Source: a bacterium | Lineage (GTDB): Bacteria; Patescibacteriota; Minisyncoccia; Phycocordibacterales; UBA5272 | Reading direction: 5' to 3' | Assembly (NCBI GenBank): GCA_027482685.1 | Contig: JAIXVU010000001.1 | Coordinates: 11 to 64,010 of the forward strand | Length of the DNA: 64,000 nucleotides | Position numbers and translations under genes: made by a program | The notes under the pieces: model-generated | Told to the model about the DNA's origin: nothing | What the model saw: only the letters and a program-made list of their open reading frames with translations | Database searches by the model: none | In this document: positions 1 to 64,000 of the stretch, piece after piece | How the letters are laid out: every line of letters starts with the position of its first letter | Position numbering within the stretch: the first letter of the stretch is position 1

Positions 1-63
1 TAGGGATCGAACCTACGACCAACGCGTTAACAGCGCGCTGCTCTACCGCTGAGCTATCACGGA
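1..63 (-). tRNA. tRNA-Asn (anticodon GTT), truncated at window edge
   Basis: Reverse complement reads TCCGTGATAGCTCAGCGGTAGAGCAGCGCGCTGTTAACGCGTTGGTCGTAGGTTCGATCCCTA. It has an acceptor 5' strand, D-arm GCTC/GAGC, anticodon stem GCGCG/CGCGT with loop CTGTTAA, and a T-arm GTAGG-TTCGATC-CCTAC. The 3' acceptor strand lies outside the window. Confidence 0.85.
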
Positions 64-283
64 ATATATTTTATTTAGAATGTATATTCTACCTAGTGAC
101 AAAAGAAAGTTCGCGCGGGCGCTTACTGATTCTTCTTGCCGCTTTGCTATCTAGGAATATTTTCTCTCAAAATAAACGTACAATCTATATGATTTCTCAA
201 ATAAATGTCTCATAATCATACTAGAAAATAGGTCTTCTCGCAAGGGGAGAATATCTGGGGATAGAGGAGAGATTTGTAGGGGG

Positions 284-322
284 ATACAGAAAGAGGCGCC
301 GTAGGCGCCTCTTTCTGTATCT
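284..322. terminator. Palindromic hairpin gatacagaaagaggcgcc-GTAG-ggcgcctctttctgtatc (18-bp stem)
   Basis: Perfect inverted repeat with a GTAG tetraloop, directly 3' of the minus-strand membrane-protein gene. Member of the recurring gcc-GTAG-ggc hairpin family. Confidence 0.6.
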
Positions 323-342
323 ATCTGTATATGAACCTATGG

Positions 343-1020
343 TTATTCTTGAGATGATAACTTCTTGTATATTTCAGCTGATGTAAGAAGTGTGAGAGGT
401 ACAGTAATGATGAGGCCCAGACCAAGAGGAATAGCCCCAAGAATATTAAGAAGTACTACAAGAATGATATACACGATAAGTTGTACTGAGTTACCTTTTG
501 TTAGGTGATAACTCTTCTTGAGTGCGGTTATCGCTGTAATGGTTTCGTTTTCAATGATGATGTACTTATAAAACTGTAAACGGATGAGGTAATAGAATCC
601 AATAAGTAGCACAATTCCAGCACCAGTAAGTACCGGGATACTCTTAGTAATATCAAAGTCAAAGGTAGTTCCAAAAGCAAGAACACTAAGAATAGCGAGA
701 ACACCTCCTACAGTAACAGCTGCGAGAAGCCCATACACAATGCTAGCGAGAGTATAGTTAACAAACACTTTATGACTTTTAAAATGATTGAATAAGTCAG
801 CAAAGGTAGGCGTATGGCCATGCGCTATTTGAATACTTACACCGATTAAGGCAATACTAACAATAAGCATCGCAAGCACTTCTAGGAGACCTGTTTTTGC
901 AACTGAAGTTACTATAATTGTTGAAATAAAGAACGCTATCGCGAGAAACCATGCGTGTTTCTTGAGATCAGACCAGCCTTTTGTAAATACTTCTTTTTGG
1001 GTAAATGTGTGTTTTGTCAT
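343..1020 (-). CDS. Hypothetical polytopic integral membrane protein (225 aa, about 6 TM)
   Basis: Full-length ORF with host-like AT-rich codon usage and multiple hydrophobic helices. No recognisable catalytic motif. Confidence 0.55.
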   Translation of the reverse strand: MTKHTFTQKEVFTKGWSDLKKHAWFLAIAFFISTIIVTSVAKTGLLEVLAMLIVSIALIGVSIQIAHGHTPTFADLFNHFKSHKVFVNYTLASIVYGLLAAVTVGGVLAILSVLAFGTTFDFDITKSIPVLTGAGIVLLIGFYYLIRLQFYKYIIIENETITAITALKKSYHLTKGNSVQLIVYIILVVLLNILGAIPLGLGLIITVPLTLLTSAEIYKKLSSQE

Positions 1021-1174
1021 ATGAATGTAGTATACCCTTTAATTTTTCTTTAGCACTTCAAAGAGTGTGAATATCGCTTGTAGTGATTTCATGGTATATA
1101 CTGTATTAGTACATTACCATTATTATTTTTTCATCATACACAAATATATGCACATCATCATCACTGGTATCCAC

Positions 1175-1510
1175 ATGGAAATAACAGAAGCGATACGTAA
1201 CTATATTTTTGAAAAAATGAAGCCACTCGAAAAGCTTGTTCCGAAGGGGGATACAAGCGCTCAGCTCACTATTGAACTTTCTAAGACGACTAATCATCAT
1301 CAACACGGAAATATATTTCAAGCAGAAGCAAGGCTGAAGGTTAAAGGAAAAGAAAAAACTCTTACAACTACTCAAAATGATCTCTATAAGAGTATCGATA
1401 TTGTGAAAGACATGCTCTCAAGAGAGCTTGCGACATATAAAGACAAAGAGCGTTCAGTGGTGAGACGTGGAGCACATAAGGTAAAGGCATTATTTAAGAG
1501 ATTATTATAA
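1175..1510 (+). CDS. hpf: Ribosome hibernation promoting factor / RaiA (sigma-54 modulation protein family)
   Basis: MEITEAIRNYIFEKM...AEARLKVKGKEKT...DLYKSIDIVKDMLSRELATYK is typical of HPF/YfiA. The ORF-track start at 1067 adds a nonsense low-complexity N-terminus, so the internal ATG at 1175 is preferred. Confidence 0.8.
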   Translation: MEITEAIRNYIFEKMKPLEKLVPKGDTSAQLTIELSKTTNHHQHGNIFQAEARLKVKGKEKTLTTTQNDLYKSIDIVKDMLSRELATYKDKERSVVRRGAHKVKALFKRLL

Positions 1511-1517
1511 ACATCGT

Positions 1518-2249
1518 ATGGATAAAGACACACAGATTACATTTGCAGTTATAGGAGGACTAGTGTTGTTCTTAGCAGGGCTAGCGTATTTTTTACGTGA
1601 AAGTATTAATATATCAGATATTACAACTACAGAAGTTCCTGTTAAACAAATAACAGCTAAACCGACCCCGACGAAAACACCTACTAAAGTAACAACAGCA
1701 TCAACCACTAACGCAACATCAACTTCTACAACTACTAAAGCAACAACAACTATGGAAATACCAGAAAAAATTACAAGTGCAACTATTACAACTAACAAAG
1801 GGGTTATTGAAGTGACATTCGGCACAGATACTCCAGCAACTGTAGCTAACTTTGCAAAGCTTGCTAAAAGTGGGTTCTATAACGGTACACGATTCCACCG
1901 TGTTATAAAAGATTTTATGATTCAAGGAGGAGACCCGCTTTCAAAAGATATTAATCAAAAAGGCGTTTGGGGAACTGGAGGTCCTGGGTATAGATTCCCT
2001 GATGAGCTAACAGGTAAAGAAACCTACTCCCAAGGTACTCTTGCTATGGCAAATGCCGGACCTAATACTAATGGTAGTCAGTTCTTCATTGTTACCGCAA
2101 ATCCGTCTGTTGCGTTACCTCCTTCGTATACAGTGTTCGGTAAAGTTACAAAAGGTCTGGATGTGGCGTTAGTTATTCAAGATGTGAAGACCGATCCAAA
2201 TGATAGACCTCTTGAAGATGTGATAGTGGAGAAGGTGGAAGTTAGATAG
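1518..2249 (+). CDS. ppiB: Peptidyl-prolyl cis-trans isomerase, cyclophilin type, with N-terminal TM anchor and Thr-rich linker
   Basis: Cyclophilin motifs GFYNGTRFHRVIKDFMIQGGDP and GTLAMANAGPNTNGSQFFI. N-terminal hydrophobic helix followed by a T/S-rich spacer (TTASTTNATSTSTTTKATTT). Confidence 0.9.
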   Translation: MDKDTQITFAVIGGLVLFLAGLAYFLRESINISDITTTEVPVKQITAKPTPTKTPTKVTTASTTNATSTSTTTKATTTMEIPEKITSATITTNKGVIEVTFGTDTPATVANFAKLAKSGFYNGTRFHRVIKDFMIQGGDPLSKDINQKGVWGTGGPGYRFPDELTGKETYSQGTLAMANAGPNTNGSQFFIVTANPSVALPPSYTVFGKVTKGLDVALVIQDVKTDPNDRPLEDVIVEKVEVR

Positions 2250-2250
2250 T

Positions 2251-2270
2251 TAGGGGTTAGAGATTAGGAA
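2251..2270 (-). repeat. CCCTAA-type leader motif copy in inverted orientation (ttaggggttagagattagg)
   Basis: Reverse complement cctaatctctaacccctaa matches the motif upstream of frr (9664-9693). This copy sits between the convergent ppiB and fmt genes. Confidence 0.5.
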
Positions 2271-2330
2271 TCAGGTGCAGATACTAGAAAGCGATGCCGT
2301 AGGCATCGCTTTCTAGTATCTGCACCTGAT
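2271..2330. terminator. Perfect 28-bp inverted repeat with GTAG loop between convergent ppiB and fmt
   Basis: tcaggtgcagatactagaaagcgatgcc GTAG ggcatcgctttctagtatctgcacctga. The two arms are exact reverse complements. Likely a bidirectional terminator, although the stem is unusually long. Confidence 0.65.
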
Positions 2331-2352
2331 TAATCTGACTATCTCTAGCCAA

Positions 2353-3240
2353 CTAATTCATGTATCCACGCTTAAAATCTTCCCAAGATATTTCTTTTTT
2401 ACCTTCAGGGATTACAGTAAGAATAATATCTTGTACTGTTGCATCTCCTAATGTGTATGACGTTAGATCAACTCCAGTAATTTTTACCCGAATAGTTGTA
2501 CCGTGATGAGGGTAGAAGAAGTACAAAGATGGCCATGGGGTAAACGCACGGAATTTACGTCTCACAACATCTGCACTTTCAGTAAGTGATATTTCACCCA
2601 TTGATTTTTCTATTTTTTTACAATATGTTGCCTTGGTGTGATCTTGTTCTTTTGGAATCAGATTTTTGGCAATGTAACTTTCAAGCACATTACTTAGCAG
2701 GTCGCCACCTAGTTGCCCGCATGCTACTTCAAGAGTTCCGGCAGTAGCGTTAGCATCTATCATAAAGGCATTTTGAATAAGGATAGGTCCATGGTCAACC
2801 TCTTCATCAAGTTTCATAATAGTGACACCGGTTGTCATATGTCCGTCAAGAAGTACTGATTCAATAGGGGAGGCTCCGCGATACAACGGCAAAAGCGATG
2901 GATGTACGTTTAGCGTCCCATGTTTCGGGATTGCGAGAAGTTTCTCTGGGATTATCTTGCCATAACTTGCAACAATGAATACATCAAACTGTTGTGTATG
3001 AAGCGGAGATGTATCTGGTAGTTCACGTAGAGATTCGGGTTGGTAGACAGGTATACCTTGTAGCTCTGCCCATACTTTGATATGAGGTGGAGTGAGTGTC
3101 ATGTGACGACCTTGTGGTGCGTCTGGTTTTGTAACAACAAGAGCTGGAGGGTATCCGTTACGAACAAGAGACGCAAGCACACTCTCAGCAAGAGCTCCTG
3201 TACCGAAGAATGCATATGAGATAGAAGAAGTGTTCGACAT
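2353..3240 (-). CDS. fmt: Methionyl-tRNA formyltransferase
   Basis: N-terminal FFGTGALAE, the formyltransferase core NVHPSLLPLYRGASPIE and a C-terminal Fmt domain. Paired with def on the same strand. Confidence 0.9.
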   Translation of the reverse strand: MSNTSSISYAFFGTGALAESVLASLVRNGYPPALVVTKPDAPQGRHMTLTPPHIKVWAELQGIPVYQPESLRELPDTSPLHTQQFDVFIVASYGKIIPEKLLAIPKHGTLNVHPSLLPLYRGASPIESVLLDGHMTTGVTIMKLDEEVDHGPILIQNAFMIDANATAGTLEVACGQLGGDLLSNVLESYIAKNLIPKEQDHTKATYCKKIEKSMGEISLTESADVVRRKFRAFTPWPSLYFFYPHHGTTIRVKITGVDLTSYTLGDATVQDIILTVIPEGKKEISWEDFKRGYMN

Positions 3241-3362
3241 TAAAAAAGCATAGCAAATAAAAACCTTCTTATATATACTTGACTGTTATAACGAAATATG
3301 ATATTATTTATTAGGCTCCATCAACGTCCTCGCACTGCTTAATTTCCAAGAAAGGAACAGCA

Positions 3363-3851
3363 ATGAAAAAGCTCCTTGGACAAATCGCATTCGTTCTCTC
3401 CCTGCTTTGCTTCGGCAATGCGTTCGCGCAACAAGTGATGTACTCTTTGCAAGACGGGAACGGACAACCTCTCGGCCAGATGAACATCAACTACAAGCCG
3501 AATGGCTACGAAGCCACGATGAACGGTGAGAAGATATCTCTGGAAACTACTCACAACACAGCAACAGTGACGATGGGGAAACTCGTCATCACCATGCCGA
3601 TCAACAATACCTTCTACCACAAGGAAGTTGATAAGTGGGTAGTCAGACCTGTCACCACGTCGTTTGGTGACAAAGGTGTCCACAAGATGCTCTACTTCGG
3701 GCTTGCTATATATGGCCGGCATTATCGTGAAGAACTTTGGTTGAACGGTCGCCTTTTCATGTCATCCTCCACGGTCATCGACCACAACGATCAAATCATC
3801 TGGTCATTTGTGAAAGATTCACATGGGGCACTCTCCCTCAGACGGCTCTAG
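3363..3851 (+). CDS. Hypothetical secreted protein (162 aa), GC-rich relative to flanks
   Basis: Signal peptide MKKLLGQIAFVLSLLCFGNAFAQQ. About 48-50% GC with C-ending codons, unlike neighbours. It sits on the opposite strand between def and fmt and has its own terminator. Confidence 0.6.
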   Translation: MKKLLGQIAFVLSLLCFGNAFAQQVMYSLQDGNGQPLGQMNINYKPNGYEATMNGEKISLETTHNTATVTMGKLVITMPINNTFYHKEVDKWVVRPVTTSFGDKGVHKMLYFGLAIYGRHYREELWLNGRLFMSSSTVIDHNDQIIWSFVKDSHGALSLRRL

Positions 3852-3866
3852 TATTACCTGAGAGCT

Positions 3867-3896
3867 GAGAGCCCGCTACATGCGGGCTTTTTCTTT
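3867..3896 (+). terminator. Rho-independent terminator agcccgc-tacat-gcgggcttttt
   Basis: GC stem plus T-run directly after the 3363..3851 stop codon. Confidence 0.7.
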
Positions 3897-4066
3897 TGTA
3901 TTCCCCACACCCAATCTCATCTTTTACAAAGCGCATCGGAGTTCGGTAGGCGAGATAGAGTGTATTTGTAAGCATGCAAATGACACGTCTTTGTAAAGGA
4001 TGAGGTTATAAAGAAACTATAAAAAATTTTACACGAAATATTCGTCGTATCGAACCACTTAATTTT

Positions 4067-4615
4067 TTACTTTGCTGCATTCCTCACTTCCTCCTCTGTA
4101 AATTCTTCTAAATCAAACCCATGATCAACAAAAAGTATCCCGTCTAAATGATCTATCTCATGTTGAAAGATATGTGCGATTAATCCAGATGCACCATAGG
4201 TGAATTTCTTGCCATTCTCATCGTAGCTTTCGATCGTTGCGCTTATCACACGCTTGGTCTTTCCATATATCCATCTCACTGAGAGACAGCCTTCTTGCAT
4301 TACGGCAGTTTTTTTTGATGCTTTTATAATTTTCGGATTGATAAACACAAGAGGTTTAGATTTAGCTGTCTCAGGATATGCATTAGGGGAGACAACAAAG
4401 ATGCGAAGTGACACACCTATCTGAGGGGCAGCAAGGGCGACACCGTCCTTTTCACGTGCAAGAGCCTTATGCATATTCTTCAAGACTTCAGAAAGATATG
4501 GAGAGTTGTATTCATCTTCTGTTACTTCTCGAGCAATAGCGCGCAGTGGGTTATCTGGAACATCGTCTATCTGAATAATAGAGGTTGGTACTTTTTGGAC
4601 TTTTTTGGTCGTCAT
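4067..4615 (-). CDS. def: Peptide deformylase
   Basis: Motifs GxGLAAPQIG, EGCLS and HEIDHLDG are present. Start chosen at MTTKK; the ORF track begins 9 codons earlier. Confidence 0.9.
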   Translation of the reverse strand: MTTKKVQKVPTSIIQIDDVPDNPLRAIAREVTEDEYNSPYLSEVLKNMHKALAREKDGVALAAPQIGVSLRIFVVSPNAYPETAKSKPLVFINPKIIKASKKTAVMQEGCLSVRWIYGKTKRVISATIESYDENGKKFTYGASGLIAHIFQHEIDHLDGILFVDHGFDLEEFTEEEVRNAAK

Positions 4616-4665
4616 GATACGTGTATATGTGCATTCTATCATATAGGTCTTTGTGCTACCATTGT

Positions 4666-5577
4666 CATATGACTAGAGATGTATCACTCCATACACATAA
4701 ATCAATATGGAAGAAAAAGAACGTTAGTCTCCTTACTGTTCTTATAGTAAGTCTTACAATACTTGTACTCTGGTATCAGACATTTAGCACAGTCCCAACG
4801 CCGTATCAAGATACCTATGTTAGAGAGACAGGTAAAGATATCACATTTACCTACTGTGGAGAGACGTACAGTTCTATCTCAGTTCTCATCCAAGGGATTG
4901 ATATTGTTAAACGCTATGTATCTCTTACGGATGGAAAATATTTTGCATGTAAAGATTGGAATGAAGGACGAAAATCTGCAGGCATAGAGAGAATAGTGCC
5001 AACAGTTCTTCCTCTTGGTGAGGGTGTATATAAAATAGTTCTTTCTCGTGAGATTAGTGAAGGCGTGAGCAAGCCTTTTCTAATCTTCATAGTTACTACG
5101 AGAACTAATGAAATTCTGACAAATGATAGAGAGTTCATTGGTTCGCTTAGTGAACCTATTACCACATTTGATGAATGTCTCGCAACTAAAGGCTCGACAG
5201 GAACCTACACCGAGAAAGAGCAAGTATGTACCGCACCAGATGGACGGATCTTCCCTGATATAAGCAGTGATTGGTATATTTCACGAGAGTTTGTGTCTGT
5301 GTCTATTATCCCACGCATGACATATACGAACCCTCTTGTAGTTAAGGTTTTTAAGAAAATACCTGCTTCTGTAGAAGTTACTCTTGTTAGTCAAGGAGAT
5401 GAGCGAGTTTTAGGTGGAGGGATAGTACAAGCAACAACATCAGTTCCTGTTACGCTACTAACAGCGACAACAACATACCCATTTGGAGATAGTTTTGATG
5501 CTTTTGTTCTTATAAAAATACTCGATGATACACAACGAGAGTTTAGAATTCCGATTAAAGTTAACCTAGCTAAGTAG
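4666..5577 (+). CDS. Hypothetical membrane-anchored/exported protein (about 303 aa)
   Basis: N-terminal basic stretch plus TM (LLTVLIVSLTILVLWY), then an extracytoplasmic domain with several Cys. No known motif. Start chosen at MTRDV. Confidence 0.5.
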   Translation, partial: HMTRDVSLHTHKSIWKKKNVSLLTVLIVSLTILVLWYQTFSTVPTPYQDTYVRETGKDITFTYCGETYSSISVLIQGIDIVKRYVSLTDGKYFACKDWNEGRKSAGIERIVPTVLPLGEGVYKIVLSREISEGVSKPFLIFIVTTRTNEILTNDREFIGSLSEPITTFDECLATKGSTGTYTEKEQVCTAPDGRIFPDISSDWYISREFVSVSIIPRMTYTNPLVVKVFKKIPASVEVTLVSQGDERVLGGGIVQATTSVPVTLLTATTTYPFGDSFDAFVLIKILDDTQREFRIPIKVNLAK

Positions 5578-5591
5578 CATTTTTTGCTTGC

Positions 5592-7463
5592 CTAACCAAT
5601 AAAAAAATGAAGAGGGTTAATTATCGGTTTACCGTCATAGACAACTCTTTTAATTCTTTCACGAAGCGCTTGGTTGTGTGACCACTCAGACTCCTTAATG
5701 TGAATAAAAAGCAACGTTACTCCACGACCTTGCTCGAACCATTCTATGACATATGTGCCGAGCTCTTCTTCTATTTTATGTTTCATTTGATCTTGTAGAT
5801 TATCAAACGATGCTTTGATAACAGTGTAGTATGGTGGAAGTAAGAAACGCTCTCGTTCAGAAAGCAGTGTATCAAACACCTCACGAAACGATGGTGAGAT
5901 GAGTTGCTTAATGACTGGCAGATTTTTCATACGAGTTTGTAATATCATACGACCGCCACGACTACCATCACTTTTTTGTTTAACTTTTTCTGCCATCTCA
6001 GTTACAAGAGTCAGCACCTTCTCATCGTTTCTATATTCAGGAAGTGCAAAGAGTGAGTCAAGAGAAAGTATAACAATACCATCAGCATGAGTTACAACAT
6101 TATGAGCCATCTCAGTTCCAATTAATACACCATACTTGCTCTCAGTCCATTCTTTATATGTTTTTTTTATTTTCGCTCGTGTTGGTGTACGCTCACCATC
6201 AATAACAAAGAGAGGAATTCCTAGTCTTTGTAACTCTTCCTCTATTCCTGTTGTTGCGATACCGAGAGTTGTCATACGCCACCCTCCGCAATGTTTACAT
6301 GAGAGCGTGCTATCATCATCTAGTCTAATAATATTCTCACACCCATGACATACGTAGGTTCTAACTCCACCGATTTTGTGGAGAACATATGGGCGGTTAC
6401 ATGTAGAGCAGGTGAAGAGTAGCCCGCAGTCAGAACATACGGTCGTTGGGTACATTCCTTTTCTATGTGAGTAAAAGAAGTAATGACCGCTTTCATTGAG
6501 TTGCATCATGTGTAATAACGAGAGAGACTGTTTGCTCAGATAGGGACTGCTTGTTTTATTCTCATCTATCATAGGTACTATTGTTATGCCGGCATCATTT
6601 CTATATTGCATAGGCATGACCTCATTTGCATCACGTGTTTTATGTAGGAGATGCGCGTTTAGTGAGAGCATATGAGAACCAAGAAGGCAGGTAGTACTTG
6701 TTCCCTTACATAGCTCCATCAAAACAAATCTCATATCATACCCACCATCTCCATGTGTGTAATAGTAGTGGCTGTGCTCACGTTCAATAATGACTAGACC
6801 AAGATCAACTCTTACCCACGGGAGAAGTGAAGGGGTAGAAAGGATTAGCAGTGGGTGTTGATTAGTAAATAGTTCGTTTTGTGCTTCTGTATATTGTTTG
6901 TCTGTAAGTCCGCTATGAAGTGGGATAACATATTCATCTATTCCGCGAGACAGTTCATTCTTTGCACATTCAAGATCAGTGATCGTAGGGAAGAATATAA
7001 CGATTGACTGTTTCTTAGAAAAAGCTTCGCGTACTGTTGTTTTATAATGAGTGATGCGATGTGCGTAACTTTGTTCAAGAAGAAGGATTTCAAATCCACG
7101 AGGATTAATTTGTGGTTCTATTTTGGTAATAGAAGCAAATGATCTCTCTGAAATGAGGTCATAGAGTATAGTTCCAATTGGTCGAAGTAAGTAGGATGAC
7201 GTATACGAAAGTGCATTCCATAATTTTTGATGCAAGAATTCTTTTGTGATTGTTTTTGAAACTTTTTTGAGCCCAAATGATGCGTGACGGAGTGACTGAC
7301 GTTCTTCTTCTGCTTTTTCTGATGTAAGAACAAGAGCGCGCGAAATACGTCTCTTTATAGTTATCTCCACTAAGTCACCTGCGTGTATATCATCCCTTCC
7401 AAAGTAGGAAAGTTCTTCGTATGGAATGCCGCTTGCAAGTGGGGCTACAGTTACGACGCGCAT
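5592..7463 (-). CDS. priA: Primosomal protein N' (PriA) homologue with degenerate Walker A/B motifs
   Basis: PriA-type Cys-rich zinc ribbon (CSDCG...CSTCN...CHGCE...CKHCGG). N-terminal 3'-DNA-binding/winged-helix region. At the expected Walker A position the sequence reads LLLEQSYAHRITHY (no GxGKT). At the DEAH-box position it reads VIIEREHS. Confidence 0.75.
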   Translation of the reverse strand: MRVVTVAPLASGIPYEELSYFGRDDIHAGDLVEITIKRRISRALVLTSEKAEEERQSLRHASFGLKKVSKTITKEFLHQKLWNALSYTSSYLLRPIGTILYDLISERSFASITKIEPQINPRGFEILLLEQSYAHRITHYKTTVREAFSKKQSIVIFFPTITDLECAKNELSRGIDEYVIPLHSGLTDKQYTEAQNELFTNQHPLLILSTPSLLPWVRVDLGLVIIEREHSHYYYTHGDGGYDMRFVLMELCKGTSTTCLLGSHMLSLNAHLLHKTRDANEVMPMQYRNDAGITIVPMIDENKTSSPYLSKQSLSLLHMMQLNESGHYFFYSHRKGMYPTTVCSDCGLLFTCSTCNRPYVLHKIGGVRTYVCHGCENIIRLDDDSTLSCKHCGGWRMTTLGIATTGIEEELQRLGIPLFVIDGERTPTRAKIKKTYKEWTESKYGVLIGTEMAHNVVTHADGIVILSLDSLFALPEYRNDEKVLTLVTEMAEKVKQKSDGSRGGRMILQTRMKNLPVIKQLISPSFREVFDTLLSERERFLLPPYYTVIKASFDNLQDQMKHKIEEELGTYVIEWFEQGRGVTLLFIHIKESEWSHNQALRERIKRVVYDGKPIINPLHFFIG

Positions 7464-7590
7464 ATAGTACTAGTGTATAGGTTTTAGGGGATAGGGGCTA
7501 GTAGGTAACAAAAAACCTTGCGTGTCATGAGGCTGAGGGGAAAAGGGAACAAGGGGATTGATTATACTAAAAGTGTCAAGTGTTGCGTAT

Positions 7591-7620
7591 CTCTCTAAAC
7601 CTCTAGCCACTATACCCTAG
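7591..7620 (+). repeat. CCCTAA/CCTCTAGCC leader motif upstream of mreB
   Basis: ctaaacctctagccactataccctag lies 30 nt 5' of the mreB ATG. Member of the recurring motif family. Confidence 0.5.
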
Positions 7621-7650
7621 TTACCACTGGTATGATAGAATGCGTTCTAC

Positions 7651-8664
7651 ATGGGATTTTTCTTCAAGAAACTCGGAATTGATTTAGGAACAGCAAACAC
7701 TCTTGTATATGTACCAGGGAAAGGTGTTGTACTTGTTGAGCCATCTGTTGTTGCGGTGTCACAATTTGATAACAAGATAATGGCCGTTGGAAGCGATGCA
7801 AAGGACATGATAGGGAAGACACCAGATTCTATCATTGCATATCGTCCTATGCGTGATGGTGTAATTGCTGACTATCGTGTTACAGAAGCGATGCTACGTT
7901 ACTATATTCATAAAGCACTTGGCGGGTTCGCGCTCTTTAAGCCTGATGTCATGGTATCAGTTCCAGCTGGGGTTACATCAACAGAAAGACGTGCAGTAAT
8001 CGAAGCTGCTCTTAAGGCTGGAGCTCGTAATGCATATGTTGTGAAGGAGCCAATCCTTGCAGCAATAGGTGCGGGGATCCCCATTCATGAGGCGCAAGGG
8101 CGTATGATAGTTGATATTGGAGGTGGGACCACAGACGTTGCGGTGATATCTCTTGGGGGTATCGTATGCAGTACATCAGTTAAGTGTGCAGGCAACAAAA
8201 TAGATCAAGCAATTATTGATTATGTTAAGAAGACCTATAATCTTGCAATAGGAGATCAAACTGCAGAAGAAATAAAGATACAAGTAGGAAGTGCATTGCC
8301 TGTAGAAGAAGAGCTTGTTATGAAAGTAAAAGGAAGAGACTTCATAGCAGGGCTTCCACGAACAGTAGAGATACGAACTAATGAAATTGTAAAAGCGATC
8401 GACAAGGAGTTGCGTGCGATGATAAAAGCAATCAAAGATGTTCTCCAAGAGACACCACCAGAGCTCGCTTCAGATATTATCGATAACGGTATCATCATGA
8501 GTGGTGGTTCATCAATGCTTAGACATTTCCCCGATCTCGTTCTACGTCGTACGGGGGTAAAGGCAGTCCTTGCTGACGATGCGTTCTTCTGTGTTGCAAA
8601 GGGGACTGGTGTTGCGCTTGAGCATCTAGACACGTACAAGCGCTCCATCTTCGCTAAGAAGTAA
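7651..8664 (+). CDS. mreB: Rod shape-determining protein MreB (actin-like), paralog 1
   Basis: GIDLGTANTLVY, DIGGGTTDVAV and actin-fold phosphate motifs. 337 aa. Confidence 0.9.
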   Translation: MGFFFKKLGIDLGTANTLVYVPGKGVVLVEPSVVAVSQFDNKIMAVGSDAKDMIGKTPDSIIAYRPMRDGVIADYRVTEAMLRYYIHKALGGFALFKPDVMVSVPAGVTSTERRAVIEAALKAGARNAYVVKEPILAAIGAGIPIHEAQGRMIVDIGGGTTDVAVISLGGIVCSTSVKCAGNKIDQAIIDYVKKTYNLAIGDQTAEEIKIQVGSALPVEEELVMKVKGRDFIAGLPRTVEIRTNEIVKAIDKELRAMIKAIKDVLQETPPELASDIIDNGIIMSGGSSMLRHFPDLVLRRTGVKAVLADDAFFCVAKGTGVALEHLDTYKRSIFAKK

Positions 8665-8947
8665 CTTGTCGAAAAATCACTGCATCTACTTCTTTGTAAA
8701 GATTTTTTTGCTCCTGTGATGTACAACTTGTACATCTTAGTCTCAAAAAATCTATACGCCTCGTATCTACAGCATTTTTTCAACAAGTGAGTGGGGGATA
8801 AAATGTGTAACTCTTTCGTTACGTTTGTTACTCGCTCGTCAATGTACAAGTAAGTACAACTCCTCGCCCGCTCCTTCCTGATTAAGATTTGCATCATTTT
8901 CTGCTCTCGTTAGAATTTACTACTAACTAGTTTGCTATACTGTTTCA

Positions 8948-9622
8948 ATGAAATCTGTCATCACATTCTCTGAGATTCCTCCACATCATGCTGTGCTTAT
9001 GGTGCATAAAGAGAGAGGCGCCGTGGGCGCCTCTCTCTTTGACGAATTAAAAGAGTTGTCTCCGGTTCATAGATTCTTTGACCAGTCAGTTCTAGATATT
9101 GAGACAGCGAGATATATATCGTCGTGGTCTAACACTCCATACAGTGGAGAAAAAGTTGGGCTTATTTCCTTCAATACAGCTGGACTTGAAGCACAGAATG
9201 CTCTCCTTAAAGTTTTAGAAGAGCCAAGAGCAGGTGTACGCTTCATCATTATTACAACACACAGAGAGCACCTCATCCCAACAGTCTTATCAAGGCTTCA
9301 TCAGATGAATCTTACACAAGATGTTCTTCATGATGAGATGTATACAAAAGCTTACACATTTCTCACAACTCCAAAAGTTAACAGAATGAATCTCAAAGAA
9401 GTAAAATTGCTTCTTGAAGAAGAAGATGAAGAGGGACGCAAGAAACGCGAGTCCGTCAAGAGTTTTATCCTCGCACTTACTGATGTTTTGAAAACTGAAA
9501 ACAGTGAATCAAGATATATTCTTGAAACGTTAGAGTTCGCTTCATATGCATCTCGTCCTTCAACATCAGGCAAAGCGCTCATTGAGTACCTTGCTCTTCT
9601 ATTGCTAGAGATTAGAAATTAA
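8948..9622 (+). CDS. holB: DNA polymerase III delta' subunit-like clamp-loader protein (short form)
   Basis: AQNALLKVLEEP sensor motif and IPTVLSR, with no Walker A, fit delta'. 224 aa. An alternative TTG start is possible near 9055. Confidence 0.7.
   Translation: MKSVITFSEIPPHHAVLMVHKERGAVGASLFDELKELSPVHRFFDQSVLDIETARYISSWSNTPYSGEKVGLISFNTAGLEAQNALLKVLEEPRAGVRFIIITTHREHLIPTVLSRLHQMNLTQDVLHDEMYTKAYTFLTTPKVNRMNLKEVKLLLEEEDEEGRKKRESVKSFILALTDVLKTENSESRYILETLEFASYASRPSTSGKALIEYLALLLLEIRN
9008..9040. repeat. Palindromic hairpin aaagagagaggcgcc-GTGG-ggcgcctctctcttt embedded in-frame in the holB 5' region
   Basis: Core agaggcgccgtRggcgcctct is identical to the intergenic hairpin at 284-322. Here it encodes KERGAVGASLF inside the holB ORF. 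Confidence 0.6.
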
Positions 9623-9663
9623 TGTACAATTTGTCTACTAATAAGGTATTAAATTTTGTATTT

Positions 9664-9693
9664 CCTAACCCCTAATCTCTATACCCTAACTAT
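9664..9693 (+). repeat. CCCTAA leader motif (cctaacccctaatctctataccctaactat) abutting the frr start codon
   Basis: Ends 1 nt before the frr ATG. No SD sequence is present. Confidence 0.55.
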
Positions 9694-10248
9694 ATGTCAT
9701 ACAACTTTACAGATATACATCAAAAGAAAGAGGCAATAATCGATTGGTTGCATGGAGAGTATCGTTCTATTTCAACGGGTCGTGCTACACCTCAAGTGCT
9801 AGATCTTGTACATATAGACATGTATGGGGCACGAACTGCTATAGCGCATGCTGCGAGTATTACAATAGAAGACCCTCGTACACTTCGTGTATCACCATGG
9901 GATAAGACAATTTTAAGCGGAATGGAAAAAGCTATTAATGATGCAGATCTCGGACTATCAGTTGCATCTGACGCTGAAGGGCTACGTGTGCATTTCCCAG
10001 CGCTCACCACAGAGACACGTCAGAAGCTTGTTAAGTTACTTAAGGACAGACTAGAAGATGCCCGTGTGAAAGTCCGTTCTATGCGTGAAGATGGTAACAA
10101 AGATATTGATGCCCGCGAAAAAGCAGGAGAGTATGGTGAAGATGATAAGCGTCGTTATAGAGATGAGATGCAAAAGATAGTAGATGAAGCTAACCAGACT
10201 CTTGAAAGTACTTTTGATAAAAAAGAAAAAGAAGTAATGGGGGAGTAG
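9694..10248 (+). CDS. frr: Ribosome recycling factor
   Basis: Full-length RRF signature (ISTGRATPQVLDLV...RVSPWDK...LRVHFPALTTETRQKLVK). Confidence 0.92.
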   Translation: MSYNFTDIHQKKEAIIDWLHGEYRSISTGRATPQVLDLVHIDMYGARTAIAHAASITIEDPRTLRVSPWDKTILSGMEKAINDADLGLSVASDAEGLRVHFPALTTETRQKLVKLLKDRLEDARVKVRSMREDGNKDIDAREKAGEYGEDDKRRYRDEMQKIVDEANQTLESTFDKKEKEVMGE

Positions 10249-10283
10249 AAGTAAGGAGTATACTATAACAAATAACTAAATTA

Positions 10284-10318
10284 GAAATGAGGGACACCTG
10301 CGGTGTCCCTCATTTCTA
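10284..10318 (+). terminator. Terminator agaaatgagggacacc-tgcg-ggtgtccctcatttct
   Basis: Perfect 16-bp stem after the frr stop. Confidence 0.7.
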
Positions 10319-10382
10319 ATTGTATGTATCGCATGAAATATCTTTGCTATGGTATACTTTTGACTATCAAATAACTTAATTT

Positions 10383-11495
10383 ATGTCGCTTACCACTATC
10401 TTATTGTTCCTTCTTATTATTGTTGTTCTGGTGCTTATTCATGAACTTGGGCATTTCTTAGCAGCGAAGTGGGTTGGGATGAGGGTGGATGAGTTTGCTT
10501 TTGGATTTCCTCCAAGACTTTTCAGTAAAAAAATTGGCGAGACAGTCTATGCGTTCAATGCGTTACCGCTTGGTGGGTATGTTGCTATTTGGGGTGAAAA
10601 TGGATCAGAAGATGATAACAAAGAAGATGGCGCAAAACATCACAAGAGAGCGTTTGGTAATCGTCCATGGTGGGCACAGTTATTTGTACTAGTTGCAGGT
10701 GTAACGATGAACATGTTACTTGCGCTTTTTATATTCATTATTATTTCATACGGTCCAGTAAATATTAGTACCACAGATGAGATATATGGTGATCGTGTAC
10801 GAAATGCACAAATGGTAATTGTCGACACGTTACCTAATAGCCCAGCTCTTAATGCAGGCTTGAAACCAGGAACAGTTATCACGAGTATGACAGCAGGTCG
10901 TCAGAAGGCTGACATGACAACTGCAACATCACTCGTACTCTTTATTAACCGTAACATTGATACACCGTTTGTTGTTACCTATAAGACGCCTAAGGGTGAA
11001 TACGCAAGTACGACAATTGCTGCGGTGTACGGAGTTGTCCCTCATGGTAAGAAGGCGCTCGGTATTGCAGTAGATACAATCGGCACTGTTGATATTGGTT
11101 TTTTTGAATCATTCACGCTTGGTGCTGAGAGAACATATCAGATGACACTCATGACTGTGTATGGCTTACGAGATGTGCTTGTCTCTTTAGGTAAAGGTGA
11201 GAATGTACTTCAATCACTTTCAGGTCCTGTGGGTATCGCACGTATTGTAGGGGAAACGAGTGAGTATGGAATGGATCCACTGCTTACTCTCGTTGCTGTG
11301 CTATCTATCAATCTTGCAATCTTTAATATTCTCCCGCTTCCGGCACTTGATGGTGGGCGTATGGTTATGGTGATTATTGAAACAATTACACGACGCAAGA
11401 TTCCGTTTAAGTATTACTCTTGGTTAAATGGTGTAGGATTCATAGCACTTCTCTTACTTCTCGTTGTTGTAACATTTAAAGATTTTACACAGTAG
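10383..11495 (+). CDS. rseP: RIP zinc metalloprotease RseP (site-2 protease)
   Basis: HELGHFLAAKWVGMRVDEFAFGFPPRL HExxH motif, a PDZ-like middle region and NILPLPALDGGRMV. Confidence 0.9.
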   Translation: MSLTTILLFLLIIVVLVLIHELGHFLAAKWVGMRVDEFAFGFPPRLFSKKIGETVYAFNALPLGGYVAIWGENGSEDDNKEDGAKHHKRAFGNRPWWAQLFVLVAGVTMNMLLALFIFIIISYGPVNISTTDEIYGDRVRNAQMVIVDTLPNSPALNAGLKPGTVITSMTAGRQKADMTTATSLVLFINRNIDTPFVVTYKTPKGEYASTTIAAVYGVVPHGKKALGIAVDTIGTVDIGFFESFTLGAERTYQMTLMTVYGLRDVLVSLGKGENVLQSLSGPVGIARIVGETSEYGMDPLLTLVAVLSINLAIFNILPLPALDGGRMVMVIIETITRRKIPFKYYSWLNGVGFIALLLLLVVVTFKDFTQ

Positions 11496-11519
11496 TACTT
11501 TCAAAGTACAATACTCTTC

Positions 11520-12800
11520 ATGCGACAATCACATCTTTACACTAAGACATTAAAAGAAGCCCCTTCAGATGAAGTATCCAAAAACGCGATACTACTTACA
11601 CGTGCAGGATATATTCATAAAGAAATGGCTGGAGTCTATACCATCATGCCACTTGGTCTACGAGTGCTTACGAAGATTGAGAATATCATTCGTCATCACA
11701 TGGATACCGTTGGTAATGAGCTTCTCATGCCTGCACTTTCTCCAACTGAGAGATGGGAGGCAACAGGGAGATTAGACAGCATCGATGTCCTCATGAAAAC
11801 TGCGCCAGCCAACAAGGCATCTGAGGAACGTTCGTCAGCGTCATACATTCTTAACCCGACACACGAGGATGTCATCACTCCTATTGTGAAAAACATTACG
11901 AGGTCATACAAAGACCTACCTGTTGCGATGTATCAGATACAAAGTAAGTTTAGAAATGAAGCCCGTGCAAAGTCAGGCCTCCTACGCGAACGCGAGTTTC
12001 GTATGAAGGATCTCTACAGCTTCCATGTATCACAAGATGACTTAATGAGATTTTATGAAGAGATGAAGAGCGTATATGCAAATGTATTTCGTGATATCGG
12101 TATTGGCAAAGAGACATTTATCACTGTTGCTTCAGGTGGAGATTTCACTCCGAATTTTTCACATGAGTTCCAGACTCTTACAGATGCAGGAGAGGATGTT
12201 GTGTATCTAGATAGAAAGAATGGTATTGCATATAACAAAGAAGTAGTTACAGAGGAGAACGCGAAGAAGCTCGGTGTTGATTTTGGAACACTTGAGCAAG
12301 TAAAAGCATGTGAAGTTGGAAACATATTTCCACTCGATACTCGTTTTAGTTCTGCACTTGATTATACTTACATCGATGATAAGGGTGAAAAACAGTTAGT
12401 ATACATGGGTAGCTATGGCATCGGACCTACACGCCTTATGGGTGTAGTTACAGAGGTGTTTGCAGATGATAAGGGTCTCGTATGGCCAGCGTCTATTGCA
12501 CCATTTTCGCTACATTTGATTGTCCTTGCAAAAGAAAAAGATGCAGATAGTTACAAGCAAGCAGAAGAGTTATACAAGAAGCTAACCGAGAAAGGTGTTG
12601 AAGTATTATTTGATGATCGTATGGTAGGCGCAGGCGAGAAATTCGCTGATAGTGATCTCATTGGTATTCCGATGCGAGTGGTAGTTAGTGATAAGTCGTT
12701 ACTTGCAGGTGGTGTTGAGATAAAAGAACGCACGAGTGAGAAAAGTGAAGTAGTAACTATTGATGAACTTCTAAAAACCTACACAGGAAATTGTGAGTAG
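11520..12800 (+). CDS. proS: Prolyl-tRNA synthetase (class II, short form without editing domain)
   Basis: ProRS N-terminus LTRAGYIHKEMAGVYTIMPLGLRVLTKIENIIR, class II motifs and a C-terminal anticodon-binding domain. 426 aa. Confidence 0.85.
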   Translation: MRQSHLYTKTLKEAPSDEVSKNAILLTRAGYIHKEMAGVYTIMPLGLRVLTKIENIIRHHMDTVGNELLMPALSPTERWEATGRLDSIDVLMKTAPANKASEERSSASYILNPTHEDVITPIVKNITRSYKDLPVAMYQIQSKFRNEARAKSGLLREREFRMKDLYSFHVSQDDLMRFYEEMKSVYANVFRDIGIGKETFITVASGGDFTPNFSHEFQTLTDAGEDVVYLDRKNGIAYNKEVVTEENAKKLGVDFGTLEQVKACEVGNIFPLDTRFSSALDYTYIDDKGEKQLVYMGSYGIGPTRLMGVVTEVFADDKGLVWPASIAPFSLHLIVLAKEKDADSYKQAEELYKKLTEKGVEVLFDDRMVGAGEKFADSDLIGIPMRVVVSDKSLLAGGVEIKERTSEKSEVVTIDELLKTYTGNCE

Positions 12801-12915
12801 GGGTGTAGATAGTAAATAGCAAAAAGTAGAGTAGATGGTGAGATGTGCAGAGGGCGCCTTACGGTACCCTCTGTTTACGTATTGCTATAAATCAATTGAC
12901 GCTATATAAAAACGA

Positions 12916-12937
12916 ACCCGCGCCGTAGGCGCGGGTC
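12916..12937. terminator. Bidirectional terminator acccgcgcc-GTAG-gcgcgggt
   Basis: GC hairpin with GTAG loop between the convergent proS (+) and 12954..13352 (-) genes. Confidence 0.7.
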
Positions 12938-12953
12938 ACGAAGCGCGAAGGCT

Positions 12954-13352
12954 TCAGACAGGTGAAGGTGTCCGTGTGAACATCTTCTTCTCTTCTTCGG
13001 TCACATCTCCGGGGATCTCGAACTCGTTATCGATCCTCTTGATACGGCCATCACACAGGCCGTCAACGTAGTCGAGGAGCTTCATCTCTTCCGACGTCTG
13101 ATCAGCAATGATCAGTCCGTAGAGGGCAGTTGAGTAGCTGAAGCTTAGCCCCCCGTTGCGTTCTTTTTCTCGATACGAAATCTTGTCGTGATTGATTCCG
13201 TCGAGTAGCAGCTTCTTGGCGAGTTCGTCACGTTGTTTCAGAACCTCGTCGAGACGGCGGCTAAGTATGTTCATTTGTTTGCTGTGACGCTTTTTGTTTT
13301 TCTTGAACGTGTATCGCCAAATCATGATGATGCCGATGTAGACGATGTGCAT
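12954..13352 (-). CDS. Hypothetical protein (132 aa), GC-rich with SD
   Basis: About 50% GC. AGGAG sits 6 nt before the ATG. No recognisable domain. Flanked by AT-rich core genes. Confidence 0.5.
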   Translation of the reverse strand: MHIVYIGIIMIWRYTFKKNKKRHSKQMNILSRRLDEVLKQRDELAKKLLLDGINHDKISYREKERNGGLSFSYSTALYGLIIADQTSEEMKLLDYVDGLCDGRIKRIDNEFEIPGDVTEEEKKMFTRTPSPV

Positions 13353-13469
13353 TGGTACTCCTGGTTTGGATGTGGTAATTGGGACAGCTTATTATATTAT
13401 ACTACATTTATAAAATAAGTCAAGTAAAGCTGAAAATTAAAATCATGATAGAATGAGTCAATACTATCT

Positions 13470-14519
13470 ATGTTTAGCAGTCTCTATCATCGCTTTTCAA
13501 ATGACATCGGAATTGACCTAGGTACTGCAAACACCCTTGTATATCTTGGTGGTAGAGGTATCGTTATCAACGAGCCATCGGTTGTTGCGCTTAACACAAA
13601 GACTAACCGAGTGGTTGCGGTAGGAATGGAAGCAAAGAATATGATGGGTCGCACGCCACAGCATATACGCATTGTTAGACCACTTGTTGACGGAGTGATA
13701 TCTGATTATGAAGTTACAGAAGAGATGCTCAGCTATCTTATCAACAAAGCAAATGAGATAGATAAGAAATTATTCCGCCCACGTGTTGTTATCGGCATAC
13801 CGGTGGGTATCACTAATGTGGAGATGCGCGCTGTGTATGATGCCGCTATATCAGCAGGTGCGCGTGAGGTCTACATCGTAGAAGAACCAATGGCGGCAGC
13901 TATAGGTGTGAGACTTCCAATACATGAACCAGTAGGCAGTATGATGGTGGACATTGGTGGCGGCACAACAGATATTGCAGTTATTGCGCTCTCTGGAGTA
14001 GTGCGCGCAAAGAGCTTAAAAGTTGCAGGCGATAAACTAACAGAAGATATCATCACCTATATGCGTGATGAGTTCAAGATGTTAATAGGAGAAAAGACAG
14101 GTGAGCATATCAAGATGACGATAGGGTCAGCACTCCCAGATGAACATGGTGAAGAGATGAGTATCAAGGGACGAGATCTTGTTACAGGGCTACCACGTGA
14201 AGCAATAATTACTGATGTTGATATCCGTCAAGCAATGTATAGCTCTATCTCCCAGTTAGTTGATGTTATTCGTGAAGTACTTGAGACTACACCACCTGAA
14301 GTACTCTCTGATATCATGCAACGCGGTATAGTAGTTTCAGGTGGTGGGGCGCTTATTCGTAACTTGCCTAAACTACTTGAAATGCAACTTAAAGTTCCAG
14401 TTACTGTATCTGATGATCCATTAACAGCAGTTGCTCGCGGAACAGGAGTTATACTAGAGCATATTGATGAGTACAAAGACGTGCTAATCAAAAATACAGA
14501 TGACATATCTTTCCGATAA
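13470..14519 (+). CDS. mreB: Rod shape-determining protein MreB, paralog 2
   Basis: GIDLGTANTLVY and DIGGGTTDIAVI. 349 aa. Followed by mreC and PBP2. Confidence 0.9.
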   Translation: MFSSLYHRFSNDIGIDLGTANTLVYLGGRGIVINEPSVVALNTKTNRVVAVGMEAKNMMGRTPQHIRIVRPLVDGVISDYEVTEEMLSYLINKANEIDKKLFRPRVVIGIPVGITNVEMRAVYDAAISAGAREVYIVEEPMAAAIGVRLPIHEPVGSMMVDIGGGTTDIAVIALSGVVRAKSLKVAGDKLTEDIITYMRDEFKMLIGEKTGEHIKMTIGSALPDEHGEEMSIKGRDLVTGLPREAIITDVDIRQAMYSSISQLVDVIREVLETTPPEVLSDIMQRGIVVSGGGALIRNLPKLLEMQLKVPVTVSDDPLTAVARGTGVILEHIDEYKDVLIKNTDDISFR

Positions 14520-15303
14520 AAAAAGAAAAATCTCTAAAGTAAAGCTTGCTTTTTTGGTTATACTTTTCTTTCTGCTTACCTATTTTTGGTTTTCTATTAG
14601 AACTTATGTACGCGCGGAAGCCGAGTCTTTACCGTTTATCTATAGTGCAGTAAAAGAAATTACTACACTTTTGCCTAATGCTGTTAGTCTAACTCTTACC
14701 TCGAAGAATACTCTTGCAAAAGAGAATAGTGATCTTAAGAAAAAAGTAGAACAATTACAAAACGAGCTAGCGCTTAATCGTATAGAAAGCATAGAACAAG
14801 TAACCATAAGCGAGGAAAGGGCTTCCACAACAGTACAAACCGCAAAAATAAAAATTCTTCCGCTTGCCATGTATCCACTTATGCAAGATATTAGTTCTAT
14901 CTATGGAACAATATTACTTTCTCGTGGTGCAAATGACGGTGTTCTAAACGATATGTTGGTGTACATACAAGGTAGAGGTCTTGTATGTAAAGTTGTCACA
15001 GTTAATGCACGCACTGCCATTTGTAAGTTATTTACTTCACCAAAAGAAACTGTTGATGGAGTCATTGGAACAACCACACTTACGCTCTACGGTGATGGAG
15101 GTGGTGCGTACATTGCTGATAGTGTGCGTGGAAGTAATATTAACGAAGGTGATACAATTTATTTCAAAAGTGATGAAACTATGACACTTGGAACAGTTGC
15201 AAGTGTTAAGCGCGACCCACAAGCAGCCTTTGAGAAGGTATATGTTCGAGGGGTGTATAGTCCAACCCAAGCACATATTTTTTATGTTGATAAACAACCA
15301 TAA
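14500..15303 (+). CDS. mreC: Rod shape-determining protein MreC-like
   Basis: N-terminal TM, coiled-coil (LKKKVEQLQNELALNR) and a C-terminal beta domain. Sits between mreB and mrdA and overlaps the mreB stop. Confidence 0.7.
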   Translation: MTYLSDKKRKISKVKLAFLVILFFLLTYFWFSIRTYVRAEAESLPFIYSAVKEITTLLPNAVSLTLTSKNTLAKENSDLKKKVEQLQNELALNRIESIEQVTISEERASTTVQTAKIKILPLAMYPLMQDISSIYGTILLSRGANDGVLNDMLVYIQGRGLVCKVVTVNARTAICKLFTSPKETVDGVIGTTTLTLYGDGGGAYIADSVRGSNINEGDTIYFKSDETMTLGTVASVKRDPQAAFEKVYVRGVYSPTQAHIFYVDKQP

Positions 15304-15307
15304 TTCT

Positions 15308-15466
15308 ATGTACTTTCGTTATAGTATCTATACTATTATTTTTTGTATAACATTATTTATTGATGTATTTTTAGGTGTTGCACGAGTACCAATCCTCACA
15401 CTCTTCTTTTGTGGTATAGTAGTCATATATGAAACTGTTTCGCCGTTTATCTACGTATCGCGCTAA
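15308..15466 (+). CDS. Small hydrophobic ORF (52 aa), possible MreD remnant
   Basis: One or two predicted TM helices at the position where mreD usually lies. Overlaps the mrdA start. Confidence 0.25.
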   Translation: MYFRYSIYTIIFCITLFIDVFLGVARVPILTLFFCGIVVIYETVSPFIYVSR

Positions 15467-17141
15467 AGTCCTTTCTTCACATGAGATAGCACCTGAGGAC
15501 GTATTTCTTGATTCTCAGAATCTTTCTAATCTTGATGTTGATCATATGCAAGGGGCTCTTGAAAGACCGCTTGGTAAACATGTATTTTATTTAACAATTG
15601 GGGTCGTCCTGTTACTTTTTTTTGCATTTACCTACAGACTCTTTAGTATGCAGATTATAGAAGGTCAGGAGTACAAAGATAAAGCTGATCGCAACCATCT
15701 TCGCTCAACACCAATATTTGCACTTCGTGGGACTATTACTGATAGAAATGGTGAGCTACTCGCGTGGAATGTATTAGGTACATCAACATCAGCAACATCA
15801 ACTGATGTGCCTAAGCGTAGATACATAGATCAAGAAGGTTTTTCTCATCTCCTTGGTTATGTCAGTTATCCGAAAAAAGATACGAGTGGAATATTTTGGC
15901 AAGATACATACATCGGTAAAGATGGTGTAGAGATGCAATATCAAGATAGACTACAAGGTAAGCCAGGCGAGCGTGTGATAGCAGTAGACGCACTACATAA
16001 TATAGAAGCACAAAACGTAACAATAGACCCAGTTCATGGAGAGAATATCCAGTTAAGTATAGATAGTAAGGTTCAATCAAAACTCTACGAGAGCATTAAA
16101 GCACTTGCGCATAAAGCACCCTTTGTAGCAGGTGCTGGGGTTATCATGGATGTTAATACAGGAGAGATACTAGCTCTTACTAGTTATCCGCAATATAGCA
16201 ATAACATAATTACTAATACCGAAACCAAGGAAGACAAGAAGCAGGTGGCAGACGATTTACTCGATCCTAAAAAGAAGTTTCTTAATCGCATAACATCAGG
16301 CCTCTTTGTCCCTGGGTCTACTGTTAAGCCATATGTAGCTCTAGCTGTACTCATGGAAGACATTATTGATCCGTATACTAATATTTATAGTGCGGGGCAG
16401 TTGGTAATAAAGAATAAGTATGGCGGACCAGATACTATTTTTAAAGATTGGAAGAAGCACGGCTATGTTGATATGCGTCATGCTATCGCAGTATCCTCCG
16501 ATGAATATTTCTATCAGGTTGGTGGTGGATATATGTCACAGAAAGGTATAGGTATTGATAAGATACATGATTATTTGACACGATTCGGTTTTGCAACCAC
16601 AACGGGGATAGATTTACCAGGTGAAAAAGCTGGCACCGTGCCGTCTCAAGAATGGAAAAAGAGGGTCTTTGGAGAAGATTGGTACGTTGGGAATACTTAT
16701 CATACATCTATTGGTCAGTATGGTTTTCAGGTGACACCTCTTGAGCTTGTGCGTGCTGTTGCTATGGTTGCAAATGGAGGCACATTAGTTACACCACATG
16801 TGCTACAAGGTGCAAAAACTTCTCCATTACAAGTTGAGCTTAAGGATAAAGATTTGAAAGTCATTCGAGAGGGTATGCTTCTTGCTGTTACAGAGGGAAC
16901 AGGAAAGTCTCTTAATGTAACAGGTGTAACTTCTGCGTCAAAGTCAGGCACGGCCGAGCTTGGAGTTTCAAAGGATAATGTTAACTCATGGATAACTGGA
17001 TATTTCCCATATGAGAATCCAAAATATGCCTATGTTGTTGTGATGGAGAAGGGAAGTCGTCACAATGTATTTGGTGCGGTTGGTGTTATGCGGGAGATGC
17101 TACTTTGGATGCGTGATAATACAAACTACACTAAGGAATAA
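15429..17141 (+). CDS. mrdA: Penicillin-binding protein 2 (elongasome transpeptidase)
   Basis: N-terminal TM anchor. Transpeptidase motifs STVKP (SxxK), SSD (SxN) and KSGT (KTG). Confidence 0.88.
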   Translation: MKLFRRLSTYRAKVLSSHEIAPEDVFLDSQNLSNLDVDHMQGALERPLGKHVFYLTIGVVLLLFFAFTYRLFSMQIIEGQEYKDKADRNHLRSTPIFALRGTITDRNGELLAWNVLGTSTSATSTDVPKRRYIDQEGFSHLLGYVSYPKKDTSGIFWQDTYIGKDGVEMQYQDRLQGKPGERVIAVDALHNIEAQNVTIDPVHGENIQLSIDSKVQSKLYESIKALAHKAPFVAGAGVIMDVNTGEILALTSYPQYSNNIITNTETKEDKKQVADDLLDPKKKFLNRITSGLFVPGSTVKPYVALAVLMEDIIDPYTNIYSAGQLVIKNKYGGPDTIFKDWKKHGYVDMRHAIAVSSDEYFYQVGGGYMSQKGIGIDKIHDYLTRFGFATTTGIDLPGEKAGTVPSQEWKKRVFGEDWYVGNTYHTSIGQYGFQVTPLELVRAVAMVANGGTLVTPHVLQGAKTSPLQVELKDKDLKVIREGMLLAVTEGTGKSLNVTGVTSASKSGTAELGVSKDNVNSWITGYFPYENPKYAYVVVMEKGSRHNVFGAVGVMREMLLWMRDNTNYTKE

Positions 17142-17178
17142 AAGGAAAATAAGTAGAAAGAATCTAAGTAAAGGAAAA

Positions 17179-17201
17179 GGGACAGTACAAAGTACTGTCC
17201 C
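17179..17201. terminator. Bidirectional terminator gggacagtac-aa-agtactgtccc
   Basis: Perfect palindrome between the convergent mrdA (+) and 17224..17757 (-) genes. Confidence 0.65.
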
Positions 17202-17223
17202 ACTGCATATTTTGACATGCTAA

Positions 17224-17757
17224 TCATGGATTGATCCATTGAAGTTCATGAACCTCATTAAACATCACGATGTATATTGATGGATCATAATATATCCTGT
17301 TTATGCGTTTCGGAAAGTATGCTGATGTGCTCAGTATACTCACAGAACTGACCGTACCCCTGCATGCGCTTACTGTAAGTACTCGTGTATTTCCACTCTT
17401 TTGCTGTGAGGCTATGAGCGCACAATGCTTATTATCTACAAGAAGAGTACCTTCTGTAGATTCATTGTCGTTTAGATTTTCAAGAGCTTGTCTAGACATT
17501 TGAACTACAGATACACCACTTTTAACATCTGTATGTGTGCAATACGTACCAAATCGATTACACGATACAGTTTCTCGCACATTACCATGTCTGTGGTCTA
17601 TTATTTCAGTCTGAAGCCGTGGTAAAGGTCGGACTACCCGATGTGTCTCAAAACGCTCTATTCCTGTGAGCATATCAGTCACTTTGTACAAGGCGCTTTG
17701 TGCAAACACTACATGTGGCATGTTTGCAAGAAGTATCAAGAAAAGGTAAGCCTTCAT
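17224..17757 (-). CDS. Hypothetical secreted protein (177 aa), GC-rich with SD
   Basis: Signal peptide MKAYLFLILLANMPHVVFAQS. AGGAGAGAGCG precedes the ATG. GC content is above the flanks. Confidence 0.55.
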   Translation of the reverse strand: MKAYLFLILLANMPHVVFAQSALYKVTDMLTGIERFETHRVVRPLPRLQTEIIDHRHGNVRETVSCNRFGTYCTHTDVKSGVSVVQMSRQALENLNDNESTEGTLLVDNKHCALIASQQKSGNTRVLTVSACRGTVSSVSILSTSAYFPKRINRIYYDPSIYIVMFNEVHELQWINP

Positions 17758-17930
17758 CGCTCTCTCCTCTAGTGACTAGTAGTTAATAAAAGGTCAAGCT
17801 TATATGGGTATATTCTAAATAAAATTAGTTGTCAAATACATTTGTCGAGGTTTGCAAAATAAATTACTAAAAAACAGAAACCGCCTAAGGCAGGTTCCTG
17901 CGTCGGCGGTTGGTATAGTGAGACTGTCAA

Positions 17931-18170
17931 TCAAGATTGACTTGTGATGAAGCAATGTGTTAGCCACATCGTCACATTGTATGTAACTGCGCCGTAGCAT
18001 CCAAGTTGAAGTCTCGTATCATCTCGTAACCAAAAATAACCAAGAACGACAAACCACACAAGAAATGAGATAAAGAGTACGTACTGTTCTGCATATCGTC
18101 CAGACAACAGTCCAAGTATGAGCATTATTGTGCAAAATTGGACATTAAAAAAGTCTCTTGCTCGGTCCAT
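17931..18170 (-). CDS. Small hypothetical membrane protein (79 aa)
   Basis: Two hydrophobic helices. Low-confidence gene. Confidence 0.3.
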   Translation of the reverse strand: MDRARDFFNVQFCTIMLILGLLSGRYAEQYVLFISFLVWFVVLGYFWLRDDTRLQLGCYGAVTYNVTMWLTHCFITSQS

Positions 18171-18263
18171 GAAAATTCTCCTAGCAACTTGTGTTAGGCC
18201 AAGAACAACTTTTTTATTATATATTAATTTATCGTTTTGTCAATATAACCAACTCTTGTTTTT

Positions 18264-18740
18264 ATGTTATACTATTTAAATATGGAATATCTAACACCAG
18301 AAAAAAAATTAGAACTAGAAAATGAGCTTAACACCCTAAAAACAATACGTCGTAAGGAGATTGCGGACGCTCTTGAGTATGCAAAGTCCTTAGGTGATCT
18401 CTCAGAAAACGCTGAGTATCATCAGGCACGCGAGGATCAGGCTAACTGTGAGGACCGTATTAACCATCTTGAGATGATTCTCAAGAATGCTGTTATTACA
18501 ACAGGTAAACACAAAGCTGGAGTTGTAGAAGTTGGTGTTGTGGTAACGGTAAACAAGAAAGGAGAAAAATCTGACCGTGAATTCACATTAGTTGGAAGTG
18601 AAGAAGCTGACTCACTTACTGGTAAGATCTCTAACGAGTCACCGCTTGGTATTGCACTCCTTGGCAAGATGAAAGGTGATGTTGTAAAAGTTACAACTCC
18701 AAAAGGTGAAAGTGTATATACAATCAAAGCAGTAGCGTAG
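18264..18740 (+). CDS. greA: Transcription elongation factor GreA
   Basis: LTPEKKLELENELNTLKTIRRKEIADALEYAKSLGDLSENAEYHQARE and a C-terminal FKBP-like domain. The true start may be the ATG at 18282. Confidence 0.9.
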   Translation: MLYYLNMEYLTPEKKLELENELNTLKTIRRKEIADALEYAKSLGDLSENAEYHQAREDQANCEDRINHLEMILKNAVITTGKHKAGVVEVGVVVTVNKKGEKSDREFTLVGSEEADSLTGKISNESPLGIALLGKMKGDVVKVTTPKGESVYTIKAVA

Positions 18741-18769
18741 GGGTAGTCAATAGTTTATGGTTAATAGTA

Positions 18770-18800
18770 GAACACGCGCGACCGAAGGTCGCGCGTGTTC
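18770..18800 (+). terminator. Terminator gaacacgcgcgacc-GAAG-gtcgcgcgtgttc
   Basis: Perfect 14-bp stem after greA. Related to the hairpin at 20843. Confidence 0.7.
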
Positions 18801-18923
18801 TGTATTTAACTAATTACAAATTACTAATAACTAATTACTTGTGCTTCCATATCGACTAAACTTCTCCAATTTGTTACTATACTGTATATCAACACGCATC
18901 TCAACTATTAACATTAACTATCC

Positions 18924-20375
18924 ATGGCATCCATCGAAGAACTCCGCAGAGAACGCATGAAGAAACTAGAAGCCCTTCAGTCGCTCGGTGTGAATGCATA
19001 CCCAAGTGCCACATCTCAAACGCATGAACTTAGTAACGTTCTCACAGAGTTTATTTCACTTGATCAGTCACAAGAACAGATTATCGTTACAGGTCGTATC
19101 ATGTCATCTCGTGGACAGGGTGCTATCTCATTTATTGACCTCTACGATGGAACAGCACGCATGCAGGTAGTGATTAAGTTACCAGAGACTCCAGAGGAGA
19201 CGATGAACTTCTATCGTGAGTATGTTGATGTTGGGGACTTTATAGAAGTTACTGGCAAGGTGTTTGTAACAAAATCTGGCCAGCAGAGTATATTGGTAGA
19301 TACTATTGCAATGCTATCAAAGGCTCTTCTTCCGCTACCGGATAAATATCACGGGATACAAGATGAGGAACTTCGTATGCGCGAGAGGTATTTGGATATA
19401 CTCACTAACACAGAATTAAAAGAATTATTTATCAAGAAATCAAAGTTTTGGAATGTTACTCGTAGCTTCTTAACAGAGAAGGGCTTCCTTGAAGTTGAAA
19501 CTCCAACAATTGAGGTTACAACAGGAGGAGCAGAAGCTCGTCCGTTTGCAACACATCATAATGATTTTGATCTTGATGTGTACATGCGTATATCAGTAGG
19601 GGAATTGTGGCAGAAGAGATTGATGGCAGCAGGATTTCCTCGTACATTTGAGATAGGGCGTGTGTACCGCAATGAAGGGAGTTCGCCTGAGCATGTGCAG
19701 GAGTTTACTAACTGTGAGTTTTACATGGCATATGAGAACTACGAAGGTGGAATGAAATTGGTTGAAGAGTTATACAGGAAATTAGCAACGGATGTATTTG
19801 GTACAACAACATTTACAACACGTGGGCATACCTTTAATCTCGCAGATGAGTGGAAAAAGATTGACTATACTGACGAAATAAAACGTCAGACGGGGATAGA
19901 TATCGCAGTTGCAATAGACGATGATATAAAGGAGAAATTATCTGAGCTTCATGTAAAATATGACGGTAATAATCGTGAGCGATTGATAGACACTCTTTGG
20001 AAGTATTGCCGTAAGAATATTTCTGGTCCAGCATTTCTTATCAATCATCCACTCCTTGTTGCTCCACTTGCAAAAGCAAACAAGGATGGCAAAACTGCAC
20101 AGATATTCCAACCAATCCTCGCAGGTAGCGAGATAGGTAAGGGTTATAGTGAGTTAAATGATCCAATCGATCAGCGTAAACGCTTTGAGGTACAACAGGC
20201 ATTACTCGCAGGAGGGGATGAAGAAGCGATGATGGCAGATGATAGTTTTGTAGAGATGCTCGAGCATGGCATGCCACCAACATGTGGCTTCGGATTCGGT
20301 GAACGCCTCTTTGCATTCCTAGCTGATAAACCTATTCGCGAAGTGCACATGTTCCCACTTGTGAAGCCAAAATAA
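18924..20375 (+). CDS. lysS: Lysyl-tRNA synthetase, class II
   Basis: N-terminal OB fold (VTGRIMSSRGQGAISFIDLYDGTARMQVV) and class II motifs (FLEVETP, ELxxGGxE equivalents). Confidence 0.9.
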   Translation: MASIEELRRERMKKLEALQSLGVNAYPSATSQTHELSNVLTEFISLDQSQEQIIVTGRIMSSRGQGAISFIDLYDGTARMQVVIKLPETPEETMNFYREYVDVGDFIEVTGKVFVTKSGQQSILVDTIAMLSKALLPLPDKYHGIQDEELRMRERYLDILTNTELKELFIKKSKFWNVTRSFLTEKGFLEVETPTIEVTTGGAEARPFATHHNDFDLDVYMRISVGELWQKRLMAAGFPRTFEIGRVYRNEGSSPEHVQEFTNCEFYMAYENYEGGMKLVEELYRKLATDVFGTTTFTTRGHTFNLADEWKKIDYTDEIKRQTGIDIAVAIDDDIKEKLSELHVKYDGNNRERLIDTLWKYCRKNISGPAFLINHPLLVAPLAKANKDGKTAQIFQPILAGSEIGKGYSELNDPIDQRKRFEVQQALLAGGDEEAMMADDSFVEMLEHGMPPTCGFGFGERLFAFLADKPIREVHMFPLVKPK

Positions 20376-20531
20376 ATGTGATTACTAATTTCATAATTAG
20401 TAGTATATCAGGCTGATTTCACAAAAGAGTAAGGGATTTATAAAGTTTTTACTATACTAATCCTGATCTGTTTGACTTTATGGTTATCATGAAGTAGTTT
20501 AGTAAAAGTTTGTTCAATCACCATGGAGGTC

Positions 20532-20840
20532 ATGATGCCAACTATCACAGTTCGGCTTGGAAGTACTCAAGATGTAACTACTTGCGAAGTTAGTGAAAAT
20601 GAACTTAAAGTGCTTAATTGTATAGGCGACAAAGAACTTACTCCGCTTCAGATTAGCAGGTTGATAAGTTATAAGGAAATCGAAAAGTCTAAACTTTATT
20701 CCATATTAGCAAAACTTCTTGCTAAAGGTCTCTTACAAAAAAAGCAAAAGTTTGTTCAAGAAGGTACCGCTTTGAAGAAAGCGGTATGTTATAAGAGAGC
20801 CTTTACTTTTGTTATTTTGATGATGGAAACAAAAGTGTAA
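20532..20840 (+). CDS. Small hypothetical protein, possible winged-helix DNA-binding (about 102 aa)
   Basis: LKVLNCIGDKELTPLQISRL...LYSILAKLLAKGLL resembles a MarR/wHTH recognition helix. GGAGGT SD overlaps the alternative ATGs. Confidence 0.4.
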   Translation: MMPTITVRLGSTQDVTTCEVSENELKVLNCIGDKELTPLQISRLISYKEIEKSKLYSILAKLLAKGLLQKKQKFVQEGTALKKAVCYKRAFTFVILMMETKV

Positions 20841-20842
20841 AG

Positions 20843-20874
20843 TAAGCGCGACCGAAGGTCGCGCTTGTTTTTGT
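20843..20874 (+). terminator. Terminator aagcgcgacc-GAAG-gtcgcgctt plus T-run
   Basis: GC hairpin followed by tgtttttg. Confidence 0.7.
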
Positions 20875-20883
20875 ATCAACCAT

Positions 20884-20910
20884 TCCCTAATCCCTAACCT
20901 CTAGACCCTA
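20884..20910 (+). repeat. CCCTAA leader motif (ccctaatccctaacctctagaccctag)
   Basis: Lies between the terminator and the mraZ promoter. Confidence 0.5.
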
Positions 20911-20957
20911 GTTCTGGATATCCACACTTTTTTCTAGGTATTTAGGTAGAAAGTGGA

Positions 20958-20987
20958 GTATAATGGGTGCTAGTGGGGGGAAGTGGG
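20958..20987 (+). promoter_or_regulatory. mraZ promoter -10 (TATAAT) followed by three MraZ boxes TGGGT-N5-TGGGG-N5-TGGGA
   Basis: gagTATAATggg. TGGGT (20963-67), gctag, TGGGG (20973-77), ggaag, TGGGA (20983-87). This is the canonical MraZ operator architecture upstream of mraZ. Confidence 0.75.
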
Positions 20988-21135
20988 AGCTTCCAAAAAA
21001 GTTTTTAATTTTGCGAATTGCATAGAGGTTCCTCACTTTATCATCGTGGTGTACTTACCAGAGGCGTCACAAATAGAGGTGTCCTATGCATTTCGTTATA
21101 ATTAAAAACTTTTACCACACAATTTTTTAACAAAC

Positions 21136-21570
21136 ATGTTAATTGGTAAATACACTCACGATCTAGATCCAAAGAAACGACTAACGCTACCTTCAAAGTG
21201 GCGCCAGGATCTCGGGAAGAAAGTAGTAGTTACCAATGGGCTCGATAGTTCTTTATTTATTTTTTCGGTCAAAGAGTGGGAGAATGTCGCGGTTAAGCTA
21301 TCTCAAGGGGGATTCGGGAACAAGGATACTCGTGACTTCAACAGGTTTATCTTAGGTAATGCCTTTGAGACTGATGTTGATGCCGCAGGACGTATCGTTA
21401 TTCCAGATACTCTAAAGCATTTTGCAAAGCTTAGTGGTAAAGTAGTCCTCGCTGGTATGCATTCACGAGTTGAACTCTGGGATGAAACTGCTTGGAATAC
21501 ATTTACCACAAAAGTAAGCGGCGAAGCAGATGTCTTAGCAGGGAAGTTGAGTGATCTAGGAATTCTATAA
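21136..21570 (+). CDS. mraZ: Transcriptional regulator MraZ
   Basis: Duplicated MraZ/SpoVT-AbrB halves (LDPKKRLTLPSKWRQDLG ... DAAGRIVIPDTLKHFAKL). Confidence 0.9.
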   Translation: MLIGKYTHDLDPKKRLTLPSKWRQDLGKKVVVTNGLDSSLFIFSVKEWENVAVKLSQGGFGNKDTRDFNRFILGNAFETDVDAAGRIVIPDTLKHFAKLSGKVVLAGMHSRVELWDETAWNTFTTKVSGEADVLAGKLSDLGIL

Positions 21571-21588
21571 TTGTATTTGCATCTGAAT

Positions 21589-21630
21589 TTCCTAGACCCT
21601 AGATCTTAATCCCTAACAATCTAACCTCAA
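21589..21630 (+). repeat. CCCTAA leader motif (cctagaccctagatcttaatccctaacaatctaacctcaag) abutting rsmH start
   Basis: Ends 3 nt before the rsmH ATG. Confidence 0.5.
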
Positions 21631-21633
21631 GTT

Positions 21634-22542
21634 ATGTCTCACATCCCTGTACTCCTTCACGAATCAATTGATGCTCTCCAGATTAAACGTGGAGGCATCT
21701 ACGTTGATTGTACGACTAATCGTGGTGGGCACAGTAAAGAGATTGCGGAACTTCTTGGCAAGACTGGTACGCTTATCTGTATCGACTTAGATACCGACGC
21801 CTTGAGAGAAGCAGAAGCTAATCTAATGCAGATAGATAATCACCCGCGTTACATTTTCGTTCACTCTAACTTTCGTCACCTAGGTACCATCCTCGTGACA
21901 CACGGGATAGAGCGCGTTGATGGAATTCTCGCTGACCTCGGTCTATCATCACAAGAGTTAGATAGTGCGGGACGTGGATTCACATTCAGATACGACGAAC
22001 CGCTCCTAATGACATTTGACCCTCATCCAACAGATGATATGACGACAGCATATGACATCATTAACAACTGGGGAGAGGAATCAATTGCAGATGTCCTCTA
22101 CGGGTATGCAGATGAGAGATATGCAAAACGTATCGCAAAGAAGATAGTAGAGACTAGAATAAGCAAGGAGATAAAGACCACATTCCAGCTAGTTGATATC
22201 ATCGCTTCTGCAGTGCCGACACTCTATCGTCATCGCAAGACCCACTTTGCAACGAAGACTTTCCAAGCACTTCGTATGGCAGCAAATGACGAGCTTACAA
22301 GTATCAAAGAAATGATACACACAGCATCATCTGTTCTTGCTTACGATGGTCGACTTGCGATTATAACTTTTCACAGTACAGAGGATAGAGTAGTGAAGCA
22401 CACTCTCAAAGAGTACAGAGACATCCTCACCCTCACTAGCAAAAAGCCAATTGTTCCAAGCGAAGAAGAATTAAACACTAACCCACGCGCACGTAGCGCA
22501 CAATTACGAGTAGCTTATAAACCATTACCAAAGTATAACTAA
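21634..22542 (+). CDS. rsmH: 16S rRNA (cytosine1402-N4)-methyltransferase RsmH/MraW
   Basis: IPVLLHESIDAL...YVDCTTNRGGHS SAM-binding signature. Position in the dcw cluster. Confidence 0.9.
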   Translation: MSHIPVLLHESIDALQIKRGGIYVDCTTNRGGHSKEIAELLGKTGTLICIDLDTDALREAEANLMQIDNHPRYIFVHSNFRHLGTILVTHGIERVDGILADLGLSSQELDSAGRGFTFRYDEPLLMTFDPHPTDDMTTAYDIINNWGEESIADVLYGYADERYAKRIAKKIVETRISKEIKTTFQLVDIIASAVPTLYRHRKTHFATKTFQALRMAANDELTSIKEMIHTASSVLAYDGRLAIITFHSTEDRVVKHTLKEYRDILTLTSKKPIVPSEEELNTNPRARSAQLRVAYKPLPKYN

Positions 22543-22555
22543 AACGTTCATAAGT

Positions 22556-22873
22556 ATGAAAAAGCATCTAACACACGCACAATTTTTTGAAAAGACGGTC
22601 CATGCAATGCTTTTTACACTTTCTATAATTGCACTCGTATATTGTGTAGTGTTACTCTCACTCGTATTTTCTGTTATTGAACGTAAACAAAATATTATTG
22701 CATCTCGTGATCTTACATCACGTCTAAGTACTCTTGAGGCAACATACGCTAATACAGTAGCTTCTATCAATGATGCGAAGCTAGCAGAATATAACTACAA
22801 GCGTGTTGACGGGACTACATTTGCTGTACGAAAAGATTCGATTGCCACCTATTCTGTTCTTTATGCGCGCTAA
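22556..22873 (+). CDS. ftsL: Cell division protein FtsL-like
   Basis: 105 aa bitopic protein (TM LFTLSIIALVYCVVLLSLVF plus coiled coil) between rsmH and ftsI. Confidence 0.65.
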   Translation: MKKHLTHAQFFEKTVHAMLFTLSIIALVYCVVLLSLVFSVIERKQNIIASRDLTSRLSTLEATYANTVASINDAKLAEYNYKRVDGTTFAVRKDSIATYSVLYAR

Positions 22874-24620
22874 GAGGAATAATCCTACACCTCAACTCAC
22901 CGAAGACCAAAAGCTACGCTCGATAGATAGAGCAGGTATCGTTATCGGCGTGTTTTTTTTAGTCGGTATGGTTATCCTTGGAAAAGCTTTTTATATACAA
23001 GTTATTAATCACAAGCATTACACAGAGCTTGCTGATAAACAATATATATCCTTGACAGGAGGAGGGTTCGACCGAGGGGCTATATATTTTGCACACTATA
23101 AAAATGAGCCGGGTATTGCAGCTGAGCTTCGTAGTGTCTATCGTATCGCTGTTAATCCTAATCAGATAACAGATAAGGAAATGGTATACAAAGAATTGTC
23201 ACAGCATATTGATATAGATAAAGATGACTTCATGACAAGAGCCTCAAAGCAAAATGATCCGTATGAAGAAATTGCTAAGAATGTGAGTGAGGAAGTGGTT
23301 AAGAAGCTTCGAGAAAAAAATTTGGTTGGCATTTCATACATAAAAGAAAATAAACGTGCATATCCACAAGATGAAGTCGCTGCGTCTACTATTGGATTTG
23401 TCGGTAATGATGGTACTCGTGTGCGCGGGCAGTACGGAGTTGAGAGATACTATGACGATGTGTTATCTCGTGTAGCGAGTAATCGACGTGTTAATTTTTT
23501 TGCAGAACTTTTTACTAATATAGAAAAAACTATTGCGTCAAATACTGACATGATGGAAGGAGATGTCATGCTCACTATAGATGTCGAAGCACAACGCGCC
23601 CTTCATAACATATTGGTAGAGACTAGAAATCAGTGGAAATCAGATACAATTGGTGGCATCATCATGGACCCAAAGACTGGTGAGATTGTTGCCATGGACT
23701 CTCTCCCATCATTTAACCCTAATGACTTTAGTGGCGTAGAAGATACAAGTGTTTTTGTTAATCAGAATGTATCAGGTGTATATGAGATGGGGAGTATTAT
23801 TAAACCTCTCACTATGGCGGCAGCCTTTGATAGCGGTGCTGTTACATTAGAGACAACGTATAACGATACAGGTATTCGAGAGCTAAATGGGTATAAGGTA
23901 AAGAACTATGATAGCCAAGCGAGAGGTCCTAACACCACCATGCAGACAATACTTGATAAGTCACTTAACGTTGGTATTGTTTTTCTAGTAGAGCAGTTAG
24001 GTATCAAACGTTTTGCAGAATATTTTAACAATTTCGGTATCGGAGAAGAGACTGGCATTGATCTTCCAAATGAAGCAAAAGGATTGAGTAAGAATCTTAA
24101 GAGTGGAGTCTTGGTTGATAGTGCTACAGCTGGATTCGGTCAGGGGATTGCTATTACTCCGATACAGACAATACGCGCGCTTGGTGCATTAGCTAACCAC
24201 GGCAAGCTAGTTACACCTCATGTTGTAAAAAGCATAGTGTACAAAAATGGTACTGTGAAAAAAATAGTCCAAGACGAACAAGATCAAGTTATCAGTGAAA
24301 AAACTAGTGAAGCTGTTTCTCGTATGCTTGTGCATGTTGTTGATACATCACTTAATAAAGGCACATTAAAAATGGATGGTTACAGTATTGCTGCAAAGAC
24401 CGGTACCGCCCAGATGGTAAAGCCAGGCGGTGGATACTATGAAGGTAGATATCTCCACTCGTTCTTTGGATATTTTCCAGCGTATGAGCCTAGGTATATT
24501 GTTTTCTTATTCCACACGTATCCTAAGGGTGCTGAGTATGCATCTGCAACACTAAGTGAGCCATTTTTCAAAATCGTAAAATTCTTGATTAGCTACTACG
24601 AGATACCACCAGATAGATAG
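22863..24620 (+). CDS. ftsI: Penicillin-binding protein FtsI/PBP3-type transpeptidase
   Basis: TM anchor, PBP dimerisation domain and SIIKP (SxxK), SLN and KTGTA motifs. Overlaps the ftsL stop by 11 nt. Confidence 0.88.
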   Translation: MRAKRNNPTPQLTEDQKLRSIDRAGIVIGVFFLVGMVILGKAFYIQVINHKHYTELADKQYISLTGGGFDRGAIYFAHYKNEPGIAAELRSVYRIAVNPNQITDKEMVYKELSQHIDIDKDDFMTRASKQNDPYEEIAKNVSEEVVKKLREKNLVGISYIKENKRAYPQDEVAASTIGFVGNDGTRVRGQYGVERYYDDVLSRVASNRRVNFFAELFTNIEKTIASNTDMMEGDVMLTIDVEAQRALHNILVETRNQWKSDTIGGIIMDPKTGEIVAMDSLPSFNPNDFSGVEDTSVFVNQNVSGVYEMGSIIKPLTMAAAFDSGAVTLETTYNDTGIRELNGYKVKNYDSQARGPNTTMQTILDKSLNVGIVFLVEQLGIKRFAEYFNNFGIGEETGIDLPNEAKGLSKNLKSGVLVDSATAGFGQGIAITPIQTIRALGALANHGKLVTPHVVKSIVYKNGTVKKIVQDEQDQVISEKTSEAVSRMLVHVVDTSLNKGTLKMDGYSIAAKTGTAQMVKPGGGYYEGRYLHSFFGYFPAYEPRYIVFLFHTYPKGAEYASATLSEPFFKIVKFLISYYEIPPDR

Positions 24621-24639
24621 TTCTTGTGCACTAGACAAA

Positions 24640-24917
24640 AACTAAAAAACGTTGTAGTATATTTCCATACTGTTGTTTTGTCCAAGAAAGGTGTAAGCAA
24701 TGAAAGAAAGAAAATCACTTCCCACTCTGTCTCTTGTCGCGTGGATGAGAGTGCGATTTGCGAGGTTCGATCCGCCAACATACGGCGAACTGTGGGTCAG
24801 AACTCTTCTCTTTCTGTCTTCACGTTTGAGAAGCCTTTCTCTCAGGCTCGAACGCGCTGCAAAAAAGCACAAGTGACGAAGTGAAAAGGCCGTACCCACG
24901 TTGTGGGTACGGCCTTT
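24640..24917 (+). ncRNA. Candidate structured ncRNA or cis-regulatory leader (about 270 nt), family unknown
   Basis: GC-rich block (about 50%) in an AT-rich genome with no credible ORF on either strand. Contains a tRNA-T-loop-like GGTTCGATCC. Ends in a strong hairpin aaaggccgtaccc-acgttgt-gggtacggccttt 26 nt before the photolyase ATG. Confidence 0.4.
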
Positions 24918-24942
24918 CCTACAATGCTATACTATTGCAATC

Positions 24943-26373
24943 ATGGTTAACCCTGTACGTGTACAAAAAATCACCGAAAAAGATTACAGTAATGGCACTG
25001 TTATCTACGAGATGTGTCGCGAGCTACGCGCGCATGATAATGACGCACTGCTTTTCGCTCAGGATCTTGCAAAAAGTAATGGGTGTAAGCTTGTAGTGCA
25101 CTACCGTATCTATAACTATCTTTGGCAAGGTGCAACCGCACGCTTTTACGACTGGGTCATAGCATCTCTTAAAGAAGTTGAAGCAACACTCCGTGTGCAT
25201 GCTATCCCTCTTGTGATTATCTTCGAAGATAACAAGTTGTACGCACGTGATACTAAGATATCTCATATACCTCATGATACTGGCGCAGTAGTGATAGAAG
25301 AGATACCGCTACACTTTGCTCGCAAGTGGAAAGATATCTATCTCGCTCATCACAATACTATTCCACTCTATGAAGTCGATGCGCGTAACTGTATTCCAGT
25401 ATGGGAGTTGTCACATAAGCAGGAATTTGCAGCTCGTACAATCCGCTCAAAAGTACACGCGAAGTTAGGAGGGTACCTAGAAGAATATGACAAACTTACC
25501 ACACATACCGCAAATGCTGATCTGCTCACAAAGATGCAACCGATAGATTGGAATGATATTCGCAAAAAGATTATATGTGATGAATCCGTAGCTGAAGTTG
25601 ATTGGATACATGCAGGTGAGAAGGCCGCTCATAAGCAACTCACTCACTTCCTTTCAGAAAAGTTACAAGAGTATGATGAGTCTCGCAATAGTATCAACAT
25701 TGATGGTCAGAGTAACCTCTCACCATACATATCTCATGGCAATATTTCACGTCGACGTATTGTACTAGAGTTACTTAGGACAACTGGGGTGGAGATTCGT
25801 AGTGCGTTTGATCCAGTACAGAATGGCTCAAACGGGAAGTTGGGTAGTATCGCAGCATTTATCGAAGAGTGCGTAGTGCGAGCAGAACTCTGTGAAAACT
25901 TTTGTTACTACAACCACGCGTATGATAAGGTCACAGGCTTTCCAGCGTGGGCAAAGGAGACGCTTGACGCTCATAAACATGACGCGCGAGAGTATACGTA
26001 TACATATAAGCAATTAGAAAAAGGAGAAACTCACGACAGGTTATGGAACGCTGCACAGTTACAAATGGTGCAGACTGGTAAGATGCATGGGTACATGCGT
26101 ATGTACTGGGCAAAGAAAATACTAGAGTGGACCAAGTCCCCAGAGGATGCTATGAAGTTCGCAGTGAAGCTAAACGATACCTATGAGCTAGATGGACGAG
26201 ACGTTGGCGGGTATGTTGGATGTGCATGGTCAATAGGTGGCGTGCATGATAGGCCGTGGTTCACGCGTCCGATATTCGGTACTATTCGCTACATGGCAGT
26301 AAGTGGCGTTGAGAAACGTGGTAGTATAGAAGAATATATAACGAAGTTCGCTTCTCCTCCAAAACTTGTATGA
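24943..26373 (+). CDS. phr: Deoxyribodipyrimidine photolyase, class II CPD photolyase
   Basis: Class II photolyase C-terminal FAD-binding signature GYMRMYWAKKILEWT...GGYVGCAWSIGGVHDRPW...IRYM. Confidence 0.85.
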   Translation: MVNPVRVQKITEKDYSNGTVIYEMCRELRAHDNDALLFAQDLAKSNGCKLVVHYRIYNYLWQGATARFYDWVIASLKEVEATLRVHAIPLVIIFEDNKLYARDTKISHIPHDTGAVVIEEIPLHFARKWKDIYLAHHNTIPLYEVDARNCIPVWELSHKQEFAARTIRSKVHAKLGGYLEEYDKLTTHTANADLLTKMQPIDWNDIRKKIICDESVAEVDWIHAGEKAAHKQLTHFLSEKLQEYDESRNSINIDGQSNLSPYISHGNISRRRIVLELLRTTGVEIRSAFDPVQNGSNGKLGSIAAFIEECVVRAELCENFCYYNHAYDKVTGFPAWAKETLDAHKHDAREYTYTYKQLEKGETHDRLWNAAQLQMVQTGKMHGYMRMYWAKKILEWTKSPEDAMKFAVKLNDTYELDGRDVGGYVGCAWSIGGVHDRPWFTRPIFGTIRYMAVSGVEKRGSIEEYITKFASPPKLV

Positions 26374-27344
26374 AAAAATCAAACAATAGTTTCCCGAAAA
26401 AAGTAAGTACAAACAAAGCCACGAAACCATTTGCAGATAAAGCACCAAGGACAACAGTCATGAATTATGATTCTCCTCGAAAGATAGACAAAAGATTAAA
26501 CTTTAAAAATCCTGATAGATTAGCTGATATAGAATCTCGTCCGAAGCCGATGAGTAAGAGTAAGCATAAGCCAGTAGTAGATACATCATGGGGAACAGTT
26601 GCATCATGGTACGACAGTCATCTAGAAAAGAGTGATGATACCTATCATGCAAAAGTTATCTTCCCGAATCTTCTACGACTACTTGATGATGTTAAAGGTA
26701 AGAAGATTTTAGACCTTGCATGTGGGCAGGGGGTGTTTACTCGTGAGCTACATAGTAAGGGGGCGCTTGTAACAGGTACAGACATCGCAAAGGAACTCCT
26801 TACAATTGCAGAAGAGAAGGGTAAAGCATCAAAAGTCATCCCTAAGATAACCTACATACGAACAAGTGCAGATGATCTTTATATGTTGAAAGACAACACA
26901 TTTGATATTGTCATCTGTATTCTCGCACTTCAAAACATCGAGAACATGCAAAAGACAGTGAAGGAAGCATCTCGAGTGCTCACAACAGGAGGGCGATTTA
27001 TCTTCGTACTTAATCATCCGTCGTTCCGCAATCCTCGTCAGTCCGCATGGGGCTACGATGAGCATACGAGCATGCAGTACAGACGAGTGGACGAGTACAT
27101 GTCAGAGTCTCATGTGAAGATAGACATGACACCAGGGAGTAAAGCCGACAAGAAGTTCACTGTGTCATTCCACCGACCTCTTCAGGTATATGTAAAAGCA
27201 CTTTCAAAAGCAGGCTTTACTATTACTCACCTTGAAGAGTGGATTAGTCACCGTACAAGTGAAAAGGGGCCGAAGCAGCGCGCGGAGGATAGGGCTAGGA
27301 AAGAGATTCCATTATTCATGTGCCTCGAATCTAAAAAAGTATAA
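26370..27344 (+). CDS. Class I SAM-dependent methyltransferase with basic N-terminal extension
   Basis: ILDLACGQGVFTRELHSKGALVTGTDI (motif I) and DIVICILALQN. Overlaps the photolyase stop (ATGA). Confidence 0.75.
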   Translation: MKKSNNSFPKKVSTNKATKPFADKAPRTTVMNYDSPRKIDKRLNFKNPDRLADIESRPKPMSKSKHKPVVDTSWGTVASWYDSHLEKSDDTYHAKVIFPNLLRLLDDVKGKKILDLACGQGVFTRELHSKGALVTGTDIAKELLTIAEEKGKASKVIPKITYIRTSADDLYMLKDNTFDIVICILALQNIENMQKTVKEASRVLTTGGRFIFVLNHPSFRNPRQSAWGYDEHTSMQYRRVDEYMSESHVKIDMTPGSKADKKFTVSFHRPLQVYVKALSKAGFTITHLEEWISHRTSEKGPKQRAEDRARKEIPLFMCLESKKV

Positions 27345-27384
27345 AACTTCCGTACTTGGCGACCTTTTTTGTAGAAATTTCTAA

Positions 27385-27415
27385 TTCATTCGTCAATGTA
27401 GGTTCACTACACCTC
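27385..27415 (+). repeat. Diverged copy of the 3'-UTR repeat element (tcaatgtaggttcactacacctcctcat)
   Basis: Shares the tgtag-gttNa-ctaca hairpin with the copies at 32557 and 37972. Located 40 nt after the methyltransferase stop. Confidence 0.4.
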
Positions 27416-27578
27416 CTCATGAATTTTCGTTTCCCCTCAAATCTCTTCCAGGTATGAAAGTTTTAGTAATGTGTGGTGAACTTCCTTGAATTTCATCTAA
27501 TTTCTAAACTTTTCAATTCCAGTTTATTTATAATTCTCGCGAAAATAATTCTATGCTACACTAGAAAAATATAAAAAT

Positions 27579-28238
27579 ATGAAAAAGTTATCACATTTCT
27601 TAAAAACACCTCAAGGTAAAATTATTAGCGGAATCGTCGGTATTATCGTGCTTCTCTTTGCATACTATTTTTACGCAATGAGTAAAGTAGAAGCTACCCC
27701 AACATCCACCGAAATAACCATCTCAGAAAAAGACCATGTCCGTGGCAAAGGGGGAGCAAAGGTAACTATTGTTGAGTTCGCAGACTTCCAGTGCCCAGCA
27801 TGTCGCGCGTATGAACCGCTTGTTCGTAAAGTAGTTGAGGATAACAAAGACACAGTACAGCTCGTGTTCCGTAACTTCCCACTTACTCAGATCCACCCTA
27901 ACGCTCTCTTAGCTGCAAAGGCAGCTGAGGCTGCTGGTGTACAAGGTAAGTTCTGGGAGATGCATGATGTGCTCTATGACAAGCAAGATGAATGGTCATC
28001 AGCGCTTAACGCTCGTGACAAGTTCATGGTCTATGCAACGACTCTTGGTCTTGATATGACTAAGTTCGCTCAGGATCTTAACAGTAAGGAGATAGAAGAT
28101 AAGATACGTGCTGAGATGAAGGAAGGCGTAGCTCTCGGGGTGCAAGGCACACCATCATTCTTCGTTAATGGTAAGAAGATAGAGAACCCTCGTTCAGTAG
28201 AAGCATTCGATAAAATTGTAAAAGACGCTGCTGAATAG
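27579..28238 (+). CDS. Thiol:disulfide oxidoreductase, DsbA/BdbD-like thioredoxin fold, membrane anchored
   Basis: N-terminal TM and the CPAC active site in FADFQCPACRAYEP. Confidence 0.8.
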   Translation: MKKLSHFLKTPQGKIISGIVGIIVLLFAYYFYAMSKVEATPTSTEITISEKDHVRGKGGAKVTIVEFADFQCPACRAYEPLVRKVVEDNKDTVQLVFRNFPLTQIHPNALLAAKAAEAAGVQGKFWEMHDVLYDKQDEWSSALNARDKFMVYATTLGLDMTKFAQDLNSKEIEDKIRAEMKEGVALGVQGTPSFFVNGKKIENPRSVEAFDKIVKDAAE

Positions 28239-28243
28239 TTAGC

Positions 28244-28270
28244 GCTAACCCCTAACCTCTAGCCCCTAAC
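28244..28270 (+). repeat. CCCTAA leader motif (ctaacccctaacctctagcccctaaca) abutting the start codon
   Basis: Ends 2 nt before the ATG at 28273. Confidence 0.55.
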
Positions 28271-28272
28271 AT

Positions 28273-28500
28273 ATGATAAAAGAATTCCTCCTCAAACAAG
28301 CAGTCAAACGTGGCGCAAAAGATCTTCCAAAAGAACAACAGGAAATGCTCACCAAAGCGGTAGAACAGAACCCAGAGCTTTTCAGTAAGATTGCAAAAGA
28401 AATCGAAGCCTTGAAGAAATCCGGTAAGCCAGAGATGTACGCAGCACTTGATGTGATGAAGAAGTATCAGAAGGAACTTTCGGTACTTTTTAAGCAGTAA
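28273..28500 (+). CDS. Hypothetical small protein (75 aa, helical, Lys/Glu-rich)
   Basis: Host-like codon usage. Preceded by the leader motif. Confidence 0.45.
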   Translation: MIKEFLLKQAVKRGAKDLPKEQQEMLTKAVEQNPELFSKIAKEIEALKKSGKPEMYAALDVMKKYQKELSVLFKQ

Positions 28501-28503
28501 TTA

Positions 28504-28902
28504 ATGAATCCTAATTTTTCTGGTGCGCCATCTCAAAATATACAAAAACCGACTGACATTGAAAGAGAACCATATCTTGATTTAATAAATGATTTTGGTG
28601 TATTTATTAGCCTTAATGCCGTAGCACTTGATACACAAATTATTCCAGGTAAAGAAAAAGAATTATTGGAATTGCGTCAAGTATTAAGAAAGCCTGTCAT
28701 TAACGGCCAAACATTCACTGAGTTTCTTTCTAATAACCATCAAAGTCTGACGAAACCACAAGTTGCGGAGGCTCTTATTTCACAAATTTACAACTTTTTG
28801 TTGTATATAGAGCCAGGACTATCAATATTCACAACAGATGCTGCTTGGCCTAAAAGATTCAATGTTATTAAAGAAAAGTATAGTAAATTAGTACGTGCAT
28901 AA
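28504..28902 (+). CDS. Hypothetical protein (132 aa)
   Basis: ORF immediately follows 28273..28500. No motif recognised. Confidence 0.45.
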   Translation: MNPNFSGAPSQNIQKPTDIEREPYLDLINDFGVFISLNAVALDTQIIPGKEKELLELRQVLRKPVINGQTFTEFLSNNHQSLTKPQVAEALISQIYNFLLYIEPGLSIFTTDAAWPKRFNVIKEKYSKLVRA

Positions 28903-28981
28903 TTTTGGGATATTTGTGGTTGAGTCTACATATTAAATAGACACTTTAGCAGCAGTCTAACTATTTTCTCTGGTATACTGC

Positions 28982-29713
28982 TTGCATATGGATAGACATC
29001 CCGAAATTATCGAGACGACACCAACGATTGGCAACGTGCAAGAACTCCCTCAGGATGTTCCAACACTTCAGGCTGAGGTATTGCGCCTACGAGAGGAAGT
29101 GAGACGTTTACAAGAAGAGGCACTCACAGATAGTCTCACAGGGTTACCTAACAGACGTTACGCTGACCAAGAGATAAAAACTCTTTTCGCCCAAAGAGGG
29201 AGAAATGAGATAGACTCATTCAGTGTTATTGCATTTGATCTAGATGGTTTCAAGGCGATCAATGACAAAGGTGGACACCTCGCAGGGGATGAATGTCTCA
29301 AGATTGTCGCAGAGGAGATCCGGAATACATTACGAACTACCGACTTCTTCGCACGCGAAGGAGGGGATGAGTTTCTTATTTTCCTACGTAACGAGCCACA
29401 TGCAACAACAGTTGCTGAGAATGTGCTCAAGAGAATGAATGACAACGTAACCACAAGGTTACGCGAGTATACAAAGGACGAAACGTCCTGGATATCAGCA
29501 AGTATTGGTCTTGTAACGATAGCAGATGATAGTAGCTTGCGAGGTATCACATCATCAAAGGATGTGCTTACTCAGGCAGACTATGTGAGGTATGTGGTAA
29601 AGGCAGCTGGTAAAAAAGGAGTCTTCACCCTCGAGCAAGCCCGCGAGGTAGACACAGACGGCAGATACTGGAAGCAATTTGTGGAGAATAAAATAGGGAA
29701 GGTCTCAGTGTAA
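28982..29713 (+). CDS. Diguanylate cyclase (GGDEF domain) with N-terminal coiled coil
   Basis: LTGLPNRRY, DLDGFKAINDKGGHLAGDECL and the canonical active site REGGDEFL. Confidence 0.85.
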   Translation: MHMDRHPEIIETTPTIGNVQELPQDVPTLQAEVLRLREEVRRLQEEALTDSLTGLPNRRYADQEIKTLFAQRGRNEIDSFSVIAFDLDGFKAINDKGGHLAGDECLKIVAEEIRNTLRTTDFFAREGGDEFLIFLRNEPHATTVAENVLKRMNDNVTTRLREYTKDETSWISASIGLVTIADDSSLRGITSSKDVLTQADYVRYVVKAAGKKGVFTLEQAREVDTDGRYWKQFVENKIGKVSV

Positions 29714-29810
29714 GTACTATTTAGCAAAAGTGGTTTAAATAGATGTCTATTTTATCTCAACAAAGTTGCAATGTAGTTTGCTGGTAAATATCATTGGATA
29801 AAAAAGAACA

Positions 29811-29840
29811 CACCCCGAACAGCGTCGGGGGTGGGGTGGA
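29811..29840. terminator. GC-rich hairpin (ccccgaac-agcg-tcgggg core) between convergent genes
   Basis: Located between the GGDEF stop and the 3' end of the 29856 ORF. Confidence 0.45.
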
Positions 29841-29855
29841 CCTTGGTGCGATGTG

Positions 29856-30198
29856 TCAGTCATCACTTAGGATATGAAATGAGTGACATGACCTCGCGAT
29901 GAAGGGGATCTCACCCTTTAGTTGTGCGAGCTTACTCTCGGCAACATCGCGTTGCTTGTAGCAGGCGACAACCTGAAGTTCGCCTCGTAGCATCGCAGTT
30001 ACAATAGCGCACTCGAGATCTCGCATCGTGATATCGAGTATCCTCGCAACACGCTCAGCGTGTATGGTGAGGAAGATTATCCTTTCATTTCTGAAGCAAC
30101 GACATACAAAGAGTGCTATACGGACTTCAGGTGGCTCTTTTTGTTGTTCTCTGATATCTGAGGCGGGCCTATGCACCTTATCTGGAGTAGCATACATC
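29856..30198 (-). CDS. Hypothetical protein (about 114 aa), GC-rich with SD
   Basis: ATG chosen at MYATPDK, preceded by GGGAGAAG; the longer ORF starts on TTG. Transcribed divergently from the RhuM-Fic gene. Confidence 0.45.
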
Positions 30199-30309
30199 AG
30201 ATCTTCTCCCGTAATGTAATGAGCAATGCACAAATACTACAACGATTATTGCCCCATCGTCAACTATAGCGGGCAAGGGTATTATTACTTTATCCACAAA
30301 ATATTGAGG

Positions 30310-30338
30310 TTGTTCTATTGATGTAGAACACTTGTTCT
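30310..30338. promoter_or_regulatory. Palindromic operator candidate TGTTCTA-N5-TAGAACActtGTTCTA (GAAC-N4-GTTC, Cheo-box-like)
   Basis: GTAGAACACTTGTTCTAC is a perfect 8+8 inverted repeat 15 nt upstream of the RhuM-Fic ATG. The core matches the Gram-positive LexA box GAAC-N4-GTTC. Confidence 0.5.
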
Positions 30339-30352
30339 ACTAGACTATATAT

Positions 30353-31369
30353 ATGGCAAAGAAAAAACAAACATCAAAAACAACTACAATTTTTAATAAC
30401 AACGTCATTGTCTATCAGACAAAGTCAGGAGCACTCGAGCTAAAGGGTGATTATACAGGTGAGACAGTGTGGGCAACACAGGCGCAGATAGCAGAGGTGT
30501 TTGGTATAGAACGATCCGTTATAACTAAGCACATTAGAAATATTTATAAAGAAGATGAATTAAATGAGAAAGCAACATGTGCAAAAATTGCACAAGTTCA
30601 AATTGAAGGAAAACGTAGAGTTGAACGTGAAGTAGAGCACTATAATCTTGATCTTATTATTTCCGTTGGTTATCGAGTTAATTCAAAGACAGCCACCTCC
30701 TTTCGTCAGTGGGCGACAAGGACGCTTCGTGAACATTTAACTAAAGGGTATACACTGAATAAGAAAGTTATCCTCGAGAACTACGATCAATTTATTAAAA
30801 ATGTGTCCGAAATACAAGCGCTACTTCCGGAGCATGTGACGCTTGACCCAAAGGGAATACTTGATCTAGTAAAAGAATATGCAACAACATGGTCCAAGCT
30901 TGATGCGTATGATAAAGATGAGCTCACCTCAGAAGGTGTCACAAAGAAGAAAATTAAAATTAATGCAGATGAGCTTTCTACTACTGTAGAAACATTCAAA
31001 ACAGAACTTATAAAAAAAGGTGAAGCTACAGAAATTTTCGCACAAGAACGAGCCTCTGGAAATCTAGAAGGTATATTAGGGAATGTGATGCAGTCATTTG
31101 GTGGTTCTGATGTGTATAAGACACTGGAAGAAAAGGCGGCACACCTTCTCTATTTTATGGTGAAGAATCATCCATTTGTAGATGGGAATAAACGCTCAGG
31201 AGCTTTTACTTTTATCTGGTTCTTGAGAAAATCAGGAGTTCGTGGAGCTAAGAACATCAATCCATCCGGACTGACCGCTATTACACTTCTCATTGCAGAA
31301 AGTGACCCAAAGCATAAAGAAAAGGTAGTTGCCCTTGTTGTAGAACTTCTCAAAACAAAAGTGAAATAA
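30353..31369 (+). CDS. RhuM-family N-terminal domain fused to Fic/Doc (death-on-curing-like) domain
   Basis: RhuM signature VWATQAQIAEVFGIERSVITKHIRNIY...YNLDLIISVGYRVNSKTATSFRQWATRTLREH. C-terminal Doc-type motif HPFVDGNKRSGAF. Confidence 0.75.
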   Translation: MAKKKQTSKTTTIFNNNVIVYQTKSGALELKGDYTGETVWATQAQIAEVFGIERSVITKHIRNIYKEDELNEKATCAKIAQVQIEGKRRVEREVEHYNLDLIISVGYRVNSKTATSFRQWATRTLREHLTKGYTLNKKVILENYDQFIKNVSEIQALLPEHVTLDPKGILDLVKEYATTWSKLDAYDKDELTSEGVTKKKIKINADELSTTVETFKTELIKKGEATEIFAQERASGNLEGILGNVMQSFGGSDVYKTLEEKAAHLLYFMVKNHPFVDGNKRSGAFTFIWFLRKSGVRGAKNINPSGLTAITLLIAESDPKHKEKVVALVVELLKTKVK

Positions 31370-31419
31370 TATCTCGTCTATGTTAGAATGCAATGCATTA
31401 AGTATTTATCTAATTAACC

Positions 31420-31454
31420 AGCCCCTAGTCCCTAAACCCTAACCTCTAGCCCTT
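31420..31454 (+). repeat. CCCTAA leader motif (gcccctagtccctaaaccctaacctctagccctt) abutting ychF start
   Basis: Ends at the nucleotide before the ychF ATG. Confidence 0.55.
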
Positions 31455-32552
31455 ATGTCTCTCTCTATCGGAATCGTCGGCCTACCAAATGTTGGTAAGT
31501 CAACACTATTCAATGCTATCACCAAGAAATCTGTTCCAGCAGATAACTATCCGTTCTGTACCATTGATCCATCAGTAGGTATCGTTCCTGTACCAGATGC
31601 ACGTCTAGAAGTCCTCTCAAAAATTTCTAGTTCAAAGAAGATAATCCCAGCTATCGTTGAGTTCGTCGATATTGCAGGACTAGTAAAAGGTGCAAGTGAA
31701 GGGCAAGGACTAGGCAACCAATTCCTCTCACATATTCGTGAGACAGATGCAATTGCTGAGGTGGTACGTATCTATGAGAACGGTGACCTCATCCACGTAG
31801 AAGGGACAGTTGACCCGCTTCGTGATATCGAGATCATCAATATGGAGCTCATACTAGCTGATATGTCTACGGTTGAGAAGCGTATACAGACTATCGGTCG
31901 TGATGTAAAGCGTGGGGATAAGGATGCTATAAAACTAGACGAGCTACTCAAGCGTCTGAAGAGTCACCTAGAAGAAGAAAAACTCGCCAACAGACTATCG
32001 CTTGATGAAGAAGAGAAGCGACTCGTGAAAGAACTTCATTTGATCACGATGAAACCTTTTCTCTATGTACTCAACAAGCAATCAGGTGGCAAGAACCTAG
32101 ATGAAATGGGGGACGATAGATTTACCAAGCTAATAGCGTATTTCAAAGAGCATAACTTCCAGTATGTGGTGGTAGATGCCAAGATAGAAGATGAGCTCAA
32201 AGAGTTTGAAGGCGAGGAGAAGGAAATGATGCGTGCTGAGCTCGGCGCGCATGATAATGGAGTAGATGGACTTATCAAAGCCGGATATGATCTTTTAGGC
32301 CTTGAGACATACCTCACCACAGGGGAGATGGAGACACGTGCATGGACTGTAAAAAAGGGGAGTACCGCACCAGTAGCAGCTAGTGCGATACACACGGACT
32401 TCGAGCAGAAGTTTATACGCGCAGAAGTTGTTGCGTATGATGACCTTGTGAAGGCAGGAGGCTTCGCGGAAGCAAAGTCACAAGGTGTACTACGGACAGA
32501 AGGGAAGGAGTATATTGTTCACGACGGTGACGTCATCGAATTTAAGATATAA
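31455..32552 (+). CDS. ychF: Ribosome-binding ATPase YchF (Obg-family GTPase fold)
   Basis: GIVGLPNVGKSTLFNAIT P-loop, DIAGLVKGASEGQGLGNQFL and the C-terminal TGS domain. Confidence 0.92.
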   Translation: MSLSIGIVGLPNVGKSTLFNAITKKSVPADNYPFCTIDPSVGIVPVPDARLEVLSKISSSKKIIPAIVEFVDIAGLVKGASEGQGLGNQFLSHIRETDAIAEVVRIYENGDLIHVEGTVDPLRDIEIINMELILADMSTVEKRIQTIGRDVKRGDKDAIKLDELLKRLKSHLEEEKLANRLSLDEEEKRLVKELHLITMKPFLYVLNKQSGGKNLDEMGDDRFTKLIAYFKEHNFQYVVVDAKIEDELKEFEGEEKEMMRAELGAHDNGVDGLIKAGYDLLGLETYLTTGEMETRAWTVKKGSTAPVAASAIHTDFEQKFIRAEVVAYDDLVKAGGFAEAKSQGVLRTEGKEYIVHDGDVIEFKI

Positions 32553-32556
32553 ATTA

Positions 32557-32665
32557 CCCCATCTACTTTGTCGCTACGAAATTTTCCTCAGTCATCGTAG
32601 GTCTACTACGACTCTTTCAAAAATTTCTAAGCTTCGCATATCTGAGGCAATTTCTATCTTAAATC
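32557..32665 (+). repeat. 3'-UTR repeat element copy A (catctactttgtcgctacgaaattttcctcagtcatcgtaggtctactacg...tctgaggcaattt)
   Basis: Starts 5 nt after the ychF stop. About 75% identical over about 105 nt to the element after alaS. Contains the hairpin cgtag-gtcta-ctacg. Confidence 0.6.
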
Positions 32666-32714
32666 TGCATAGAATCTATAATAATTTTTGAATTTTGAAG
32701 TATAATATATACAT

Positions 32715-32769
32715 CACCTCATCTACTTTGTCGCTACGAAATTTTCCTCAGTCATCGTAGGCCTACTAT
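32715..32769 (+). repeat. 3'-UTR repeat element copy B (partial direct duplicate of copy A)
   Basis: cacctcatctactttgtcgctacgaaattttcctcagtcatcgtaggcctacta is 52/53 identical to the 5' half of copy A, 160 nt downstream. Confidence 0.6.
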
Positions 32770-32853
32770 CAATGATATATACAGATATGGTATTATGTGG
32801 TATAGTGTGAAGCGAAACAGTTCTGTTTTACCCACTACCATGGAGGTTATGCA

Positions 32854-33159
32854 ATGGAAAATTCAACCGAAGAGTCCAATGTCCATGCAGGAAACGTTGA
32901 CAAGACACCTGCATTTCTCGCATATGAGTTTGCCGTCAAGCTCGTACAAGAACATGGGTTCCCAACGACTGACCCGCTCGTTGCTTACCTCTACGCAGAT
33001 GAGATGATGACGAGCTTGGTAGCGTTCAAGGACCTCTGTGTGGTCTTGGAATTTGCGGAGGGTCTTCCTAAAACAATTCCAGACCTGTTTCATATCAAGC
33101 ATCTTGAGAAGATGAAGCAGGCACTCGAAGATAAACAATCCAATAAAAAATCCTCATGA
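32854..33159 (+). CDS. Hypothetical protein (101 aa), GC-rich with strong SD
   Basis: GGAGGT lies 6 nt before the ATG. About 47% GC. Private terminator. Lies just after the duplicated repeat element. Confidence 0.5.
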   Translation: MENSTEESNVHAGNVDKTPAFLAYEFAVKLVQEHGFPTTDPLVAYLYADEMMTSLVAFKDLCVVLEFAEGLPKTIPDLFHIKHLEKMKQALEDKQSNKKSS

Positions 33160-33169
33160 GGGTTGTTGG

Positions 33170-33197
33170 GCCACGCGGTACTCCGCGCGGCTTTTTC
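33170..33197 (+). terminator. Terminator gccacgcgg-tact-ccgcgcggc plus T-run
   Basis: GC hairpin followed by ttttt. Confidence 0.7.
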
Positions 33198-33268
33198 TTA
33201 TGGGTTTTTTATTGCTTAATAAATGAAATAAAAATCTATTTGAATTGTAGTATTATGAGTAGAACAAT

Positions 33269-33841
33269 ATGACTGAAGAACAAGCAACTTTGACAGATGA
33301 AGATATTGCAATCTGCGTATGTAATGGAGATAAAGATTTGTATGGAGTTCTCATTGATAGGTATGAATCAAAATTAACACGCTATGTTAAACGATTCACA
33401 CAACATGAGGAAGATGTCCTTGATATCATACAAACTATTTTTATAAAAGCATATATACATCTACAGAGTTTTGACAGTAAGCGATCTTTTAATAGCTGGA
33501 TATATCGTATTGCGCATAATGAAAGTGTGAATTATCTGAAGAAGCGAGGGGGAGAGAAAATTTCATTTATTGATTTTGATACATTTCTTCCATATTTATT
33601 CGCGCAAGAAGAGTCTGACAAGCTAGCTCTTGATGACGAGACTAAACGTCTCATGGATGCAAGTTTACAAAAAATACCACCAAAGTATCGAGAAGTATTG
33701 GTGCTTTTCTTTTATGAAGAATTATCATATCAAGAAATTGCAGATGTGCTCCATATACCGATTTCAACCGTTGGGGTACGTATTAAACGAGGAAAAGATG
33801 CATTAGAAAAAACTTTAACAGCTAATCACTATCAATCATGA
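33269..33841 (+). CDS. ECF-type RNA polymerase sigma factor (sigma-70 region 2 and region 4)
   Basis: Region 2 (IIQTIFIKAYIHLQSFDSKRSFNSWIYRIAHNESVNYLKK) and region 4 HTH (LSYQEIADVLHIPISTVGVRIKRGKDAL). Confidence 0.85.
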   Translation: MTEEQATLTDEDIAICVCNGDKDLYGVLIDRYESKLTRYVKRFTQHEEDVLDIIQTIFIKAYIHLQSFDSKRSFNSWIYRIAHNESVNYLKKRGGEKISFIDFDTFLPYLFAQEESDKLALDDETKRLMDASLQKIPPKYREVLVLFFYEELSYQEIADVLHIPISTVGVRIKRGKDALEKTLTANHYQS

Positions 33842-34638
33842 CAATCAAAAATAATATTTTAGATACACTTCATACTAAGAACCTAAAGATGATACCTAGG
33901 TGGCAATTCATCGTGTATTCTATTTTGGTAGTACTTGGCCTGGTCTTTATTTTTTTGGTTACGGTATTTTTCTTTAGCTTGATGCTCTTTGTACTTTCGC
34001 GTTACGGGTACATGTATATGCCATTCTTTGGTTTTATGGCAACCTTGAAGGCATTATCTGCGATCCCACTTCTTCTCTTTGGAGCTACAATTATCCTTCT
34101 TGTTTTAATTGAGGTTATTTCTCGCAAATATACTATTTCTTTTAAGAGACCACTTATTGTTACTCTTTTATCAACCACTTCATTTGTGGTAATAGTTAGT
34201 TTTATCATCAGCGAGACATCAATGCATGACTATATTCATACATATGCCAAGTCTCGTCGTATTGATATCATGTCACGTGCATATGACAGGCCAATACCGT
34301 TTAAGCTAAAGGATGATATGACAGTAGTTCGAGGGGAGGTAGTTGCAACGACAAGCACAAGTACTTCTATCAGGCTTTTTGATGGAGTTATCCTTACCGC
34401 GTATGCGAGTACTTCACTCATGGATAGATTCATTCAGCCGGAAATCGGAAAAGATATCATACTCTTGGGGACATTCCTAGGTGATCGTATTGAAATACTT
34501 GATATTCGTGCGGCACCTCGCGCGACATTTGGTAGACATATGGGTGGCGGGAAGCATATGCACGATGGAGTCAGGGGTAGTATGTCAAATGATATCGGTA
34601 TGCCGATAATTCGAGTTCAAACTGGGGTAGATAAATAG
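33838..34638 (+). CDS. Membrane protein, putative anti-sigma factor
   Basis: Translationally coupled to the sigma factor (ATGA overlap). Multi-TM N-terminal half plus a C-terminal soluble domain. Confidence 0.5.
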   Translation: MTIKNNILDTLHTKNLKMIPRWQFIVYSILVVLGLVFIFLVTVFFFSLMLFVLSRYGYMYMPFFGFMATLKALSAIPLLLFGATIILLVLIEVISRKYTISFKRPLIVTLLSTTSFVVIVSFIISETSMHDYIHTYAKSRRIDIMSRAYDRPIPFKLKDDMTVVRGEVVATTSTSTSIRLFDGVILTAYASTSLMDRFIQPEIGKDIILLGTFLGDRIEILDIRAAPRATFGRHMGGGKHMHDGVRGSMSNDIGMPIIRVQTGVDK

Positions 34639-34836
34639 AATTATTTTAATGTTTTGCCAGCTTGAAAATGATAATTGACTATTTTTAAGCCGGTTAACTA
34701 GATTTAATCTAGAGGTGAAATAAAATATCTACACATCATGTAGTACATAGTGAGAGGGGGAAGGTATATCCTATGAACTAATTTTTCCTCTCCAGTCATA
34801 CATTTGACTATTACTACAAATAACTATCGTATAATC

Positions 34837-35295
34837 ATGAAATCTACAATAAAAAAAGCATCACTCTTAGGAGCGCTAGGTATGGCAGTAGCAGGCGTTG
34901 CAACTGCTTCTGCTATGGGGTTCGGTGGTTTTGGTGGCGGAATGATGAGCACTCTTACAACGGATGAAATTGCGACACGTCAGACAACTATGTTTCAAAA
35001 ACAAGCAGAGCTTATCGGCGCAACTACTGATGAAATCAAGAACGCTTGGGCTGATGGAACAGACTTTCTTACTTTTGCTAAATCAAAAGGGGTAACCGAG
35101 GAAGCTCTCAAGGTCAAATTGCAAGCTGTTCGTGTTGCAGAGTTAAAGACACAGCTAGATATGCTCGTTAGTAAAGGTGTCATCACCCAAGCACAGGCAG
35201 ACAAGCGATTAGCCACCATGCAAACCAAAATGACAAATAAGAAATCATTTGGTATGGGTCGTGGTCATCACGGGATGATGGGCGGATTATTTTAG
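34837..35295 (+). CDS. Secreted Gly/Met/His-rich protein (putative periplasmic metal-binding)
   Basis: Signal peptide MKSTIKKASLLGALGMAVAGVATASA. GFGGFGGGMM and GMGRGHHGMMGGLF Met/His clusters resemble Cu-binding motifs. The ORF track starts 11 codons earlier. Confidence 0.5.
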   Translation: MKSTIKKASLLGALGMAVAGVATASAMGFGGFGGGMMSTLTTDEIATRQTTMFQKQAELIGATTDEIKNAWADGTDFLTFAKSKGVTEEALKVKLQAVRVAELKTQLDMLVSKGVITQAQADKRLATMQTKMTNKKSFGMGRGHHGMMGGLF

Positions 35296-35370
35296 TGCAC
35301 ATCTCTTGCGAATGTAAGGGATGTATAAAAACAATAGTTGTTCTTTAATAAAAGTATAATTATATATTGC

Positions 35371-35404
35371 AAAACAGGCGCCCTAAATGGAGGCGCCTGT
35401 TTTG
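35371..35404 (+). terminator. Terminator aaaacaggcgcc-ctaaatgg-aggcgcctgtttt
   Basis: 12-bp stem plus T-run after the secreted-protein gene. Confidence 0.7.
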
Positions 35405-35552
35405 TTTTTTAGAGAAGTGAAACATCCTTATAGCTTGCCCTGAGTTTGTAAAAGGAAGGTGGGGGATAGTTTGCCGAGTAGACAAAGCACGGTATCAATT
35501 TTTGCAAATTAATTTTTAAACATGTAGAGTATCCCATAGATCCACGTAGGTC

Positions 35553-35885
35553 GTGGAAGGAGAAATGGTGATGAGCGATATCAATCGAGAGTTCGATACA
35601 ACTGTTGAACTTGTGAGGGCAGCTGAGATTGAGCTAATCCAACATATTGGAGAAGTAAACGCCAGAAAACATGAGCTACTCTCCTACAAATTTCTCAAGT
35701 TCAACAGTGAGAAAGAGTATGCCTGGCAGGCGTTATTGCGTAGGTTCTCAAGAAACCCAGAGCAAAAAGGAAACGTGCAAGGTGTCGAAGAGCTCACCTT
35801 TGCACTTCGTGCGTACCTTGCGGCACTAGAAGCAGAACTAGAAAAGCCGCTAGAAGTACAGCAAAAGCAAAGTACTGCAAGCTAG
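35553..35885 (+). CDS. Hypothetical protein (110 aa), GC-rich with strong SD
   Basis: GGAAGGAGAA directly precedes the ATG. No known motif. Confidence 0.5.
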   Translation: MEGEMVMSDINREFDTTVELVRAAEIELIQHIGEVNARKHELLSYKFLKFNSEKEYAWQALLRRFSRNPEQKGNVQGVEELTFALRAYLAALEAELEKPLEVQQKQSTAS

Positions 35886-35931
35886 GGTGTATCTGATGTT
35901 GCTACTTCATCTTCAGATTTTTGAAAGGGTC

Positions 35932-35960
35932 AAGCGCGCCGTAGGCGCGCTTTCTTTTTA
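35932..35960 (+). terminator. Terminator aagcgcgcc-GTAG-gcgcgctt plus T-run
   Basis: GTAG-loop hairpin family member. Confidence 0.7.
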
Positions 35961-36073
35961 TACATACTGCAACGCTAGAATCTCATCACCATCTTTGCTA
36001 TAATCAAACTACTAATTTTGTATTTAGAATTGTATCTGTATCAACTAGACCTAACCTTTACCTACCTAGTACT

Positions 36074-37966
36074 ATGTCACTCACCGTAAATCAAATTCGC
36101 ACCAAATTCCTAAAATATATGGAAAGTAAAGGCCATGTTGTTGTTCCATCAGCGTCTCTTGTTCCTGAGAACGACGCAACAACACTTTTCACTGGTTCTG
36201 GTATGCAACCGATGGTGCCGTATCTCCTGGGACAGCCACATCCGCTTGGTGTTCGTATCACAGACTCACAAAAGTCATTCCGTTCACAAGATATCGAGGA
36301 GGTGGGAGACAATCGCCACACAACATTTTTTGAGATGTTAGGCAACTGGTCATTCGGTGATTATTTTAAAGAAGAACAAATTAGGTGGATGTGGGAGTTC
36401 CTCATTGATGAGCTTAAACTTGATCCTAATAACTTTTATATCACGTGTTTTGCAGGTAATGAGTCACTTGGCGTCAAGCGAGATACGTTCTCTGCAGAAT
36501 TATGGCAGAAGCTTTTTGCGCAGAAGGGTATTGATGCAAAAGTGAGCGATACACCAGAGAGTGGAATGAAAGATGGCGAGAAGATTTTCTACTACAATGA
36601 AAAGAAAAACTGGTGGTCACGTAGTGGAGTACCTGCTAACATGCCAGAGGGAGAACCTGGCGGACCAGATAGTGAGATGTTCTATGATTTTGATGCAACT
36701 GGTCAACAAAAGATTCACGAAACGAGTGCATGGAAGGATGTGCCGTGCCATGTGAACTGTGACTGTGGGAGATTCCTTGAGATAGGGAATAATGTATTCA
36801 TGCAATACAAGAAAGTTGCTGGAGGGTTTGAAGAACTACCACAGATGAATGTGGATCATGGGTCGGGGCTTGAGCGTTACGCAGCGGCACTACGTAATGA
36901 TCCAGATGTTTTCAATATCGACGTGTTTGATGAACCGAAGAAGATGATTGAGCGTTTGAGCGGAAAAGTATATGGTGAGTCAACAGAGGTAACCTACGCA
37001 TATCGTGTTGTGCTCGACCACATTCGTGCGGCAGTATTTCTTATTGGTGATGGAGTGTTGCCAGGGAACAAGGATCAGATGTACTTTGTACGTAGACTTC
37101 TTCGTCGCGCGGTACGATTTGCTCGTAACTTGGGCGTGCATGATAATTTTACTCGAGAAGTTGGAGCTTCTTTTATTCAAACATATAAGGTAGAGTACAC
37201 GCTGCTTGAAGAAAAGAGACAGGTGATTTTAGATGAACTCGAAAAAGAAGAGATGAAGTTCCGCAAGACTCTTGAGAATGGAATAAAAGAGTTCGAGAAA
37301 ATAGCAGATAAGAATATTAGTGGAGTAGATGCATTTAACCTCCTTCAGTCATTTGGGTTCCCAATCGAGCTTACAGAAGAGTTAGCAAAAGAACGTAATA
37401 TTACAGTTGATAGAGTATCCTTTGATGAAGAAAAGAAAAAACATAGTGAAGAATCTCGTACAGCAAGCGCTGGGAAGTTCAAAGGAGGACTAGGAGGGGA
37501 CGGTGAGATGGAGGTTAAGTATCATACCGCAACGCATTTGCTTCATGAGGTACTTCGCCAAGTGCTCGGTGATCATGTACTGCAGAAGGGAAGTAACATT
37601 ACATCAGAGCGATTACGATTCGACTTCTCTCACGGCGAGAAGATGACTGATGAGCAGAAGAAGCAAGTAGAAGATATTGTGAACAAAGTCATTGCAGATG
37701 ATTTACCTGTTCACCGCGAAGAAGTGAGTTATGATGAAGCTCGTGCACGAGGGGCAATAGGAGTGTTTGATGCAAAGTATGGCGATACGGTATCTATCTA
37801 TACCGTAGGTCGTGAGACTGGTACACGTGGTGGAGCGAATCTCTTCTCACTTGAATTCTGTGGTGGTCCGCATGTAGAGCACACAGGAGTACTCGGAACC
37901 TTCAAGATTACAAAAGAGGAGGCGGTATCAGCCGGTGTTCGCCGGATCAAAGCAATTTTATCCTAA
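36074..37966 (+). CDS. alaS: Alanyl-tRNA synthetase, C-terminally short form (630 aa)
   Basis: AlaRS catalytic N-terminus (FTGSGMQPMVPYLLG, WSFGDYFK). Editing-domain metal site HTATHLL...H and CGGPHVEHTG. Lacks the C-terminal C-Ala/DHHA1 region. Confidence 0.88.
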   Translation: MSLTVNQIRTKFLKYMESKGHVVVPSASLVPENDATTLFTGSGMQPMVPYLLGQPHPLGVRITDSQKSFRSQDIEEVGDNRHTTFFEMLGNWSFGDYFKEEQIRWMWEFLIDELKLDPNNFYITCFAGNESLGVKRDTFSAELWQKLFAQKGIDAKVSDTPESGMKDGEKIFYYNEKKNWWSRSGVPANMPEGEPGGPDSEMFYDFDATGQQKIHETSAWKDVPCHVNCDCGRFLEIGNNVFMQYKKVAGGFEELPQMNVDHGSGLERYAAALRNDPDVFNIDVFDEPKKMIERLSGKVYGESTEVTYAYRVVLDHIRAAVFLIGDGVLPGNKDQMYFVRRLLRRAVRFARNLGVHDNFTREVGASFIQTYKVEYTLLEEKRQVILDELEKEEMKFRKTLENGIKEFEKIADKNISGVDAFNLLQSFGFPIELTEELAKERNITVDRVSFDEEKKKHSEESRTASAGKFKGGLGGDGEMEVKYHTATHLLHEVLRQVLGDHVLQKGSNITSERLRFDFSHGEKMTDEQKKQVEDIVNKVIADDLPVHREEVSYDEARARGAIGVFDAKYGDTVSIYTVGRETGTRGGANLFSLEFCGGPHVEHTGVLGTFKITKEEAVSAGVRRIKAILS

Positions 37967-37971
37967 AATTA

Positions 37972-38072
37972 CTTCATCTACTTTGTCGTTACAAAACTTT
38001 TTCAGTTCAATGTAGGTTTACTACATCTCATTAAAAAAGTTTCTAGACTCCTCGTATCTAAGGCAATTTTAA
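37972..38072 (+). repeat. 3'-UTR repeat element copy C (after alaS)
   Basis: catctactttgtcgttacaaaactttttcagttcaatgtaggtttactacatctc...tatctaaggcaatttt. Hairpin tgtag-gttta-ctaca carries compensatory changes relative to copy A. Confidence 0.6.
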
Positions 38073-38098
38073 GACAAAATAATTCTTGAATAAAAAGA

Positions 38099-38127
38099 AA
38101 AACCGCCGAGAAACTCGGCGGCGGTTT
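38099..38127. terminator. Hairpin aaaccgccgag-aaa-ctcggcggcggttt
   Basis: GC stem with flanking A/T runs, 3' of the minus-strand gene 38224..38523. Confidence 0.5.
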
Positions 38128-38223
38128 GAGCAATAAGTGCTCATGATAGTTGAGGTGTCGTGACGACATCGTAGATACGAAGTAAAACGTACAAGAAAAT
38201 CGTCAAAGGAAACAGAAGGACCA

Positions 38224-38523
38224 TCAGAAGTATCTCTTTTTCACCCGCTCCCAGTCAATGAGTCCGAGCTTGTACTTCAGCCGGTACTCGATCACGATGA
38301 GGTGATAAAAGATGAAAAAGTCGACTAGGATGATGAAGCTGATGGCTTTCCAGTTCGATTCATCAAGATGCTTCCATATTGTCACTGCACAAAGGAACGC
38401 AAGTCCGAGTTTTGCAAACTGCACAAGCTCGAGCTTCTTTGTATCAGAAATCTTTTTCATGGGATCTCTCTGGTTGGTTAAGAACAACTTTTTCATAATA
38501 CATCTAATATAAAGAATAGTCAA
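38224..38523 (-). CDS. Hypothetical small membrane protein (2 TM)
   Basis: Two hydrophobic helices. Several alternative ATG starts (MKKLFL / MKKISD). Confidence 0.4.
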   Translation of the reverse strand: MTILYIRCIMKKLFLTNQRDPMKKISDTKKLELVQFAKLGLAFLCAVTIWKHLDESNWKAISFIILVDFFIFYHLIVIEYRLKYKLGLIDWERVKKRYF

Positions 38524-38555
38524 TAGTACTGCATTTTGTGATACTGTTAAAACTA

Positions 38556-38617
38556 TTAACTAGAAACAATTGGCTATCTTTATTAACTATTAACTATTAA
38601 CTATTAACTATTAACTG
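38556..38617. repeat. Heptanucleotide tandem repeat (TTAACTA) x5 plus a nearby sixth copy in a divergent promoter region
   Basis: ttaacta ttaacta ttaacta ttaacta ttaactg at 38583-38617, with another ttaacta at 38556-62. The tract ends 14 nt before the ATG of 38631..39014. Confidence 0.8.
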
Positions 38618-38630
38618 TATACTTATTCTC

Positions 38631-39014
38631 ATGAATCCATTCCTTAGTATCGCAGTTGGAGATATCGCAACACTCATTAACTATGTTGTTGATGATCATG
38701 TTATTGTGTCACACACGCATCCTATCGGGTACAAACACATAGAAGCAGATGGTATGAATCAGATAGCAGCGTCTAAATTTATTGATGGTGTACTCTACAC
38801 GCTTGAGTTCGTATCACTTCACGATAGAATACCTACACACTTTAGACTTGTATCACCGCGATATGCGATGTGGGTAGGGGAAGCTCTTGAGCAGGCATCT
38901 TATACACAGTTCTTTACTGATGGAGCACCTATAAGTGTTACACTAGAAGATACAGAAGCCGTTCCTCTTTTCTATGCAAGACATTCGCAAGCCATACACT
39001 CGTTCAAGATCTAA
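38631..39014 (+). CDS. Hypothetical protein (127 aa)
   Basis: ORF directly downstream of the heptad repeat tract. Overlaps the next ORF by 41 nt in another frame. Confidence 0.4.
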   Translation: MNPFLSIAVGDIATLINYVVDDHVIVSHTHPIGYKHIEADGMNQIAASKFIDGVLYTLEFVSLHDRIPTHFRLVSPRYAMWVGEALEQASYTQFFTDGAPISVTLEDTEAVPLFYARHSQAIHSFKI

Positions 39015-40428
39015 CCGTAATCTCTACGACAGGGTGGAGCAGTTTGAGTCGCGTCGCTATAGAGATGAAGATGAGAGACTTATTGATGATAGATACGATG
39101 ATGAGCCAGTTCGTATAGCACCGAAAGATGCACCGCGTGTTCGTCGCAATGTGGACCAGATGGAGATGTACCCGCTCAAACGTCGCTCAAGTGATGATGA
39201 GTATGAAAGAGAAGATGATAGGGATCAAGAAGAATCTCGTAGTAGTTTCTTCAATAAACGCCGTATACCAATAGATCGCGATCCTCGAACAAGGTACGCT
39301 AAGACACACTCTCTTAGAACATGGCTATTTATTCTCGGTCTTATTGTTATATGTGTGGTTGTATATATGTTCACGTATGTTTTTAATAAAGCGACAATTA
39401 CAGTTGTTCCTAAGTTTCAGGATGTTGAAGTAAAGAAGTCTGTAAACCTTTCACTTGCACCGACTGATAATCAAGTCAAGATTATTGTTGCGTCTACATC
39501 ACTTACTGCATCTAAACAGCTAGAGAAAACTGAAACCAAGAAAGTGGAAGCAAAAGCAAGTGGTAAAATTATTATTTATAACAACAACGATAGTGAGCCG
39601 CAAAGACTGATAAAAAATACTCGCTTTGAGTCTGCTTCTGGTAAAACATATCGTATTAGTGAGTCGGTAACTATTCCAGGAAAGTCAGGCGATAAGCCAG
39701 GAAGCTTAGAAGTAACTGTGTATGCTGATAGTTATGGAGCAGACTATAATACGAATCCGACAGACTTTACCATACCAGGATTTAAGGGGACACCGAGGTA
39801 TACAGCATTCTTTGGCAGGTCAAATGGCCCAATAACAGGAGGATCATCTGGTGAAGTGACATCCCCATCGATGGCAGATATAAATGCTGCAAAAGATTCT
39901 TTAGCTATGGAACTTGCTCCTAAAATTAAACAAAAGCTTCTTCAGGTAAAAGAAAAAGGATATACACCACTTTACTCAGCAGTTGAAGTAGTTTACAAAG
40001 ATAACGAAAAAGATATTCTCCAAGGTAACGCAACAACATATGAAGTTGTTGCAACCGGGTATCTTATGTTGGCTGACACCCAAGAACTTACAAAATCATT
40101 TGCAGATAGTATTCGTGATTATAACAATGAGCCATTTCGCCTAGGTAACGAAGAAAATCTAACGTACACCAAAAAAGAAGGAGATAGTGTCCTTACATCT
40201 CCATCAGTACAGGTCCTTGCTGAGGGAAGTCCTCGTATAATCTGGTCAACAGATGAAAATGAAATAAAGAAATTGTTTGCAGGTAAGAGTAAAAGTGAAT
40301 TCAAAACGCTCATGAACACCATCCCTTCAGTACAGCAAGGCGAGATATCCTTCTATCCATTATGGGTATCGACATTTCCAAAAGATGTAGAAAAGATTTC
40401 TGTTGTAGAAAAGCTACCTAAACGTTGA
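38974..40428 (+). CDS. Hypothetical bitopic membrane protein (484 aa)
   Basis: Charged Arg/Asp/Glu-rich cytoplasmic N-terminus (RRYRDEDERLIDDRYDDEP), one TM (LFILGLIVICVVVYMF) and a large extracytoplasmic domain. Confidence 0.55.
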   Translation: MQDIRKPYTRSRSNRNLYDRVEQFESRRYRDEDERLIDDRYDDEPVRIAPKDAPRVRRNVDQMEMYPLKRRSSDDEYEREDDRDQEESRSSFFNKRRIPIDRDPRTRYAKTHSLRTWLFILGLIVICVVVYMFTYVFNKATITVVPKFQDVEVKKSVNLSLAPTDNQVKIIVASTSLTASKQLEKTETKKVEAKASGKIIIYNNNDSEPQRLIKNTRFESASGKTYRISESVTIPGKSGDKPGSLEVTVYADSYGADYNTNPTDFTIPGFKGTPRYTAFFGRSNGPITGGSSGEVTSPSMADINAAKDSLAMELAPKIKQKLLQVKEKGYTPLYSAVEVVYKDNEKDILQGNATTYEVVATGYLMLADTQELTKSFADSIRDYNNEPFRLGNEENLTYTKKEGDSVLTSPSVQVLAEGSPRIIWSTDENEIKKLFAGKSKSEFKTLMNTIPSVQQGEISFYPLWVSTFPKDVEKISVVEKLPKR

Positions 40429-40471
40429 TTATAAAGACTTTTTTTGATATACTAAAACACTACCCTTACTT

Positions 40472-40684
40472 ATGGATGAAACAGATATTGCTATTGTTGA
40501 TGGCCGCGTAATAGAAGCACTACCAAGCACACTTTTTCGTGTAGAATTGGAGGATAAAAAAGCTCTTATCTGCTATCTAGGAGGTCGTATGCGAGTTCAT
40601 AAGATAAAAGTTCTTGTAGGAGATAAGGTAAGTGTTCAGCTTGATCCATACGGAGGAAAAGGGCGGATCATTAAACGTTTATAG
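40472..40684 (+). CDS. infA: Translation initiation factor IF-1
   Basis: S1-like OB fold (GRVIEALPSTLFRVELEDKKALICYLGGRMRVHKIKVLVGDKV). 70 aa. Confidence 0.92.
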   Translation: MDETDIAIVDGRVIEALPSTLFRVELEDKKALICYLGGRMRVHKIKVLVGDKVSVQLDPYGGKGRIIKRL

Positions 40685-40783
40685 GATTACTAATTTTTTA
40701 AGATTATCTTTATAAGACAGCTTAAACCTTCACTGCTTGCATATATCCTAAGAATATAGTACAATTACACCCACATTTCTCAC

Positions 40784-40897
40784 ATGAAAGTACGATCATC
40801 AGTAAAAACAATCTGCTCAAAATGCCAAATGATTAAACGCGGTGGTGTTCTCCGTGTTATCTGTGAGAACCCTAAGCATAAGCAAGCTCAAGGATAA
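40784..40897 (+). CDS. rpmJ: 50S ribosomal protein L36
   Basis: Not in the supplied ORF track because it is under 60 aa. Translates to [37 protein letters not shown], with the L36 C-x2-C...C-x-H zinc ribbon. Canonical position between infA and rpsM. Confidence 0.85.
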
Positions 40898-40942
40898 GTA
40901 ATCCAGCCTCAATTCTACTACAGAAATTAATAATCACTTTAT

Positions 40943-41323
40943 ATGCGTATCTCAGGTATTACACTCCCAGAAAATAAGCGTCTCGAAATTGCACTCACTG
41001 CAGTGTATGGTGTAGGGCGACCACGCGCACTTGAGATTATCAAGAAGATTGGTCTTGATGCTGGGATGAAGACAACTGAGCTTACTGCCGATCAAGAGAA
41101 TCTTATCCGTCGAGAAATTGAACTTTTCAAAACAGAGGGAGACCTGAAGCGTGAAGTTCAGCAGAACATCAAGCGTTTAAAAGATATCAAGGCGTACCGA
41201 GGTATTCGTCACCTTCGCCATTTACCAGTTCGTGGACAGCGTACAAAGACTAACAGTCGTACCGTCCGTGGTAACGTACGTCGTACGATGGGAAGCGGTC
41301 GTCGTAAGGCAGAGAAGACCTAA
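40943..41323 (+). CDS. rpsM: 30S ribosomal protein S13
   Basis: MRISGITLPENKRLEIALTAVYGVGR...YRGIRHLRHLPVRGQRTKTNSRT. Confidence 0.95.
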   Translation: MRISGITLPENKRLEIALTAVYGVGRPRALEIIKKIGLDAGMKTTELTADQENLIRREIELFKTEGDLKREVQQNIKRLKDIKAYRGIRHLRHLPVRGQRTKTNSRTVRGNVRRTMGSGRRKAEKT

Positions 41324-41357
41324 AAACTAACTGGTTAATTTATATACACAAAACATT

Positions 41358-41792
41358 ATGGGAAAAAAACGTATCGTAAAAAAGAATAGTTCTGGAGTAG
41401 ATACCGCTCTTAAGGCTCGTTCACTAGCAAAAGTTCTCAAGAAGAAAATTGTACAAGGGACTCTTTATGTAGAATCTACTTACAATAATACACGTCTTTC
41501 ACTTTCTGATAAAGACGGTAATATCCTTGCGTGGTCATCTTCAGGCGCGCTAGGATTTAAGGGTGCTAAGAAGGGGACTCCATTTGCAGCATCAAAGATT
41601 GGTGAACTTATTGGAGAAAAAGCTCAGCAAGCAGGACTTAAGGAAGTCGGAGTAGTGGTGAAGGGTGTAGGATCAGGACGTGAGTCTGCTATCCGCGGTT
41701 TCTCTACATTTGGAGTAGAAATTGTTTCTATTATTGATAAGACGCCGGTTCCACACAATGGTCCAAAGCCTCGTAAGCCACGTCACGTATAA
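41358..41792 (+). CDS. rpsK: 30S ribosomal protein S11
   Basis: GTLYVESTYNNTRLSLSDKDGNILAWSSSGALGFKGAKKGTPFAA...VKGVGSGRESAIRG. Confidence 0.95.
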   Translation: MGKKRIVKKNSSGVDTALKARSLAKVLKKKIVQGTLYVESTYNNTRLSLSDKDGNILAWSSSGALGFKGAKKGTPFAASKIGELIGEKAQQAGLKEVGVVVKGVGSGRESAIRGFSTFGVEIVSIIDKTPVPHNGPKPRKPRHV

Positions 41793-41797
41793 CATTT

Positions 41798-42418
41798 ATG
41801 AGTAGAATTACATGTAAAACTTGCCGCCGACTTGGAGAATCACTTTGTGGTCGAGCTAAATGCGCGTATATTAAGCGACCATATGCCCCAGGAAAGCTTG
41901 ACTCTGATCGTAAGCATCGTTCATCTGTATCTGAATACGGTGAGCAGCTCCGAGCAAAACAGAAGATGCGTATTACATACGGTCTTATGGAGAAGCAGTT
42001 TGCTTCATACGTAAAACTTGCTACAGCAAAGCATGAGACTACAGAAGGAGCGGTATCATCTGGTCTTAAGCTCGCACAAATCCTTGAGTCACGTCTAGAC
42101 AACATGGTGTATCGTGCAGGATTCGCTAATACTCGCGCTCTTGCTCGTCAACTTGTATCTCATGGACATATTCTTGTTAATGGTCGTCGTATTAACGTAG
42201 CATCTCACAAGCTTCGCGTTTCAGATACTATCGCTATACGTGAGGGTAGTAAGGGGCTTAAAGTTTTTAGTGGTATACAAGATAAACTCACTGCACAGAA
42301 TCCTAGCTATTTAGTAGCAGTTGATCCAAAATCTCTTAGTGCCACTGTTAAAGCTCTTGCTCGCGAAATAGAACCAAACTTTGATACACAGAAGGTTCTC
42401 GAGTACTATTCACGTTAA
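41798..42418 (+). CDS. rpsD: 30S ribosomal protein S4
   Basis: N-terminal zinc ribbon CKTCRRLGESLC and the S4 domain LESRLDNMVYRAGFANTRALARQLVSHGHILVNGRRINVAS. Confidence 0.95.
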   Translation: MSRITCKTCRRLGESLCGRAKCAYIKRPYAPGKLDSDRKHRSSVSEYGEQLRAKQKMRITYGLMEKQFASYVKLATAKHETTEGAVSSGLKLAQILESRLDNMVYRAGFANTRALARQLVSHGHILVNGRRINVASHKLRVSDTIAIREGSKGLKVFSGIQDKLTAQNPSYLVAVDPKSLSATVKALAREIEPNFDTQKVLEYYSR

Positions 42419-42591
42419 TTCGTGTAAAGTGAAGTTAAGACTGCTCTTGCTGTCCACTACCACAAACTTGCATATTTTGCAATTTTACGATAGAATAGGA
42501 TAACTTTACTTATAAGAGTGCAGTACCAGTTTTTTTGTGTGAATAGTTTACTACAATTTTTATCCTACTAATTTAAGATCTTCATCTTTAT

Positions 42592-43551
42592 ATGTCTTCA
42601 CATTCTATTATTTTGCCGTCAAAGCCAAGAATTGTTAAAGAAGATGCCATCTCAGGCGTGTACGAGATTGATGGACTTTTCCCGGGGTACGGTCATACTC
42701 TTGGTAACTCACTTCGTCGTATTATTCTTTCTTCTATTCCAGGGGCTGCTATCACTTCACTTTCTATCGATGGTGTGAAGCATGAGTTTTCAACAATTGA
42801 TGGTATCAAGGAAGATGTTATAGCTATCATTCTTAATCTCAAAAAGACTCGCTTTAAGTTACACGGTGATGACACACAAAAAGCAACACTTCATATCAAG
42901 GGTGCAAAGACTATTACTGCAAAAGATATCACTCTCCCAACACAGCTTGAGATAATGAATAAGGATCAGTATATTTGTGAGTCTACTGCTAAGGATGTTG
43001 ATATTGCTATCGAACTGACTGTAGAGAAAGGGCTAGGATATGTTCCACGTGAGGTTCTTCAAAAAGAGAAAGCTGATATTGGCACCATTGCCCTTGATGC
43101 ATCGTTTACTCCTATTCGTCGTGCTAGTTACGAGGTAGAGAATATGCGTGTAGGCGACAGAACTGATCATAACAGACTTCGTGTATCTATCGAGACCGAC
43201 GGAACAATCACTCCACACGAAGCTCTTGAAGATGCAATACATACTATGATTAACCAGCTTCAGTCAATTGTTGGATTCCGTGCTGAAGTTATCGAAACAT
43301 CTACCGCTCCAGCTATTGCTGATGTATCATCAGATACCGCAGATACAACAGACGCTAGTAAAGTTAAAGTAGAGGATCTAGGGTTATCAACCCGTACAGA
43401 AAATGCCCTTGTATCAGCTGGGGTTCGATCAGCGGGTGGTCTTACACGTAAGTCAGAAGCAGATTTACTTTCTACTGACGGACTAGGCGAGAAAGGTATA
43501 GATGAGATTAAGAAGGCTCTCTCAGATCTTGGTCTGACTCTTAAAGCATAA
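42592..43551 (+). CDS. rpoA: DNA-directed RNA polymerase subunit alpha
   Basis: N-terminal dimerisation domain (GHTLGNSLRRILLSSIPGAAIT) and C-terminal CTD (LGLSTRTENAL). Confidence 0.95.
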   Translation: MSSHSIILPSKPRIVKEDAISGVYEIDGLFPGYGHTLGNSLRRIILSSIPGAAITSLSIDGVKHEFSTIDGIKEDVIAIILNLKKTRFKLHGDDTQKATLHIKGAKTITAKDITLPTQLEIMNKDQYICESTAKDVDIAIELTVEKGLGYVPREVLQKEKADIGTIALDASFTPIRRASYEVENMRVGDRTDHNRLRVSIETDGTITPHEALEDAIHTMINQLQSIVGFRAEVIETSTAPAIADVSSDTADTTDASKVKVEDLGLSTRTENALVSAGVRSAGGLTRKSEADLLSTDGLGEKGIDEIKKALSDLGLTLKA

Positions 43552-43609
43552 GCAATAATCAAGCTAGCAACTATCAGAAAATCGTGCTATAGTAGAACAC
43601 TACAAGGAT

Positions 43610-43963
43610 ATGAAACATCATAAATCATTCAGAAAATTCGGAAGAGAGAAGAACGAGCGTAAGGCGTTTGTTCGTGGACTCCTCGTTAACCTCATTCGTC
43701 ATGGACGCATTGAGACTACTCTTGCACGTGCAAAAGAGATTCGTCCACATGTAGAGAAGCTCGTTACTCTTGCAAAAGAAGACACTGTACCACGACGTCG
43801 TCTAGTGATGTCTCGTATCATGAATCAAGATATTGAAACGGGGAAGCTATTCTCTGAATATGCTCCTAAGTATAAGAACATTGCAGGTGGGTACACTCGT
43901 ATCCTTAAGCTTCCAACACGTATCTCAGATGGCGCTGAGAAAGCTATCATCGAATTTGTATAA
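43610..43963 (+). CDS. rplQ: 50S ribosomal protein L17
   Basis: MKHHKSFRKFGREKNERKAFVRGLLVNLIRHGRIETTLARAKE. Confidence 0.93.
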   Translation: MKHHKSFRKFGREKNERKAFVRGLLVNLIRHGRIETTLARAKEIRPHVEKLVTLAKEDTVPRRRLVMSRIMNQDIETGKLFSEYAPKYKNIAGGYTRILKLPTRISDGAEKAIIEFV

Positions 43964-43973
43964 TTTACACGCT

Positions 43974-44327
43974 ATGACATCAACCACACACACAATCGAC
44001 GCAACAGATAAGGCACTCGGACGCTTAGCATCAGAAGTTGCCGCACTACTTAATGCAAAAAATAGTATTCACTTCGTAAAGAATCGCGTAGCAGATGTTA
44101 CTGTTACCGTTAAGAATGCATCAAAGGTAAAAGTAACAGGTAATAAGATGAAGGAGTCTGTTCACAAGTCATATTCTGGTTACCCAGGAGGATTAAAAGA
44201 GATGCCTCTAAGTTATGTTGTTGCCAAGAAAGGATACAGTGAAATTATCAAGCATGCAGTATATGGTATGCTTCCAAAGAATAAGCTTCAGGATATTCGT
44301 ATCAAGAATCTCATCATTGAGGAGTAA
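43974..44327 (+). CDS. rplM: 50S ribosomal protein L13
   Basis: MTSTTHTIDATDKALGRLASEVAALL... The ORF track extends upstream to 43833 across rplQ. ATG 43974 is chosen just after the rplQ stop. Confidence 0.88.
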   Translation: MTSTTHTIDATDKALGRLASEVAALLNAKNSIHFVKNRVADVTVTVKNASKVKVTGNKMKESVHKSYSGYPGGLKEMPLSYVVAKKGYSEIIKHAVYGMLPKNKLQDIRIKNLIIEE

Positions 44328-44345
44328 TTTTAATAAATATATATT

Positions 44346-44753
44346 ATGGCAACAGAAACAAAGAATCGTTATATAGAAGCAGTAGGACGTCGTAAGACAG
44401 CAGTTGCTCGTGTTCGTATCACTCCTGCAACAAAGGCATCTTTTACAGTAAACGATAAGGATGTAAAAGAATATTTTACAACACCAGATTTACAGGTTAT
44501 TGCAGAGGAAGCTATCATCAAAGGTGAGGTAGGAGAAAAGTTCTCTGTATCTGTACATGTTGTTGGAGGTGGTATCCATGGACAAGCAGAGGCTATTCGT
44601 CATGGACTATCTCGCACACTCGTACTTCGTGATGAGGAAGTTAAGAATAAGCTCAAGAAACTAGGTTTCTTGAAGCGTGATTCTCGTCAGGTAGAGCGCA
44701 AGAAATTCGGTCTCAAGAAAGCTCGTAAGGCTCCAACTTGGTCTAAGCGTTAA
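44346..44753 (+). CDS. rpsI: 30S ribosomal protein S9
   Basis: YIEAVGRRKTAVARV...GGGIHGQAEAIRHGLSRTL...KKARKAPTWSKR. Confidence 0.95.
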   Translation: MATETKNRYIEAVGRRKTAVARVRITPATKASFTVNDKDVKEYFTTPDLQVIAEEAIIKGEVGEKFSVSVHVVGGGIHGQAEAIRHGLSRTLVLRDEEVKNKLKKLGFLKRDSRQVERKKFGLKKARKAPTWSKR

Positions 44754-44757
44754 TAAT

Positions 44758-44784
44758 AAAAAACTGCACAATGTGCAGTTTTTT
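44758..44784. terminator. Bidirectional terminator aaaaactgcaca-atg-tgcagttttt
   Basis: Perfect palindrome with A- and T-runs on both sides, between rpsI (+) and 44803..45189 (-). Confidence 0.75.
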
Positions 44785-44802
44785 TGTTATTATAATTTTT
44801 GT

Positions 44803-45189
44803 TTATCTTTTTCCAGCCTCTAGAATCGGAATGCCTGCTTCTGTTGGGACATAGATAACTTCTTTTGCTTGATCTTTCATATTGTTGATCCAGAGATAAC
44901 GTAAGTAGGCTTCGTTGCCTTTAAGTGAGTTACCAATAATAGCGTTTGCTTTTGCTACACCTTCAGCGCGTGTTACTTCTGCTTGCGCTTCGTACTTCGC
45001 ACTTTCATTTTTTGCTTCAGCTGTTGCTATGGCTACTTGCTTTAAGTATTGCTGAGCAGCAAGCTCGTTCTTTGCATTAAGTAATGCTTGATAGCGATTA
45101 AATGCTGGTAGTCCGAAGAATATCCCAATGATAATAACCACCACACCGAGAGACATAAATACTATTGTTGATGTTTTTCTTGTGTTCAT
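44803..45189 (-). CDS. Small membrane-anchored protein with SPFH/band-7-like C-terminal helix (128 aa)
   Basis: N-terminal TM (IVFMSLGVVVIIIGIFFGL) then an Ala/Glu-rich helical region (AEAKNESAKYEAQAEVTRAEGVAKANAII) reminiscent of prohibitin-type proteins. Family assignment is tentative. Confidence 0.4.
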   Translation of the reverse strand: MNTRKTSTIVFMSLGVVVIIIGIFFGLPAFNRYQALLNAKNELAAQQYLKQVAIATAEAKNESAKYEAQAEVTRAEGVAKANAIIGNSLKGNEAYLRYLWINNMKDQAKEVIYVPTEAGIPILEAGKR

Positions 45190-45267
45190 ATGGGTATGAG
45201 TATAGCATTTTAGGAAAATGGGTGGCGCTCTAGAGTATCTTTCATTTATAAGATTTTCTGGTAGGAT

Positions 45268-45609
45268 ATGTATAGAGTTTTTTGTTCATTCCCAAACAAA
45301 GCGGTTATTCTACAAGGAGATACATCAATGGGAGAGGGTACATATGGACTTTACGTTGTATACCTAGCACTTTTTGTGGGTTGCTGTGCATCTGCATATT
45401 TTGGTTATAACTTTCGCTTGATTGGAGAGAGTGACTGGTATGCATGGCATGTTGTTGTGACTTTTGGCACTCAAATACTCTGGCTGTATCTTTTCTATGG
45501 TGAAGAGAAGATGCTAGAAATTCTTAGTAAATTTAGTATCACTTTCGTTATCGCTGCTATTTTAGGGGTTGCGGTACATCGCTTCACTCGCATTCGACAC
45601 AAAGGGTGA
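45268..45609 (+). CDS. Small membrane protein, paralog A
   Basis: Three hydrophobic helices. Motif SDWYAWHVVV is shared with the next ORF. Confidence 0.4.
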   Translation: MYRVFCSFPNKAVILQGDTSMGEGTYGLYVVYLALFVGCCASAYFGYNFRLIGESDWYAWHVVVTFGTQILWLYLFYGEEKMLEILSKFSITFVIAAILGVAVHRFTRIRHKG

Positions 45610-45616
45610 TATCATC

Positions 45617-45883
45617 ATGCATGATGTGATTACTGTATTGCTTGTTGTTGGCACAGCGGGTATGTTTGTAACGGGTTGGTATTGCCATGCATGGCATACC
45701 AAGAAGTGCCTAGTTCCTTACTATGCCACAGAATATCTACCCATAATTCTGCTTGGTGCATCTTTTGCAGCATTCGTTCTCGATAAGAGACTATTGCTAG
45801 TTCTGTGGCTTGTATTTCTTGGCGGATATGCATTTGCGTGGTGCTGTGCATATGTCGATAAAGAGATGCAATCGTGGAAGTAG
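45617..45883 (+). CDS. Small membrane protein, paralog B
   Basis: MHDVITVLLVVGTAGMFVTGWYCHAWHTKK. The shared W-Y-x-x-A-W-H motif points to a tandem duplication. Confidence 0.4.
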   Translation: MHDVITVLLVVGTAGMFVTGWYCHAWHTKKCLVPYYATEYLPIILLGASFAAFVLDKRLLLVLWLVFLGGYAFAWCCAYVDKEMQSWK

Positions 45884-45887
45884 TGGA

Positions 45888-45915
45888 AACCCCCGCGCCT
45901 TTAGGCGCGGGGGTT
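45888..45915 (+). terminator. Terminator aacccccgcgcc-ttta-ggcgcgggggtt plus T-run
   Basis: 12-bp GC stem followed by tttattttttt. Confidence 0.75.
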
Positions 45916-45937
45916 AGTGTTTATTTTTTTACAATTC

Positions 45938-45966
45938 TTGACTTTTTTATTGAAATATTTTATATA
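45938..45966 (+). promoter_or_regulatory. Sigma-70-like promoter TTGACT-17-TATATA upstream of grpE
   Basis: TTGACT (45938-43), a 17-nt spacer and TATATA (45961-66), about 100 nt upstream of grpE. No CIRCE inverted repeat is seen. Confidence 0.55.
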
Positions 45967-46064
45967 TAGAAATGCTATACTAGAGAAGTTCAGAGACTAC
46001 AGATAATGACAGATGTGCGGGTATAGCATTATGAAGATATTGAACTTTTATTTGTAACCATATT

Positions 46065-46694
46065 ATGAAAAACAACGACAACGAAATTAATAATGACGTC
46101 TTGATAGACGATATGGAAAGTGAAAGTATTGAGAAAACTAAAGACGAGACAGATGATGTTTCTTTTGAAGAAGTAAACGAAGAAGGAGAAGCAGGTGCAC
46201 GAACAACCATCAAGAAACTTCGTGAGAAGATCAAAAAATTAGAAGGAGAAAAGCAGGAATACCTTGATCTTAGTCAGCGTACACTTGCGGATTATGCTAA
46301 TCTTAAGAAACAAGTAGCAGATGAACGTGCGCTTATGAGTAAGTTTGCAACTAAGCGTTTTATTGAAGACCTTCTTCCTATACTTGATGCATATGATATG
46401 GCGCAAGGGAACAAGGAAGCATGGGAAAGTGTCGATAAGAACTGGAGGATGGGAATCGAGTATATCTTTTCACAACTTCGTGCAGTATTAGAAAAAGAAG
46501 GCGTTGTACAACATGGAAAAGTTGGTGAAGCCTTTGACCCTAACCATCATGAAAGTCTAGAAATAGTGGATGTGGATAATGAGCACGAGCACGACAGAAT
46601 CGTTCGCGTGCTACAGAATGGGTATCGCATGCATGACAAGAATCTTCGCCCAGCACGAGTACACGTTGGTAAGTATTCTAAGAAAGAGAACTAA
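46065..46694 (+). CDS. grpE: Nucleotide exchange factor GrpE
   Basis: Coiled-coil N-terminus, LLPILDAYDMA and a C-terminal beta domain. Confidence 0.9.
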   Translation: MKNNDNEINNDVLIDDMESESIEKTKDETDDVSFEEVNEEGEAGARTTIKKLREKIKKLEGEKQEYLDLSQRTLADYANLKKQVADERALMSKFATKRFIEDLLPILDAYDMAQGNKEAWESVDKNWRMGIEYIFSQLRAVLEKEGVVQHGKVGEAFDPNHHESLEIVDVDNEHEHDRIVRVLQNGYRMHDKNLRPARVHVGKYSKKEN

Positions 46695-46758
46695 TATATA
46701 CTACTAACTAAGAGCGAATTATATTTTATAAAAATTATCTAACTACCTTATAACAACT

Positions 46759-48660
46759 ATGGCAAAAATAATTGGAATTGATCTAGGAACAACAAACAGC
46801 GCGGTCGCAATTATCGAAGGAGGACAGCCAAAGATAATAGAAAATATTGAAGGTAATCGTACCACTCCTTCTGTTGTATCTGTAAACAAAAATGGTGAAA
46901 GATCTGTTGGGCAGATTGCAAAGCGTCAAGCGGTAACCAACCCAGAGAATACTGTATACGGAGTTAAGCGATTCATGGGACATTCATTTACTGATAAGGA
47001 AGTACAAGATGATATACCTCGTGTTGCATACAAGCTAAAGAAAAGTGATAACGGAGGTGTGCTTATCACTCTTGGCGGTAAAGATAGTCGTCCAGAAGAA
47101 ATAAGTGCGATGATACTACAGAAAATTAAGGCAGATGTTGAAGCGAAGCTTGGGGAAACAGTAACTGAAGCTATCATCACAGTACCTGCATACTTTAATG
47201 ATGTACAACGTCAGGCGACGATTGATGCTGGTAAGATTGCGGGACTTGATGTGAAGCGTATTATTCCAGAACCAACAGCAGCAGCACTTGCGTACGGTTT
47301 TAACAGTACGAAGAATGAAAAGATTGCAGTGTATGATTTTGGAGGGGGAACATTTGATATCTCAATTCTTGAAGTAGGTGATGGTGTGGTTGAAGTAAAG
47401 TCTGTAGACGGAGACTCACACCTAGGAGGACGTGATATCGATCAGAAGTTCGTACAGTATATTGCAGAAGAGTTTAAGAAAGATCAAGGTATTGATGTTA
47501 GCAAGGATCCGCTTGCACTACAGCGACTCGATGAAGCTGCGGAAAAAGCAAAGCATGAGCTCTCCACTCAGATTGAGACAGAGATTAACTTACCATTTAT
47601 CACTTCAGGGGCTGATGGACCTAAGCACTTAGTGATGAAAGTAACACGTGCAAAGCTTGAAGAAATTTCAAAAGAGTTCATCGATAGATCTATTGAGATA
47701 ACCAAGCGTGCTCTTGTTAATTCACCATTTAAGAAAGAGGAAATACAAGAGATAATTATGGTTGGAGGACAGACGAGAATGCCAGCTATTGTTGAAGCGG
47801 TAAAAGAGCTTTTCGGTAAAGAGCCTAACCGCTCTATTAACCCAGATGAAGTGGTGGCGCTCGGCGCTGCAGTACAAGCTGGAGTACTACAAGGGGATGT
47901 GAAGGATGTATTACTTCTTGATGTTATTCCGCTATCTCTTGGTATTGAGACCATGGGAGGAGTAGCTACAAAGTTAGTAGAGAAAAACACCACCATTCCA
48001 ACATCTAAGTCTCAAGTATTCTCAACCGCAGCTGATAACCAGACATCAGTTGAGATACATATCACTCAAGGTGAGCGTCCAATGGCGACTGACAATAAGT
48101 CACTGGGCAGATTTATCCTAGATGGTATCCCACCAGCACCACGAGGTATGCCTCAGGTTGAAGTTACATTTGATGTCGATGCTAACGGTATCCTTAATGT
48201 AAAAGCAAAAGATAAAACCTCAGGGAAGGAACAGTCTATTCGCATAGAAGCATCTTCTGGATTATCTGATGAGGATATCAAGCGTATGCAAGCAGATGCA
48301 GAAGCTCACGCAGAAGAAGATAAGAAGAAGCAAGAACTTGCAGAAGTTAAAAACATTGCTGACACTATGGTACATACTGCAGAAAAAGCTCTGAAGGATG
48401 CAGAAGGAAAAATTAGTGATGATATCAAGAAAGAAGTTACAGATGCAATTGTTGAGGTTAAAAAAGCACGTGACGGCTCTGATAAGGATGCAATTACAAA
48501 AGTAAGCGATGCGTTATCTGCCGCAATGATGAAGATAGGTGAGGCCATGAAGAGTGCAAATGATGCAACTGCAAAACCAGAAGAACAACAAGCAGGAACT
48601 GATACAAAAACATCACCTGACACGACTCCAGAGGAACCGAAAACAACCCCACAAGCATAA
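46759..48660 (+). CDS. dnaK: Chaperone DnaK (Hsp70)
   Basis: [25 protein letters not shown] and [13 protein letters not shown]. Confidence 0.97.
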
Positions 48661-48689
48661 GGATTAGCTTTGTGTTAGAATAACTTCAT

Positions 48690-49775
48690 ATGGCAACAAA
48701 AGATTACTATAACGTTTTAGGAATTGATAAAGGTGCTTCAAAAGACGATATCAAAAAAGCGTTCTATAAACTTGCTGCAAAATACCATCCTGATAAAAAA
48801 GGAGGGGATGAGGCAAAGTTCAAAGAAATAAACGAAGCCTATCAAGTTCTCTCAGATGAGAAAAAGCGAAAAGAATACGACACCTACGGTCAGACGTTTA
48901 ATGGAGCAGGGCCTACAGGAGGATCTGGCTTCGGCGGATTCGGAGGATTCAATCAATCAGACTTTGCTGATATGCAGTTTGATTTCGGGGATCTTGGAGA
49001 TATGTTTGGAGATATGTTTGGATTTGGAGGTGGGCAGTCACGCCAGAAACGTGGACGCGATATCTCGCTTGAGATTGATGTACCATTTACCGAAGCAGTT
49101 TTTGGAACGGAACGTAACGTACTGCTTTCAAAAGTAAACACCTGTAAGACATGTACCGGTACAGGGGCAAAGACAGGTAGTAAGATGATTACCTGTACAA
49201 CATGTAATGGTCAAGGCAAGGTGCATGATGTGAAGAAAACGTTCATGGGTAACTTCCAGACTGTGCGTACCTGTGATGTTTGTCACGGTAAAGGCAAAGT
49301 CCCAGAAGAGCGTTGTAATGACTGTCGTGGAGCAGGGGTGGTGAATAGTCGCGAGGAGGTTAACATTACAATTCCAGCCGGAATTAATAATGGTGAAATG
49401 ATGCGTATGTCACAAATGGGTGAGGCGGTGTCAGGTGGTACAACAGGAGACCTTTATGTGAAAGTAAATGTTCAACCGCATAAACTTTGGAAACGTGAAG
49501 GTAATGACCTTGTATATACACATAACATTAAGCTTACTGATGCTCTTATCGGAGTAACTCATTCTATAGATGGACTAGATGGTAAGATAGATCTAGATAT
49601 TCCAGGTGGAGCATCCTCTGGTGAGATACTTCGTGTACGTGGTCGTGGTGTGCCGCATATTCATGAGAAGAATAAACGCGGTGATGTGCTTATCAAGCTC
49701 TCGATTGTTATGCCTAAGAAACTATCACGAAAAGCAATGCAGTATATAGAAGGGTTGAAGGAAGAGGGTCTCTAA
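48690..49775 (+). CDS. dnaJ: Chaperone DnaJ
   Basis: J-domain with HPD, a G/F-rich region and four CxxCxGxG zinc-finger repeats. Confidence 0.95.
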
Positions 49776-49803
49776 TAATGCTCAGTAATTACGTAACCAA
49801 CAA

Positions 49804-49829
49804 AGGATACCAGTAAAGGTATCCTTTTT
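49804..49829 (+). terminator. Terminator aaaggatacc-agta-aaggtatccttttt
   Basis: Hairpin plus T-run 30 nt after the dnaJ stop. Confidence 0.65.
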
Positions 49830-49963
49830 GGCTTGTGGGACTCTATTTAAATGACTCTTGTTTGTAAGTAACTAGCCATACTTTACTTTTGTTCTGTCGT
49901 CTTATAGTATTAATTATAATATCGTTCTTTCGTTTCGGTATGTTGTTAATAAGGAGCACAAAG

Positions 49964-50626
49964 ATGGACGCATATTCTTCATCAGAACCTGCTATTCAAA
50001 AAATAATCACGCGACTACAGGCATTTGCAGAGTATAGAAATGAGGTATGTGGTAAGAGTCAGCGTCAGCTAACAGATCAACTCCTTCATTCTGTAATTGC
50101 AGTACAGAAGCGTAGCCCGATTTTCTTCGTATTTGAGCAACGACAAGATGGATGGTTCATCATTGTTGATATGGACAAGGAATTGCCTGTCACTAGTCGT
50201 TGTGTGCAGGGTCGCACATTGTATGAGTTTAGTGTTACGTTCCCTGCTCTTAAGTATCAGAATAAAAAGAGAACGTTCGAAGAACATTTACAAGAGCTAG
50301 AGGAGTTTGAAGACTCATGGCTCTCTCTGTATGAAGGGTGTTGCAGGAAGATTCGTAAGTACGAACGTTGCCTAAACAATCTTCGAGATATAAGTAGTGT
50401 CGATGTATCGGTGTTGCGACAGTTATCTTCTGATCTACGGTTAGAGATGTCTCGCAAAACCACCGAGATGCGTATCGCAAGACTGCATTTCCCGAAGAAA
50501 AAACTTCGAGCTGACATCGACCAATGTCGATTGCGCCTTCAGGTTGTCATGAGGGAGCTTGAAAAAAGGGGGCATGGCATCAGGTTACTCTCAGCCCCTC
50601 AAAAGCCGAAACAACACAAACCTTAA
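49964..50626 (+). CDS. Hypothetical protein (about 220 aa), Cys/Arg-rich, GC-elevated with SD
   Basis: AAGGAG lies 7 nt before the ATG (MDAYSSSEP). No known domain. Own terminator. Confidence 0.45.
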   Translation: MDAYSSSEPAIQKIITRLQAFAEYRNEVCGKSQRQLTDQLLHSVIAVQKRSPIFFVFEQRQDGWFIIVDMDKELPVTSRCVQGRTLYEFSVTFPALKYQNKKRTFEEHLQELEEFEDSWLSLYEGCCRKIRKYERCLNNLRDISSVDVSVLRQLSSDLRLEMSRKTTEMRIARLHFPKKKLRADIDQCRLRLQVVMRELEKRGHGIRLLSAPQKPKQHKP

Positions 50627-50638
50627 AAGTATTACTTG

Positions 50639-50672
50639 ACCCCCCGCTACAGTTGTAGCTGAGGGGTTTTCA
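50639..50672 (+). terminator. Terminator ccccccgctacag-ttg-tagctgaggggtt
   Basis: Compound GC hairpin followed by ttttcac. Confidence 0.55.
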
Positions 50673-50733
50673 CTTTTAAGTATATTTTCTGTATACTTTA
50701 CATATTTACTAACGGTATATTATTTTCAATATC

Positions 50734-52143
50734 ATGATCGTAGCCATGGCTGTTGTTCTCTATGTTCTTGTGATGATACCAATAGGTCTCTATGCTAGTC
50801 GCAAGGTCAAAAATAGTGAGGATTATGTACTTGCGGGTAGGTCGCTTCCGATGTATATGGCTCTTGCGACTGTGTTTGCAACATGGTTTGGGAGTGAGTC
50901 TATCTTAGGAGCAAGTACTAAATTTGCAGAAGGAGGTTTCAGTAATGTACTTGAGGATCCGTTTGGGGCAGCATTATGTCTCATCATTGCTGGATTATTT
51001 TTTAATCGTAAGTTGTATAATTTCAGTTTTCTTACAATAGGAGATTACTTTAAGCATCGTTATAACACAATCATTGCTACGTTTCTTTCTCTTGCAATCA
51101 TCGTGAGTTATTTTGGTTGGGTGGGGGCACAATTTTTAGCACTTGGTCTCGTACTTTCTACTGTTATCCCAGGGCTATCACTTACATGGGCGATACTATT
51201 CTCTGCTGCACTTGTTCTTGTGTATACATTTTTCGGAGGAATGTACTCAGTGGCTATATTAGATACAATACAAACAGTTGTTATTATTACCGGATTGTCA
51301 GCAATTCTAGCATATGCACTAAACAAAGTCGGTGGTATAGATATTGTGCTTGCAAGTACACCGCCAGACTTTTTTAGAGTATTTCCTGAAAACAAAGACA
51401 GTCTCACATCATGGATTATTTTTGCAACAGCTATTATGACATTTGCTTTTGGTAGTATTCCACAGCAAGATGTCTACCAGCGCGCAATGAGTGCAAAGAA
51501 TGTATCTGTATCTGTGTGGGCGTCTGTATGGGCAGGGGTATTTTATTTTATTATTGTGATGATACCGATTGCAATAGCGCTTGTAGCACGCATGCTATAT
51601 CCTGATGTCTTAGCTAATGAGCCACAACAGCTCATACTCACTCTCGTTGAAGATCATATGCCTGTTGCACTACAGATACTATTTTTTGGTGCACTTGTCT
51701 CAGCTATCATCTCTACTGCTTCTGGTGCATTACTTGCTCCTGGAACATTACTTGCAGAGAACATTGTAAAGCCTTTCTTTACCGGAATGTCAGATAAGTT
51801 GAGGCTCCATCTTATACGTATGGCTATTATTATTGTTACTCTTGGGGGAGTGTTTATGGCGCTTTCACCTGACGCGCGTATCTACGAACTTGTAACAAGT
51901 GCGTACTCGGTAACACTTGTTGCTGCGTTCATCCCTCTAGCTGTTGGGCTTTATAGTACGCGTGCAAATAGCTTCGGTGCACTACTTGCTATTATTTTTG
52001 GTATTACAGTATGGCAGGGGATAGATTCAGTGATTGTTTCTGAGATACCGGCTGTATTTTCTGGGTTTGTTGCAAGTATTGTTGGTATGATTGTGGGGTC
52101 ATTTATTGGTAACTTTGTGAAGAAGGAAGAAAAGATGATGTAG
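50734..52143 (+). CDS. Sodium:solute symporter (SSS family, proline/pantothenate-permease-like)
   Basis: 13-14 TM helices. N-terminal SSS signature YVLAGRSLPMYMALATVFATWFGSESILG. Confidence 0.8.
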   Translation: MIVAMAVVLYVLVMIPIGLYASRKVKNSEDYVLAGRSLPMYMALATVFATWFGSESILGASTKFAEGGFSNVLEDPFGAALCLIIAGLFFNRKLYNFSFLTIGDYFKHRYNTIIATFLSLAIIVSYFGWVGAQFLALGLVLSTVIPGLSLTWAILFSAALVLVYTFFGGMYSVAILDTIQTVVIITGLSAILAYALNKVGGIDIVLASTPPDFFRVFPENKDSLTSWIIFATAIMTFAFGSIPQQDVYQRAMSAKNVSVSVWASVWAGVFYFIIVMIPIAIALVARMLYPDVLANEPQQLILTLVEDHMPVALQILFFGALVSAIISTASGALLAPGTLLAENIVKPFFTGMSDKLRLHLIRMAIIIVTLGGVFMALSPDARIYELVTSAYSVTLVAAFIPLAVGLYSTRANSFGALLAIIFGITVWQGIDSVIVSEIPAVFSGFVASIVGMIVGSFIGNFVKKEEKMM

Positions 52144-52228
52144 ATTTGTAAGCTAGACACTAACTATAAAAAGTGTTAGTGTGAAAGTGAATTTGTTCGT
52201 TCATCAATCTTCATTACGGAGCATCAAA

Positions 52229-52684
52229 ATGTTTCAGAATGTTACAAAAAACAAGCTAGAGCTTGGAAGTCTAGTTCTTGCCTTGCTGGGTGTAGTCATA
52301 TACGGTGGATGTATCAGTTTTGAATTTCAGGTTGGGTTTTTTGCTCCAGAAGGAAAGCCAAAAGAAGGTGCCAGCTATCTCTTTGTTTTTTTGTGTTCAG
52401 TTAGTTATTTTGTGCTATTCCTATTATGTCAGATGCAAGCAGGCATAGTTCTCCACTCACTGTTTGATGACAATGCCGAAACATTTAAGGGAAAAGTACT
52501 GGGAGTGGCCATTGTTTCCTTAGTAGCTATGTATATGCTATTTCAACTAAATCCACTACTAATCATTTCATACATGCTTTTGTTTATGGGTTCGTTTGGG
52601 GTTATGCTTAGTGAATTTCATAAAAACAAAAAACTTCGTCTATGCGATGATCCTCCTGAAGAAGAAAAGACAGAATCTACCTAG
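52229..52684 (+). CDS. Hypothetical membrane protein (about 150 aa, 4 TM)
   Basis: ATG chosen at MFQNV; the ORF track starts at an upstream GTG. Ends in an acidic tail DDPPEEEKTEST. Confidence 0.45.
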   Translation: MFQNVTKNKLELGSLVLALLGVVIYGGCISFEFQVGFFAPEGKPKEGASYLFVFLCSVSYFVLFLLCQMQAGIVLHSLFDDNAETFKGKVLGVAIVSLVAMYMLFQLNPLLIISYMLLFMGSFGVMLSEFHKNKKLRLCDDPPEEEKTEST

Positions 52685-52702
52685 CCTCACAGTTTCGTAC
52701 CA

Positions 52703-52728
52703 AAGCCCCTCAGCGATGAGGGGCTTTT
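52703..52728 (+). terminator. Terminator aaagcccctc-agcgatg-aggggctttt
   Basis: GC stem plus T-run. Confidence 0.75.
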
Positions 52729-52772
52729 GTTTTGTCTATGATTAGTTTACATAATTTGATAGAATAGAATAC

Positions 52773-53750
52773 ATGAAAAAAGTTCTTGTCTCAGGAGTTC
52801 AATCAAGTGGCAGGTTGCATATCGGTAACTATTTCGGAGCGATTAAGCAAAATGTAGAACTTGGCAATAGTGGAGAGTATGATAGTTATATCTTCATTGC
52901 GGACTACCATTCAATGACAACACTTACAGATGCCAAGGAACGTATAGAGAATACATTTGATGCAGCATGTACCTACCTTGCGTGCGGACTTGACCCATCT
53001 AAAGTTGCACTTTTCAAGCAGTCAGATGTACCATCTCATACCGAACTTACATGGATACTCTCAACCGTAACCCCGATGCCGATGCTGATGCTTGCACATG
53101 CGTTTAAGGATAACGAAGCAAAGAACAAAGATATCAATGCAGGACTCTTTACATACCCGGTGCTTATGGCATCAGATATTCTCATGTACAACGCACATGT
53201 TGTGCCAGTTGGTAAGGATCAAGAGCAACATATAGAGATAGCCCGTGAGATAGCAGGGAAGTTCAATCGTGCGTATGAGGAAGTCTTCACTATGCCACAT
53301 GCATACATCGTGAAAGATGTAGCAACTATTCCAGGAATAGACGGTACGAAGATGAGCAAGAGTAAAGGTAACACTATTTCATTATTTGGAACTGACGAAG
53401 AGATTAAGAAACAAGTAATGAGTATTGTGACTGATAGTGCACGCCCTGAGGATAAGAAAAACCCTGATGAGTCTGCGGTGTATCAAATACATAAACTATT
53501 CTTAACAAAAGAACAAGATGCCGTATTACGAAAAAAGTTTGAAGACGGTGGGTATGGATACAAAGAAGCAAAAGAACATTGCGCAGAAGCAATTATTGCA
53601 TTCGTCTCCCCGATGCGTGAGAAGTATAACTACTACCGCTCACATCCAGATGAGGTGTACGCTGTTCTAAACGCAGGTGCTCAACAAGCAGAATCCCGTG
53701 CCAAAGAAATGATGAATCGTGTACGTCACGTAACTGGGTTAGTCAGCTAG
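52773..53750 (+). CDS. trpS: Tryptophanyl-tRNA synthetase
   Basis: Class I HIGH (GRLHIGNYFG) and KMSKS motifs. 325 aa. Confidence 0.92.
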   Translation: MKKVLVSGVQSSGRLHIGNYFGAIKQNVELGNSGEYDSYIFIADYHSMTTLTDAKERIENTFDAACTYLACGLDPSKVALFKQSDVPSHTELTWILSTVTPMPMLMLAHAFKDNEAKNKDINAGLFTYPVLMASDILMYNAHVVPVGKDQEQHIEIAREIAGKFNRAYEEVFTMPHAYIVKDVATIPGIDGTKMSKSKGNTISLFGTDEEIKKQVMSIVTDSARPEDKKNPDESAVYQIHKLFLTKEQDAVLRKKFEDGGYGYKEAKEHCAEAIIAFVSPMREKYNYYRSHPDEVYAVLNAGAQQAESRAKEMMNRVRHVTGLVS

Positions 53751-53807
53751 TGCTATACCTACAAAAGAAAAAGAGAGTGGCTCTAGGCACACTCTCCCTG
53801 AGTGACG

Positions 53808-54284
53808 TTATCGTCTTATTGGATGCAGTAGATACCCAAACACCACGTCTCCCCAGTGGGCAAGATTATGCGGTGGTACGACGGCATTTGGTCGTGTGTC
53901 TATACCGCGCTTACGTAACTGAAAGCACAAATCCCTTTCTGGAGTACCTGTCATTAGAATTACTGGGACAGACATGTTATCGCAGGTAGAGAAAAGAGCA
54001 TCAAGCTCTCCCCAGATTTCTGAGGCATCATTTCTGCTGTCCCATGTCGTATCTCGTATAGAAATTGCAAACACTGGAATTTTTTCAAGCAGTCTATATA
54101 CCCTAGTTACGGCCGACGCTCCATGTACTTGTATTATTTCTTGACGAATCCTCGCGCGATTCTCTATGTGAGTAGATAATTGCCGAAGCCGATCTTCATC
54201 CGGTTCTACAATGATAAGGTTCCATGCTGTTTGAATAGTCGCAGGCATAGCGCCCTCCCGTATCAAAAACTTTGCAGAATTCAT
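53808..54284 (-). CDS. Hypothetical protein (158 aa), GC-rich with SD, possible degenerate receiver-like fold
   Basis: AAGGAAA lies 6 nt before the ATG. The segment LIIVEPDEDRL...IPVFAISIRDTTW...VPVILMTGTPERD loosely resembles a REC domain. Confidence 0.4.
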   Translation of the reverse strand: MNSAKFLIREGAMPATIQTAWNLIIVEPDEDRLRQLSTHIENRARIRQEIIQVHGASAVTRVYRLLEKIPVFAISIRDTTWDSRNDASEIWGELDALFSTCDNMSVPVILMTGTPERDLCFQLRKRGIDTRPNAVVPPHNLAHWGDVVFGYLLHPIRR

Positions 54285-54358
54285 GATGGTTTCCTTGTAT
54301 GCGTAACCAGGTCATGATTCTATCAAAAATAAAAGTATTTTGCTATAATAAACGAACT

Positions 54359-55765
54359 ATGCGTACGTATATCAAAGATGTTTCAGCACATGTTGGAGAA
54401 GAAGTTACAGTAAAGTCGTGGGTGGATGTTCGTCGTGATCAAGGAAAAATGGTATTTCTCGATCTTCGTGATGTGTCTGGCAAAGTACAGGCAGTGGTAT
54501 TACCTAACCACACCGAGGCGCTTGAGGTTGCACAAAGACTCCGTACAGAATGGGTGGTTGAGGTAAGAGGTCTTGTGAATAAACGCCCAGAAAAAAATAT
54601 AAAAGCAGGTGTAGTAAACGGAGATGTAGAACTTGAAGTTCTTTCTATCGTTGTGCTAAATGAAGCAACTACGCCAAGCTTTGATCTCTCAACAGATGGC
54701 AAAGAGATAGGAGAGGAGGTACGACTTGAACACAAATATCTTGATCAGCGTCGTGCTCGTATACAGCATAATATCCGTACACGTCATAACGTTATCAAGT
54801 ATATTCGTAATTATTTAGATAAAGAGAACTTTATAGAAGTAGATACACCTCTCCTTACTAACCCAACACCCGAAGGGTCACGCTCATACCTTGTACCATC
54901 TCGTATTTATCCAGGAAGTTTCTATGCGCTACCACAATCACCTCAACAGTTCAAGCAGTTGCTCATGGTGGGAGGATTTGAGAGATACTTTCAGATTGCA
55001 AAATGTATGCGTGATGAAGATACGCGAGGGGATAGACAACCGGAGTTTACACAGATGGACCTTGAGATGAGTTTTGTTACAGAAGAGGATGTGATGAAGG
55101 TAAACGAAGGCTTACTCATCAAGCTCGTAACTGATCTTTTCCCAGAGAAGAGGATTCAGTCTGTACCATTTCCGCGTATCACGTACAAAGATGCGATGGA
55201 AAAGTACGGTAATGATAGACCAGATATACGAGAAGATAAGAACGACCCTAACCTCCTTGCTTTTTGTTGGGTTGTTGATTTTCCTTCGTTTGAAAAGACA
55301 GGAGCTGATAATGTCGATGATACGGGAGAGTGGACATTCACACATAATCCGTTCACAGGCCCAAAGAAGGAGTATCTTAATGACATGATGGAGAAGAAAA
55401 ATATTGGAGATATAATTTCTTCACAGTATGATATAACTTTGAACGGGTATGAAATTGGTGGTGGGGGTATACGCCTGCATAAGCCAGAAGAACTAAAGAA
55501 AGCATTTGAGATCATGGGGTACAGTGATGATCGTATCGAGCTTAACTTCGGCCACATGTTACGCGCACTCGGTGCCGGTGCACCGCCTCACGGAGGTATA
55601 GCGTGGGGACTTGATCGTCTACTTATGATACTTCTTAACGAACCGAATATTCGCGAAGTAATAGCATTCCCAAAGACTGGGGAAGGTCGTGACCTATTGA
55701 TGCAAGCACCGAGCAAGCCTAATCCAAAGGCACTGAAAGAACTAAAGATACAAGTGAAGGAGTAA
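54359..55765 (+). CDS. aspS: Aspartyl-tRNA synthetase (short form)
   Basis: N-terminal OB fold. Class II motif 2 FERYFQIAKCMRDEDTRGDRQPEFTQMDLEMSF. Motif 3 GGIRLH...GAPPHGGIAWGLDRL. Confidence 0.9.
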   Translation: MRTYIKDVSAHVGEEVTVKSWVDVRRDQGKMVFLDLRDVSGKVQAVVLPNHTEALEVAQRLRTEWVVEVRGLVNKRPEKNIKAGVVNGDVELEVLSIVVLNEATTPSFDLSTDGKEIGEEVRLEHKYLDQRRARIQHNIRTRHNVIKYIRNYLDKENFIEVDTPLLTNPTPEGSRSYLVPSRIYPGSFYALPQSPQQFKQLLMVGGFERYFQIAKCMRDEDTRGDRQPEFTQMDLEMSFVTEEDVMKVNEGLLIKLVTDLFPEKRIQSVPFPRITYKDAMEKYGNDRPDIREDKNDPNLLAFCWVVDFPSFEKTGADNVDDTGEWTFTHNPFTGPKKEYLNDMMEKKNIGDIISSQYDITLNGYEIGGGGIRLHKPEELKKAFEIMGYSDDRIELNFGHMLRALGAGAPPHGGIAWGLDRLLMILLNEPNIREVIAFPKTGEGRDLLMQAPSKPNPKALKELKIQVKE

Positions 55766-55817
55766 ATTAGGAAATTTTCTGCTTTTCTTTTCATCTATAC
55801 TTAGGTATAGTAGGTAT

Positions 55818-57068
55818 ATGAAAGTATCTCGTAAGACATGGTGTATACATAGTGTAGTTGTGGCTTTTTTTGTTATTGCTCCTATTTCGACCGTATTTGC
55901 AGTAACGACTAAGCCTACTTCATCAACTACTACAAAGAAATCCTCACCACAACATGTCTCTGCCAAGAAACAACAACCACAGTTACAATCTAGGGTACCT
56001 TTTGATGTTGCTATCTGGATACCGTATTGGAGAAAAGAAGAGGGGGCAAGTTCAACACTTCAACACTTAGATAAAGTTACTCAGATTAGCCCATTTGCAT
56101 ATGAACTACAACTTGATGGCAGTATAAAAGACGCACTTAAGGCAACCGAGGAACCGTGGACTACCCTCATTACCGAAGCAAGAAAAAAGAATGTAAAGAT
56201 CTATCCAAGTATTTTGTCATATCCAAAAAATCAAACAGAAAAGCAAGCTCAGCTCGACCTTCTCTCCAACAAAAAAAGACGCCAAGCTCATGTTAAAGAA
56301 ATAGTAGTCCTGGTGAAGGTAAACAAGTTTGATGGTATCGATATTGATTACGAAGCGAAACTTGCAGAAGCAAAGCCTCACTTTAGTGCATTTCTAACAG
56401 AATTAAGTGCTGCACTTAAAAAAGAAAAGAAACAGCTTATTTGTACAGTTGAACCACGCACACCACCGGATGCTCGGTATGCAACAACCTCAAAAGAAGT
56501 GTTGTCAAAAGTTGAGTATGCAAATGATTATAAGGTGATAGGAAAGGTATGTGATCAGGTACGTATTATGACCTATGATCAAATAGGGGATGATCTTCAA
56601 CTTGTCTATCAGAATAGAAATGCAGGTAATCTGTATCGACCTGTTGCTGACATTGAGTGGGTAGAAAAAGTCGCAACACTAGCACTTCGTGATATTCCCT
56701 CACGTAAGATTATCCTTGGAGTGGCAACATATGGATACAAGTATGAAATAGTACCTGCTAGTGCAACAACTTCTATTCGTTACCCTCGTATCGGCTCGAT
56801 GAATTTTTTTTATGCTGACGAACTAGCTCGTAACTTAGGTATCACTCCAACTCGTAACATTGCCGGTGAGCTTAGTTACGTATACAGTACTTCAACAGAT
56901 ATCTATGGTGGGTACGTAGGTGGAATGAAGCAGTATCTGATATGGTATTCAGATTCTGTAGCTATAGCTCAGAAAGTCCGTCTTGCAAAATTGTATAAGC
57001 TAGGAGGTGTATCAGTGTTTAAGATAGATGGTGGGCATGACCCGAATGTGTGGAATGTGATTAAATAA
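55818..57068 (+). CDS. Secreted glycoside hydrolase family 18 (chitinase/peptidoglycan-hydrolase-like) protein with Thr-rich linker
   Basis: Signal peptide, a T/S-rich spacer (TTKPTSSTTTKKSS) and the GH18 catalytic motif DGIDIDYE. MTYDQIGD is also present. Confidence 0.75.
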   Translation: MKVSRKTWCIHSVVVAFFVIAPISTVFAVTTKPTSSTTTKKSSPQHVSAKKQQPQLQSRVPFDVAIWIPYWRKEEGASSTLQHLDKVTQISPFAYELQLDGSIKDALKATEEPWTTLITEARKKNVKIYPSILSYPKNQTEKQAQLDLLSNKKRRQAHVKEIVVLVKVNKFDGIDIDYEAKLAEAKPHFSAFLTELSAALKKEKKQLICTVEPRTPPDARYATTSKEVLSKVEYANDYKVIGKVCDQVRIMTYDQIGDDLQLVYQNRNAGNLYRPVADIEWVEKVATLALRDIPSRKIILGVATYGYKYEIVPASATTSIRYPRIGSMNFFYADELARNLGITPTRNIAGELSYVYSTSTDIYGGYVGGMKQYLIWYSDSVAIAQKVRLAKLYKLGGVSVFKIDGGHDPNVWNVIK

Positions 57069-57099
57069 CGGCTCTTCTTGCATGGTACACTAGTATCAT

Positions 57100-57834
57100 A
57101 TGAATACTGATGAAAAATTCACAGTAAAGCTCGAACGTTTTGAAGGACCATATCCTAAACTACTTGAGCTTATTGAGCAGAGAAAACTTTCTATTACAGA
57201 AGTTTCTCTGGTTACGGTTGCTGATGATTACATTACCTACATTAAGACACTTGATCAAAAAAATCTAATTGATATCTCACAATTTATCCTTGTTGCGTCT
57301 ACTCTTATGCTCATGAAGGCAAAGTCGCTTTTGCCAGGAGTAACGTATACAGAAGAAGAAGAGAAGCAGGTGCATGATCTTGAGCGTAAGCTTGCACTTC
57401 ATTCTGTTCTTTTAGCTTCTGTTGAGCGTACTAAGAGCATATACGGTAAAACAGTTCTCTACGGCAGAACGAGAATATCGTATAAAGGAGGAGAGGCATT
57501 CGTCCCTGATGAACGCATCAATAAAGATATCTTACTTTCTGTTGCGTTACTCACACTTGCCTCTTTTGTTACACCAAAAGAACTTGTAAAAGTTGCAGTA
57601 GAGCAAGCGCTACGTATTGAGACAGTTATAGAGAAGTTATTAGAGAGAGTCCGTACCATGCACGCTCTCACACTACAGAGTTTAAGCAATGGTGCAGAGA
57701 CGGTAGAAGAACGTAAGAAATTGCTTATTGTTAACTTTATTGCCATGCTCGAGCTTCTTCGCAGTGGACAAATATACGTAGAACAAAAAGAATCAGGAGG
57801 TGAGATACAAATTCACAAAGCCACAACTCTTTAA
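57100..57834 (+). CDS. scpA: Segregation and condensation protein A
   Basis: LERFEGPYPKLLELIEQRKLSITEVSL and the ScpA kleisin N and C motifs. Confidence 0.85.
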   Translation: MNTDEKFTVKLERFEGPYPKLLELIEQRKLSITEVSLVTVADDYITYIKTLDQKNLIDISQFILVASTLMLMKAKSLLPGVTYTEEEEKQVHDLERKLALHSVLLASVERTKSIYGKTVLYGRTRISYKGGEAFVPDERINKDILLSVALLTLASFVTPKELVKVAVEQALRIETVIEKLLERVRTMHALTLQSLSNGAETVEERKKLLIVNFIAMLELLRSGQIYVEQKESGGEIQIHKATTL

Positions 57835-57854
57835 GATGATATACTAACTCTACT

Positions 57855-58361
57855 ATGCTCCAAAAGATTATTACTGTACTTTTTCTATCAGGGGATGCTC
57901 TCACAAAAGAAAGCATCGCGCGTATCTTGCAAGTAAATGCTGAAGAAATAGATAAGCATATAGAAGAGATTGATACGGCACTTCGTGGGATTGGTCTTTC
58001 ATTACTACAGACTGAGCTTGGTCTTACTATTGTTACACAGCCTCAGCAAGCAGCTACCGTAAAGTCTTTTTGGGAAGAAGAGCTAAAAGGCGAACTCACT
58101 CCAGCTGCCATTCAAGTTCTTACACTTGTTGCGTATCTTGGAAGTCCAACACGTGAAGAGATATCGTATATTCGTGGTGTACAGTCATCACAATCAATAC
58201 GAACACTTACTGTACGAGGACTCATTATGCGTGATGGAGAGAAGTGCATGCTAACAGAAGATGCTCTTAAGCAGTTAGGAGTTACCAAAGCAACACTTCT
58301 TCCAGACTATGAGTCTATCAATACCAGTCTTTCAGAAAAGTTGAAGGAGCGTGAAGGTTAG
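57855..58361 (+). CDS. scpB: Segregation and condensation protein B
   Basis: Tandem winged helices (LTLVAYLGSPTREEISYIRGVQSSQSIRTLTVRGLI). Confidence 0.85.
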   Translation: MLQKIITVLFLSGDALTKESIARILQVNAEEIDKHIEEIDTALRGIGLSLLQTELGLTIVTQPQQAATVKSFWEEELKGELTPAAIQVLTLVAYLGSPTREEISYIRGVQSSQSIRTLTVRGLIMRDGEKCMLTEDALKQLGVTKATLLPDYESINTSLSEKLKEREG

Positions 58362-58376
58362 AACAGTGTTAGTTGT

Positions 58377-59333
58377 ATGATTCCTCGACATTTCCGTCAT
58401 GATTATGTTCTTCTCCAGCTTATTTGTAGTCTTTCAGTTGTACTTACTATTGGACTTATTATATTTTTTTCATATACGAAAAGTATCAACTTAAGAAAAT
58501 TATCTGAAGCAGTTCTTCCAACATCAAAACAAACACAACCAGCATCTTTGTTTAATAAAAATAGTTTTTCTGATGTTACGACACAAGCACGTGCATATAT
58601 TGTGTATGATATCAATAAACAAGAGATTATTGCTTCAAAAAACAGTGACGAAGTTCTTCCTCTTGCGAGTTTGACAAAGGTTATGACAGCTGTTACTGCA
58701 CGCATGCATAGTGACCCAACTAAACAAGTTATTGTTACTGCAAATCCTATTGATGGCAACTATGATCTTGGGCTACAAAAGAATCAAGTCTGGAAGTTAA
58801 ATGAATTACTTAAATATACACTTCTTCTTTCTTCAAATGATGGAGCTTTTATGATAGCAAATGCTCTAGGCGGTGAATCATTTTTTATAGAGACTATGAA
58901 TACTGACGCACAGTCTCTTGGTCTTAGTACGCTTTCTTTTACTAATCCAGCCGGATTAGATAGCAGTACGACTCTTGGCGGTAAAGGAAGTGCTCTTGAT
59001 ACAGCTAAACTCTTAGCATATGCTACGCGTGAGTATCCAGAACTTTTTGATATAACAACAAAAAAAAGAGGTACTGTTACTGCGAATGGGGTTAAATTAA
59101 CTGGTATCCCAAATACTAATCAGTCGATAGATATGCTCACAGAAGCACAAGCTTCAAAAACAGGCTTTACTGACAGCGCTGGGGGTAATCTAGGAGTGGT
59201 TGTTGACGTTACGCTTGGTCGCCCGATTGTTATCCTTGTTCTTGGCTCTACAAAAGAAGAGAGGTTTAGTGACGTAGGCCTCCTCTATAAGAAACTTAAA
59301 GAAAGCATTGTTTCTGAGAGTCACGAGAAGTAG
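58377..59333 (+). CDS. dacA: D-alanyl-D-alanine carboxypeptidase (PBP5/6 family)
   Basis: Motifs SLTK (SxxK), SSND (SxN) and KTGF (KTG). N-terminal TM anchor. Confidence 0.85.
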   Translation: MIPRHFRHDYVLLQLICSLSVVLTIGLIIFFSYTKSINLRKLSEAVLPTSKQTQPASLFNKNSFSDVTTQARAYIVYDINKQEIIASKNSDEVLPLASLTKVMTAVTARMHSDPTKQVIVTANPIDGNYDLGLQKNQVWKLNELLKYTLLLSSNDGAFMIANALGGESFFIETMNTDAQSLGLSTLSFTNPAGLDSSTTLGGKGSALDTAKLLAYATREYPELFDITTKKRGTVTANGVKLTGIPNTNQSIDMLTEAQASKTGFTDSAGGNLGVVVDVTLGRPIVILVLGSTKEERFSDVGLLYKKLKESIVSESHEK

Positions 59334-59382
59334 AATAAGAAGTGTATAACCTAAAAACGCTCATGATATACTAATATTTACT

Positions 59383-60453
59383 ATGTTATTATCGCTTGAT
59401 CCGTTTAAGATACTTCTTCCTGCAGTAATTTCATTTTGTATAGGTATATTGATAGCTCCTCGTGTTATTAGACTCTTATCACATTATAAAGTTTGGAAAA
59501 AGAAAGCAATAACAAAGACAATTGATGGAAAAGATGCAACTATAACTGCATCACTTCACAACGATGAGAGCAAGCAACTTCTTCGTATGGGCGGAATTGT
59601 TATCTGGTTCTCGGTATTTTTTACAGCACTACTTTTTTGGTTTTTGTCGAAAATATATCCAACTGATGTTACAGAGAAGTTAGACTTTATCTCTCGTAAT
59701 CAGACATGGCTACCATTAGTTGGAATGTTAGTAGGAGCTATTGTCGGAGGGATTGATGATTTATTGGTATCACGAGTGTTTGGTAAAGTCGGTACATATA
59801 TTGGAGGAGGATTGTCATTTCCTATACGGCTAGGTGCAGTTGCTTCTATGGGCCTTTTTGCGGGACTTTGGTTTTATTTTAAACTAGGAGTTGCATCAGT
59901 ATATGTGCCATTTTATGGACCTATACTTATAGGCGGCTTTTTGTTTATAACCTTTTTTGTTATTGTCACCGTTGCACTTTTTTCTACGAGTGTGATTGAT
60001 GGGATAGACGGACTATCGGGCGGAATATTTAGTGCAATATTTTCAGCCTACGGAGCTATAGCATTTATCAATAACCAGATAGATATTGCAGCATTGTGTT
60101 TCGTTATTGCAGGGGGGATTATGGCTTTTCTGTGGTTTAATGTTCCACCGGCTTCATTTATGATGGGAGAGACGGGCGTAATGGCGACATTACTTGCATT
60201 GTCTGTTATTGTTTTTCTGACTGATGCAGTTTTGTATCTTTTAATTATTGCGCTTCCTCTCATTGTTACATCATTATCTGTCATCTTACAACTTTCTTGG
60301 AAAAAGTTTTTTAAGAGAAAGCTATTTCTTGTTGCTCCACTTCATCATCATTTTGAGGTTAAGGGTTGGGCTCGTCATACCATTGTGATGAGGTATTGGA
60401 TTGTATCGTATGTATGCGCACTTCTTGGGGTGGTGATTGTACTTGTTAGTTAA
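59383..60453 (+). CDS. mraY: Phospho-N-acetylmuramoyl-pentapeptide transferase MraY
   Basis: 10 TM helices. GIDDLL... and DGIDGLSGG motifs of the PNPT superfamily. Confidence 0.88.
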   Translation: MLLSLDPFKILLPAVISFCIGILIAPRVIRLLSHYKVWKKKAITKTIDGKDATITASLHNDESKQLLRMGGIVIWFSVFFTALLFWFLSKIYPTDVTEKLDFISRNQTWLPLVGMLVGAIVGGIDDLLVSRVFGKVGTYIGGGLSFPIRLGAVASMGLFAGLWFYFKLGVASVYVPFYGPILIGGFLFITFFVIVTVALFSTSVIDGIDGLSGGIFSAIFSAYGAIAFINNQIDIAALCFVIAGGIMAFLWFNVPPASFMMGETGVMATLLALSVIVFLTDAVLYLLIIALPLIVTSLSVILQLSWKKFFKRKLFLVAPLHHHFEVKGWARHTIVMRYWIVSYVCALLGVVIVLVS

Positions 60454-60459
60454 GCATCT

Positions 60460-61563
60460 ATGTTATCAAGAATTGATAAAACGCTTTTTATTACGGTTGT
60501 TATTATTTTAATCTCAGGGTTGCTATTTTTCGGTTCGGCTGCACTGGGGGTGCTTGCAAGCAATGAGGCAAAGTTTTATGGGATTATAGAAAATCAACTA
60601 ATCTATGCTTTTTTAGGCGGGTCACTTGCGTTGTTTTTGGGTATGTCGATTCCGTATCAATTATATAAAAAGTATGCATACGTACTTTTTGCTTTTTCTT
60701 TAGTGGTCACATCTCTTGTATTTGTACCAGGTCTTTCTATGTATCATGGTGGAGCGCACAGATGGATAGATTTAGGCCCCATTACTATTCAACCGAGTGA
60801 ATTCATGAAGTTTTGTTTTGTTGTTGTTGTTGCGTACTGGTGTAGCACATATAGGCATCTTTTTAAGAACTGGAAGTATGGACTGCTACCTTATGTTCTA
60901 GCGGGAGGACTTGTATCATTGTTATTGTTACTTCAGCCTGATTTCGGTACATATACGATTATTATGGCTTCATCGTTTGTTGTTTACTTTGTTGGAGGTG
61001 CTCGCAAGAAACATATTTATATCCTTCTTTTGCTTGCAGTGGTTGGCGCTGTTTTACTTATATCTGCTCGACCGTATATGTTGGAACGTGTTAAGACATT
61101 TTTTAATAATGAGTATGATCCTCACGGGGCATCATATCAACTACGGCAAGGGCTTATTGCTCTTGGAAGTGGGGGGCTTACTGGACGAGGTCTTGGGCAA
61201 AGTGTGCAAAAGTTTAATTATTTACCAGAGCCGATTGGAGATTCTATTCTTGCCGTTATTGGGGAAGAGCTTGGTTTTCTTGGGGTTGCGTATGTTGTTA
61301 TTCTCTATGGTATAGTAGGTAGGCGGGGATACTATATCTCAGTACATGCGGGTGACCAATTTGGAAGACTTCTGGCTATCGGAATAACTGTTATCATATT
61401 AACTCAAGCAATGATTAACATTATGTCTATGATCAAACTTTTCCCTCTTACAGGAGTACCTCTTCCTCTTATTTCGCATGGAGGAACAGCACTTATGGTT
61501 GTATTATTCCAGCTTGGTGTACTTCTTAATATTTCAAAATCATCTGATCAAAATCTTGTATGA
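60460..61563 (+). CDS. ftsW: SEDS-family peptidoglycan glycosyltransferase FtsW/RodA
   Basis: Polytopic membrane protein with the SEDS signature (PSEFMKF, GIPLPLISHGGTA), located between mraY and murG. Confidence 0.88.
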   Translation: MLSRIDKTLFITVVIILISGLLFFGSAALGVLASNEAKFYGIIENQLIYAFLGGSLALFLGMSIPYQLYKKYAYVLFAFSLVVTSLVFVPGLSMYHGGAHRWIDLGPITIQPSEFMKFCFVVVVAYWCSTYRHLFKNWKYGLLPYVLAGGLVSLLLLLQPDFGTYTIIMASSFVVYFVGGARKKHIYILLLLAVVGAVLLISARPYMLERVKTFFNNEYDPHGASYQLRQGLIALGSGGLTGRGLGQSVQKFNYLPEPIGDSILAVIGEELGFLGVAYVVILYGIVGRRGYYISVHAGDQFGRLLAIGITVIILTQAMINIMSMIKLFPLTGVPLPLISHGGTALMVVLFQLGVLLNISKSSDQNLV

Positions 61564-62666
61564 AAATACTACTAACAGGCGCAGGAGGAGGACATTTCAC
61601 ACCGCTTATAGCAGTAGCTGAACGGGTGCGTAAAGAGGTTTTCGTACAAAAAATCGTCCCACCAGAGCTATATTTTATGTCCGATAGACCCTATGACGAA
61701 AAAGCCCTCTCACAGAATCAGATAACATTCATTCAAGTTCCTGCTGGTAAACTTCGTCTTTATCCGTCACTTGAGACTATCCCTGATATTTTCAAAACTA
61801 TCTGGGGGTGCATTGTTGCTCTAAAAAAAATGTACTCCCTCTATCCAGATGTTATATTTGCAAAAGGGGGGTATGCTAGCTTTCCGGCGCTCTTTGCTGC
61901 GCGTATTTTATCTATTCCTGTAATTGTCCATGAAAGTGATACGGTGCCGGGAAGGACTACACTTTGGGCTGGGAAGTTCGCATCACGTGTAGCACTTTCA
62001 TATCCCGAGGCATCGCACGCCTATCGACGTGATGTCGTTGCATTAACAGGCCAACCTATTCGTGAGGCCCTGCTTCCACCAGAAGGATATACACGTAATT
62101 ATGGAAATAAAGAACGCCCTCTTATTCTTATCTTAGGTGGTTCACAGGGTAGTGCGGTTATTAACTCTCTTATAGCCGGCCTACTTCCTGATCTTCTTAA
62201 TAAATATGATGTTGTCCATCAAACAGGGGATACAAATGCAGATACAATGAAAGAACTTGTAAAAGAGACAATAACTACACATCCCTTTAAAGATCACTAT
62301 TTTGCAGCTGGGTATATCGATACTGGACTTTTTTACCCAAAAGCTGATATGGTTATTACTCGCGCCGGATCATCAATGTTTGAGATGGCGCTTTGGCAGT
62401 TACCAATGCTTGTTATTCCGATTCCAGAGACTATAAGTCGTGATCAGATAACTAACGCATACGCAATGGCTGGGAAGGGGACTGCTCTTGTACTTGAGGA
62501 AAATAACTTAGGTAAGACTCTTGTCCTTGAAGAAGTTTCACGTATCCTTGAAGACAAGGATACGTATGCAAAGATGTCACAAGCAGGCCTTCAGTTCGAG
62601 AACTCTCGCACTGCAGCAACAGTAATTGCTCGAGAACTTATTAGAATTGGGTTAAGCCATGCATAA
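61560..62666 (+). CDS. murG: UDP-N-acetylglucosamine--N-acetylmuramyl-(pentapeptide) pyrophosphoryl-undecaprenol N-acetylglucosamine transferase MurG
   Basis: N-terminal GGGHFTP glycine-rich loop, GGSQG and the GT-B fold. Confidence 0.9.
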   Translation: MKILLTGAGGGHFTPLIAVAERVRKEVFVQKIVPPELYFMSDRPYDEKALSQNQITFIQVPAGKLRLYPSLETIPDIFKTIWGCIVALKKMYSLYPDVIFAKGGYASFPALFAARILSIPVIVHESDTVPGRTTLWAGKFASRVALSYPEASHAYRRDVVALTGQPIREALLPPEGYTRNYGNKERPLILILGGSQGSAVINSLIAGLLPDLLNKYDVVHQTGDTNADTMKELVKETITTHPFKDHYFAAGYIDTGLFYPKADMVITRAGSSMFEMALWQLPMLVIPIPETISRDQITNAYAMAGKGTALVLEENNLGKTLVLEEVSRILEDKDTYAKMSQAGLQFENSRTAATVIARELIRIGLSHA

Positions 62667-62682
62667 GTGTATAAAAAAATTT

Positions 62683-64000
62683 ATGATCGAAGATTTAACA
62701 CCATCACATTCTATCGTTACCAGATTCGCTCCAAGTCCAACTGGTTTACTTCATCTCGGTAACTATCGCACTGCAATATTTGCATATCTTTATGCTCGTC
62801 GTCATCAAGGGAAGTTCATTCTTCGTATTGAAGATACCGACAGAGCACGTAGTACTAAGGAGTATGAAGATAATATTATAGAAAGTCTCGCGTGGCTTGG
62901 ACTTTCGTATGATGAACGATATCGTCAAAGTGAGCACATCGAAGAACACACAAAATGTTTGCAAAAATTAATAGATGAAGGTAAGGCATATATTAGCGAA
63001 GAAGCTGCAAAAGATGGCAGTGGAGTAGTAAAGTCAATAGTACGTTTCAAGAATCCTAACAAAAAAGTTGTTTTCAAGGATGAGATACGAGGCGTAATAG
63101 AAACAGATACAACTGACCTTGGAGATTTTGTTATAGCAAAATCAATAACTGAGCCACTTTTCCATCTTGCTGTAGTGGTTGATGATCATAATGAAGGAGT
63201 AACTCATGTTATACGTGGTGAAGATCATATACCAAATACCCCACGTCAAATTCTTATTGCAGAGGCACTTGGTTTCTCACCACCATCGTATGCACATCTC
63301 CCGCTTGTTTTATCTGAAGACAGAACTAAGCTTTCAAAGCGTAAAGGTGCTCTTCCTGTAACCGCGTATCGTGATATGGGATATTTGCCAGAGGCTATTC
63401 TTAACTTCATGGCATTTATTGGTTGGAATCCAGGTGGAGAACGTGAGATCTACACACTTGCTGAGCTTGTTGAGTTATTTGATTTTGAAAAGATTCATAA
63501 AGGTGGAGCAATTTTCAATAAAGAAAAACTTTCATGGATGAATAAGGAGCATATGCGGTTAAAGACCACAGAAGAGAATCTTCATAATGTAAAAAAACAC
63601 ATGTCAGAATATAGCGATGATATTCTTCAGAAACTTCTTCCAACGATTATTGATCGTGTCTCATCATATGGGGAGTTATCTGGTATCAAAGATAGTGAGT
63701 TTGGATTTTTTATCAAACGCCCTTTAGTCGATATCTCAAAAGTCATATGGAAGGATGATGAGTCTTATATAACAATTAATCATCTAGAAGCTGTGTATGA
63801 CATTTTGCAAAACACTAACTTTGATACGATAGAAGGTATTAAACAGGCCATCATGGCCTACGCAGAGATACACGGAAAAGGAAGTGTGCTCTGGCCACTA
63901 CGAATGTCTCTTTCAGGACAAGAAAAGTCTGTTGATCCTTTTACAATTCTCTATGTTCTTGGTCGCGAAGAATCATGTGCGCGTATTTCAGAAGTAATTA
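62683..64000 (+). CDS. gltX: Glutamyl-tRNA synthetase (3' end beyond window)
   Basis: RFAPSPTGLLHLGN (HIGH) and KLSKRKG (KMSKS). The ORF is open to the window end. Confidence 0.9.
   Translation, partial: MIEDLTPSHSIVTRFAPSPTGLLHLGNYRTAIFAYLYARRHQGKFILRIEDTDRARSTKEYEDNIIESLAWLGLSYDERYRQSEHIEEHTKCLQKLIDEGKAYISEEAAKDGSGVVKSIVRFKNPNKKVVFKDEIRGVIETDTTDLGDFVIAKSITEPLFHLAVVVDDHNEGVTHVIRGEDHIPNTPRQILIAEALGFSPPSYAHLPLVLSEDRTKLSKRKGALPVTAYRDMGYLPEAILNFMAFIGWNPGGEREIYTLAELVELFDFEKIHKGGAIFNKEKLSWMNKEHMRLKTTEENLHNVKKHMSEYSDDILQKLLPTIIDRVSSYGELSGIKDSEFGFFIKRPLVDISKVIWKDDESYITINHLEAVYDILQNTNFDTIEGIKQAIMAYAEIHGKGSVLWPLRMSLSGQEKSVDPFTILYVLGREESCARISEVI

Follow-up and report, generated by a model that had tools for sequence, protein, structure and literature searches.

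A palindromic repeat behind stop codons, probably a non-autonomous DNA transposon, with relatives in many bacterial phyla

The repeat that follows ychF, alaS and a methyltransferase gene is probably a non-autonomous DNA transposon (MITE) of about 125-135 bp that belongs to a large family in many bacterial phyla. A covariance model identified four full copies, each about 125 nt, and two fragments within the window, the term used here for the whole 64-kb stretch of DNA that was analyzed, which derives from a Patescibacteria (CPR) genome. All four full copies start at a stop codon, those of mreB, the methyltransferase gene, ychF and alaS. The copies are listed below, with the parts of copy A as read on the plus strand.

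8661-8791, minus strand: copy E, full, after the mreB homologue (stop TAA 8662-8664); 94.5 bits, E 1.1e-23
8664-8682 and 8770-8788 (outer arms), 8683-8696 (box1), about 8718-8736 (hairpin GATGTAC-aactt-GTACATC): parts of copy E
8796-8903, minus strand: fragment F, degenerate, immediately after copy E; covariance model 16.5 bits, E 0.11
8843-8858: hairpin TGTAC-aagtaa-GTACA of fragment F, from a hairpin scan
27339-27468, minus strand: copy D, degenerate but full-length, after the methyltransferase gene (26370-27344); 57.0 bits, E 4.1e-13
27397-27411: hairpin TGTAG-gttca-CTACA of copy D
32538-32666, minus strand: copy A, full element after ychF; covariance model 101.9 bits, E 8.5e-26
32540-32559, pairing with 32645-32664: outer stem arms of copy A
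32560-32573: box1 of copy A, CATCTACTTTGTCG
32594-32613: hairpin of copy A, ATCGTAG-gtcta-CTACGACT
32634-32644: box2 of copy A, TCGCATATCTG
32703-32768, minus strand: fragment B, 92% identical to 32543-32608, with an exact 42-nt match
37953-38082, minus strand: copy C, after alaS; covariance model 98.0 bits, E 1.1e-24
37975-37988 (box1), 38011-38025 (hairpin), 38050-38060 (box2): parts of copy C

The initial annotation had placed copies A (32557-32665) and C (37972-38072) at stop codons, which was confirmed (ychF TAA 32550-32552; alaS TAA 37964-37966), but their identity is 79% over 96 nt rather than about 75% over about 105. The partial duplicate that it described behind copy A is present as fragment B, which matches copy A over its 5' half on the plus-strand reading, from the outer arm through box1 and the inner-stem arm to the first hairpin arm, and diverges beyond that point; its covariance-model score is only 9.9 bits. 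The supposed diverged copy at 27385-27415 does contain repeat sequence, but it is really the core of the full-length copy D. Copy E, with its hairpin TGTAC-aactt-GTACA, and fragment F had been missed. An insertion event had been drawn from copies flanking the ORF at 32854-33159; this was a misreading of coordinates, as both copies lie upstream of that ORF. In the relative L123, the ORF after ychF is unrelated to it.

The outer stem of copy A takes in the last ychF codons and the stop codon. Copy C proper spans 37966-38069 and is flanked by TA at 37964-37965, with which the alaS stop codon begins, and TA at 38070-38071; a separate bidirectional terminator-like hairpin follows at about 38098-38128. 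Copy D proper (27344-27463) lies between TA at 27342-27343, within the stop TAA, and TA at 27464-27465, and shares the flank tcgtcaaTGTA..ACAnctcctc with fragment F. In a relative of the Paceibacterota (L014), whose mreB DNA is 79% identical, a copy likewise lies directly 3' of mreB.

The element is a long imperfect palindrome, or hairpin, with an outer stem, two conserved boxes, an inner stem and a terminal hairpin, and has no ORF inside and no coding capacity. The outer stem, P1, consists of the terminal inverted repeats and is 15-20 bp long, with a median of 19 when pairs are extended. Read along the upstream gene's coding strand, the two asymmetric boxes are nnCTTYGTYG (often CATCTACTTYGTYG) and CCTCGTATCTG; the search pattern itself imposed part of the box1 invariance seen in the first set, and unbiased copies retain only CTTYGTYG. 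The inner stem, P2, is variable in sequence, and the terminal hairpin has the form RNCGTAS-loop-STACGNCT. The hairpins CGTAG-gtcta-CTACG, TGTAG-gttta-CTACA and TGTAG-gttca-CTACA, from which a compensatory change had been proposed, were all found, and window shuffles gave an expectation of 0 chance matches to the pattern. The compensatory change is genuine and persists over 85 diverse copies. In these, 87% of the cells were paired as compared with 64% in shuffles, none of 500 shuffles reached 87%, the covariation score was 0.606 vs. 0.197 in shuffles, and helices 1-2 were 77-95% paired. When the partners were slid by 1-3 columns as a control, pairing fell to 32-43%. Compensatory changes occur in 26 of the 37 predicted pairs, and both P2 and P3 covary.

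The fold is strand-specific. Relative to the upstream gene, the G·U pairs are on the antisense strand and not on the mRNA strand; the antisense strand folds about 20 kcal/mol better, and RNAalifold gave -31.7 for the antisense strand vs. -11.8 for the other. Window copies folded about 13-21 kcal/mol better on the minus strand, with z-scores of -7 to -9; the minimum free energies of the RNA (minus vs. plus strand) were -49.6 vs. -28.7 for copy A, -41.5 vs. -20.7 for copy C and -45.3 vs. -32.7 kcal/mol for copy E, with a smaller gap for copy D (-34.1 vs. -30.6 kcal/mol). The mRNA-sense RNA also folded better than shuffles (z-scores -3.5 to -5.8). G·T wobble counts by strand were 290 vs. 72 overall, 118 vs. 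11 in inner P1 and 78 vs. 2 in P3, whereas P2 had no such bias (37 vs. 34). The wobble positions are kept across phyla (columns 19-117, 57-76 and 58-75). The antisense strand carries purine-rich internal loops, a tandem G·A and then a GAG/AAR loop, while the mRNA strand has A·C mismatches and pyrimidine loops. The G·T bias is equal in every genomic context, suggesting that a single-stranded form of that one strand matters.

The wider copy search carried the family far beyond the window, and the pairing signal was kept with more copies. Among the matches listed, a degenerate pattern was found at more than 117 loci in at least about 77 species-representative genomes of at least ten phyla, against a chance expectation of about 3 matches, which we estimated ourselves from the pattern's information content. 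In the same loci, the covariance model identified about 30 more copies that the pattern had missed. The family occurs in CPR bacteria, Bdellovibrionota, Desulfobacterota, Rokubacteria, Acidobacteria, Chloroflexota, Bacteroidota and others. One Bdellovibrionales MAG has at least 20 copies, and nested and tandem partial copies are present in a Bdellovibrionales genome. The recurrent neighbors of the copies are all housekeeping genes. An IS110-family element was found inserted precisely within one copy (locus L115).

Comparison of relatives indicated that the element has moved. The initial annotation had listed a MITE-like element among its options, and this one was upheld by the dispersal in multiple copies, the terminal inverted repeats, the 2-bp target duplications and the site differences between relatives. 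In relatives whose YchF is 88-90% identical, copies are elsewhere or absent. The empty site gaccgtTAACG (L121) corresponds to the filled site gaccgtTA[GTCAG...CTGAC]TAACG (L123), a duplication of TA, and the empty site TGACAaggg (L150) to TGACA[AAAACTTGCG...GCAAGTTTTT]CAtgggg (L122), a duplication of CA. These two are the only clean empty and filled pairs, and many older copies have no recognizable TA..TA. Logan contigs with an identical ychF break off inside copy A.

The position of the element relative to genes is highly constrained. In about 70% of copies a co-oriented gene has its stop codon exactly at the box1 end, and an ORF of at least 90 aa ends no more than 35 nt upstream of box1 in 79 of 121 pattern copies. 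An independent set found by the model only had a stop at the box1 side in 25 of 36 copies and at the box2 side in 3 of 36. The orientation ratio is about 8:1 to 13:1. The adjacent stops were TAA 35, TAG 23 and TGA 3 times, vs. 297, 155 and 137 in the background, so that TGA is depleted (Fisher p = 4e-4); the stop immediately before the L122 copy is nevertheless a TGA, a codon that contains no TA. Insertion left the C-termini of YchF and FtsI unaltered. In several CPR genomes, copies are carried by secY, gyrB, greA, ssb, mreB, ftsI and lysS. The +,+ arrangement of neighboring genes was found in 45 contexts, and in most copies the antisense strand opposes both neighbors.

If the element is a MITE, a TA-duplicating DDE transposase of the IS630/Tc1-mariner type would act on it in trans. 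Insertion would occur into the TA of a stop codon, and the first base of the element (A or G) would restore the stop; we propose that this is why housekeeping genes survive the insertion. The element would then be co-transcribed within the 3' UTR as a moderately stable hairpin, while the opposite orientation would place a far more stable, RNase III-like hairpin on the mRNA, and the orientation bias may be due to selection against the latter. A search of 1.2 Mb of loci yielded neither an autonomous version nor a transposase whose element has matching ends, so mobilization of the IS630 type can only be inferred; a recurrent transposase was also not found among the genes next to the copies. A cut-and-paste DDE transposon is expected to have no orientation preference and has no need of inner stems, so the orientation ratio and the covariation of P2 and P3 argue against a simple MITE. 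Selection alone hardly explains why 70% of copies lie exactly at a stop codon. It is conceivable, although we consider it unlikely, that the strand-specific fold is the active part, as structured RNA or ssDNA read by a widely shared factor, and steers one-orientation insertion onto stop codons.

The possibility was also considered that the functional unit is a structured RNA or ssDNA corresponding to the antisense strand of the upstream gene, that a widely conserved factor binds it, and that its spread is driven by or dependent on the folded strand. It could then serve a recombinase or reverse transcriptase as guide or substrate, or regulate 3' ends in antisense. The antisense fold energies, the context-independent wobble bias and the covariation of P2 and P3, neither of which a transposase would need, are consistent with this idea. 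However, the strand is antisense to both neighbors in most copies with no conserved promoter identified, at copy C the terminator-like hairpin separates the element from the convergent gene on that strand, Rfam gave no match, P2 lacks the wobble bias, and target duplications with terminal inverted repeats are hallmarks of DNA transposition; this explanation is distinctly improbable. A cis-acting mRNA module of the 3' UTR (terminator, stabilizer or RNase-processing site) kept for expression of the upstream gene, or a source of 3'-UTR-derived sRNA, is very improbable. The co-orientation of copies with the gene whose stop codon they start at, the better-than-shuffled fold of the mRNA sense and the recurrence at the same genes in several CPR genomes are in its favor, as is the finding that RNase III acts on Correia hairpins in Neisseria (review PMC10969869). 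However, the element is dispensable, since close relatives lack it after ychF, alaS or ftsI with nothing in its place, the mRNA strand is the less structured one, and the degenerate copies and fragments B, D and F indicate decay, not maintenance. The RNA options of the initial annotation (an sRNA, a non-canonical terminator or an RNase-processing module) received no support in the form given: there was no Rfam match and no hairpin with a U tract, and the wobble pairs and the much lower energy are on the antisense strand.

A substrate for site-specific single-strand recombination or transposition (integron attC-like, REP/REPIN-RAYT or IS200/IS605-type), rather than a DDE-type MITE, would account for the strand-specific folding. 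Like this element, attC sites lie directly after ORFs and fold on the bottom strand, and IS110 and IS1111 elements insert precisely in REP and attC sites, as the insertion in the L115 copy does here. However, no integrase, RAYT or Y1 transposase recurs near the copies, and the duplicated dinucleotide matches the local target (TA or CA), which fits staggered cuts better than duplication-free insertion; we give this possibility very little credence. attC sites are defined by R''/R' core sites (RYYYAAC ... GTTRRRY) in cassette arrays beside an integrase, and attC was rejected because the core sites are absent from the consensus, there are no cassette arrays and the copies follow scattered housekeeping genes. 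An intrinsic terminator, which would be a short G+C-rich hairpin with a U tract directly behind it on the mRNA strand, was also rejected, the hairpin here being about 125 nt long and A+T-rich, with no U run after its 3' arm.

A search of Rfam 15 was negative for the window at the gathering threshold, for eight strong-copy loci at E <= 1 and for copy A at E <= 10, and no description of the element family was found in the searchable literature. MITEs are normally lineage-specific, with the ends as the conserved part, and a structured internal core kept over many phyla is rare conservation for a MITE. The one-orientation siting at stop codons is not explained by known transposition chemistry and offers a testable case of targeting, or of very strong selection, at the gene ends of streamlined genomes. 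If the strand-specific fold directs insertion, this would be a novel mechanism by which mobile DNA is targeted to gene ends. In practical terms, the element breaks short-read assemblies of CPR genomes, as at ychF, and many essential genes have a long hairpin in their 3' UTR as a result of it. Lying there in one preferred orientation, the element may also affect the mRNA.

The MITEs of the IS630/Tc1-mariner type (RUP of pneumococcus, Stowaway-type) have in common with this family the 2-bp TA duplication, short terminal inverted repeats, a length of about 100-150 bp and a tendency to cluster and to insert into each other. The 'Delta' subfamily has the ends TA-(A/G)CAGG(C/T)TGCTGAAAAAGG, which we take to recall those of Tc1 (CAGTGCTGGCCAAAAAG), as a lead only. 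In contrast to those MITEs, the 1.2 Mb of loci searched here yielded no partner transposase, the parts kept between phyla are the internal sequence and structure and not the termini, and the strong orientation and stop-codon specificity is unexpected for that chemistry. The ERIC/IRU elements of enterobacteria are also intergenic imperfect palindromes, of about 127 bp, which are co-transcribed with their neighbors and have reported orientation-dependent mRNA effects in Yersinia (review PMC10969869). However, the covariance model gave 4 bits on an E. coli ERIC copy, which is no match, and the short similarities GAAGTATGACG and CAGGAAGGCGAC are at differing element positions.

Among known systems, the Correia elements (CREE, nemis) of Neisseria are the closest. 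To our knowledge, they are known only from Neisseria, and how they are mobilized has been unknown since 1988. Both are non-coding and palindromic, and the CREE, at about 105-155 bp, likewise has terminal inverted repeats of about 20-26 bp, an A/T run beside an asymmetric core whose two ends differ, and a central GTAC-5 nt-GTAC hairpin. The CREE target duplication is TA, occasionally CA, with an undetermined mobilizing mechanism (PMC2649163), and the present family also duplicates TA and sometimes CA with no known mobilizing enzyme. The end sequences used for comparison were taken from PMC5039591 and PMC9778887. The blocks CAG(G/AT)ACAAGGCG and GGCAACG..GTA..CTG recur in similar form and in the same order in both, and by our own reading of the sequences the U·G wobble is on the same relative strand. 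The core similarity is orientation-specific, with a top-10 mean score of 35.7 vs. 26.6 ± 2.4 in shuffles, above all 300. A covariance model built without CREEs aligned them end to end with exact termini at 24 bits (E ~1e-3), where plain hairpins reach 20-22 bits; a sequence-only nhmmer profile gave no significant match between the two. However, the 26-bp repeat TATAGTGGATTAA(C/A)... of Correia elements occurs in none of the window copies and in none of the 112 parsed ones, an ORF stop was found at 2 of 24 CREE ends (a small sample from Neisseria prophage contigs) vs. about 70% here, and the present family extends over at least ten phyla. Homology with the Correia elements is therefore probable at best. 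If they are distant kin and the fold does direct insertion, the family would provide a clue to the mechanism that moves Correia elements, and if the link holds, it would supply hundreds of diverse relatives in which the mobilizing enzyme could be sought through co-occurrence.

The covariance model of the element (R1) was run across the entire window with filters off and gave four significant full-length copies, identical in orientation. These copies and the two partial or decayed ones are as follows.

8661-8791: copy E, newly found, directly 3' of an mreB homologue, 94.5 bits
8796-8903: fragment F, partial or decayed
27339-27468: copy D, 57 bits (E 4e-13)
32538-32666: copy A, 3' of ychF, 101.9 bits
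32703-32768: fragment B, partial or decayed
37953-38082: copy C, 3' of alaS, 98.0 bits

Copies A and C had been placed at 32557-32665 and 37972-38072 by the initial annotation; both are present, with a measured identity of 79% over 96 nt in place of the estimated 75% over about 105 nt. As had been noticed, both start at the stop codon of an upstream ORF, encoding YchF (31455-32552) and a 630-aa AlaRS (36074-37966), respectively, for which the Pfam assignments were taken from identical or syntenic contigs. The partial duplicate, B, matches the first 66 nt of A with 92% identity. The 30 nt regarded as a diverged copy are real, but they are actually the core of the whole degenerate element D, which begins on the methyltransferase stop codon. 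The suggestion that A and B flank the ORF at 32854-33159 was wrong, as both are located upstream of it. A scan for YGTAS-N4-7-STACR hairpins gave five sites, all on a single strand (8720, 8843, 27397, 32596 and 38011).

The window also contains two mreB paralogues about 5.8 kb apart (7673-8664 and 13507 onward), which are 70-75% identical in DNA over the reported stretches, and the element follows only the first. A family of perfect hairpins of about 50 nt (277-327, 2275-2325 and 9001-9038) has a stem AGATAC..AGAAAG..GCGCC, a loop CCGTAGG or CCGTGGG and then TTTCT. These hairpins look like intrinsic terminators; they score 15-19 bits with the element model, for which the outer stem alone is responsible. 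In addition, a C-rich 27-nt motif of CCCTAA-like units (CCCTAACCCCTAACCTCTAGCCCCTAA) lies directly 5' of the ATG of several genes, including ychF, that have no Shine-Dalgarno sequence (9663-9689, 28243-28269, 31423-31449 and 20885-20911 on the plus strand; 7470-7496 and 2250-2276 on the minus strand). Its role may be that of a leader or translation-initiation signal specific to the lineage.

The anatomy of the element was derived from 112 distinct parsed copies and an alignment of 85 diverse copies (A2). Overall it is a long imperfect hairpin with the following parts.

P1: outer stem of 15-20 bp, formed by both element ends
box1: CATCTACTTYGTYG in the first (pattern) set, as read on the upstream gene's coding strand
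P2: inner stem, variable
P3: the hairpin originally noticed, RNCGTAS, a 4-6 nt loop and STACGNCT
box2: CCTCGTATCTG and variants, followed by the other arm of P1

The outer arm of copy A (32540-32559) holds the last ychF codons and the stop, and its partner arm is at 32645-32664. The compensatory change first seen in the hairpin was borne out across the 85 copies, in which RNAalifold predicted 37 pairs and compensatory changes occurred at 26 of them. The proportion of paired cells was 87%, as against 64% in column shuffles, a level reached by none of 500 shuffles, and the covariation score was 0.606 compared with 0.197. When the partners were slid by 1-3 columns, just 32-43% of the cells paired. 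The search pattern itself forced CATCTACTT and GTA/TAC to be invariant in the first set; in copies found by the model only, just CTTYGTYG of box1 is kept. The conservation and pairing of box2, P1 and P2 are real because these parts were absent from the pattern. An attenuator-like alternative hairpin in copy A (CTACG/CGTAG/CTACG) was also considered and dropped, as the alignment puts the first CTACG in P2.

The strand that folds is not the mRNA strand. The P1 and P3 mismatches on the strand of the upstream gene are overwhelmingly A·C, which are G·U on the complementary strand. There are 290 G·T pairs in A2 on the complementary strand and 72 on the other, with 118 vs. 11 in inner P1, 78 vs. 2 in P3 and no bias in P2. 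The consensus folding energy was -31.7 for the complementary strand vs. -11.8, and the intact window copies behaved similarly (minus vs. plus strand, in kcal/mol: A, -49.6 vs. -28.7; C, -41.5 vs. -20.7; E, -45.3 vs. -32.7). The internal loops on the better-folding strand are purine-rich and were read as tandem G·A followed by GAG opposite AAR. The possibility was considered that the wobble bias is mutational, arising when the coding or lagging-template strand is exposed and deaminated, but established replication and transcription biases would predict the opposite strand. Selection on the mRNA after insertion was likewise rejected, because the bias is 0.11 per pair in all contexts, whether the copy is at a stop, reversed near a stop or elsewhere. 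This uniformity indicates a property of the element and no local adaptation.

The degenerate pattern used for database searches spanned box1 and P3, and by our own estimate from its information content about 3 chance hits would be expected in 596 Gb. The matches listed comprise more than 117 loci from at least about 77 species-representative genomes. Among them, the carriers are Patescibacteria of many classes, Bdellovibrionota (among them Bdellovibrio sp. HCB209, whose genome is complete, and a MAG carrying at least 20 copies), Desulfobacterota and other 'Deltaproteobacteria', Rokubacteria/Methylomirabilota, Glassbacteria, Gemmatimonadales, Acidobacteria, Chloroflexota, one Flavobacteriaceae MAG and one Firmicutes MAG. 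Within these same loci, R1 added about 30 copies. The window is itself part of a Patescibacteria genome: its nearest DNA matches are Paceibacterota and Saccharibacteria MAGs, and the few YchF relatives with a source name are labeled as Parcubacteria, Paceibacterota/Pacebacteria or Gracilibacteria. The element was not found in a plasmid collection by distant BLAST, and no copy was found in viral contigs.

Genomes with a YchF 88-90% identical to that of the window carry copies elsewhere or none. One such contig, L123, has copies 3' of ftsI, 3' of a 75-aa ORF and at two other positions; L122 carries one 3' of ychF; and L121, L126, L149 and L150 are without a full copy. Two clean pairs of empty and filled sites were obtained. 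At the ftsI site, the empty L121 reads gaccgtTAACGttg and the filled L123 reads gaccgtTA[GTCAGAAATTGTTT...AAACAATTTCTGAC]TAACGgaa. At the ychF site, the empty L150 reads aggatcTGACAagggtagcc and the filled L122 reads aggatcTGACA[AAAACTTGCGTGCTTGG...CCAAGCATGCAAGTTTTT]CAtggggcaacc. Both insertions have perfect terminal inverted repeats and duplicate 2 bp of the local target, TA in the former and CA in the latter. Window copies C and D are also flanked by TA..TA, the left TA belonging to the stop codon as its first two bases. Partial copies often occur in tandem or nested, as in A with B and E with F in the window, and Logan assemblies of the same organism break within copy A. Differing sites, target duplications, inverted repeats and nesting are properties of a MITE, a non-autonomous DNA transposon. 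Members of the IS630/Tc1-mariner superfamily characteristically duplicate a 2-bp TA, and the mobilizing transposase may be of that type. No element with matching ends 0.2-6 kb apart was found in the loci, where this search yielded solely an IS110-family insertion within one copy, and no transposase was a recurrent neighbor of the copies, the recurring neighbors being housekeeping families only. Automated calling of target duplications by palindrome extension was uninformative, since the self-complementary TA becomes part of the stem. The contigs L123-L125, from the same strain, are identical, with no insertion polymorphism visible. A copy 3' of ychF in L148 (11210-11370) was set aside because it ends after P3, where G+C-rich sequence that differs from the remainder of the contig takes over, probably through chimeric joining in the assembly at the repeat.

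In a Rokubacteria MAG (L115, CAVYTA010000006.1, 1341-2640), a gene for a transposase of about 330 aa (MEQIIVGIDIAKKRLD...), which we take from its N-terminal motif to be of the IS110 family, lies within one element copy, exactly between the P3 3' arm (CTACGCCT) and the inner stem. Another mobile element has thus used the repeat as its target, in the way that IS110/IS1111 elements use REP and attC sites. Several relatives have the final 14-20 nt of ychF, stop codon included, repeated in inverted form a few tens of nt 3' (L121 11085-11140, L150 11078-11135, L126 11080-11115 and window 32540-32664). The repeat in L121 is a perfect 26-bp stem round a mini-hairpin (gggcaacc-aaa-ggttgctccc), and in the window a stem of this type makes up the outer extremity of copy A. 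Such repeats could have grown as palindromes through template switching or could be the footprint of an excision.

The copies show a strong preference for stop codons, in one orientation. Of the 121 copies in the pattern set, 79 follow an ORF that lies on the box1 strand, is at least 90 aa long and stops 2-32 nt short of box1 (mode 16-20 nt), a position that corresponds to the outer edge of P1. Among 36 independent model-only copies, a stop was located at the box1 edge in 25 and at the box2 edge in 3, all three being short ORFs ending in TGA. The adjacent stops were TAA 35, TAG 23 and TGA 3, as against 297, 155 and 137 for other ORFs of the same loci, a depletion of TGA (Fisher p = 4e-4). The host genes are ordinary housekeeping genes such as groEL, secY, gyrB, greA, ssb, tuf, lysS, ftsI and mreB. 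The proteins are not truncated: YchF ends in ...EF(K/R)(I/V) in 120/120 relatives and FtsI in ...PPDR with and without the element. In a Paceibacterota MAG (L033), two full copies stand back to back on opposite strands with 12 nt between them (3258-3386, minus; 3399-3528, plus), the box1 end of each facing a different convergent gene, an arrangement that agrees with the rule at both gene ends.

The element may insert into the TA of a TAA or TAG stop, and its first base, A or G, would then rebuild the stop and make the insertion harmless. Stop rebuilding leaves the one-sided orientation unaccounted for, because the ends are symmetrical, and also the L122 copy, which lies directly after a TGA. 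In the reverse orientation, the mRNA would carry a far more stable, nearly continuous helix that could be counter-selected, which would be in keeping with existing knowledge on Correia RNA and RNase III (PMC10969869). A strand-aware mechanism that targets gene ends, in place of selection, might also produce the orientation bias.

The feature put forward as a 3'-UTR RNA motif is real, but it is read here as a MITE. It represents a new MITE family, Correia-like and very widespread, with a covarying structured core, a fold on the antisense strand and a one-orientation stop-codon rule. The MITE reading leaves unexplained what keeps the inner stems and the wobble pairs of one strand.

Rfam gave no matching family at gathering or permissive thresholds, a literature search with the box sequences returned unrelated primers only, and such a family is not mentioned in MITE reviews or in a MITE survey of 183,232 genomes. 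ERIC elements were rejected as relatives, as R1 gave no match to them. Among described elements, the nearest are the Correia repeat enclosed elements (CREE) of Neisseria, whose mobilizing mechanism has 'not been determined' (PMC2649163). They resemble the element in size, in an A/T run adjoining a directional core, in a central GTAC-5 nt-GTAC hairpin and in insertion at TA, sometimes CA. Real CREEs from Neisseria prophage contigs were used for comparison. R1, although built without CREEs, aligned them end to end with exact termini in one orientation at 24 bits (E about 1e-3), while plain hairpins score 20-22 bits. In global alignment of the CREE core with the family, the top-10 measure was above all 300 shuffles, whereas the core in the opposite orientation scored under the shuffle mean; a sequence-only profile gave no match between CREEs and the element. 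The element differs in that the defining 26-bp Correia repeat is missing from it and in that, in a small sample, an ORF stop was found at just 2 of 24 CREE ends. It is probably a distant relative that works like a Correia element and not a member of that family.

Follow-up and report, generated by a model that had tools for sequence, protein, structure and literature searches.

Fusions of RhuM with a DOC domain were described by Anantharaman et al. 2013 (PMC3710099), with a published association to type I restriction-modification genes. The RhuM/Fic/DOC family is carried in PADLOC as PDC-S23, a phage-defence 'candidate', and finds no mention in the literature searched. The Doc protein of phage P1 is a kinase of EF-Tu that brings translation to a halt (Castro-Roa 2013; Cruz 2014; both cited in PMC6529018). 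BifA of Streptococcus equi subsp. zooepidemicus possesses an N-terminal RhuM and a C-terminal Fic part, of which the Fic histidine is required for activity; the protein has been examined for its part in virulence, with host moesin as the target, and no role in the physiology or regulation of the bacterium itself is described (PMC6529018). In a human gut metagenome, a 'death-on-curing (rhuM)' gene (COG3943) is preceded at 96 nt by the site TCGAACAAATGTTCGA, which B. subtilis LexA bound in EMSA (Cornish et al. 2014, PMC3998124). Earlier work thus covers the family, its joining of RhuM to Doc and the occurrence of a LexA site ahead of a rhuM gene, and the locus presented here is therefore an additional, well-placed example and not a new principle. 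Growth-arresting toxins that are silenced by LexA and released upon DNA damage are also represented by tisB, symE and dinJ-yafQ of E. coli. The logic proposed below would be alike, but neither the toxin families nor their mechanisms are related, and the present locus, in contrast to the E. coli ones, shows neither an antitoxin gene nor an antisense RNA.

The gene encodes a protein of 338 aa in a stretch of 64 kb, hereafter the window. A RhuM N-terminus joined to a Doc-type HPFVDGNKR motif, as the earlier note had read it, was found by profile searches as well. The RhuM domain (PF13310) spans aa 74-142 with E=1.5e-24 and, as a fused form should, covers no more than the initial 69 of the 252 profile positions; the Fic/Doc domain (PF02661) follows with E=3.6e-11. 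The PDC-S23 profile PDLC04965 aligns from aa 15 to 335 with its positions 4-325 of 327 (E=4.3e-115), so that the protein shares the full-length architecture of the family together with its Doc-type motif, in which H273, P274, D277, G278, N279, K280 and R281 are invariant across 40 homologues. A total of 7,998 homologues were obtained at E<=1e-5, with the closest ones in Patescibacteria; the best display 66-88% identity over 88-100% of the protein, and wherever a source gives a name, it is 'virulence protein RhuM/Fic/DOC family protein' or a close variant. The gene is a member of this known family. Its product also has the same domain order as BifA, to judge by the description of the latter. 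Among matches in viral contigs, proteins with the Doc domain only were found and the RhuM/Fic fusion was absent.

The motif belongs to the HxFx(D/N)(A/G)NKR type, with Lys in place of the second Gly, the variant to which P1 Doc owes its kinase activity on EF-Tu, and the Fic fold is shared as well. It predicts that the protein is a kinase like P1 Doc, and EF-Tu would be the candidate target. PHROG 577 'Doc-like toxin' matches with E=5.6e-17, and Doc proteins are the best sequence matches in PDB (9vzc, E=0.0088; 3k33, E=0.015). Unlike P1 Doc, the protein scores below the cut-off of TIGR01550 DOC_P1 (35.6 against 38.65 bits), and its Doc-like matches start only at about aa 212-216, after some 210 residues that include RhuM. 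The structure of the N-terminal part was approached with an AlphaFold model, which is poor as a whole (mean pLDDT 55) owing to a too shallow alignment. Its sole confident stretch, aa 41-110 at pLDDT ~80, contains two helices (aa 43-50 and 54-66) and two strands (aa 76-85 and 88-97), corresponding to a predicted helix-turn-helix and wing. A weak Pfam match connects this part to the phage regulator Rha, and it may serve as a winged-helix DNA-binding or sensor domain.

The gene is a solitary one in housekeeping surroundings and is not part of a defence island. The flanking GGDEF gene noticed before was recovered with Pfam at 28982..29713. The notion of an accessory island holds in part: the surrounding genes are of housekeeping kind, but what adjoins the RhuM/Fic gene is different in almost every genome. 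No neighbour family occurs in more than 6 of 81 RhuM/Fic loci. A Phd/YefM-type antitoxin gene, the partner of Doc in P1, is neither adjacent in the window nor conserved in these 81 loci. HsdR-like neighbours in six of them and HsdM-like neighbours in three, identified by sequence reading, fit the published association with type I restriction-modification genes. In two close relatives the gene directly upstream of RhuM/Fic encodes a Y-family polymerase (L091) or is what remains of such a gene (L095). This SOS-type neighbour counts in favour of the LexA reading given below; the gene in L091 carries only CCGTTCTATAGAAT and not GAAC-N4-GTTC.

Table 1. Positions in the window of the RhuM/Fic gene, its putative control region and the divergent neighbour
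Feature	Position	Strand	Basis or remark
RhuM/Fic/DOC family gene, 338 aa	30353..31369	+	ORF list
Predicted helix-turn-helix, aa 43-66 AQIAEVFGIERSVITKHIRNIYKE, followed by beta-hairpin wing, aa 76-97	30479..30550	+	AlphaFold
Fic/Doc domain core, aa 233-291	31049..31225	+	PF02661
Doc-type active-site motif HPFVDGNKR, aa 273-281	31169..31195	+	sequence read
Third half-site copy TGTTCTA, abutting the -35 hexamer	30311..30317	+	sequence read
Predicted -35 hexamer TTGATG	30318..30323	+	aligns with TTTACA of relatives at equal distance to ATG
Palindrome GTAGAACA-ct-TGTTCTAC, proposed repressor operator	30323..30340	.	sequence read
Predicted -10 hexamer TAGACT, 6 nt before ATG	30341..30346	+	aligns with TACACT/TAGAAT of relatives
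Perfect DnaA-box consensus TTATCCACA, between the two divergent promoters	30290..30298	+	sequence scan
Divergent ORF, 113 aa; neighbour, outside the system	29856..30197	-	ORF list
Promoter-like site of divergent ORF	30263..30234	-	scan
Terminator-like hairpin of divergent ORF	29830..29813	-	scan

A promoter could be laid out by alignment with close relatives as TTGATG, a 17-nt spacer, TAGACT, 6 nt and ATG (Table 1). This geometry is kept in four of the six relatives aligned (L088, L091, L002 and L089). The pair of hexamers was not reported by a consensus promoter scan because together they match only 8 of 12 positions. Placement of the -10 hexamer implies a leaderless mRNA, with transcription probably starting at the ATG. 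Such spacing is common in the source genome: a TAnnnT hexamer ends 5-10 nt before the start codon at 29 of 64 gene starts in the window, and a Shine-Dalgarno-like match is present at seven of the 64.

The palindrome GTAGAACACTTGTTCTAC consists of perfect 8-nt arms, GTAGAACA and TGTTCTAC, around a 2-nt centre. It shares one base with the end of the -35 hexamer and otherwise makes up the entire spacer (30324..30340), and it falls exactly within the spacer as delimited by the alignment. Its distance to the ATG is 12 nt rather than the 15 nt given in the earlier note, which had correctly seen the third half-site 5 nt upstream and the Gram-positive LexA (Cheo) box core, here GAAC-N4-GTTC at 30326..30337. 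In L002, L089/L090 and L091, CCGTTCTA lies directly before the -35 hexamer and matches the place of the third half-site. A palindrome in the spacer occupies what is a classic repressor position and may act as an operator. A hairpin in the 5' leader of the RNA was rejected as the main reading, because the likely transcription start is the ATG itself. Within the window, no second match to the 18-mer was found at up to two mismatches. Perfect palindromes with 8-nt arms number 23 there, against ~5 expected; by reading of the list, GC-rich hairpins such as follow genes make up many of the others, unlike this one, which is AT-rich and set in the spacer of the proposed promoter.

We propose, with about an even chance of being right, that the locus is a toxin-like or defence module consisting of one protein of the RhuM/Fic/DOC family (PDC-S23), in which a sigma-70-type promoter would drive a leaderless mRNA and a dimeric repressor bound to the 18-bp palindrome would bar RNA polymerase from the promoter, so that the toxin stays silent. 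The most probable candidate for this repressor is LexA; GAAC-N4-GTTC is the LexA signature in Gram-positive-type lineages. DNA damage, including that caused by phage or mobile-element activity, would then induce the kinase and arrest growth. The palindromic putative operator distinguishes the window gene from most members of the family.

The core recurs in other lineages. A total of 11 perfect GAAC-N4-GTTC sites were detected in 887 kb of related Patescibacteria loci. Nine are inside ORFs, three of them formed by the DGNKR codons of the Fic motif, and the only two in intergenic DNA each precede a RhuM/Fic start codon, at 18 and 28 nt. Since about 5 kb of the 137 kb of intergenic DNA is within 60 nt upstream of RhuM/Fic genes, this placement has P ~0.0015. 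The two sites represent two further lineages of ~88, one clear and one ambiguous. In the clear case (L030, record JACDEV010000012), the layout is TTGACC, AGTGAACTATAGTTCACT, TATAAT, with a perfect 18-bp palindrome at the same spacer position, and the encoded RhuM/Fic protein is 63% identical to that of the window. A Rex-type operator was considered for the L030 site and rejected by the spacing, which is GTGAA-N6-TTCAC, not the N4 of Rex boxes. The ambiguous site (L041, record VMHB01000001) is the centre of a 36-bp hairpin and could be a mere terminator.

Several observations count against LexA. The palindrome is missing from all six closest relatives, in which the proteins are 81-88% identical, and from approximately 85 of 88 promoters of the family; over 80 genome loci and six closer relatives it proved not to be conserved. 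Its core is flanked by A...T (AGAAC...GTTCT), where the B. subtilis-type consensus has C...G (CGAAC...GTTCG). Upstream of five plasmid homologues (four proteobacterial and one clostridial), neither an E. coli-type nor a Cheo-type LexA box was found. Genes for LexA, RecA and UvrA were searched for in the 64-kb window by Pfam, neighbourhood reading and tblastn, and none is present. LexA does occur in Patescibacteria. The LexA genes retrieved there, all of which are fused or linked to DNA methyltransferases, carry a direct-repeat operator of the form xTTC-N7-xTTC (TTTCGG-N6-TTCGG or TTTCTA-N5-YTTCTA) and not GAAC-N4-GTTC. These repeats neither confirm nor exclude a LexA that binds GAAC-N4-GTTC in the lineage of the window. 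In favour of LexA is the result with a weight matrix derived from the promoter-operator modules that precede Patescibacteria LexA genes (57 distinct ones; TTGAC, TTTCGG-N6-TTCGG, TTATAAT). In a scan of 2.36 Mb it matched exactly one other site, which is the promoter of the RhuM/Fic gene of L049 (record CALKUP010000015; 31.7 bits). The published gut-metagenome site shares the GAAC-N4-GTTC box upstream of a RhuM-family gene; it differs in that it was shown to bind LexA in vitro, whereas the window site, tAGAACacttGTTCTa, is predicted and lies in the core promoter of a probably leaderless Patescibacteria gene. Comparative and published evidence together make LexA control of RhuM/Fic genes plausible.

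The same observations can be read differently if the palindrome is an operator of a non-LexA repressor encoded elsewhere in the genome, the private operator that the earlier note had allowed for. Its position in the spacer would suit any dimeric repressor, the direct repeats at the retrieved LexA genes are of another type, and the close relatives keep only the single CCGTTCTA beside the -35 hexamer with no LexA-type dyad. We consider this doubtful, since the core is the LexA signature itself and recurs at two other RhuM/Fic promoters with unrelated flanks, L049 carries an operator of the LexA-gene type, and LexA binding at a rhuM gene was demonstrated in vitro (PMC3998124).

The palindrome might also be functionless, as the by-product of a local 11-bp duplication or by chance in an AT-rich promoter. 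The sequence there would divide into three 11-bp units starting with TGT (TGTTCTAttga, TGTAGAAcact and TGTTCTActag), and none of the six closest relatives conserves the palindrome. The number of GAAC-N4-GTTC sites in the window, three against 0.96 expected, is not significant alone, as at least three were obtained in 6 of 100 shuffles; the remaining two are inside ORFs. However, chance would rarely produce a perfect 8+8 palindrome spanning the whole spacer, L030 has an independent instance of the same design, and both intergenic sites in the 887 kb are at RhuM/Fic promoters. These points make absence of function unlikely.

Autorepression, with the N-terminal winged-helix domain of the RhuM/Fic protein binding the palindrome, would conform to the confidently modelled helix-turn-helix and wing and to the weak likeness to Rha. 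Toxin-antitoxin loci are, moreover, commonly autoregulated. The distribution of the helix-turn-helix variants makes it very unlikely, however. The segment is identical in the window, L088, L091, L092 and L095, of which the latter four are without the palindrome. The palindrome-bearing L030 has the variant of the palindrome-less L002, where it is identical, and L089, and a third variant is found in L041. Analysis of k-mer enrichment in 83 promoters of the family revealed no shared motif beyond -10 boxes and terminator tails.

That the divergent ORF is a partner, an antitoxin and/or a regulator binding the palindrome, was suggested by the arrangement of the two genes 155 nt apart around a common control region, but we regard it as hardly tenable, because its only four homologues (53-63% identity) never adjoin a RhuM/Fic gene, no homologue of it neighbours the RhuM/Fic gene in any of 81 loci, the promoters of the homologues are without the palindrome, and it has no match in Pfam, NCBIfam, PADLOC or PHROG. 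A check for an antitoxin fold likewise gave nothing in favour: the structure model (pLDDT 62) yields a weak ClpS-like match (E=0.03), treated as uninformative, and no antitoxin or helix-turn-helix fold.

The ORF itself is much as first delineated, with its lower coordinate and divergent orientation borne out and its upper coordinate corrected from 30198 to 30197; it encodes 113 aa from the ATG or 125 aa from a TTG at 30233. It is indeed GC-rich, at 46-53% in 200-nt windows compared with 33-42% for the RhuM/Fic gene. It possesses a Shine-Dalgarno sequence, and in three of four loci (L084, L085 and L086) its homologues adjoin att-like repeats of tRNA 3' ends. Owing to these three features it looks like a separate insertion, the cargo of a small mobile or foreign element. 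The GC-rich stretch 29800..30200 was also considered as a known RNA and rejected, as Rfam reports only a tRNA at 1..63 in the whole window.

Returning to LexA as the repressor, a wider reading is that single-gene RhuM-Doc modules of CPR bacteria came under LexA-type operators on repeated, independent occasions and that these operators differ in sequence, with GAAC-N4-GTTC in the window, in L030 and perhaps in L041, and TTTCGG-N6-TTCGG in L049. We put this forward tentatively, as a possibility less probable than the proposal for the window locus. If true, a translation-arresting kinase would be among the recurring outputs of the response to DNA damage in these minimal genomes, forming an SOS-triggered switch to dormancy or abortive infection. 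If LexA silences a Doc-type kinase in the window, DNA damage or phage attack would be linked directly to translation shutdown in these episymbionts, and PDC-S23 would gain a testable trigger. Patescibacteria have genomes of ~1 Mb and few known regulators, so that readable promoter-operator pairs are useful for understanding their gene control.

The region between the two divergent promoters also contains the perfect DnaA-box consensus listed in Table 1. This 9-mer has two copies in the window against 0.63 expected and, in the form TGTGGATAA, is a conserved element ahead of LexA genes in Patescibacteria.

By homology, the RhuM/Fic gene is a member of an already known family. A total of 7,998 homologues of its protein were found at E<=1e-5, the best of them 66-88% identical and from Patescibacteria assemblies, with source names such as 'virulence protein RhuM/Fic/DOC family protein' and 'prophage maintenance system killer protein'. 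The PADLOC phage-defence candidate PDC-S23 matches it over the full length (E=4.3e-115), and plasmid homologues with 40-44% identity occur in Vibrio, Aeromonas, Pseudomonas, Legionella and Shewanella. That RhuM and DOC occur fused, and that such proteins are associated with restriction-modification loci, was described by Anantharaman et al. 2013 (PMC3710099). A protein from Streptococcus equi subsp. zooepidemicus, BifA, likewise combines RhuM and Fic and has been studied (PMC6529018).

The fusion of a RhuM N-terminus with a Doc-type HPFVDGNKR motif in 338 aa, proposed in the earlier note, is borne out by both Pfam domains and motif. Only the start of the RhuM model PF13310 is matched (aa 74-142, E=1.5e-24), followed by a Fic/DOC domain (aa 233-291, E=3.6e-11). 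The NCBIfam Doc model TIGR01550 scores 35.6 bits, under its cut-off of 38.65; the C-terminal part is labelled 'Doc-like toxin' by PHROGs, and among solved structures the top sequence hits, though weak (E=0.009-0.2), are Doc proteins. At aa 273-281, HPFVDGNKR has Lys where the Fic motif has its second Gly, which is the Doc variant, and H273, P274, D277, G278, N279, K280 and R281 are invariant across 40 aligned homologues. The same variant makes P1 Doc an EF-Tu kinase, according to the passages of PMC6529018 citing Castro-Roa 2013 and Cruz 2014; for the window protein it predicts a kinase. The structure model of the window protein is poor (pLDDT 55) and confident only in an HTH-wing segment, aa 41-110.

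Positions of the RhuM/Fic gene, its upstream elements and related features; coordinates without a handle are window positions, and L-numbers are loci of other assemblies retrieved for comparison
Feature	Position	Strand	Basis
RhuM/Fic gene	30353..31369	+	ORF, 338 aa
Palindrome GTAGAACA-ct-TGTTCTAC	30323..30340		sequence reading
Third TGTTCTA half-site	30311..30317		sequence reading
113-aa family, five members	window 29856-30197(-), L084:781-1122, L085:680-1021, L086:364-822, L087:483-827		
LexA-methyltransferase linkage loci	L045:3860-5459(-), L067:1-994(-), L096-L175 (e.g. L109:1771-3345), L218:1721-4835		
LexA promoter examples with DnaA-box consensus	L109:1690-1770, L218:1600-1720		

The window consists of ordinary chromosomal DNA from a small-genome bacterium, with fmt, def, mreB, frr, proS, mreC, PBP, greA, aspS, mraZ, rsmH, ftsI, photolyase, a DsbA-like gene, a GGDEF gene, ychF, an ECF sigma factor, alaS, ribosomal proteins, rpoA, grpE-dnaK-dnaJ, scpAB and murG. 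Across 81 loci no conserved neighbour of the RhuM/Fic gene was found; the largest neighbour families, assigned by reading their sequences, are HsdR-like (6), classical Fic (5), GIY-YIG (4), ArsR-like (4) and HsdM-like (3). In two close relatives the RhuM/Fic gene has directly 5' of it a Y-family (IMS) DNA polymerase gene (L091:198-1481) or a remnant of one (L095:410-637). At L041, two small ORFs, of which the second is HNH-like by reading, come between the RhuM/Fic gene and a preceding gene (L041:47-2080) whose 677-aa protein has a P-loop ATPase region (GGPGTGKS) and a C-terminal LexA-like S24 peptidase domain.

In all likelihood the palindrome serves as the operator of a repressor, inside a leaderless promoter. 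It and the additional TGTTCTA half-site were both read in the sequence as earlier described, except that its distance to the ATG is 12 nt, not 15. The promoter was aligned with those of six relatives whose proteins are 81-88% identical, and its geometry is common to the window and four of them (L088, L091, L002, L089); in L092 and L095 the upstream region is longer and does not line up cleanly at -10. The -35 hexamer is TTGATG in the window and TTTACA in relatives, the spacer is 16-17 nt, and the -10 hexamer is TAGACT in the window and TACACT or TAGAAT in relatives, followed by 6 nt and ATG. Palindrome bases occupy the 17-nt window spacer (30324..30340) throughout, so placed that a dimeric protein on them would occlude the core promoter. 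The palindrome is absent from all six aligned promoters of these closest relatives. TGTTCTA abuts the -35, where L002, L089 and L091 share the element CCGTTCTA; this element recurs in the L091 polymerase promoter, within CCGTTCTATAGAAT. The mRNA is most likely leaderless, because a TAnnnT hexamer ends 5-10 nt before the start codon at 29 of the 64 listed gene starts of the window, versus 7/64 with a Shine-Dalgarno-like match. Many genes of the window look leaderless, their -10 hexamer being only 6-9 nt ahead of ATG, and leaders rich in CCCTAA/CCCTAG, such as ccagcccctagtccctaaaccctaacctctagccctt ahead of ychF, replace the Shine-Dalgarno at genes starting at 7463(-), 7651, 9694, 21634, 28273 and 31455.

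LexA is the best candidate for the binding protein, with roughly an even chance. GAAC-N4-GTTC is the LexA box of Gram-positive-type lineages, and the core matches this Cheo box as first noticed. An EMSA showed binding of B. subtilis LexA to TCGAACAAATGTTCGA, which precedes a gut-metagenome rhuM / death-on-curing gene (Cornish et al. 2014, PMC3998124). A LexA homologue lies <3 kb from the RhuM/Fic gene at L045 and L067. Among 80 related LexA loci, 64 carry a TTCGG-N5-7-TTCGG repeat in the LexA promoter, the module consensus being TTGAC, TTTCGG-N6-TTCGG and TTATAAT in that order. Scanning 2.36 Mb with a weight matrix of these modules (57 distinct ones) gave a single further match, a RhuM/Fic promoter (L049:2922-2959, 31.7 bits); a RhuM/Fic gene of another lineage thus carries a presumptive LexA-gene operator of different sequence, which supports LexA as the binder. 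The retrieved Patescibacteria LexA genes have no Cheo-type palindrome, with 11-bp-period direct repeats instead, and four proteobacterial homologues and one clostridial homologue, all on plasmids, have no LexA box upstream. Given these plasmid homologues and the absence of the palindrome from close relatives, LexA control of the family, if real, is sporadic. No lexA, recA or uvrA was found in the 64-kb window by Pfam, nor lexA or recA when LexA of E. coli and B. subtilis and RecA of E. coli served as tblastn queries. Binding by a repressor other than LexA is less probable.

That the palindrome has no function is doubtful. GAAC-N4-GTTC occurs three times in the window versus 0.96 expected, which is unremarkable, and the other two sites are inside ORFs; the comparative evidence is stronger than this count. 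Related loci (887 kb) hold 11 perfect sites, nine inside ORFs. Three of the nine (L031:3792, L062:3801, L080:3774) are the DGNKR(S) codons of the Fic motif, GGGAACAAGCGTTCC, and LexA-box scans will therefore match within these genes. The remaining two sites are the only intergenic ones, 18 and 28 nt 5' of RhuM/Fic start codons, both within the ~5 kb, out of 137 kb of intergenic DNA, that is within 60 nt upstream of RhuM/Fic genes (P ~0.0015). The L030 promoter reads TTGACC, AGTGAACTATAGTTCACT, TATAAT, with a perfect 18-bp palindrome at the same spacer position as in the window; the L030 protein is 63% identical and the flanks are unrelated. At L041 the core is central in a 36-bp hairpin beside TATAAT, which could be a terminator instead.

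Autoregulation, with the HTH of the RhuM/Fic protein itself on the palindrome, is an unlikely reading. The family's promoters, 83 of which were compared, show no enriched common motif; four relatives whose HTH segment is the same as the window's have no palindrome; and L030 has the HTH variant of L002 and L089, which both lack the palindrome. The divergent 113-aa ORF, suggested earlier as a partner, is not one, and its product is a highly improbable binder: none of its only four homologues adjoins a RhuM/Fic gene, it has no family match, its low-confidence model gives only a weak ClpS-like fold match, and the ORF has a Shine-Dalgarno and higher GC, unlike host genes.

The 113-aa family has invariant C32, C34, C63, C79, C104 and H105 and a conserved VVACYKQRDVAE...PF..(S/P)CHSF tail. 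At L084, L085 and L086 its member lies ~80 nt from a tRNA 3'-end repeat (CCTACTCGCGGAG), which resembles an attachment site; this placement would suit the border of an integrated element.

In Patescibacteria, LexA and a DNA methyltransferase form in-frame fusions (~525-633 aa), in whose LexA domains the AAG/EP cleavage site is intact and the context of the Ser/Lys dyad is kept; unfused LexA has 196 aa, and an 832-aa methylase gene starts 26 nt downstream. We know of no description of this linkage. The spacers of the LexA promoters contain direct repeats with an 11-bp period, TTTCGG-N6-TTCGG before TTATAAT or TTTCTA-N5-YTTCTA before TAAT; these fit xTTC-N7-xTTC, as in the alphaproteobacterial LexA box. 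The DnaA-box consensus TGTGGATAA(C) precedes the -35 of LexA promoters by ~6 nt at L096-L175 and L218-L227. In the window, the perfect DnaA-box 9-mer TTATCCACA (two versus 0.63 expected) lies at 30290-30298 between the two divergent promoters and, on the minus strand, precedes the -35 of the 113-aa ORF by 26 nt.

Follow-up and report, generated by a model that had tools for sequence, protein, structure and literature searches.

A heptad repeat tract in front of a conserved Paceibacterota operon and its possible role as an upstream promoter element

Direct repeats of the heptamer TAACTGA are known from marine Beggiatoaceae and from some Cyanobacteria and Bacteroidetes (MacGregor 2015, PMC4679880). 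They occur in sets of two to six units, placed mostly toward start codons which lack a Shine-Dalgarno sequence and ending about 1 nt before them; S1, Csp or CsrA have been put forward, albeit as proposals only, as the proteins that read them (PMC4679880). These repeats appear to be the closest published analogue of the tract described here, a run of TTAACTA units in a 64-kb stretch of DNA (the window, by which we mean the whole of the sequence analysed). In both cases tandem heptamers occupy intergenic DNA, number two to six per set, are unstructured and stand near a start codon without a Shine-Dalgarno sequence, and in both there are many sets per genome, the window holding eight period-7 CTA arrays in its 64 kb. 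The two differ in that the unit here is TTAACTA (in rotation TAACTAT), which shares 5 of 7 positions with TAACTGA, and in that its sequence varies between arrays and lineages, only CTA and the 7-bp phase being kept. Furthermore, the focal array is phased on a -10 box before the ATG and, throughout a phylum-level clade, is kept at the same orthologous promoter. This phasing and this conservation at a single promoter argue for a function in promoter DNA rather than for the translational role proposed for TAACTGA.

Simple repeats in promoters and 5' regions also underlie phase variation in host-adapted bacteria, those of Haemophilus influenzae among them (reviewed in PMC2651432); the poly-G repeats of Moraxella uspA1 and the AGAT repeats of uspA2 are further examples, as cited in PMC4679880. 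The tract resembles such elements in being a perfect short repeat of non-helical period upstream of a membrane-protein gene, with signs of unit change, and differs from them in its five units, its buffered spacing, its ancient conserved module and the core operon which it precedes. In the hmw promoters of H. influenzae the repeats are themselves heptanucleotides. The promoters of leaderless genes offer another comparison: they carry a -10 box some 6-8 nt before the start codon (GeneMarkS-2 class C; Actinobacteria, Deinococcus). The focal promoter has this layout, which is common in the window, with TATACT ending 7 nt before the ATG and no Shine-Dalgarno sequence; it is set apart by a phased heptad array upstream of the -10 box in place of a -35 hexamer or a TGn. 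The cyanobacterial heptanucleotide STRR repeats form a last comparison class. In most genomes long simple repeats are built more often of heptanucleotide units than of any other (Mrazek 2007, as cited in PMC4679880), and the tract shares with these and with STRR repeats the favoured heptanucleotide class, an intergenic position and an origin ascribed to polymerase slippage. Unlike the tract, however, those repeats are long and scattered and keep to no conserved place in a promoter.

Almost nothing is known of how transcription and translation start in CPR bacteria (Patescibacteria), and in the literature searched for leaderless genes and Shine-Dalgarno usage in CPR there was nothing on such arrays or on leaderless promoters there. 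The present locus offers a concrete cis-element for comparison between genomes, namely four 7-bp units phased with a putative leaderless -10 box.

The tract, its putative promoter and its operon

The features discussed are listed in Table 1. By its proteins the window comes from a Paceibacterota (CPR) genome: a Candidatus Paceibacterota MAG contig encodes a protein with 56% identity to the ORF484 product, and those homologues of ORF127 which bear a name are assigned to Parcubacteria, Paceibacterota or Gracilibacteria. Gene order around the tract is alaS (36074-37966), a small minus-strand membrane-protein gene, the tract, ORF127, ORF484, infA, rpsM, rpsK, rpsD and rpoA, with 13 nt between the tract and the ATG of ORF127.

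Table 1. Positions in the window of the focal tract, its neighbours and the other heptad arrays
Feature	Position	Strand	Remarks
Small divergent membrane-protein gene	38224-38457	-	77 aa from MKKISD; homology to L031
Promoter-like site of divergent gene, TTGACT-17-TATTAT	38495-38523	-	both hexamers conserved in L031
Possible second extended -10-like box, TGtGATACT	38537-38545	+	read from the sequence
Degenerate heptad-like run AAAACTA TTAACTA GAAACAA TTGGCTA TCTTTA	38549-38582	+	includes the copy at 38556-38562
Five-unit heptad tract, TTAACTA x4 + TTAACTG	38583-38617	+	-47 to -13, with the TSS assumed at the A of ATG 38631
Putative -10 box, TATACT	38618-38623	+	abuts the tract; ends 7 nt before the ATG
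ORF127, highly conserved hypothetical protein, 127 aa	38631-39014	+	homologue search, predicted fold
ORF484, charged N-terminus, one predicted transmembrane helix, large C-terminal domain	38974-40428	+	
Array after terminator hairpin	2251-2271	-	just after the hairpin; no in-register -10-like box
Array	7471-7505	-	in register with TAnnCT box; ATG 6-8 nt past box
Array before mreB	7599-7619		in register with TAnnCT box; ATG about 31 nt downstream
Array before frr	9661-9688		in register with TAnnCT box; ATG 6-8 nt past box
Array after terminator hairpin	20883-20910		just after the hairpin; no in-register -10-like box
Array inside operon	28241-28268		fills a 34-nt gap; no in-register -10-like box
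Array in ychF leader	31421-31448		no in-register -10-like box

Read directly on the plus strand, positions 38583-38610 are four perfect copies of TTAACTA and 38611-38617 are TTAACTG, which bears out the array of five perfect or near-perfect heptamers described in the initial annotation. Tandem Repeats Finder reports it at 38581-38616 with period 7, 5.1 copies and 100% matches, and its score of 72 is the highest in the window. The periodic run is 36 nt long and yields 29 consecutive lag-7 matches, where about 5e-13 such runs are expected by chance in 64 kb; the 64-kb window holds no second lag-7 run of at least 12. The heptamer as such is not enriched (14 occurrences of TTAACTA in the window against 15 expected), so the lone copy at 38556-38562 is not significant by itself. 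That copy, which had been counted as a sixth unit, does lie 20 nt upstream of the tract; however, it stands 27 nt rather than 28 from the first tract unit and is thus one base out of phase. The degenerate run to which it belongs, which has no counterpart in the closest relative (L031), looks like a decayed array one base off the phase of the main tract.

The tract carries stop codons in all six frames and lies outside coding sequence. Folded as single-stranded DNA and as RNA it shows no structure (z-scores -0.45 and -1.35), and a hairpin, a cruciform and a riboswitch were dropped as candidates since folding predicts the tract to be unstructured. Rfam at its gathering thresholds gave no match at the tract, its only hit in the window being a truncated tRNA (positions 1-63); ARAGORN detected no tRNA, and the window has no 16S rRNA gene whose anti-Shine-Dalgarno sequence could be matched to the repeats.

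The TATACT that follows the tract is a putative -10 box with the geometry typical of a leaderless promoter. No GGAGG-type ribosome-binding site precedes ORF127, nor is there a general GGAGG motif in the window. A TAnnnT box that ends 3-12 nt ahead of the start codon is present in 30 of its 68 genes, and in about ten of these TGn precedes the box. The infA promoter is canonical (TTGATT-17-TATACT). Judged by these motifs, the genome would use ordinary -10 boxes and many leaderless starts, and appears largely to lack Shine-Dalgarno sequences. A scan with the sigma-70 consensus found no plus-strand promoter over the tract and no TTGACA-type -35 element; TTAACT hexamers of the tract would stand 15 or 22 bp from the -10 box. 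Promoters of the ORF127 type have neither a TTGACA -35 nor the TGn extended -10 of many other promoters in the window. When the promoter elements are mapped, as the initial annotation had proposed, the tract does not lie between two fixed elements but abuts the -10 box. The second extended -10-like box further upstream has a TATACT at the matching place in L031 and L039; were it active, the tract could lie in a 5'UTR.

A -35 element of ECF type (AAC followed by N16) was considered because many orthologs have GYAAC at -33 to -29 and the window holds an ECF-type sigma gene at 33269-33841. It was not adopted, given that AAC is missing from the C-rich arrays described below, that the -10 box resembles TATACT and that the promoter of the sigma gene itself is free of heptads. 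The product of the sigma gene has Sigma70_r2 and r4_2 domains; the gene shares 4 nt with a 266-aa gene at 33838-34638, which has no family match and may encode an anti-sigma factor.

The tract had been placed between divergent genes, with the minus-strand gene starting at 38523. The orientation is divergent, but the start is most likely at 38457, where the MKKISD conserved in L031 begins. The small gene itself is real; its product is 52% identical over 75 aa to that of a 95-aa gene at the same place in L031. Its promoter-like site sits 60 bp away, so that the tract is not inside it. Exact-protein look-ups returned nothing for the alaS product or for three start variants of the small gene; the alaS gene call in contig L044 has a different start and gives 615 aa.

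ORF127 has 169 homologues, mostly of 65-80% identity and 127-130 aa long. The AlphaFold model of its product (pLDDT 81) matches PPX, YeaZ, PilM and MreB, and these modest matches (E about 3e-4, TM 0.4-0.55) suggest an RNase-H-like or actin-like ATPase (ASKHA) half-domain. A DNA-binding protein is not obvious from this predicted fold, which gives no support to ORF127 as an autoregulator. The overlap of ORF127 and ORF484, which had seemed odd, is real: the ATG of ORF484 lies 41 nt inside ORF127 in the +1 frame (38974-39014), and an overlap of the same length recurs in the relatives examined, at 4001-4041 in L004 and 1544-1584 in L031. Between the window and L004 the overlap DNA has two differences in 42 nt, and such near-invariance would be consistent with dual coding and translational coupling. 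The ORF127-ORF484 pair is conserved across Paceibacterota beside infA, and the gene order recurs in the relatives examined. ORF127 and its partner with a single transmembrane helix loosely recall cytoplasmic/membrane pairs of the PilM-PilN or FtsA type.

Unit phase and unit number among relatives

Loci with ORF127 were gathered from two collections, one of genomes and one of metagenomes, and through exact-protein look-ups, and 29 non-identical promoters, which are not phylogenetically independent, were aligned on the best TATACT-like box near the ATG. This -10 box (TATACT, or TAAACT/TACACT) ends 6-7 nt before the ATG in 26 of the 29 loci. Upstream of it stand 7-bp units that end in CTA or CTG and keep strict phase with the box. 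Over the 29 promoters such an end occurs 21 times at -13, 13 times at -20, 16 times at -27 and 24 times at -34, followed by six times at -41 and four at -48, all other offsets from -13 to -59 scoring between zero and three. The common form runs from -40 to -13 and comprises four units, with the consensus TCCACTA GCAACTA TTAACTA TTARCTA, before TATACT. The first unit, (Y)CACTA at -38 to -34, is the best conserved, and L036, L017, L038 and L015 keep only this motif and the -10 box.

The first four bases of the unit differ by lineage, as in GTGACTA twice and then GTGGCTA (L007), CACGCTA three times (L016) or CCACCTT twice (L025). Units are more alike within a promoter (4.21 of 7 positions) than the same unit position is across promoters (3.40 of 7), which indicates turnover by slippage; the pattern is what would be expected of such turnover under constraint on phase and number. 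Six phased units are found in two lineages (L008 and L016), the range for independent lineages being five to six. In many orthologs the module begins 3-10 nt past the terminator T-run of the upstream gene, usually alaS, which leaves no room at these loci for a promoter upstream of the array. A four-unit module that is conserved in 29 orthologs, and mostly imperfect, suggests a cis-element under constraint and not a contingency repeat. The focal tract reads as this genome's expanded copy of that module, which stands before the same gene across Paceibacterota.

Among the nearest relatives the number of units is four, against five in the window assembly. The closest (L031-35, 80% protein identity) has TTAACTA x3 + TTAACTG, identical in five contigs from five samples; a sister species (L039-43, 88.6% DNA identity) has TTAACTA CTAACTA TTAACTA TTAACTG, identical in the five contigs read of eight; and a third species (L045-54) has a heterogeneous four-unit module, identical in the ten contigs read of the 19 that carry the protein. 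The window's own population was followed in Logan assemblies, which we take to have been built with k=31, as the contig ends agree. L044 (SRR16126875) is 100% identical to window positions 32732-38610 and stops at 38610, whilst L001 (SRR16126876) and L002 (SRR16126878) begin at 38587, with flanks identical to the window; each of these ends at the tract is a 31-mer holding one non-periodic base. In a de Bruijn simulation at k=31 a five-unit allele alone assembles through the tract, and a mixture with a four-unit allele gives breaks one base off the observed positions. The observed ends are reproduced only with alleles of at least six units, alone or mixed with the five-unit allele. The tract is therefore probably slippage-prone and variable in length, and some reads may carry at least six units, although library stutter or the collapse of units in the MAG could also account for the breaks. 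Variation in unit number, the check proposed in the initial annotation, is seen between species and suggested by the k-mer breaks, but the number is invariant within three related species (5, 8 and 10 contigs).

Heptads are not confined to this promoter. The pattern CTA-N4-CTA-N4-CTA has 15 hits in the window against 0.8 expected, and the eight period-7 arrays mostly have exactly four units, for the most part of the C-rich NCCCCTA type (e.g. CTAACCC CTAACCT CTAGCCC). The seven besides the focal one either precede frr, mreB, ychF, a 623-aa gene and a 75-aa gene or follow directly on terminators. Four of the eight, the focal array included, are in register with a box, and in three of these four the ATG lies 6-8 nt past it. 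One of the two post-terminator arrays has no gene downstream, and further arrays of the window stop 4-6 nt short of an ATG. Another species (L045) has no period-7 CTA array in its syntenic 20 kb, and its ychF and alaS genes carry TGnTAGAAT/TATAAT boxes at about 7-9 nt from the ATG, whereas the corresponding boxes of the window stand about 40-60 nt upstream of it, with a C-rich array in between. From this contrast it would seem that heptamer repeats of the C-rich type have spread into leaders within this lineage. Their spread into housekeeping leaders would connect this locus with the unexplained heptamers found in Beggiatoaceae and cyanobacteria.

Two terminator hairpins of the window, at 18776-18794 and 20846-20864, share the identical 19-nt core GCGCGACCGAAGGTCGCGC, and within about 20-40 nt past each stands a heptad array, of the AT-rich ACTAATT type at 18806-18839 and of the C-rich type at 20883-20910; hairpins and arrays together may form a small dispersed terminator-plus-array element. 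Before the lysS start codon (18924), positions 18895-18923 read CAACTA TTAACA TTAACTA TCC, a short imperfect relative of the focal repeat which ends 3 nt before the ATG and has a TATACT box about 45 nt upstream.

Possible functions of the tract

We favour, at odds slightly better than even (a probability of about 0.55), the reading in which the promoter of the conserved leaderless operon ORF127-ORF484 has the tract as its upstream half, unstable in length but buffered. RNA polymerase or an accessory factor would read the phased ACTA motif, notably the copy at -37 to -34. In this lineage the TTAACTA unit would have overwritten all four positions, and slippage would then have added units upstream, to give the four of the sister species, the five seen here and probably at least six in part of the population. 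Since every unit carries ACTA, the module from -40 to -13 would stay unchanged for any unit number of at least four, and it is in this sense that a length-unstable tract is buffered; unit changes might at most tune promoter strength and would not act as an on/off switch. The in-register arrays at 7471-7505 (minus strand) and 9661-9688, which likewise have an ATG 6-8 nt past the TAnnCT box, support this reading. A (Y)CACTA motif 21 bp from the -10 box does not fit a standard sigma-70 -35 element, and a 7-bp phase mismatches the DNA helix, a mismatch that suggests either an uncommon reader or an array strongly shaped by slippage mutations. Taken together, the repeats of this class cannot, on the arrays of this window, simply be promoter upstream halves, as four of the eight have no in-register -10-like box downstream.

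A broader version of the promoter reading is offered tentatively, and we hold it to be distinctly the less probable. The phased ACTA array would be an undescribed promoter element of Paceibacterota, turned over by slippage whilst selection keeps its phase and number; at the focal locus it would have escaped the four-unit limit to become a rheostat of heterogeneous length, and the C-rich arrays of ychF and alaS would belong to the same system. A sigma factor, the surface of RNA polymerase or an abundant DNA-binding protein are possible readers, each suggested with the same reserve. If this were true, the homogenised tract of variable length would be a natural expression rheostat of a conserved envelope-associated operon; and the unit-number heterogeneity, if real, would place the locus among the few candidates for the tuning of expression by repeats in a lineage of uncultivated episymbionts.

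The initial annotation had seen in the tract a slipped-strand phase-variation switch. Gain or loss of units would then change transcription of ORF127-ORF484, for instance by shifting the upstream sequence or the array at 38549-38582 through two-thirds of a helical turn per unit, and would yield subpopulations differing in the level of the membrane protein. Repeats in promoters and 5' regions are established devices of this kind (PMC4679880, PMC2651432); the tract has four perfect units plus one; sister species carry four units against five here, with five to six in the independent lineages L008 and L016; and the k-mer breaks suggest alleles of at least six units beside or in place of the five-unit allele in three runs of the same population. 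What stood of the proposal is a perfect heptad repeat before a gene start in a divergent intergenic region, with a unit number that is apparently not fixed, but not the switch function. The array is homogeneous and abuts the -10 box, so by sequence logic unit changes would leave the local promoter geometry unaffected: any four or more identical units give the same -40 to -13, and the tract is not the promoter spacer it was taken for. The four-unit position is conserved even where the units are imperfect, the three related species are invariant in unit number, five units are few beside characterised heptanucleotide switches, and the k-mer signal could also be explained by PCR or sequencing stutter or by unit collapse in MAG assembly. 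Nor is the downstream pair a typical phase-variation target, being a conserved core operon beside infA-rpsM-rpsK-rpsD-rpoA rather than a variable contingency gene. A classic phase switch is thus not supported, given the conserved module, the unit number fixed in relatives and the core operon; instability in length is plausible and a modest tuning possible, and phase variation of the operon is in our estimate unlikely.

Quite unlikely, too, is an operator array, in which a dedicated repressor or activator would bind the phased ACTA units cooperatively over the -35 region and spacer, extra units adding sites. The strict 7-bp phase of the motif, kept whilst the rest of the unit varies, is compatible with such binding, and the occurrence of similar arrays away from -10 boxes, some right after terminators, suits a general DNA-binding factor better than RNA polymerase. 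Against this, the fold predicted for ORF127 is not a recognisable DNA-binding one, heptads are lacking from the promoter of the neighbouring ECF-type sigma gene itself, and sites that follow one another at 7 bp face different sides of the helix, an unusual arrangement where duplex DNA is bound cooperatively.

An element acting in RNA is rather improbable. Here the tract would be transcribed, from an upstream promoter or by read-through, and as a G-free, unstructured leader would recruit ribosomes or an RNA-binding protein such as S1 or a cold-shock protein. The predicted lack of structure in the RNA and the possible upstream box with its counterparts in L031 and L039 agree with this, as do the C-rich period-7 arrays between good TGnTAGAAT/TATAAT boxes and the ATG of ychF, alaS and rsmH, and the published heptamers that end a few nt before the start codons of genes without a Shine-Dalgarno sequence (PMC4679880). 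At the focal promoter, however, the -10 box stands between array and ATG in the 29 orthologs with the array phased upon it, many orthologous arrays begin right after a terminator T-run with no promoter upstream, and the heptad varies so widely between lineages that one conserved RNA-binding partner is hard to envisage.

Very improbable, finally, are a plasmid- or phage-type iteron array, which had been mentioned as an alternative and to which direct repeats in an AT-rich intergenic region would conform, and a neutral microsatellite: the iteron in its replication sense is excluded by a chromosomal housekeeping context (alaS, infA, rpsM, rpsK, rpsD, rpoA) with neither a replication-initiator gene nor DnaA boxes at the locus and by units of 7 bp instead of 17-22 bp, whilst neutrality is contradicted by the module's conserved phase in 29 orthologous promoters and may hold for the units beyond four only.

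In contig L009 a second heptad array lies at 669-705 on the minus strand (TTCACTA CAAGCTA CCACCTA CAAGCTA ATAGCTA ATAGCTG), right after a terminator hairpin in a convergent gene pair and with no gene downstream; it opens with TTCACTA, as the modules of ORF127 promoters do. In the window, the mraZ promoter region (20950-20995) has a TATAAT box followed by spaced GTGGA, GGTGC, GTGGG and GTGGG motifs, which resemble the direct-repeat MraZ operator of other bacteria.
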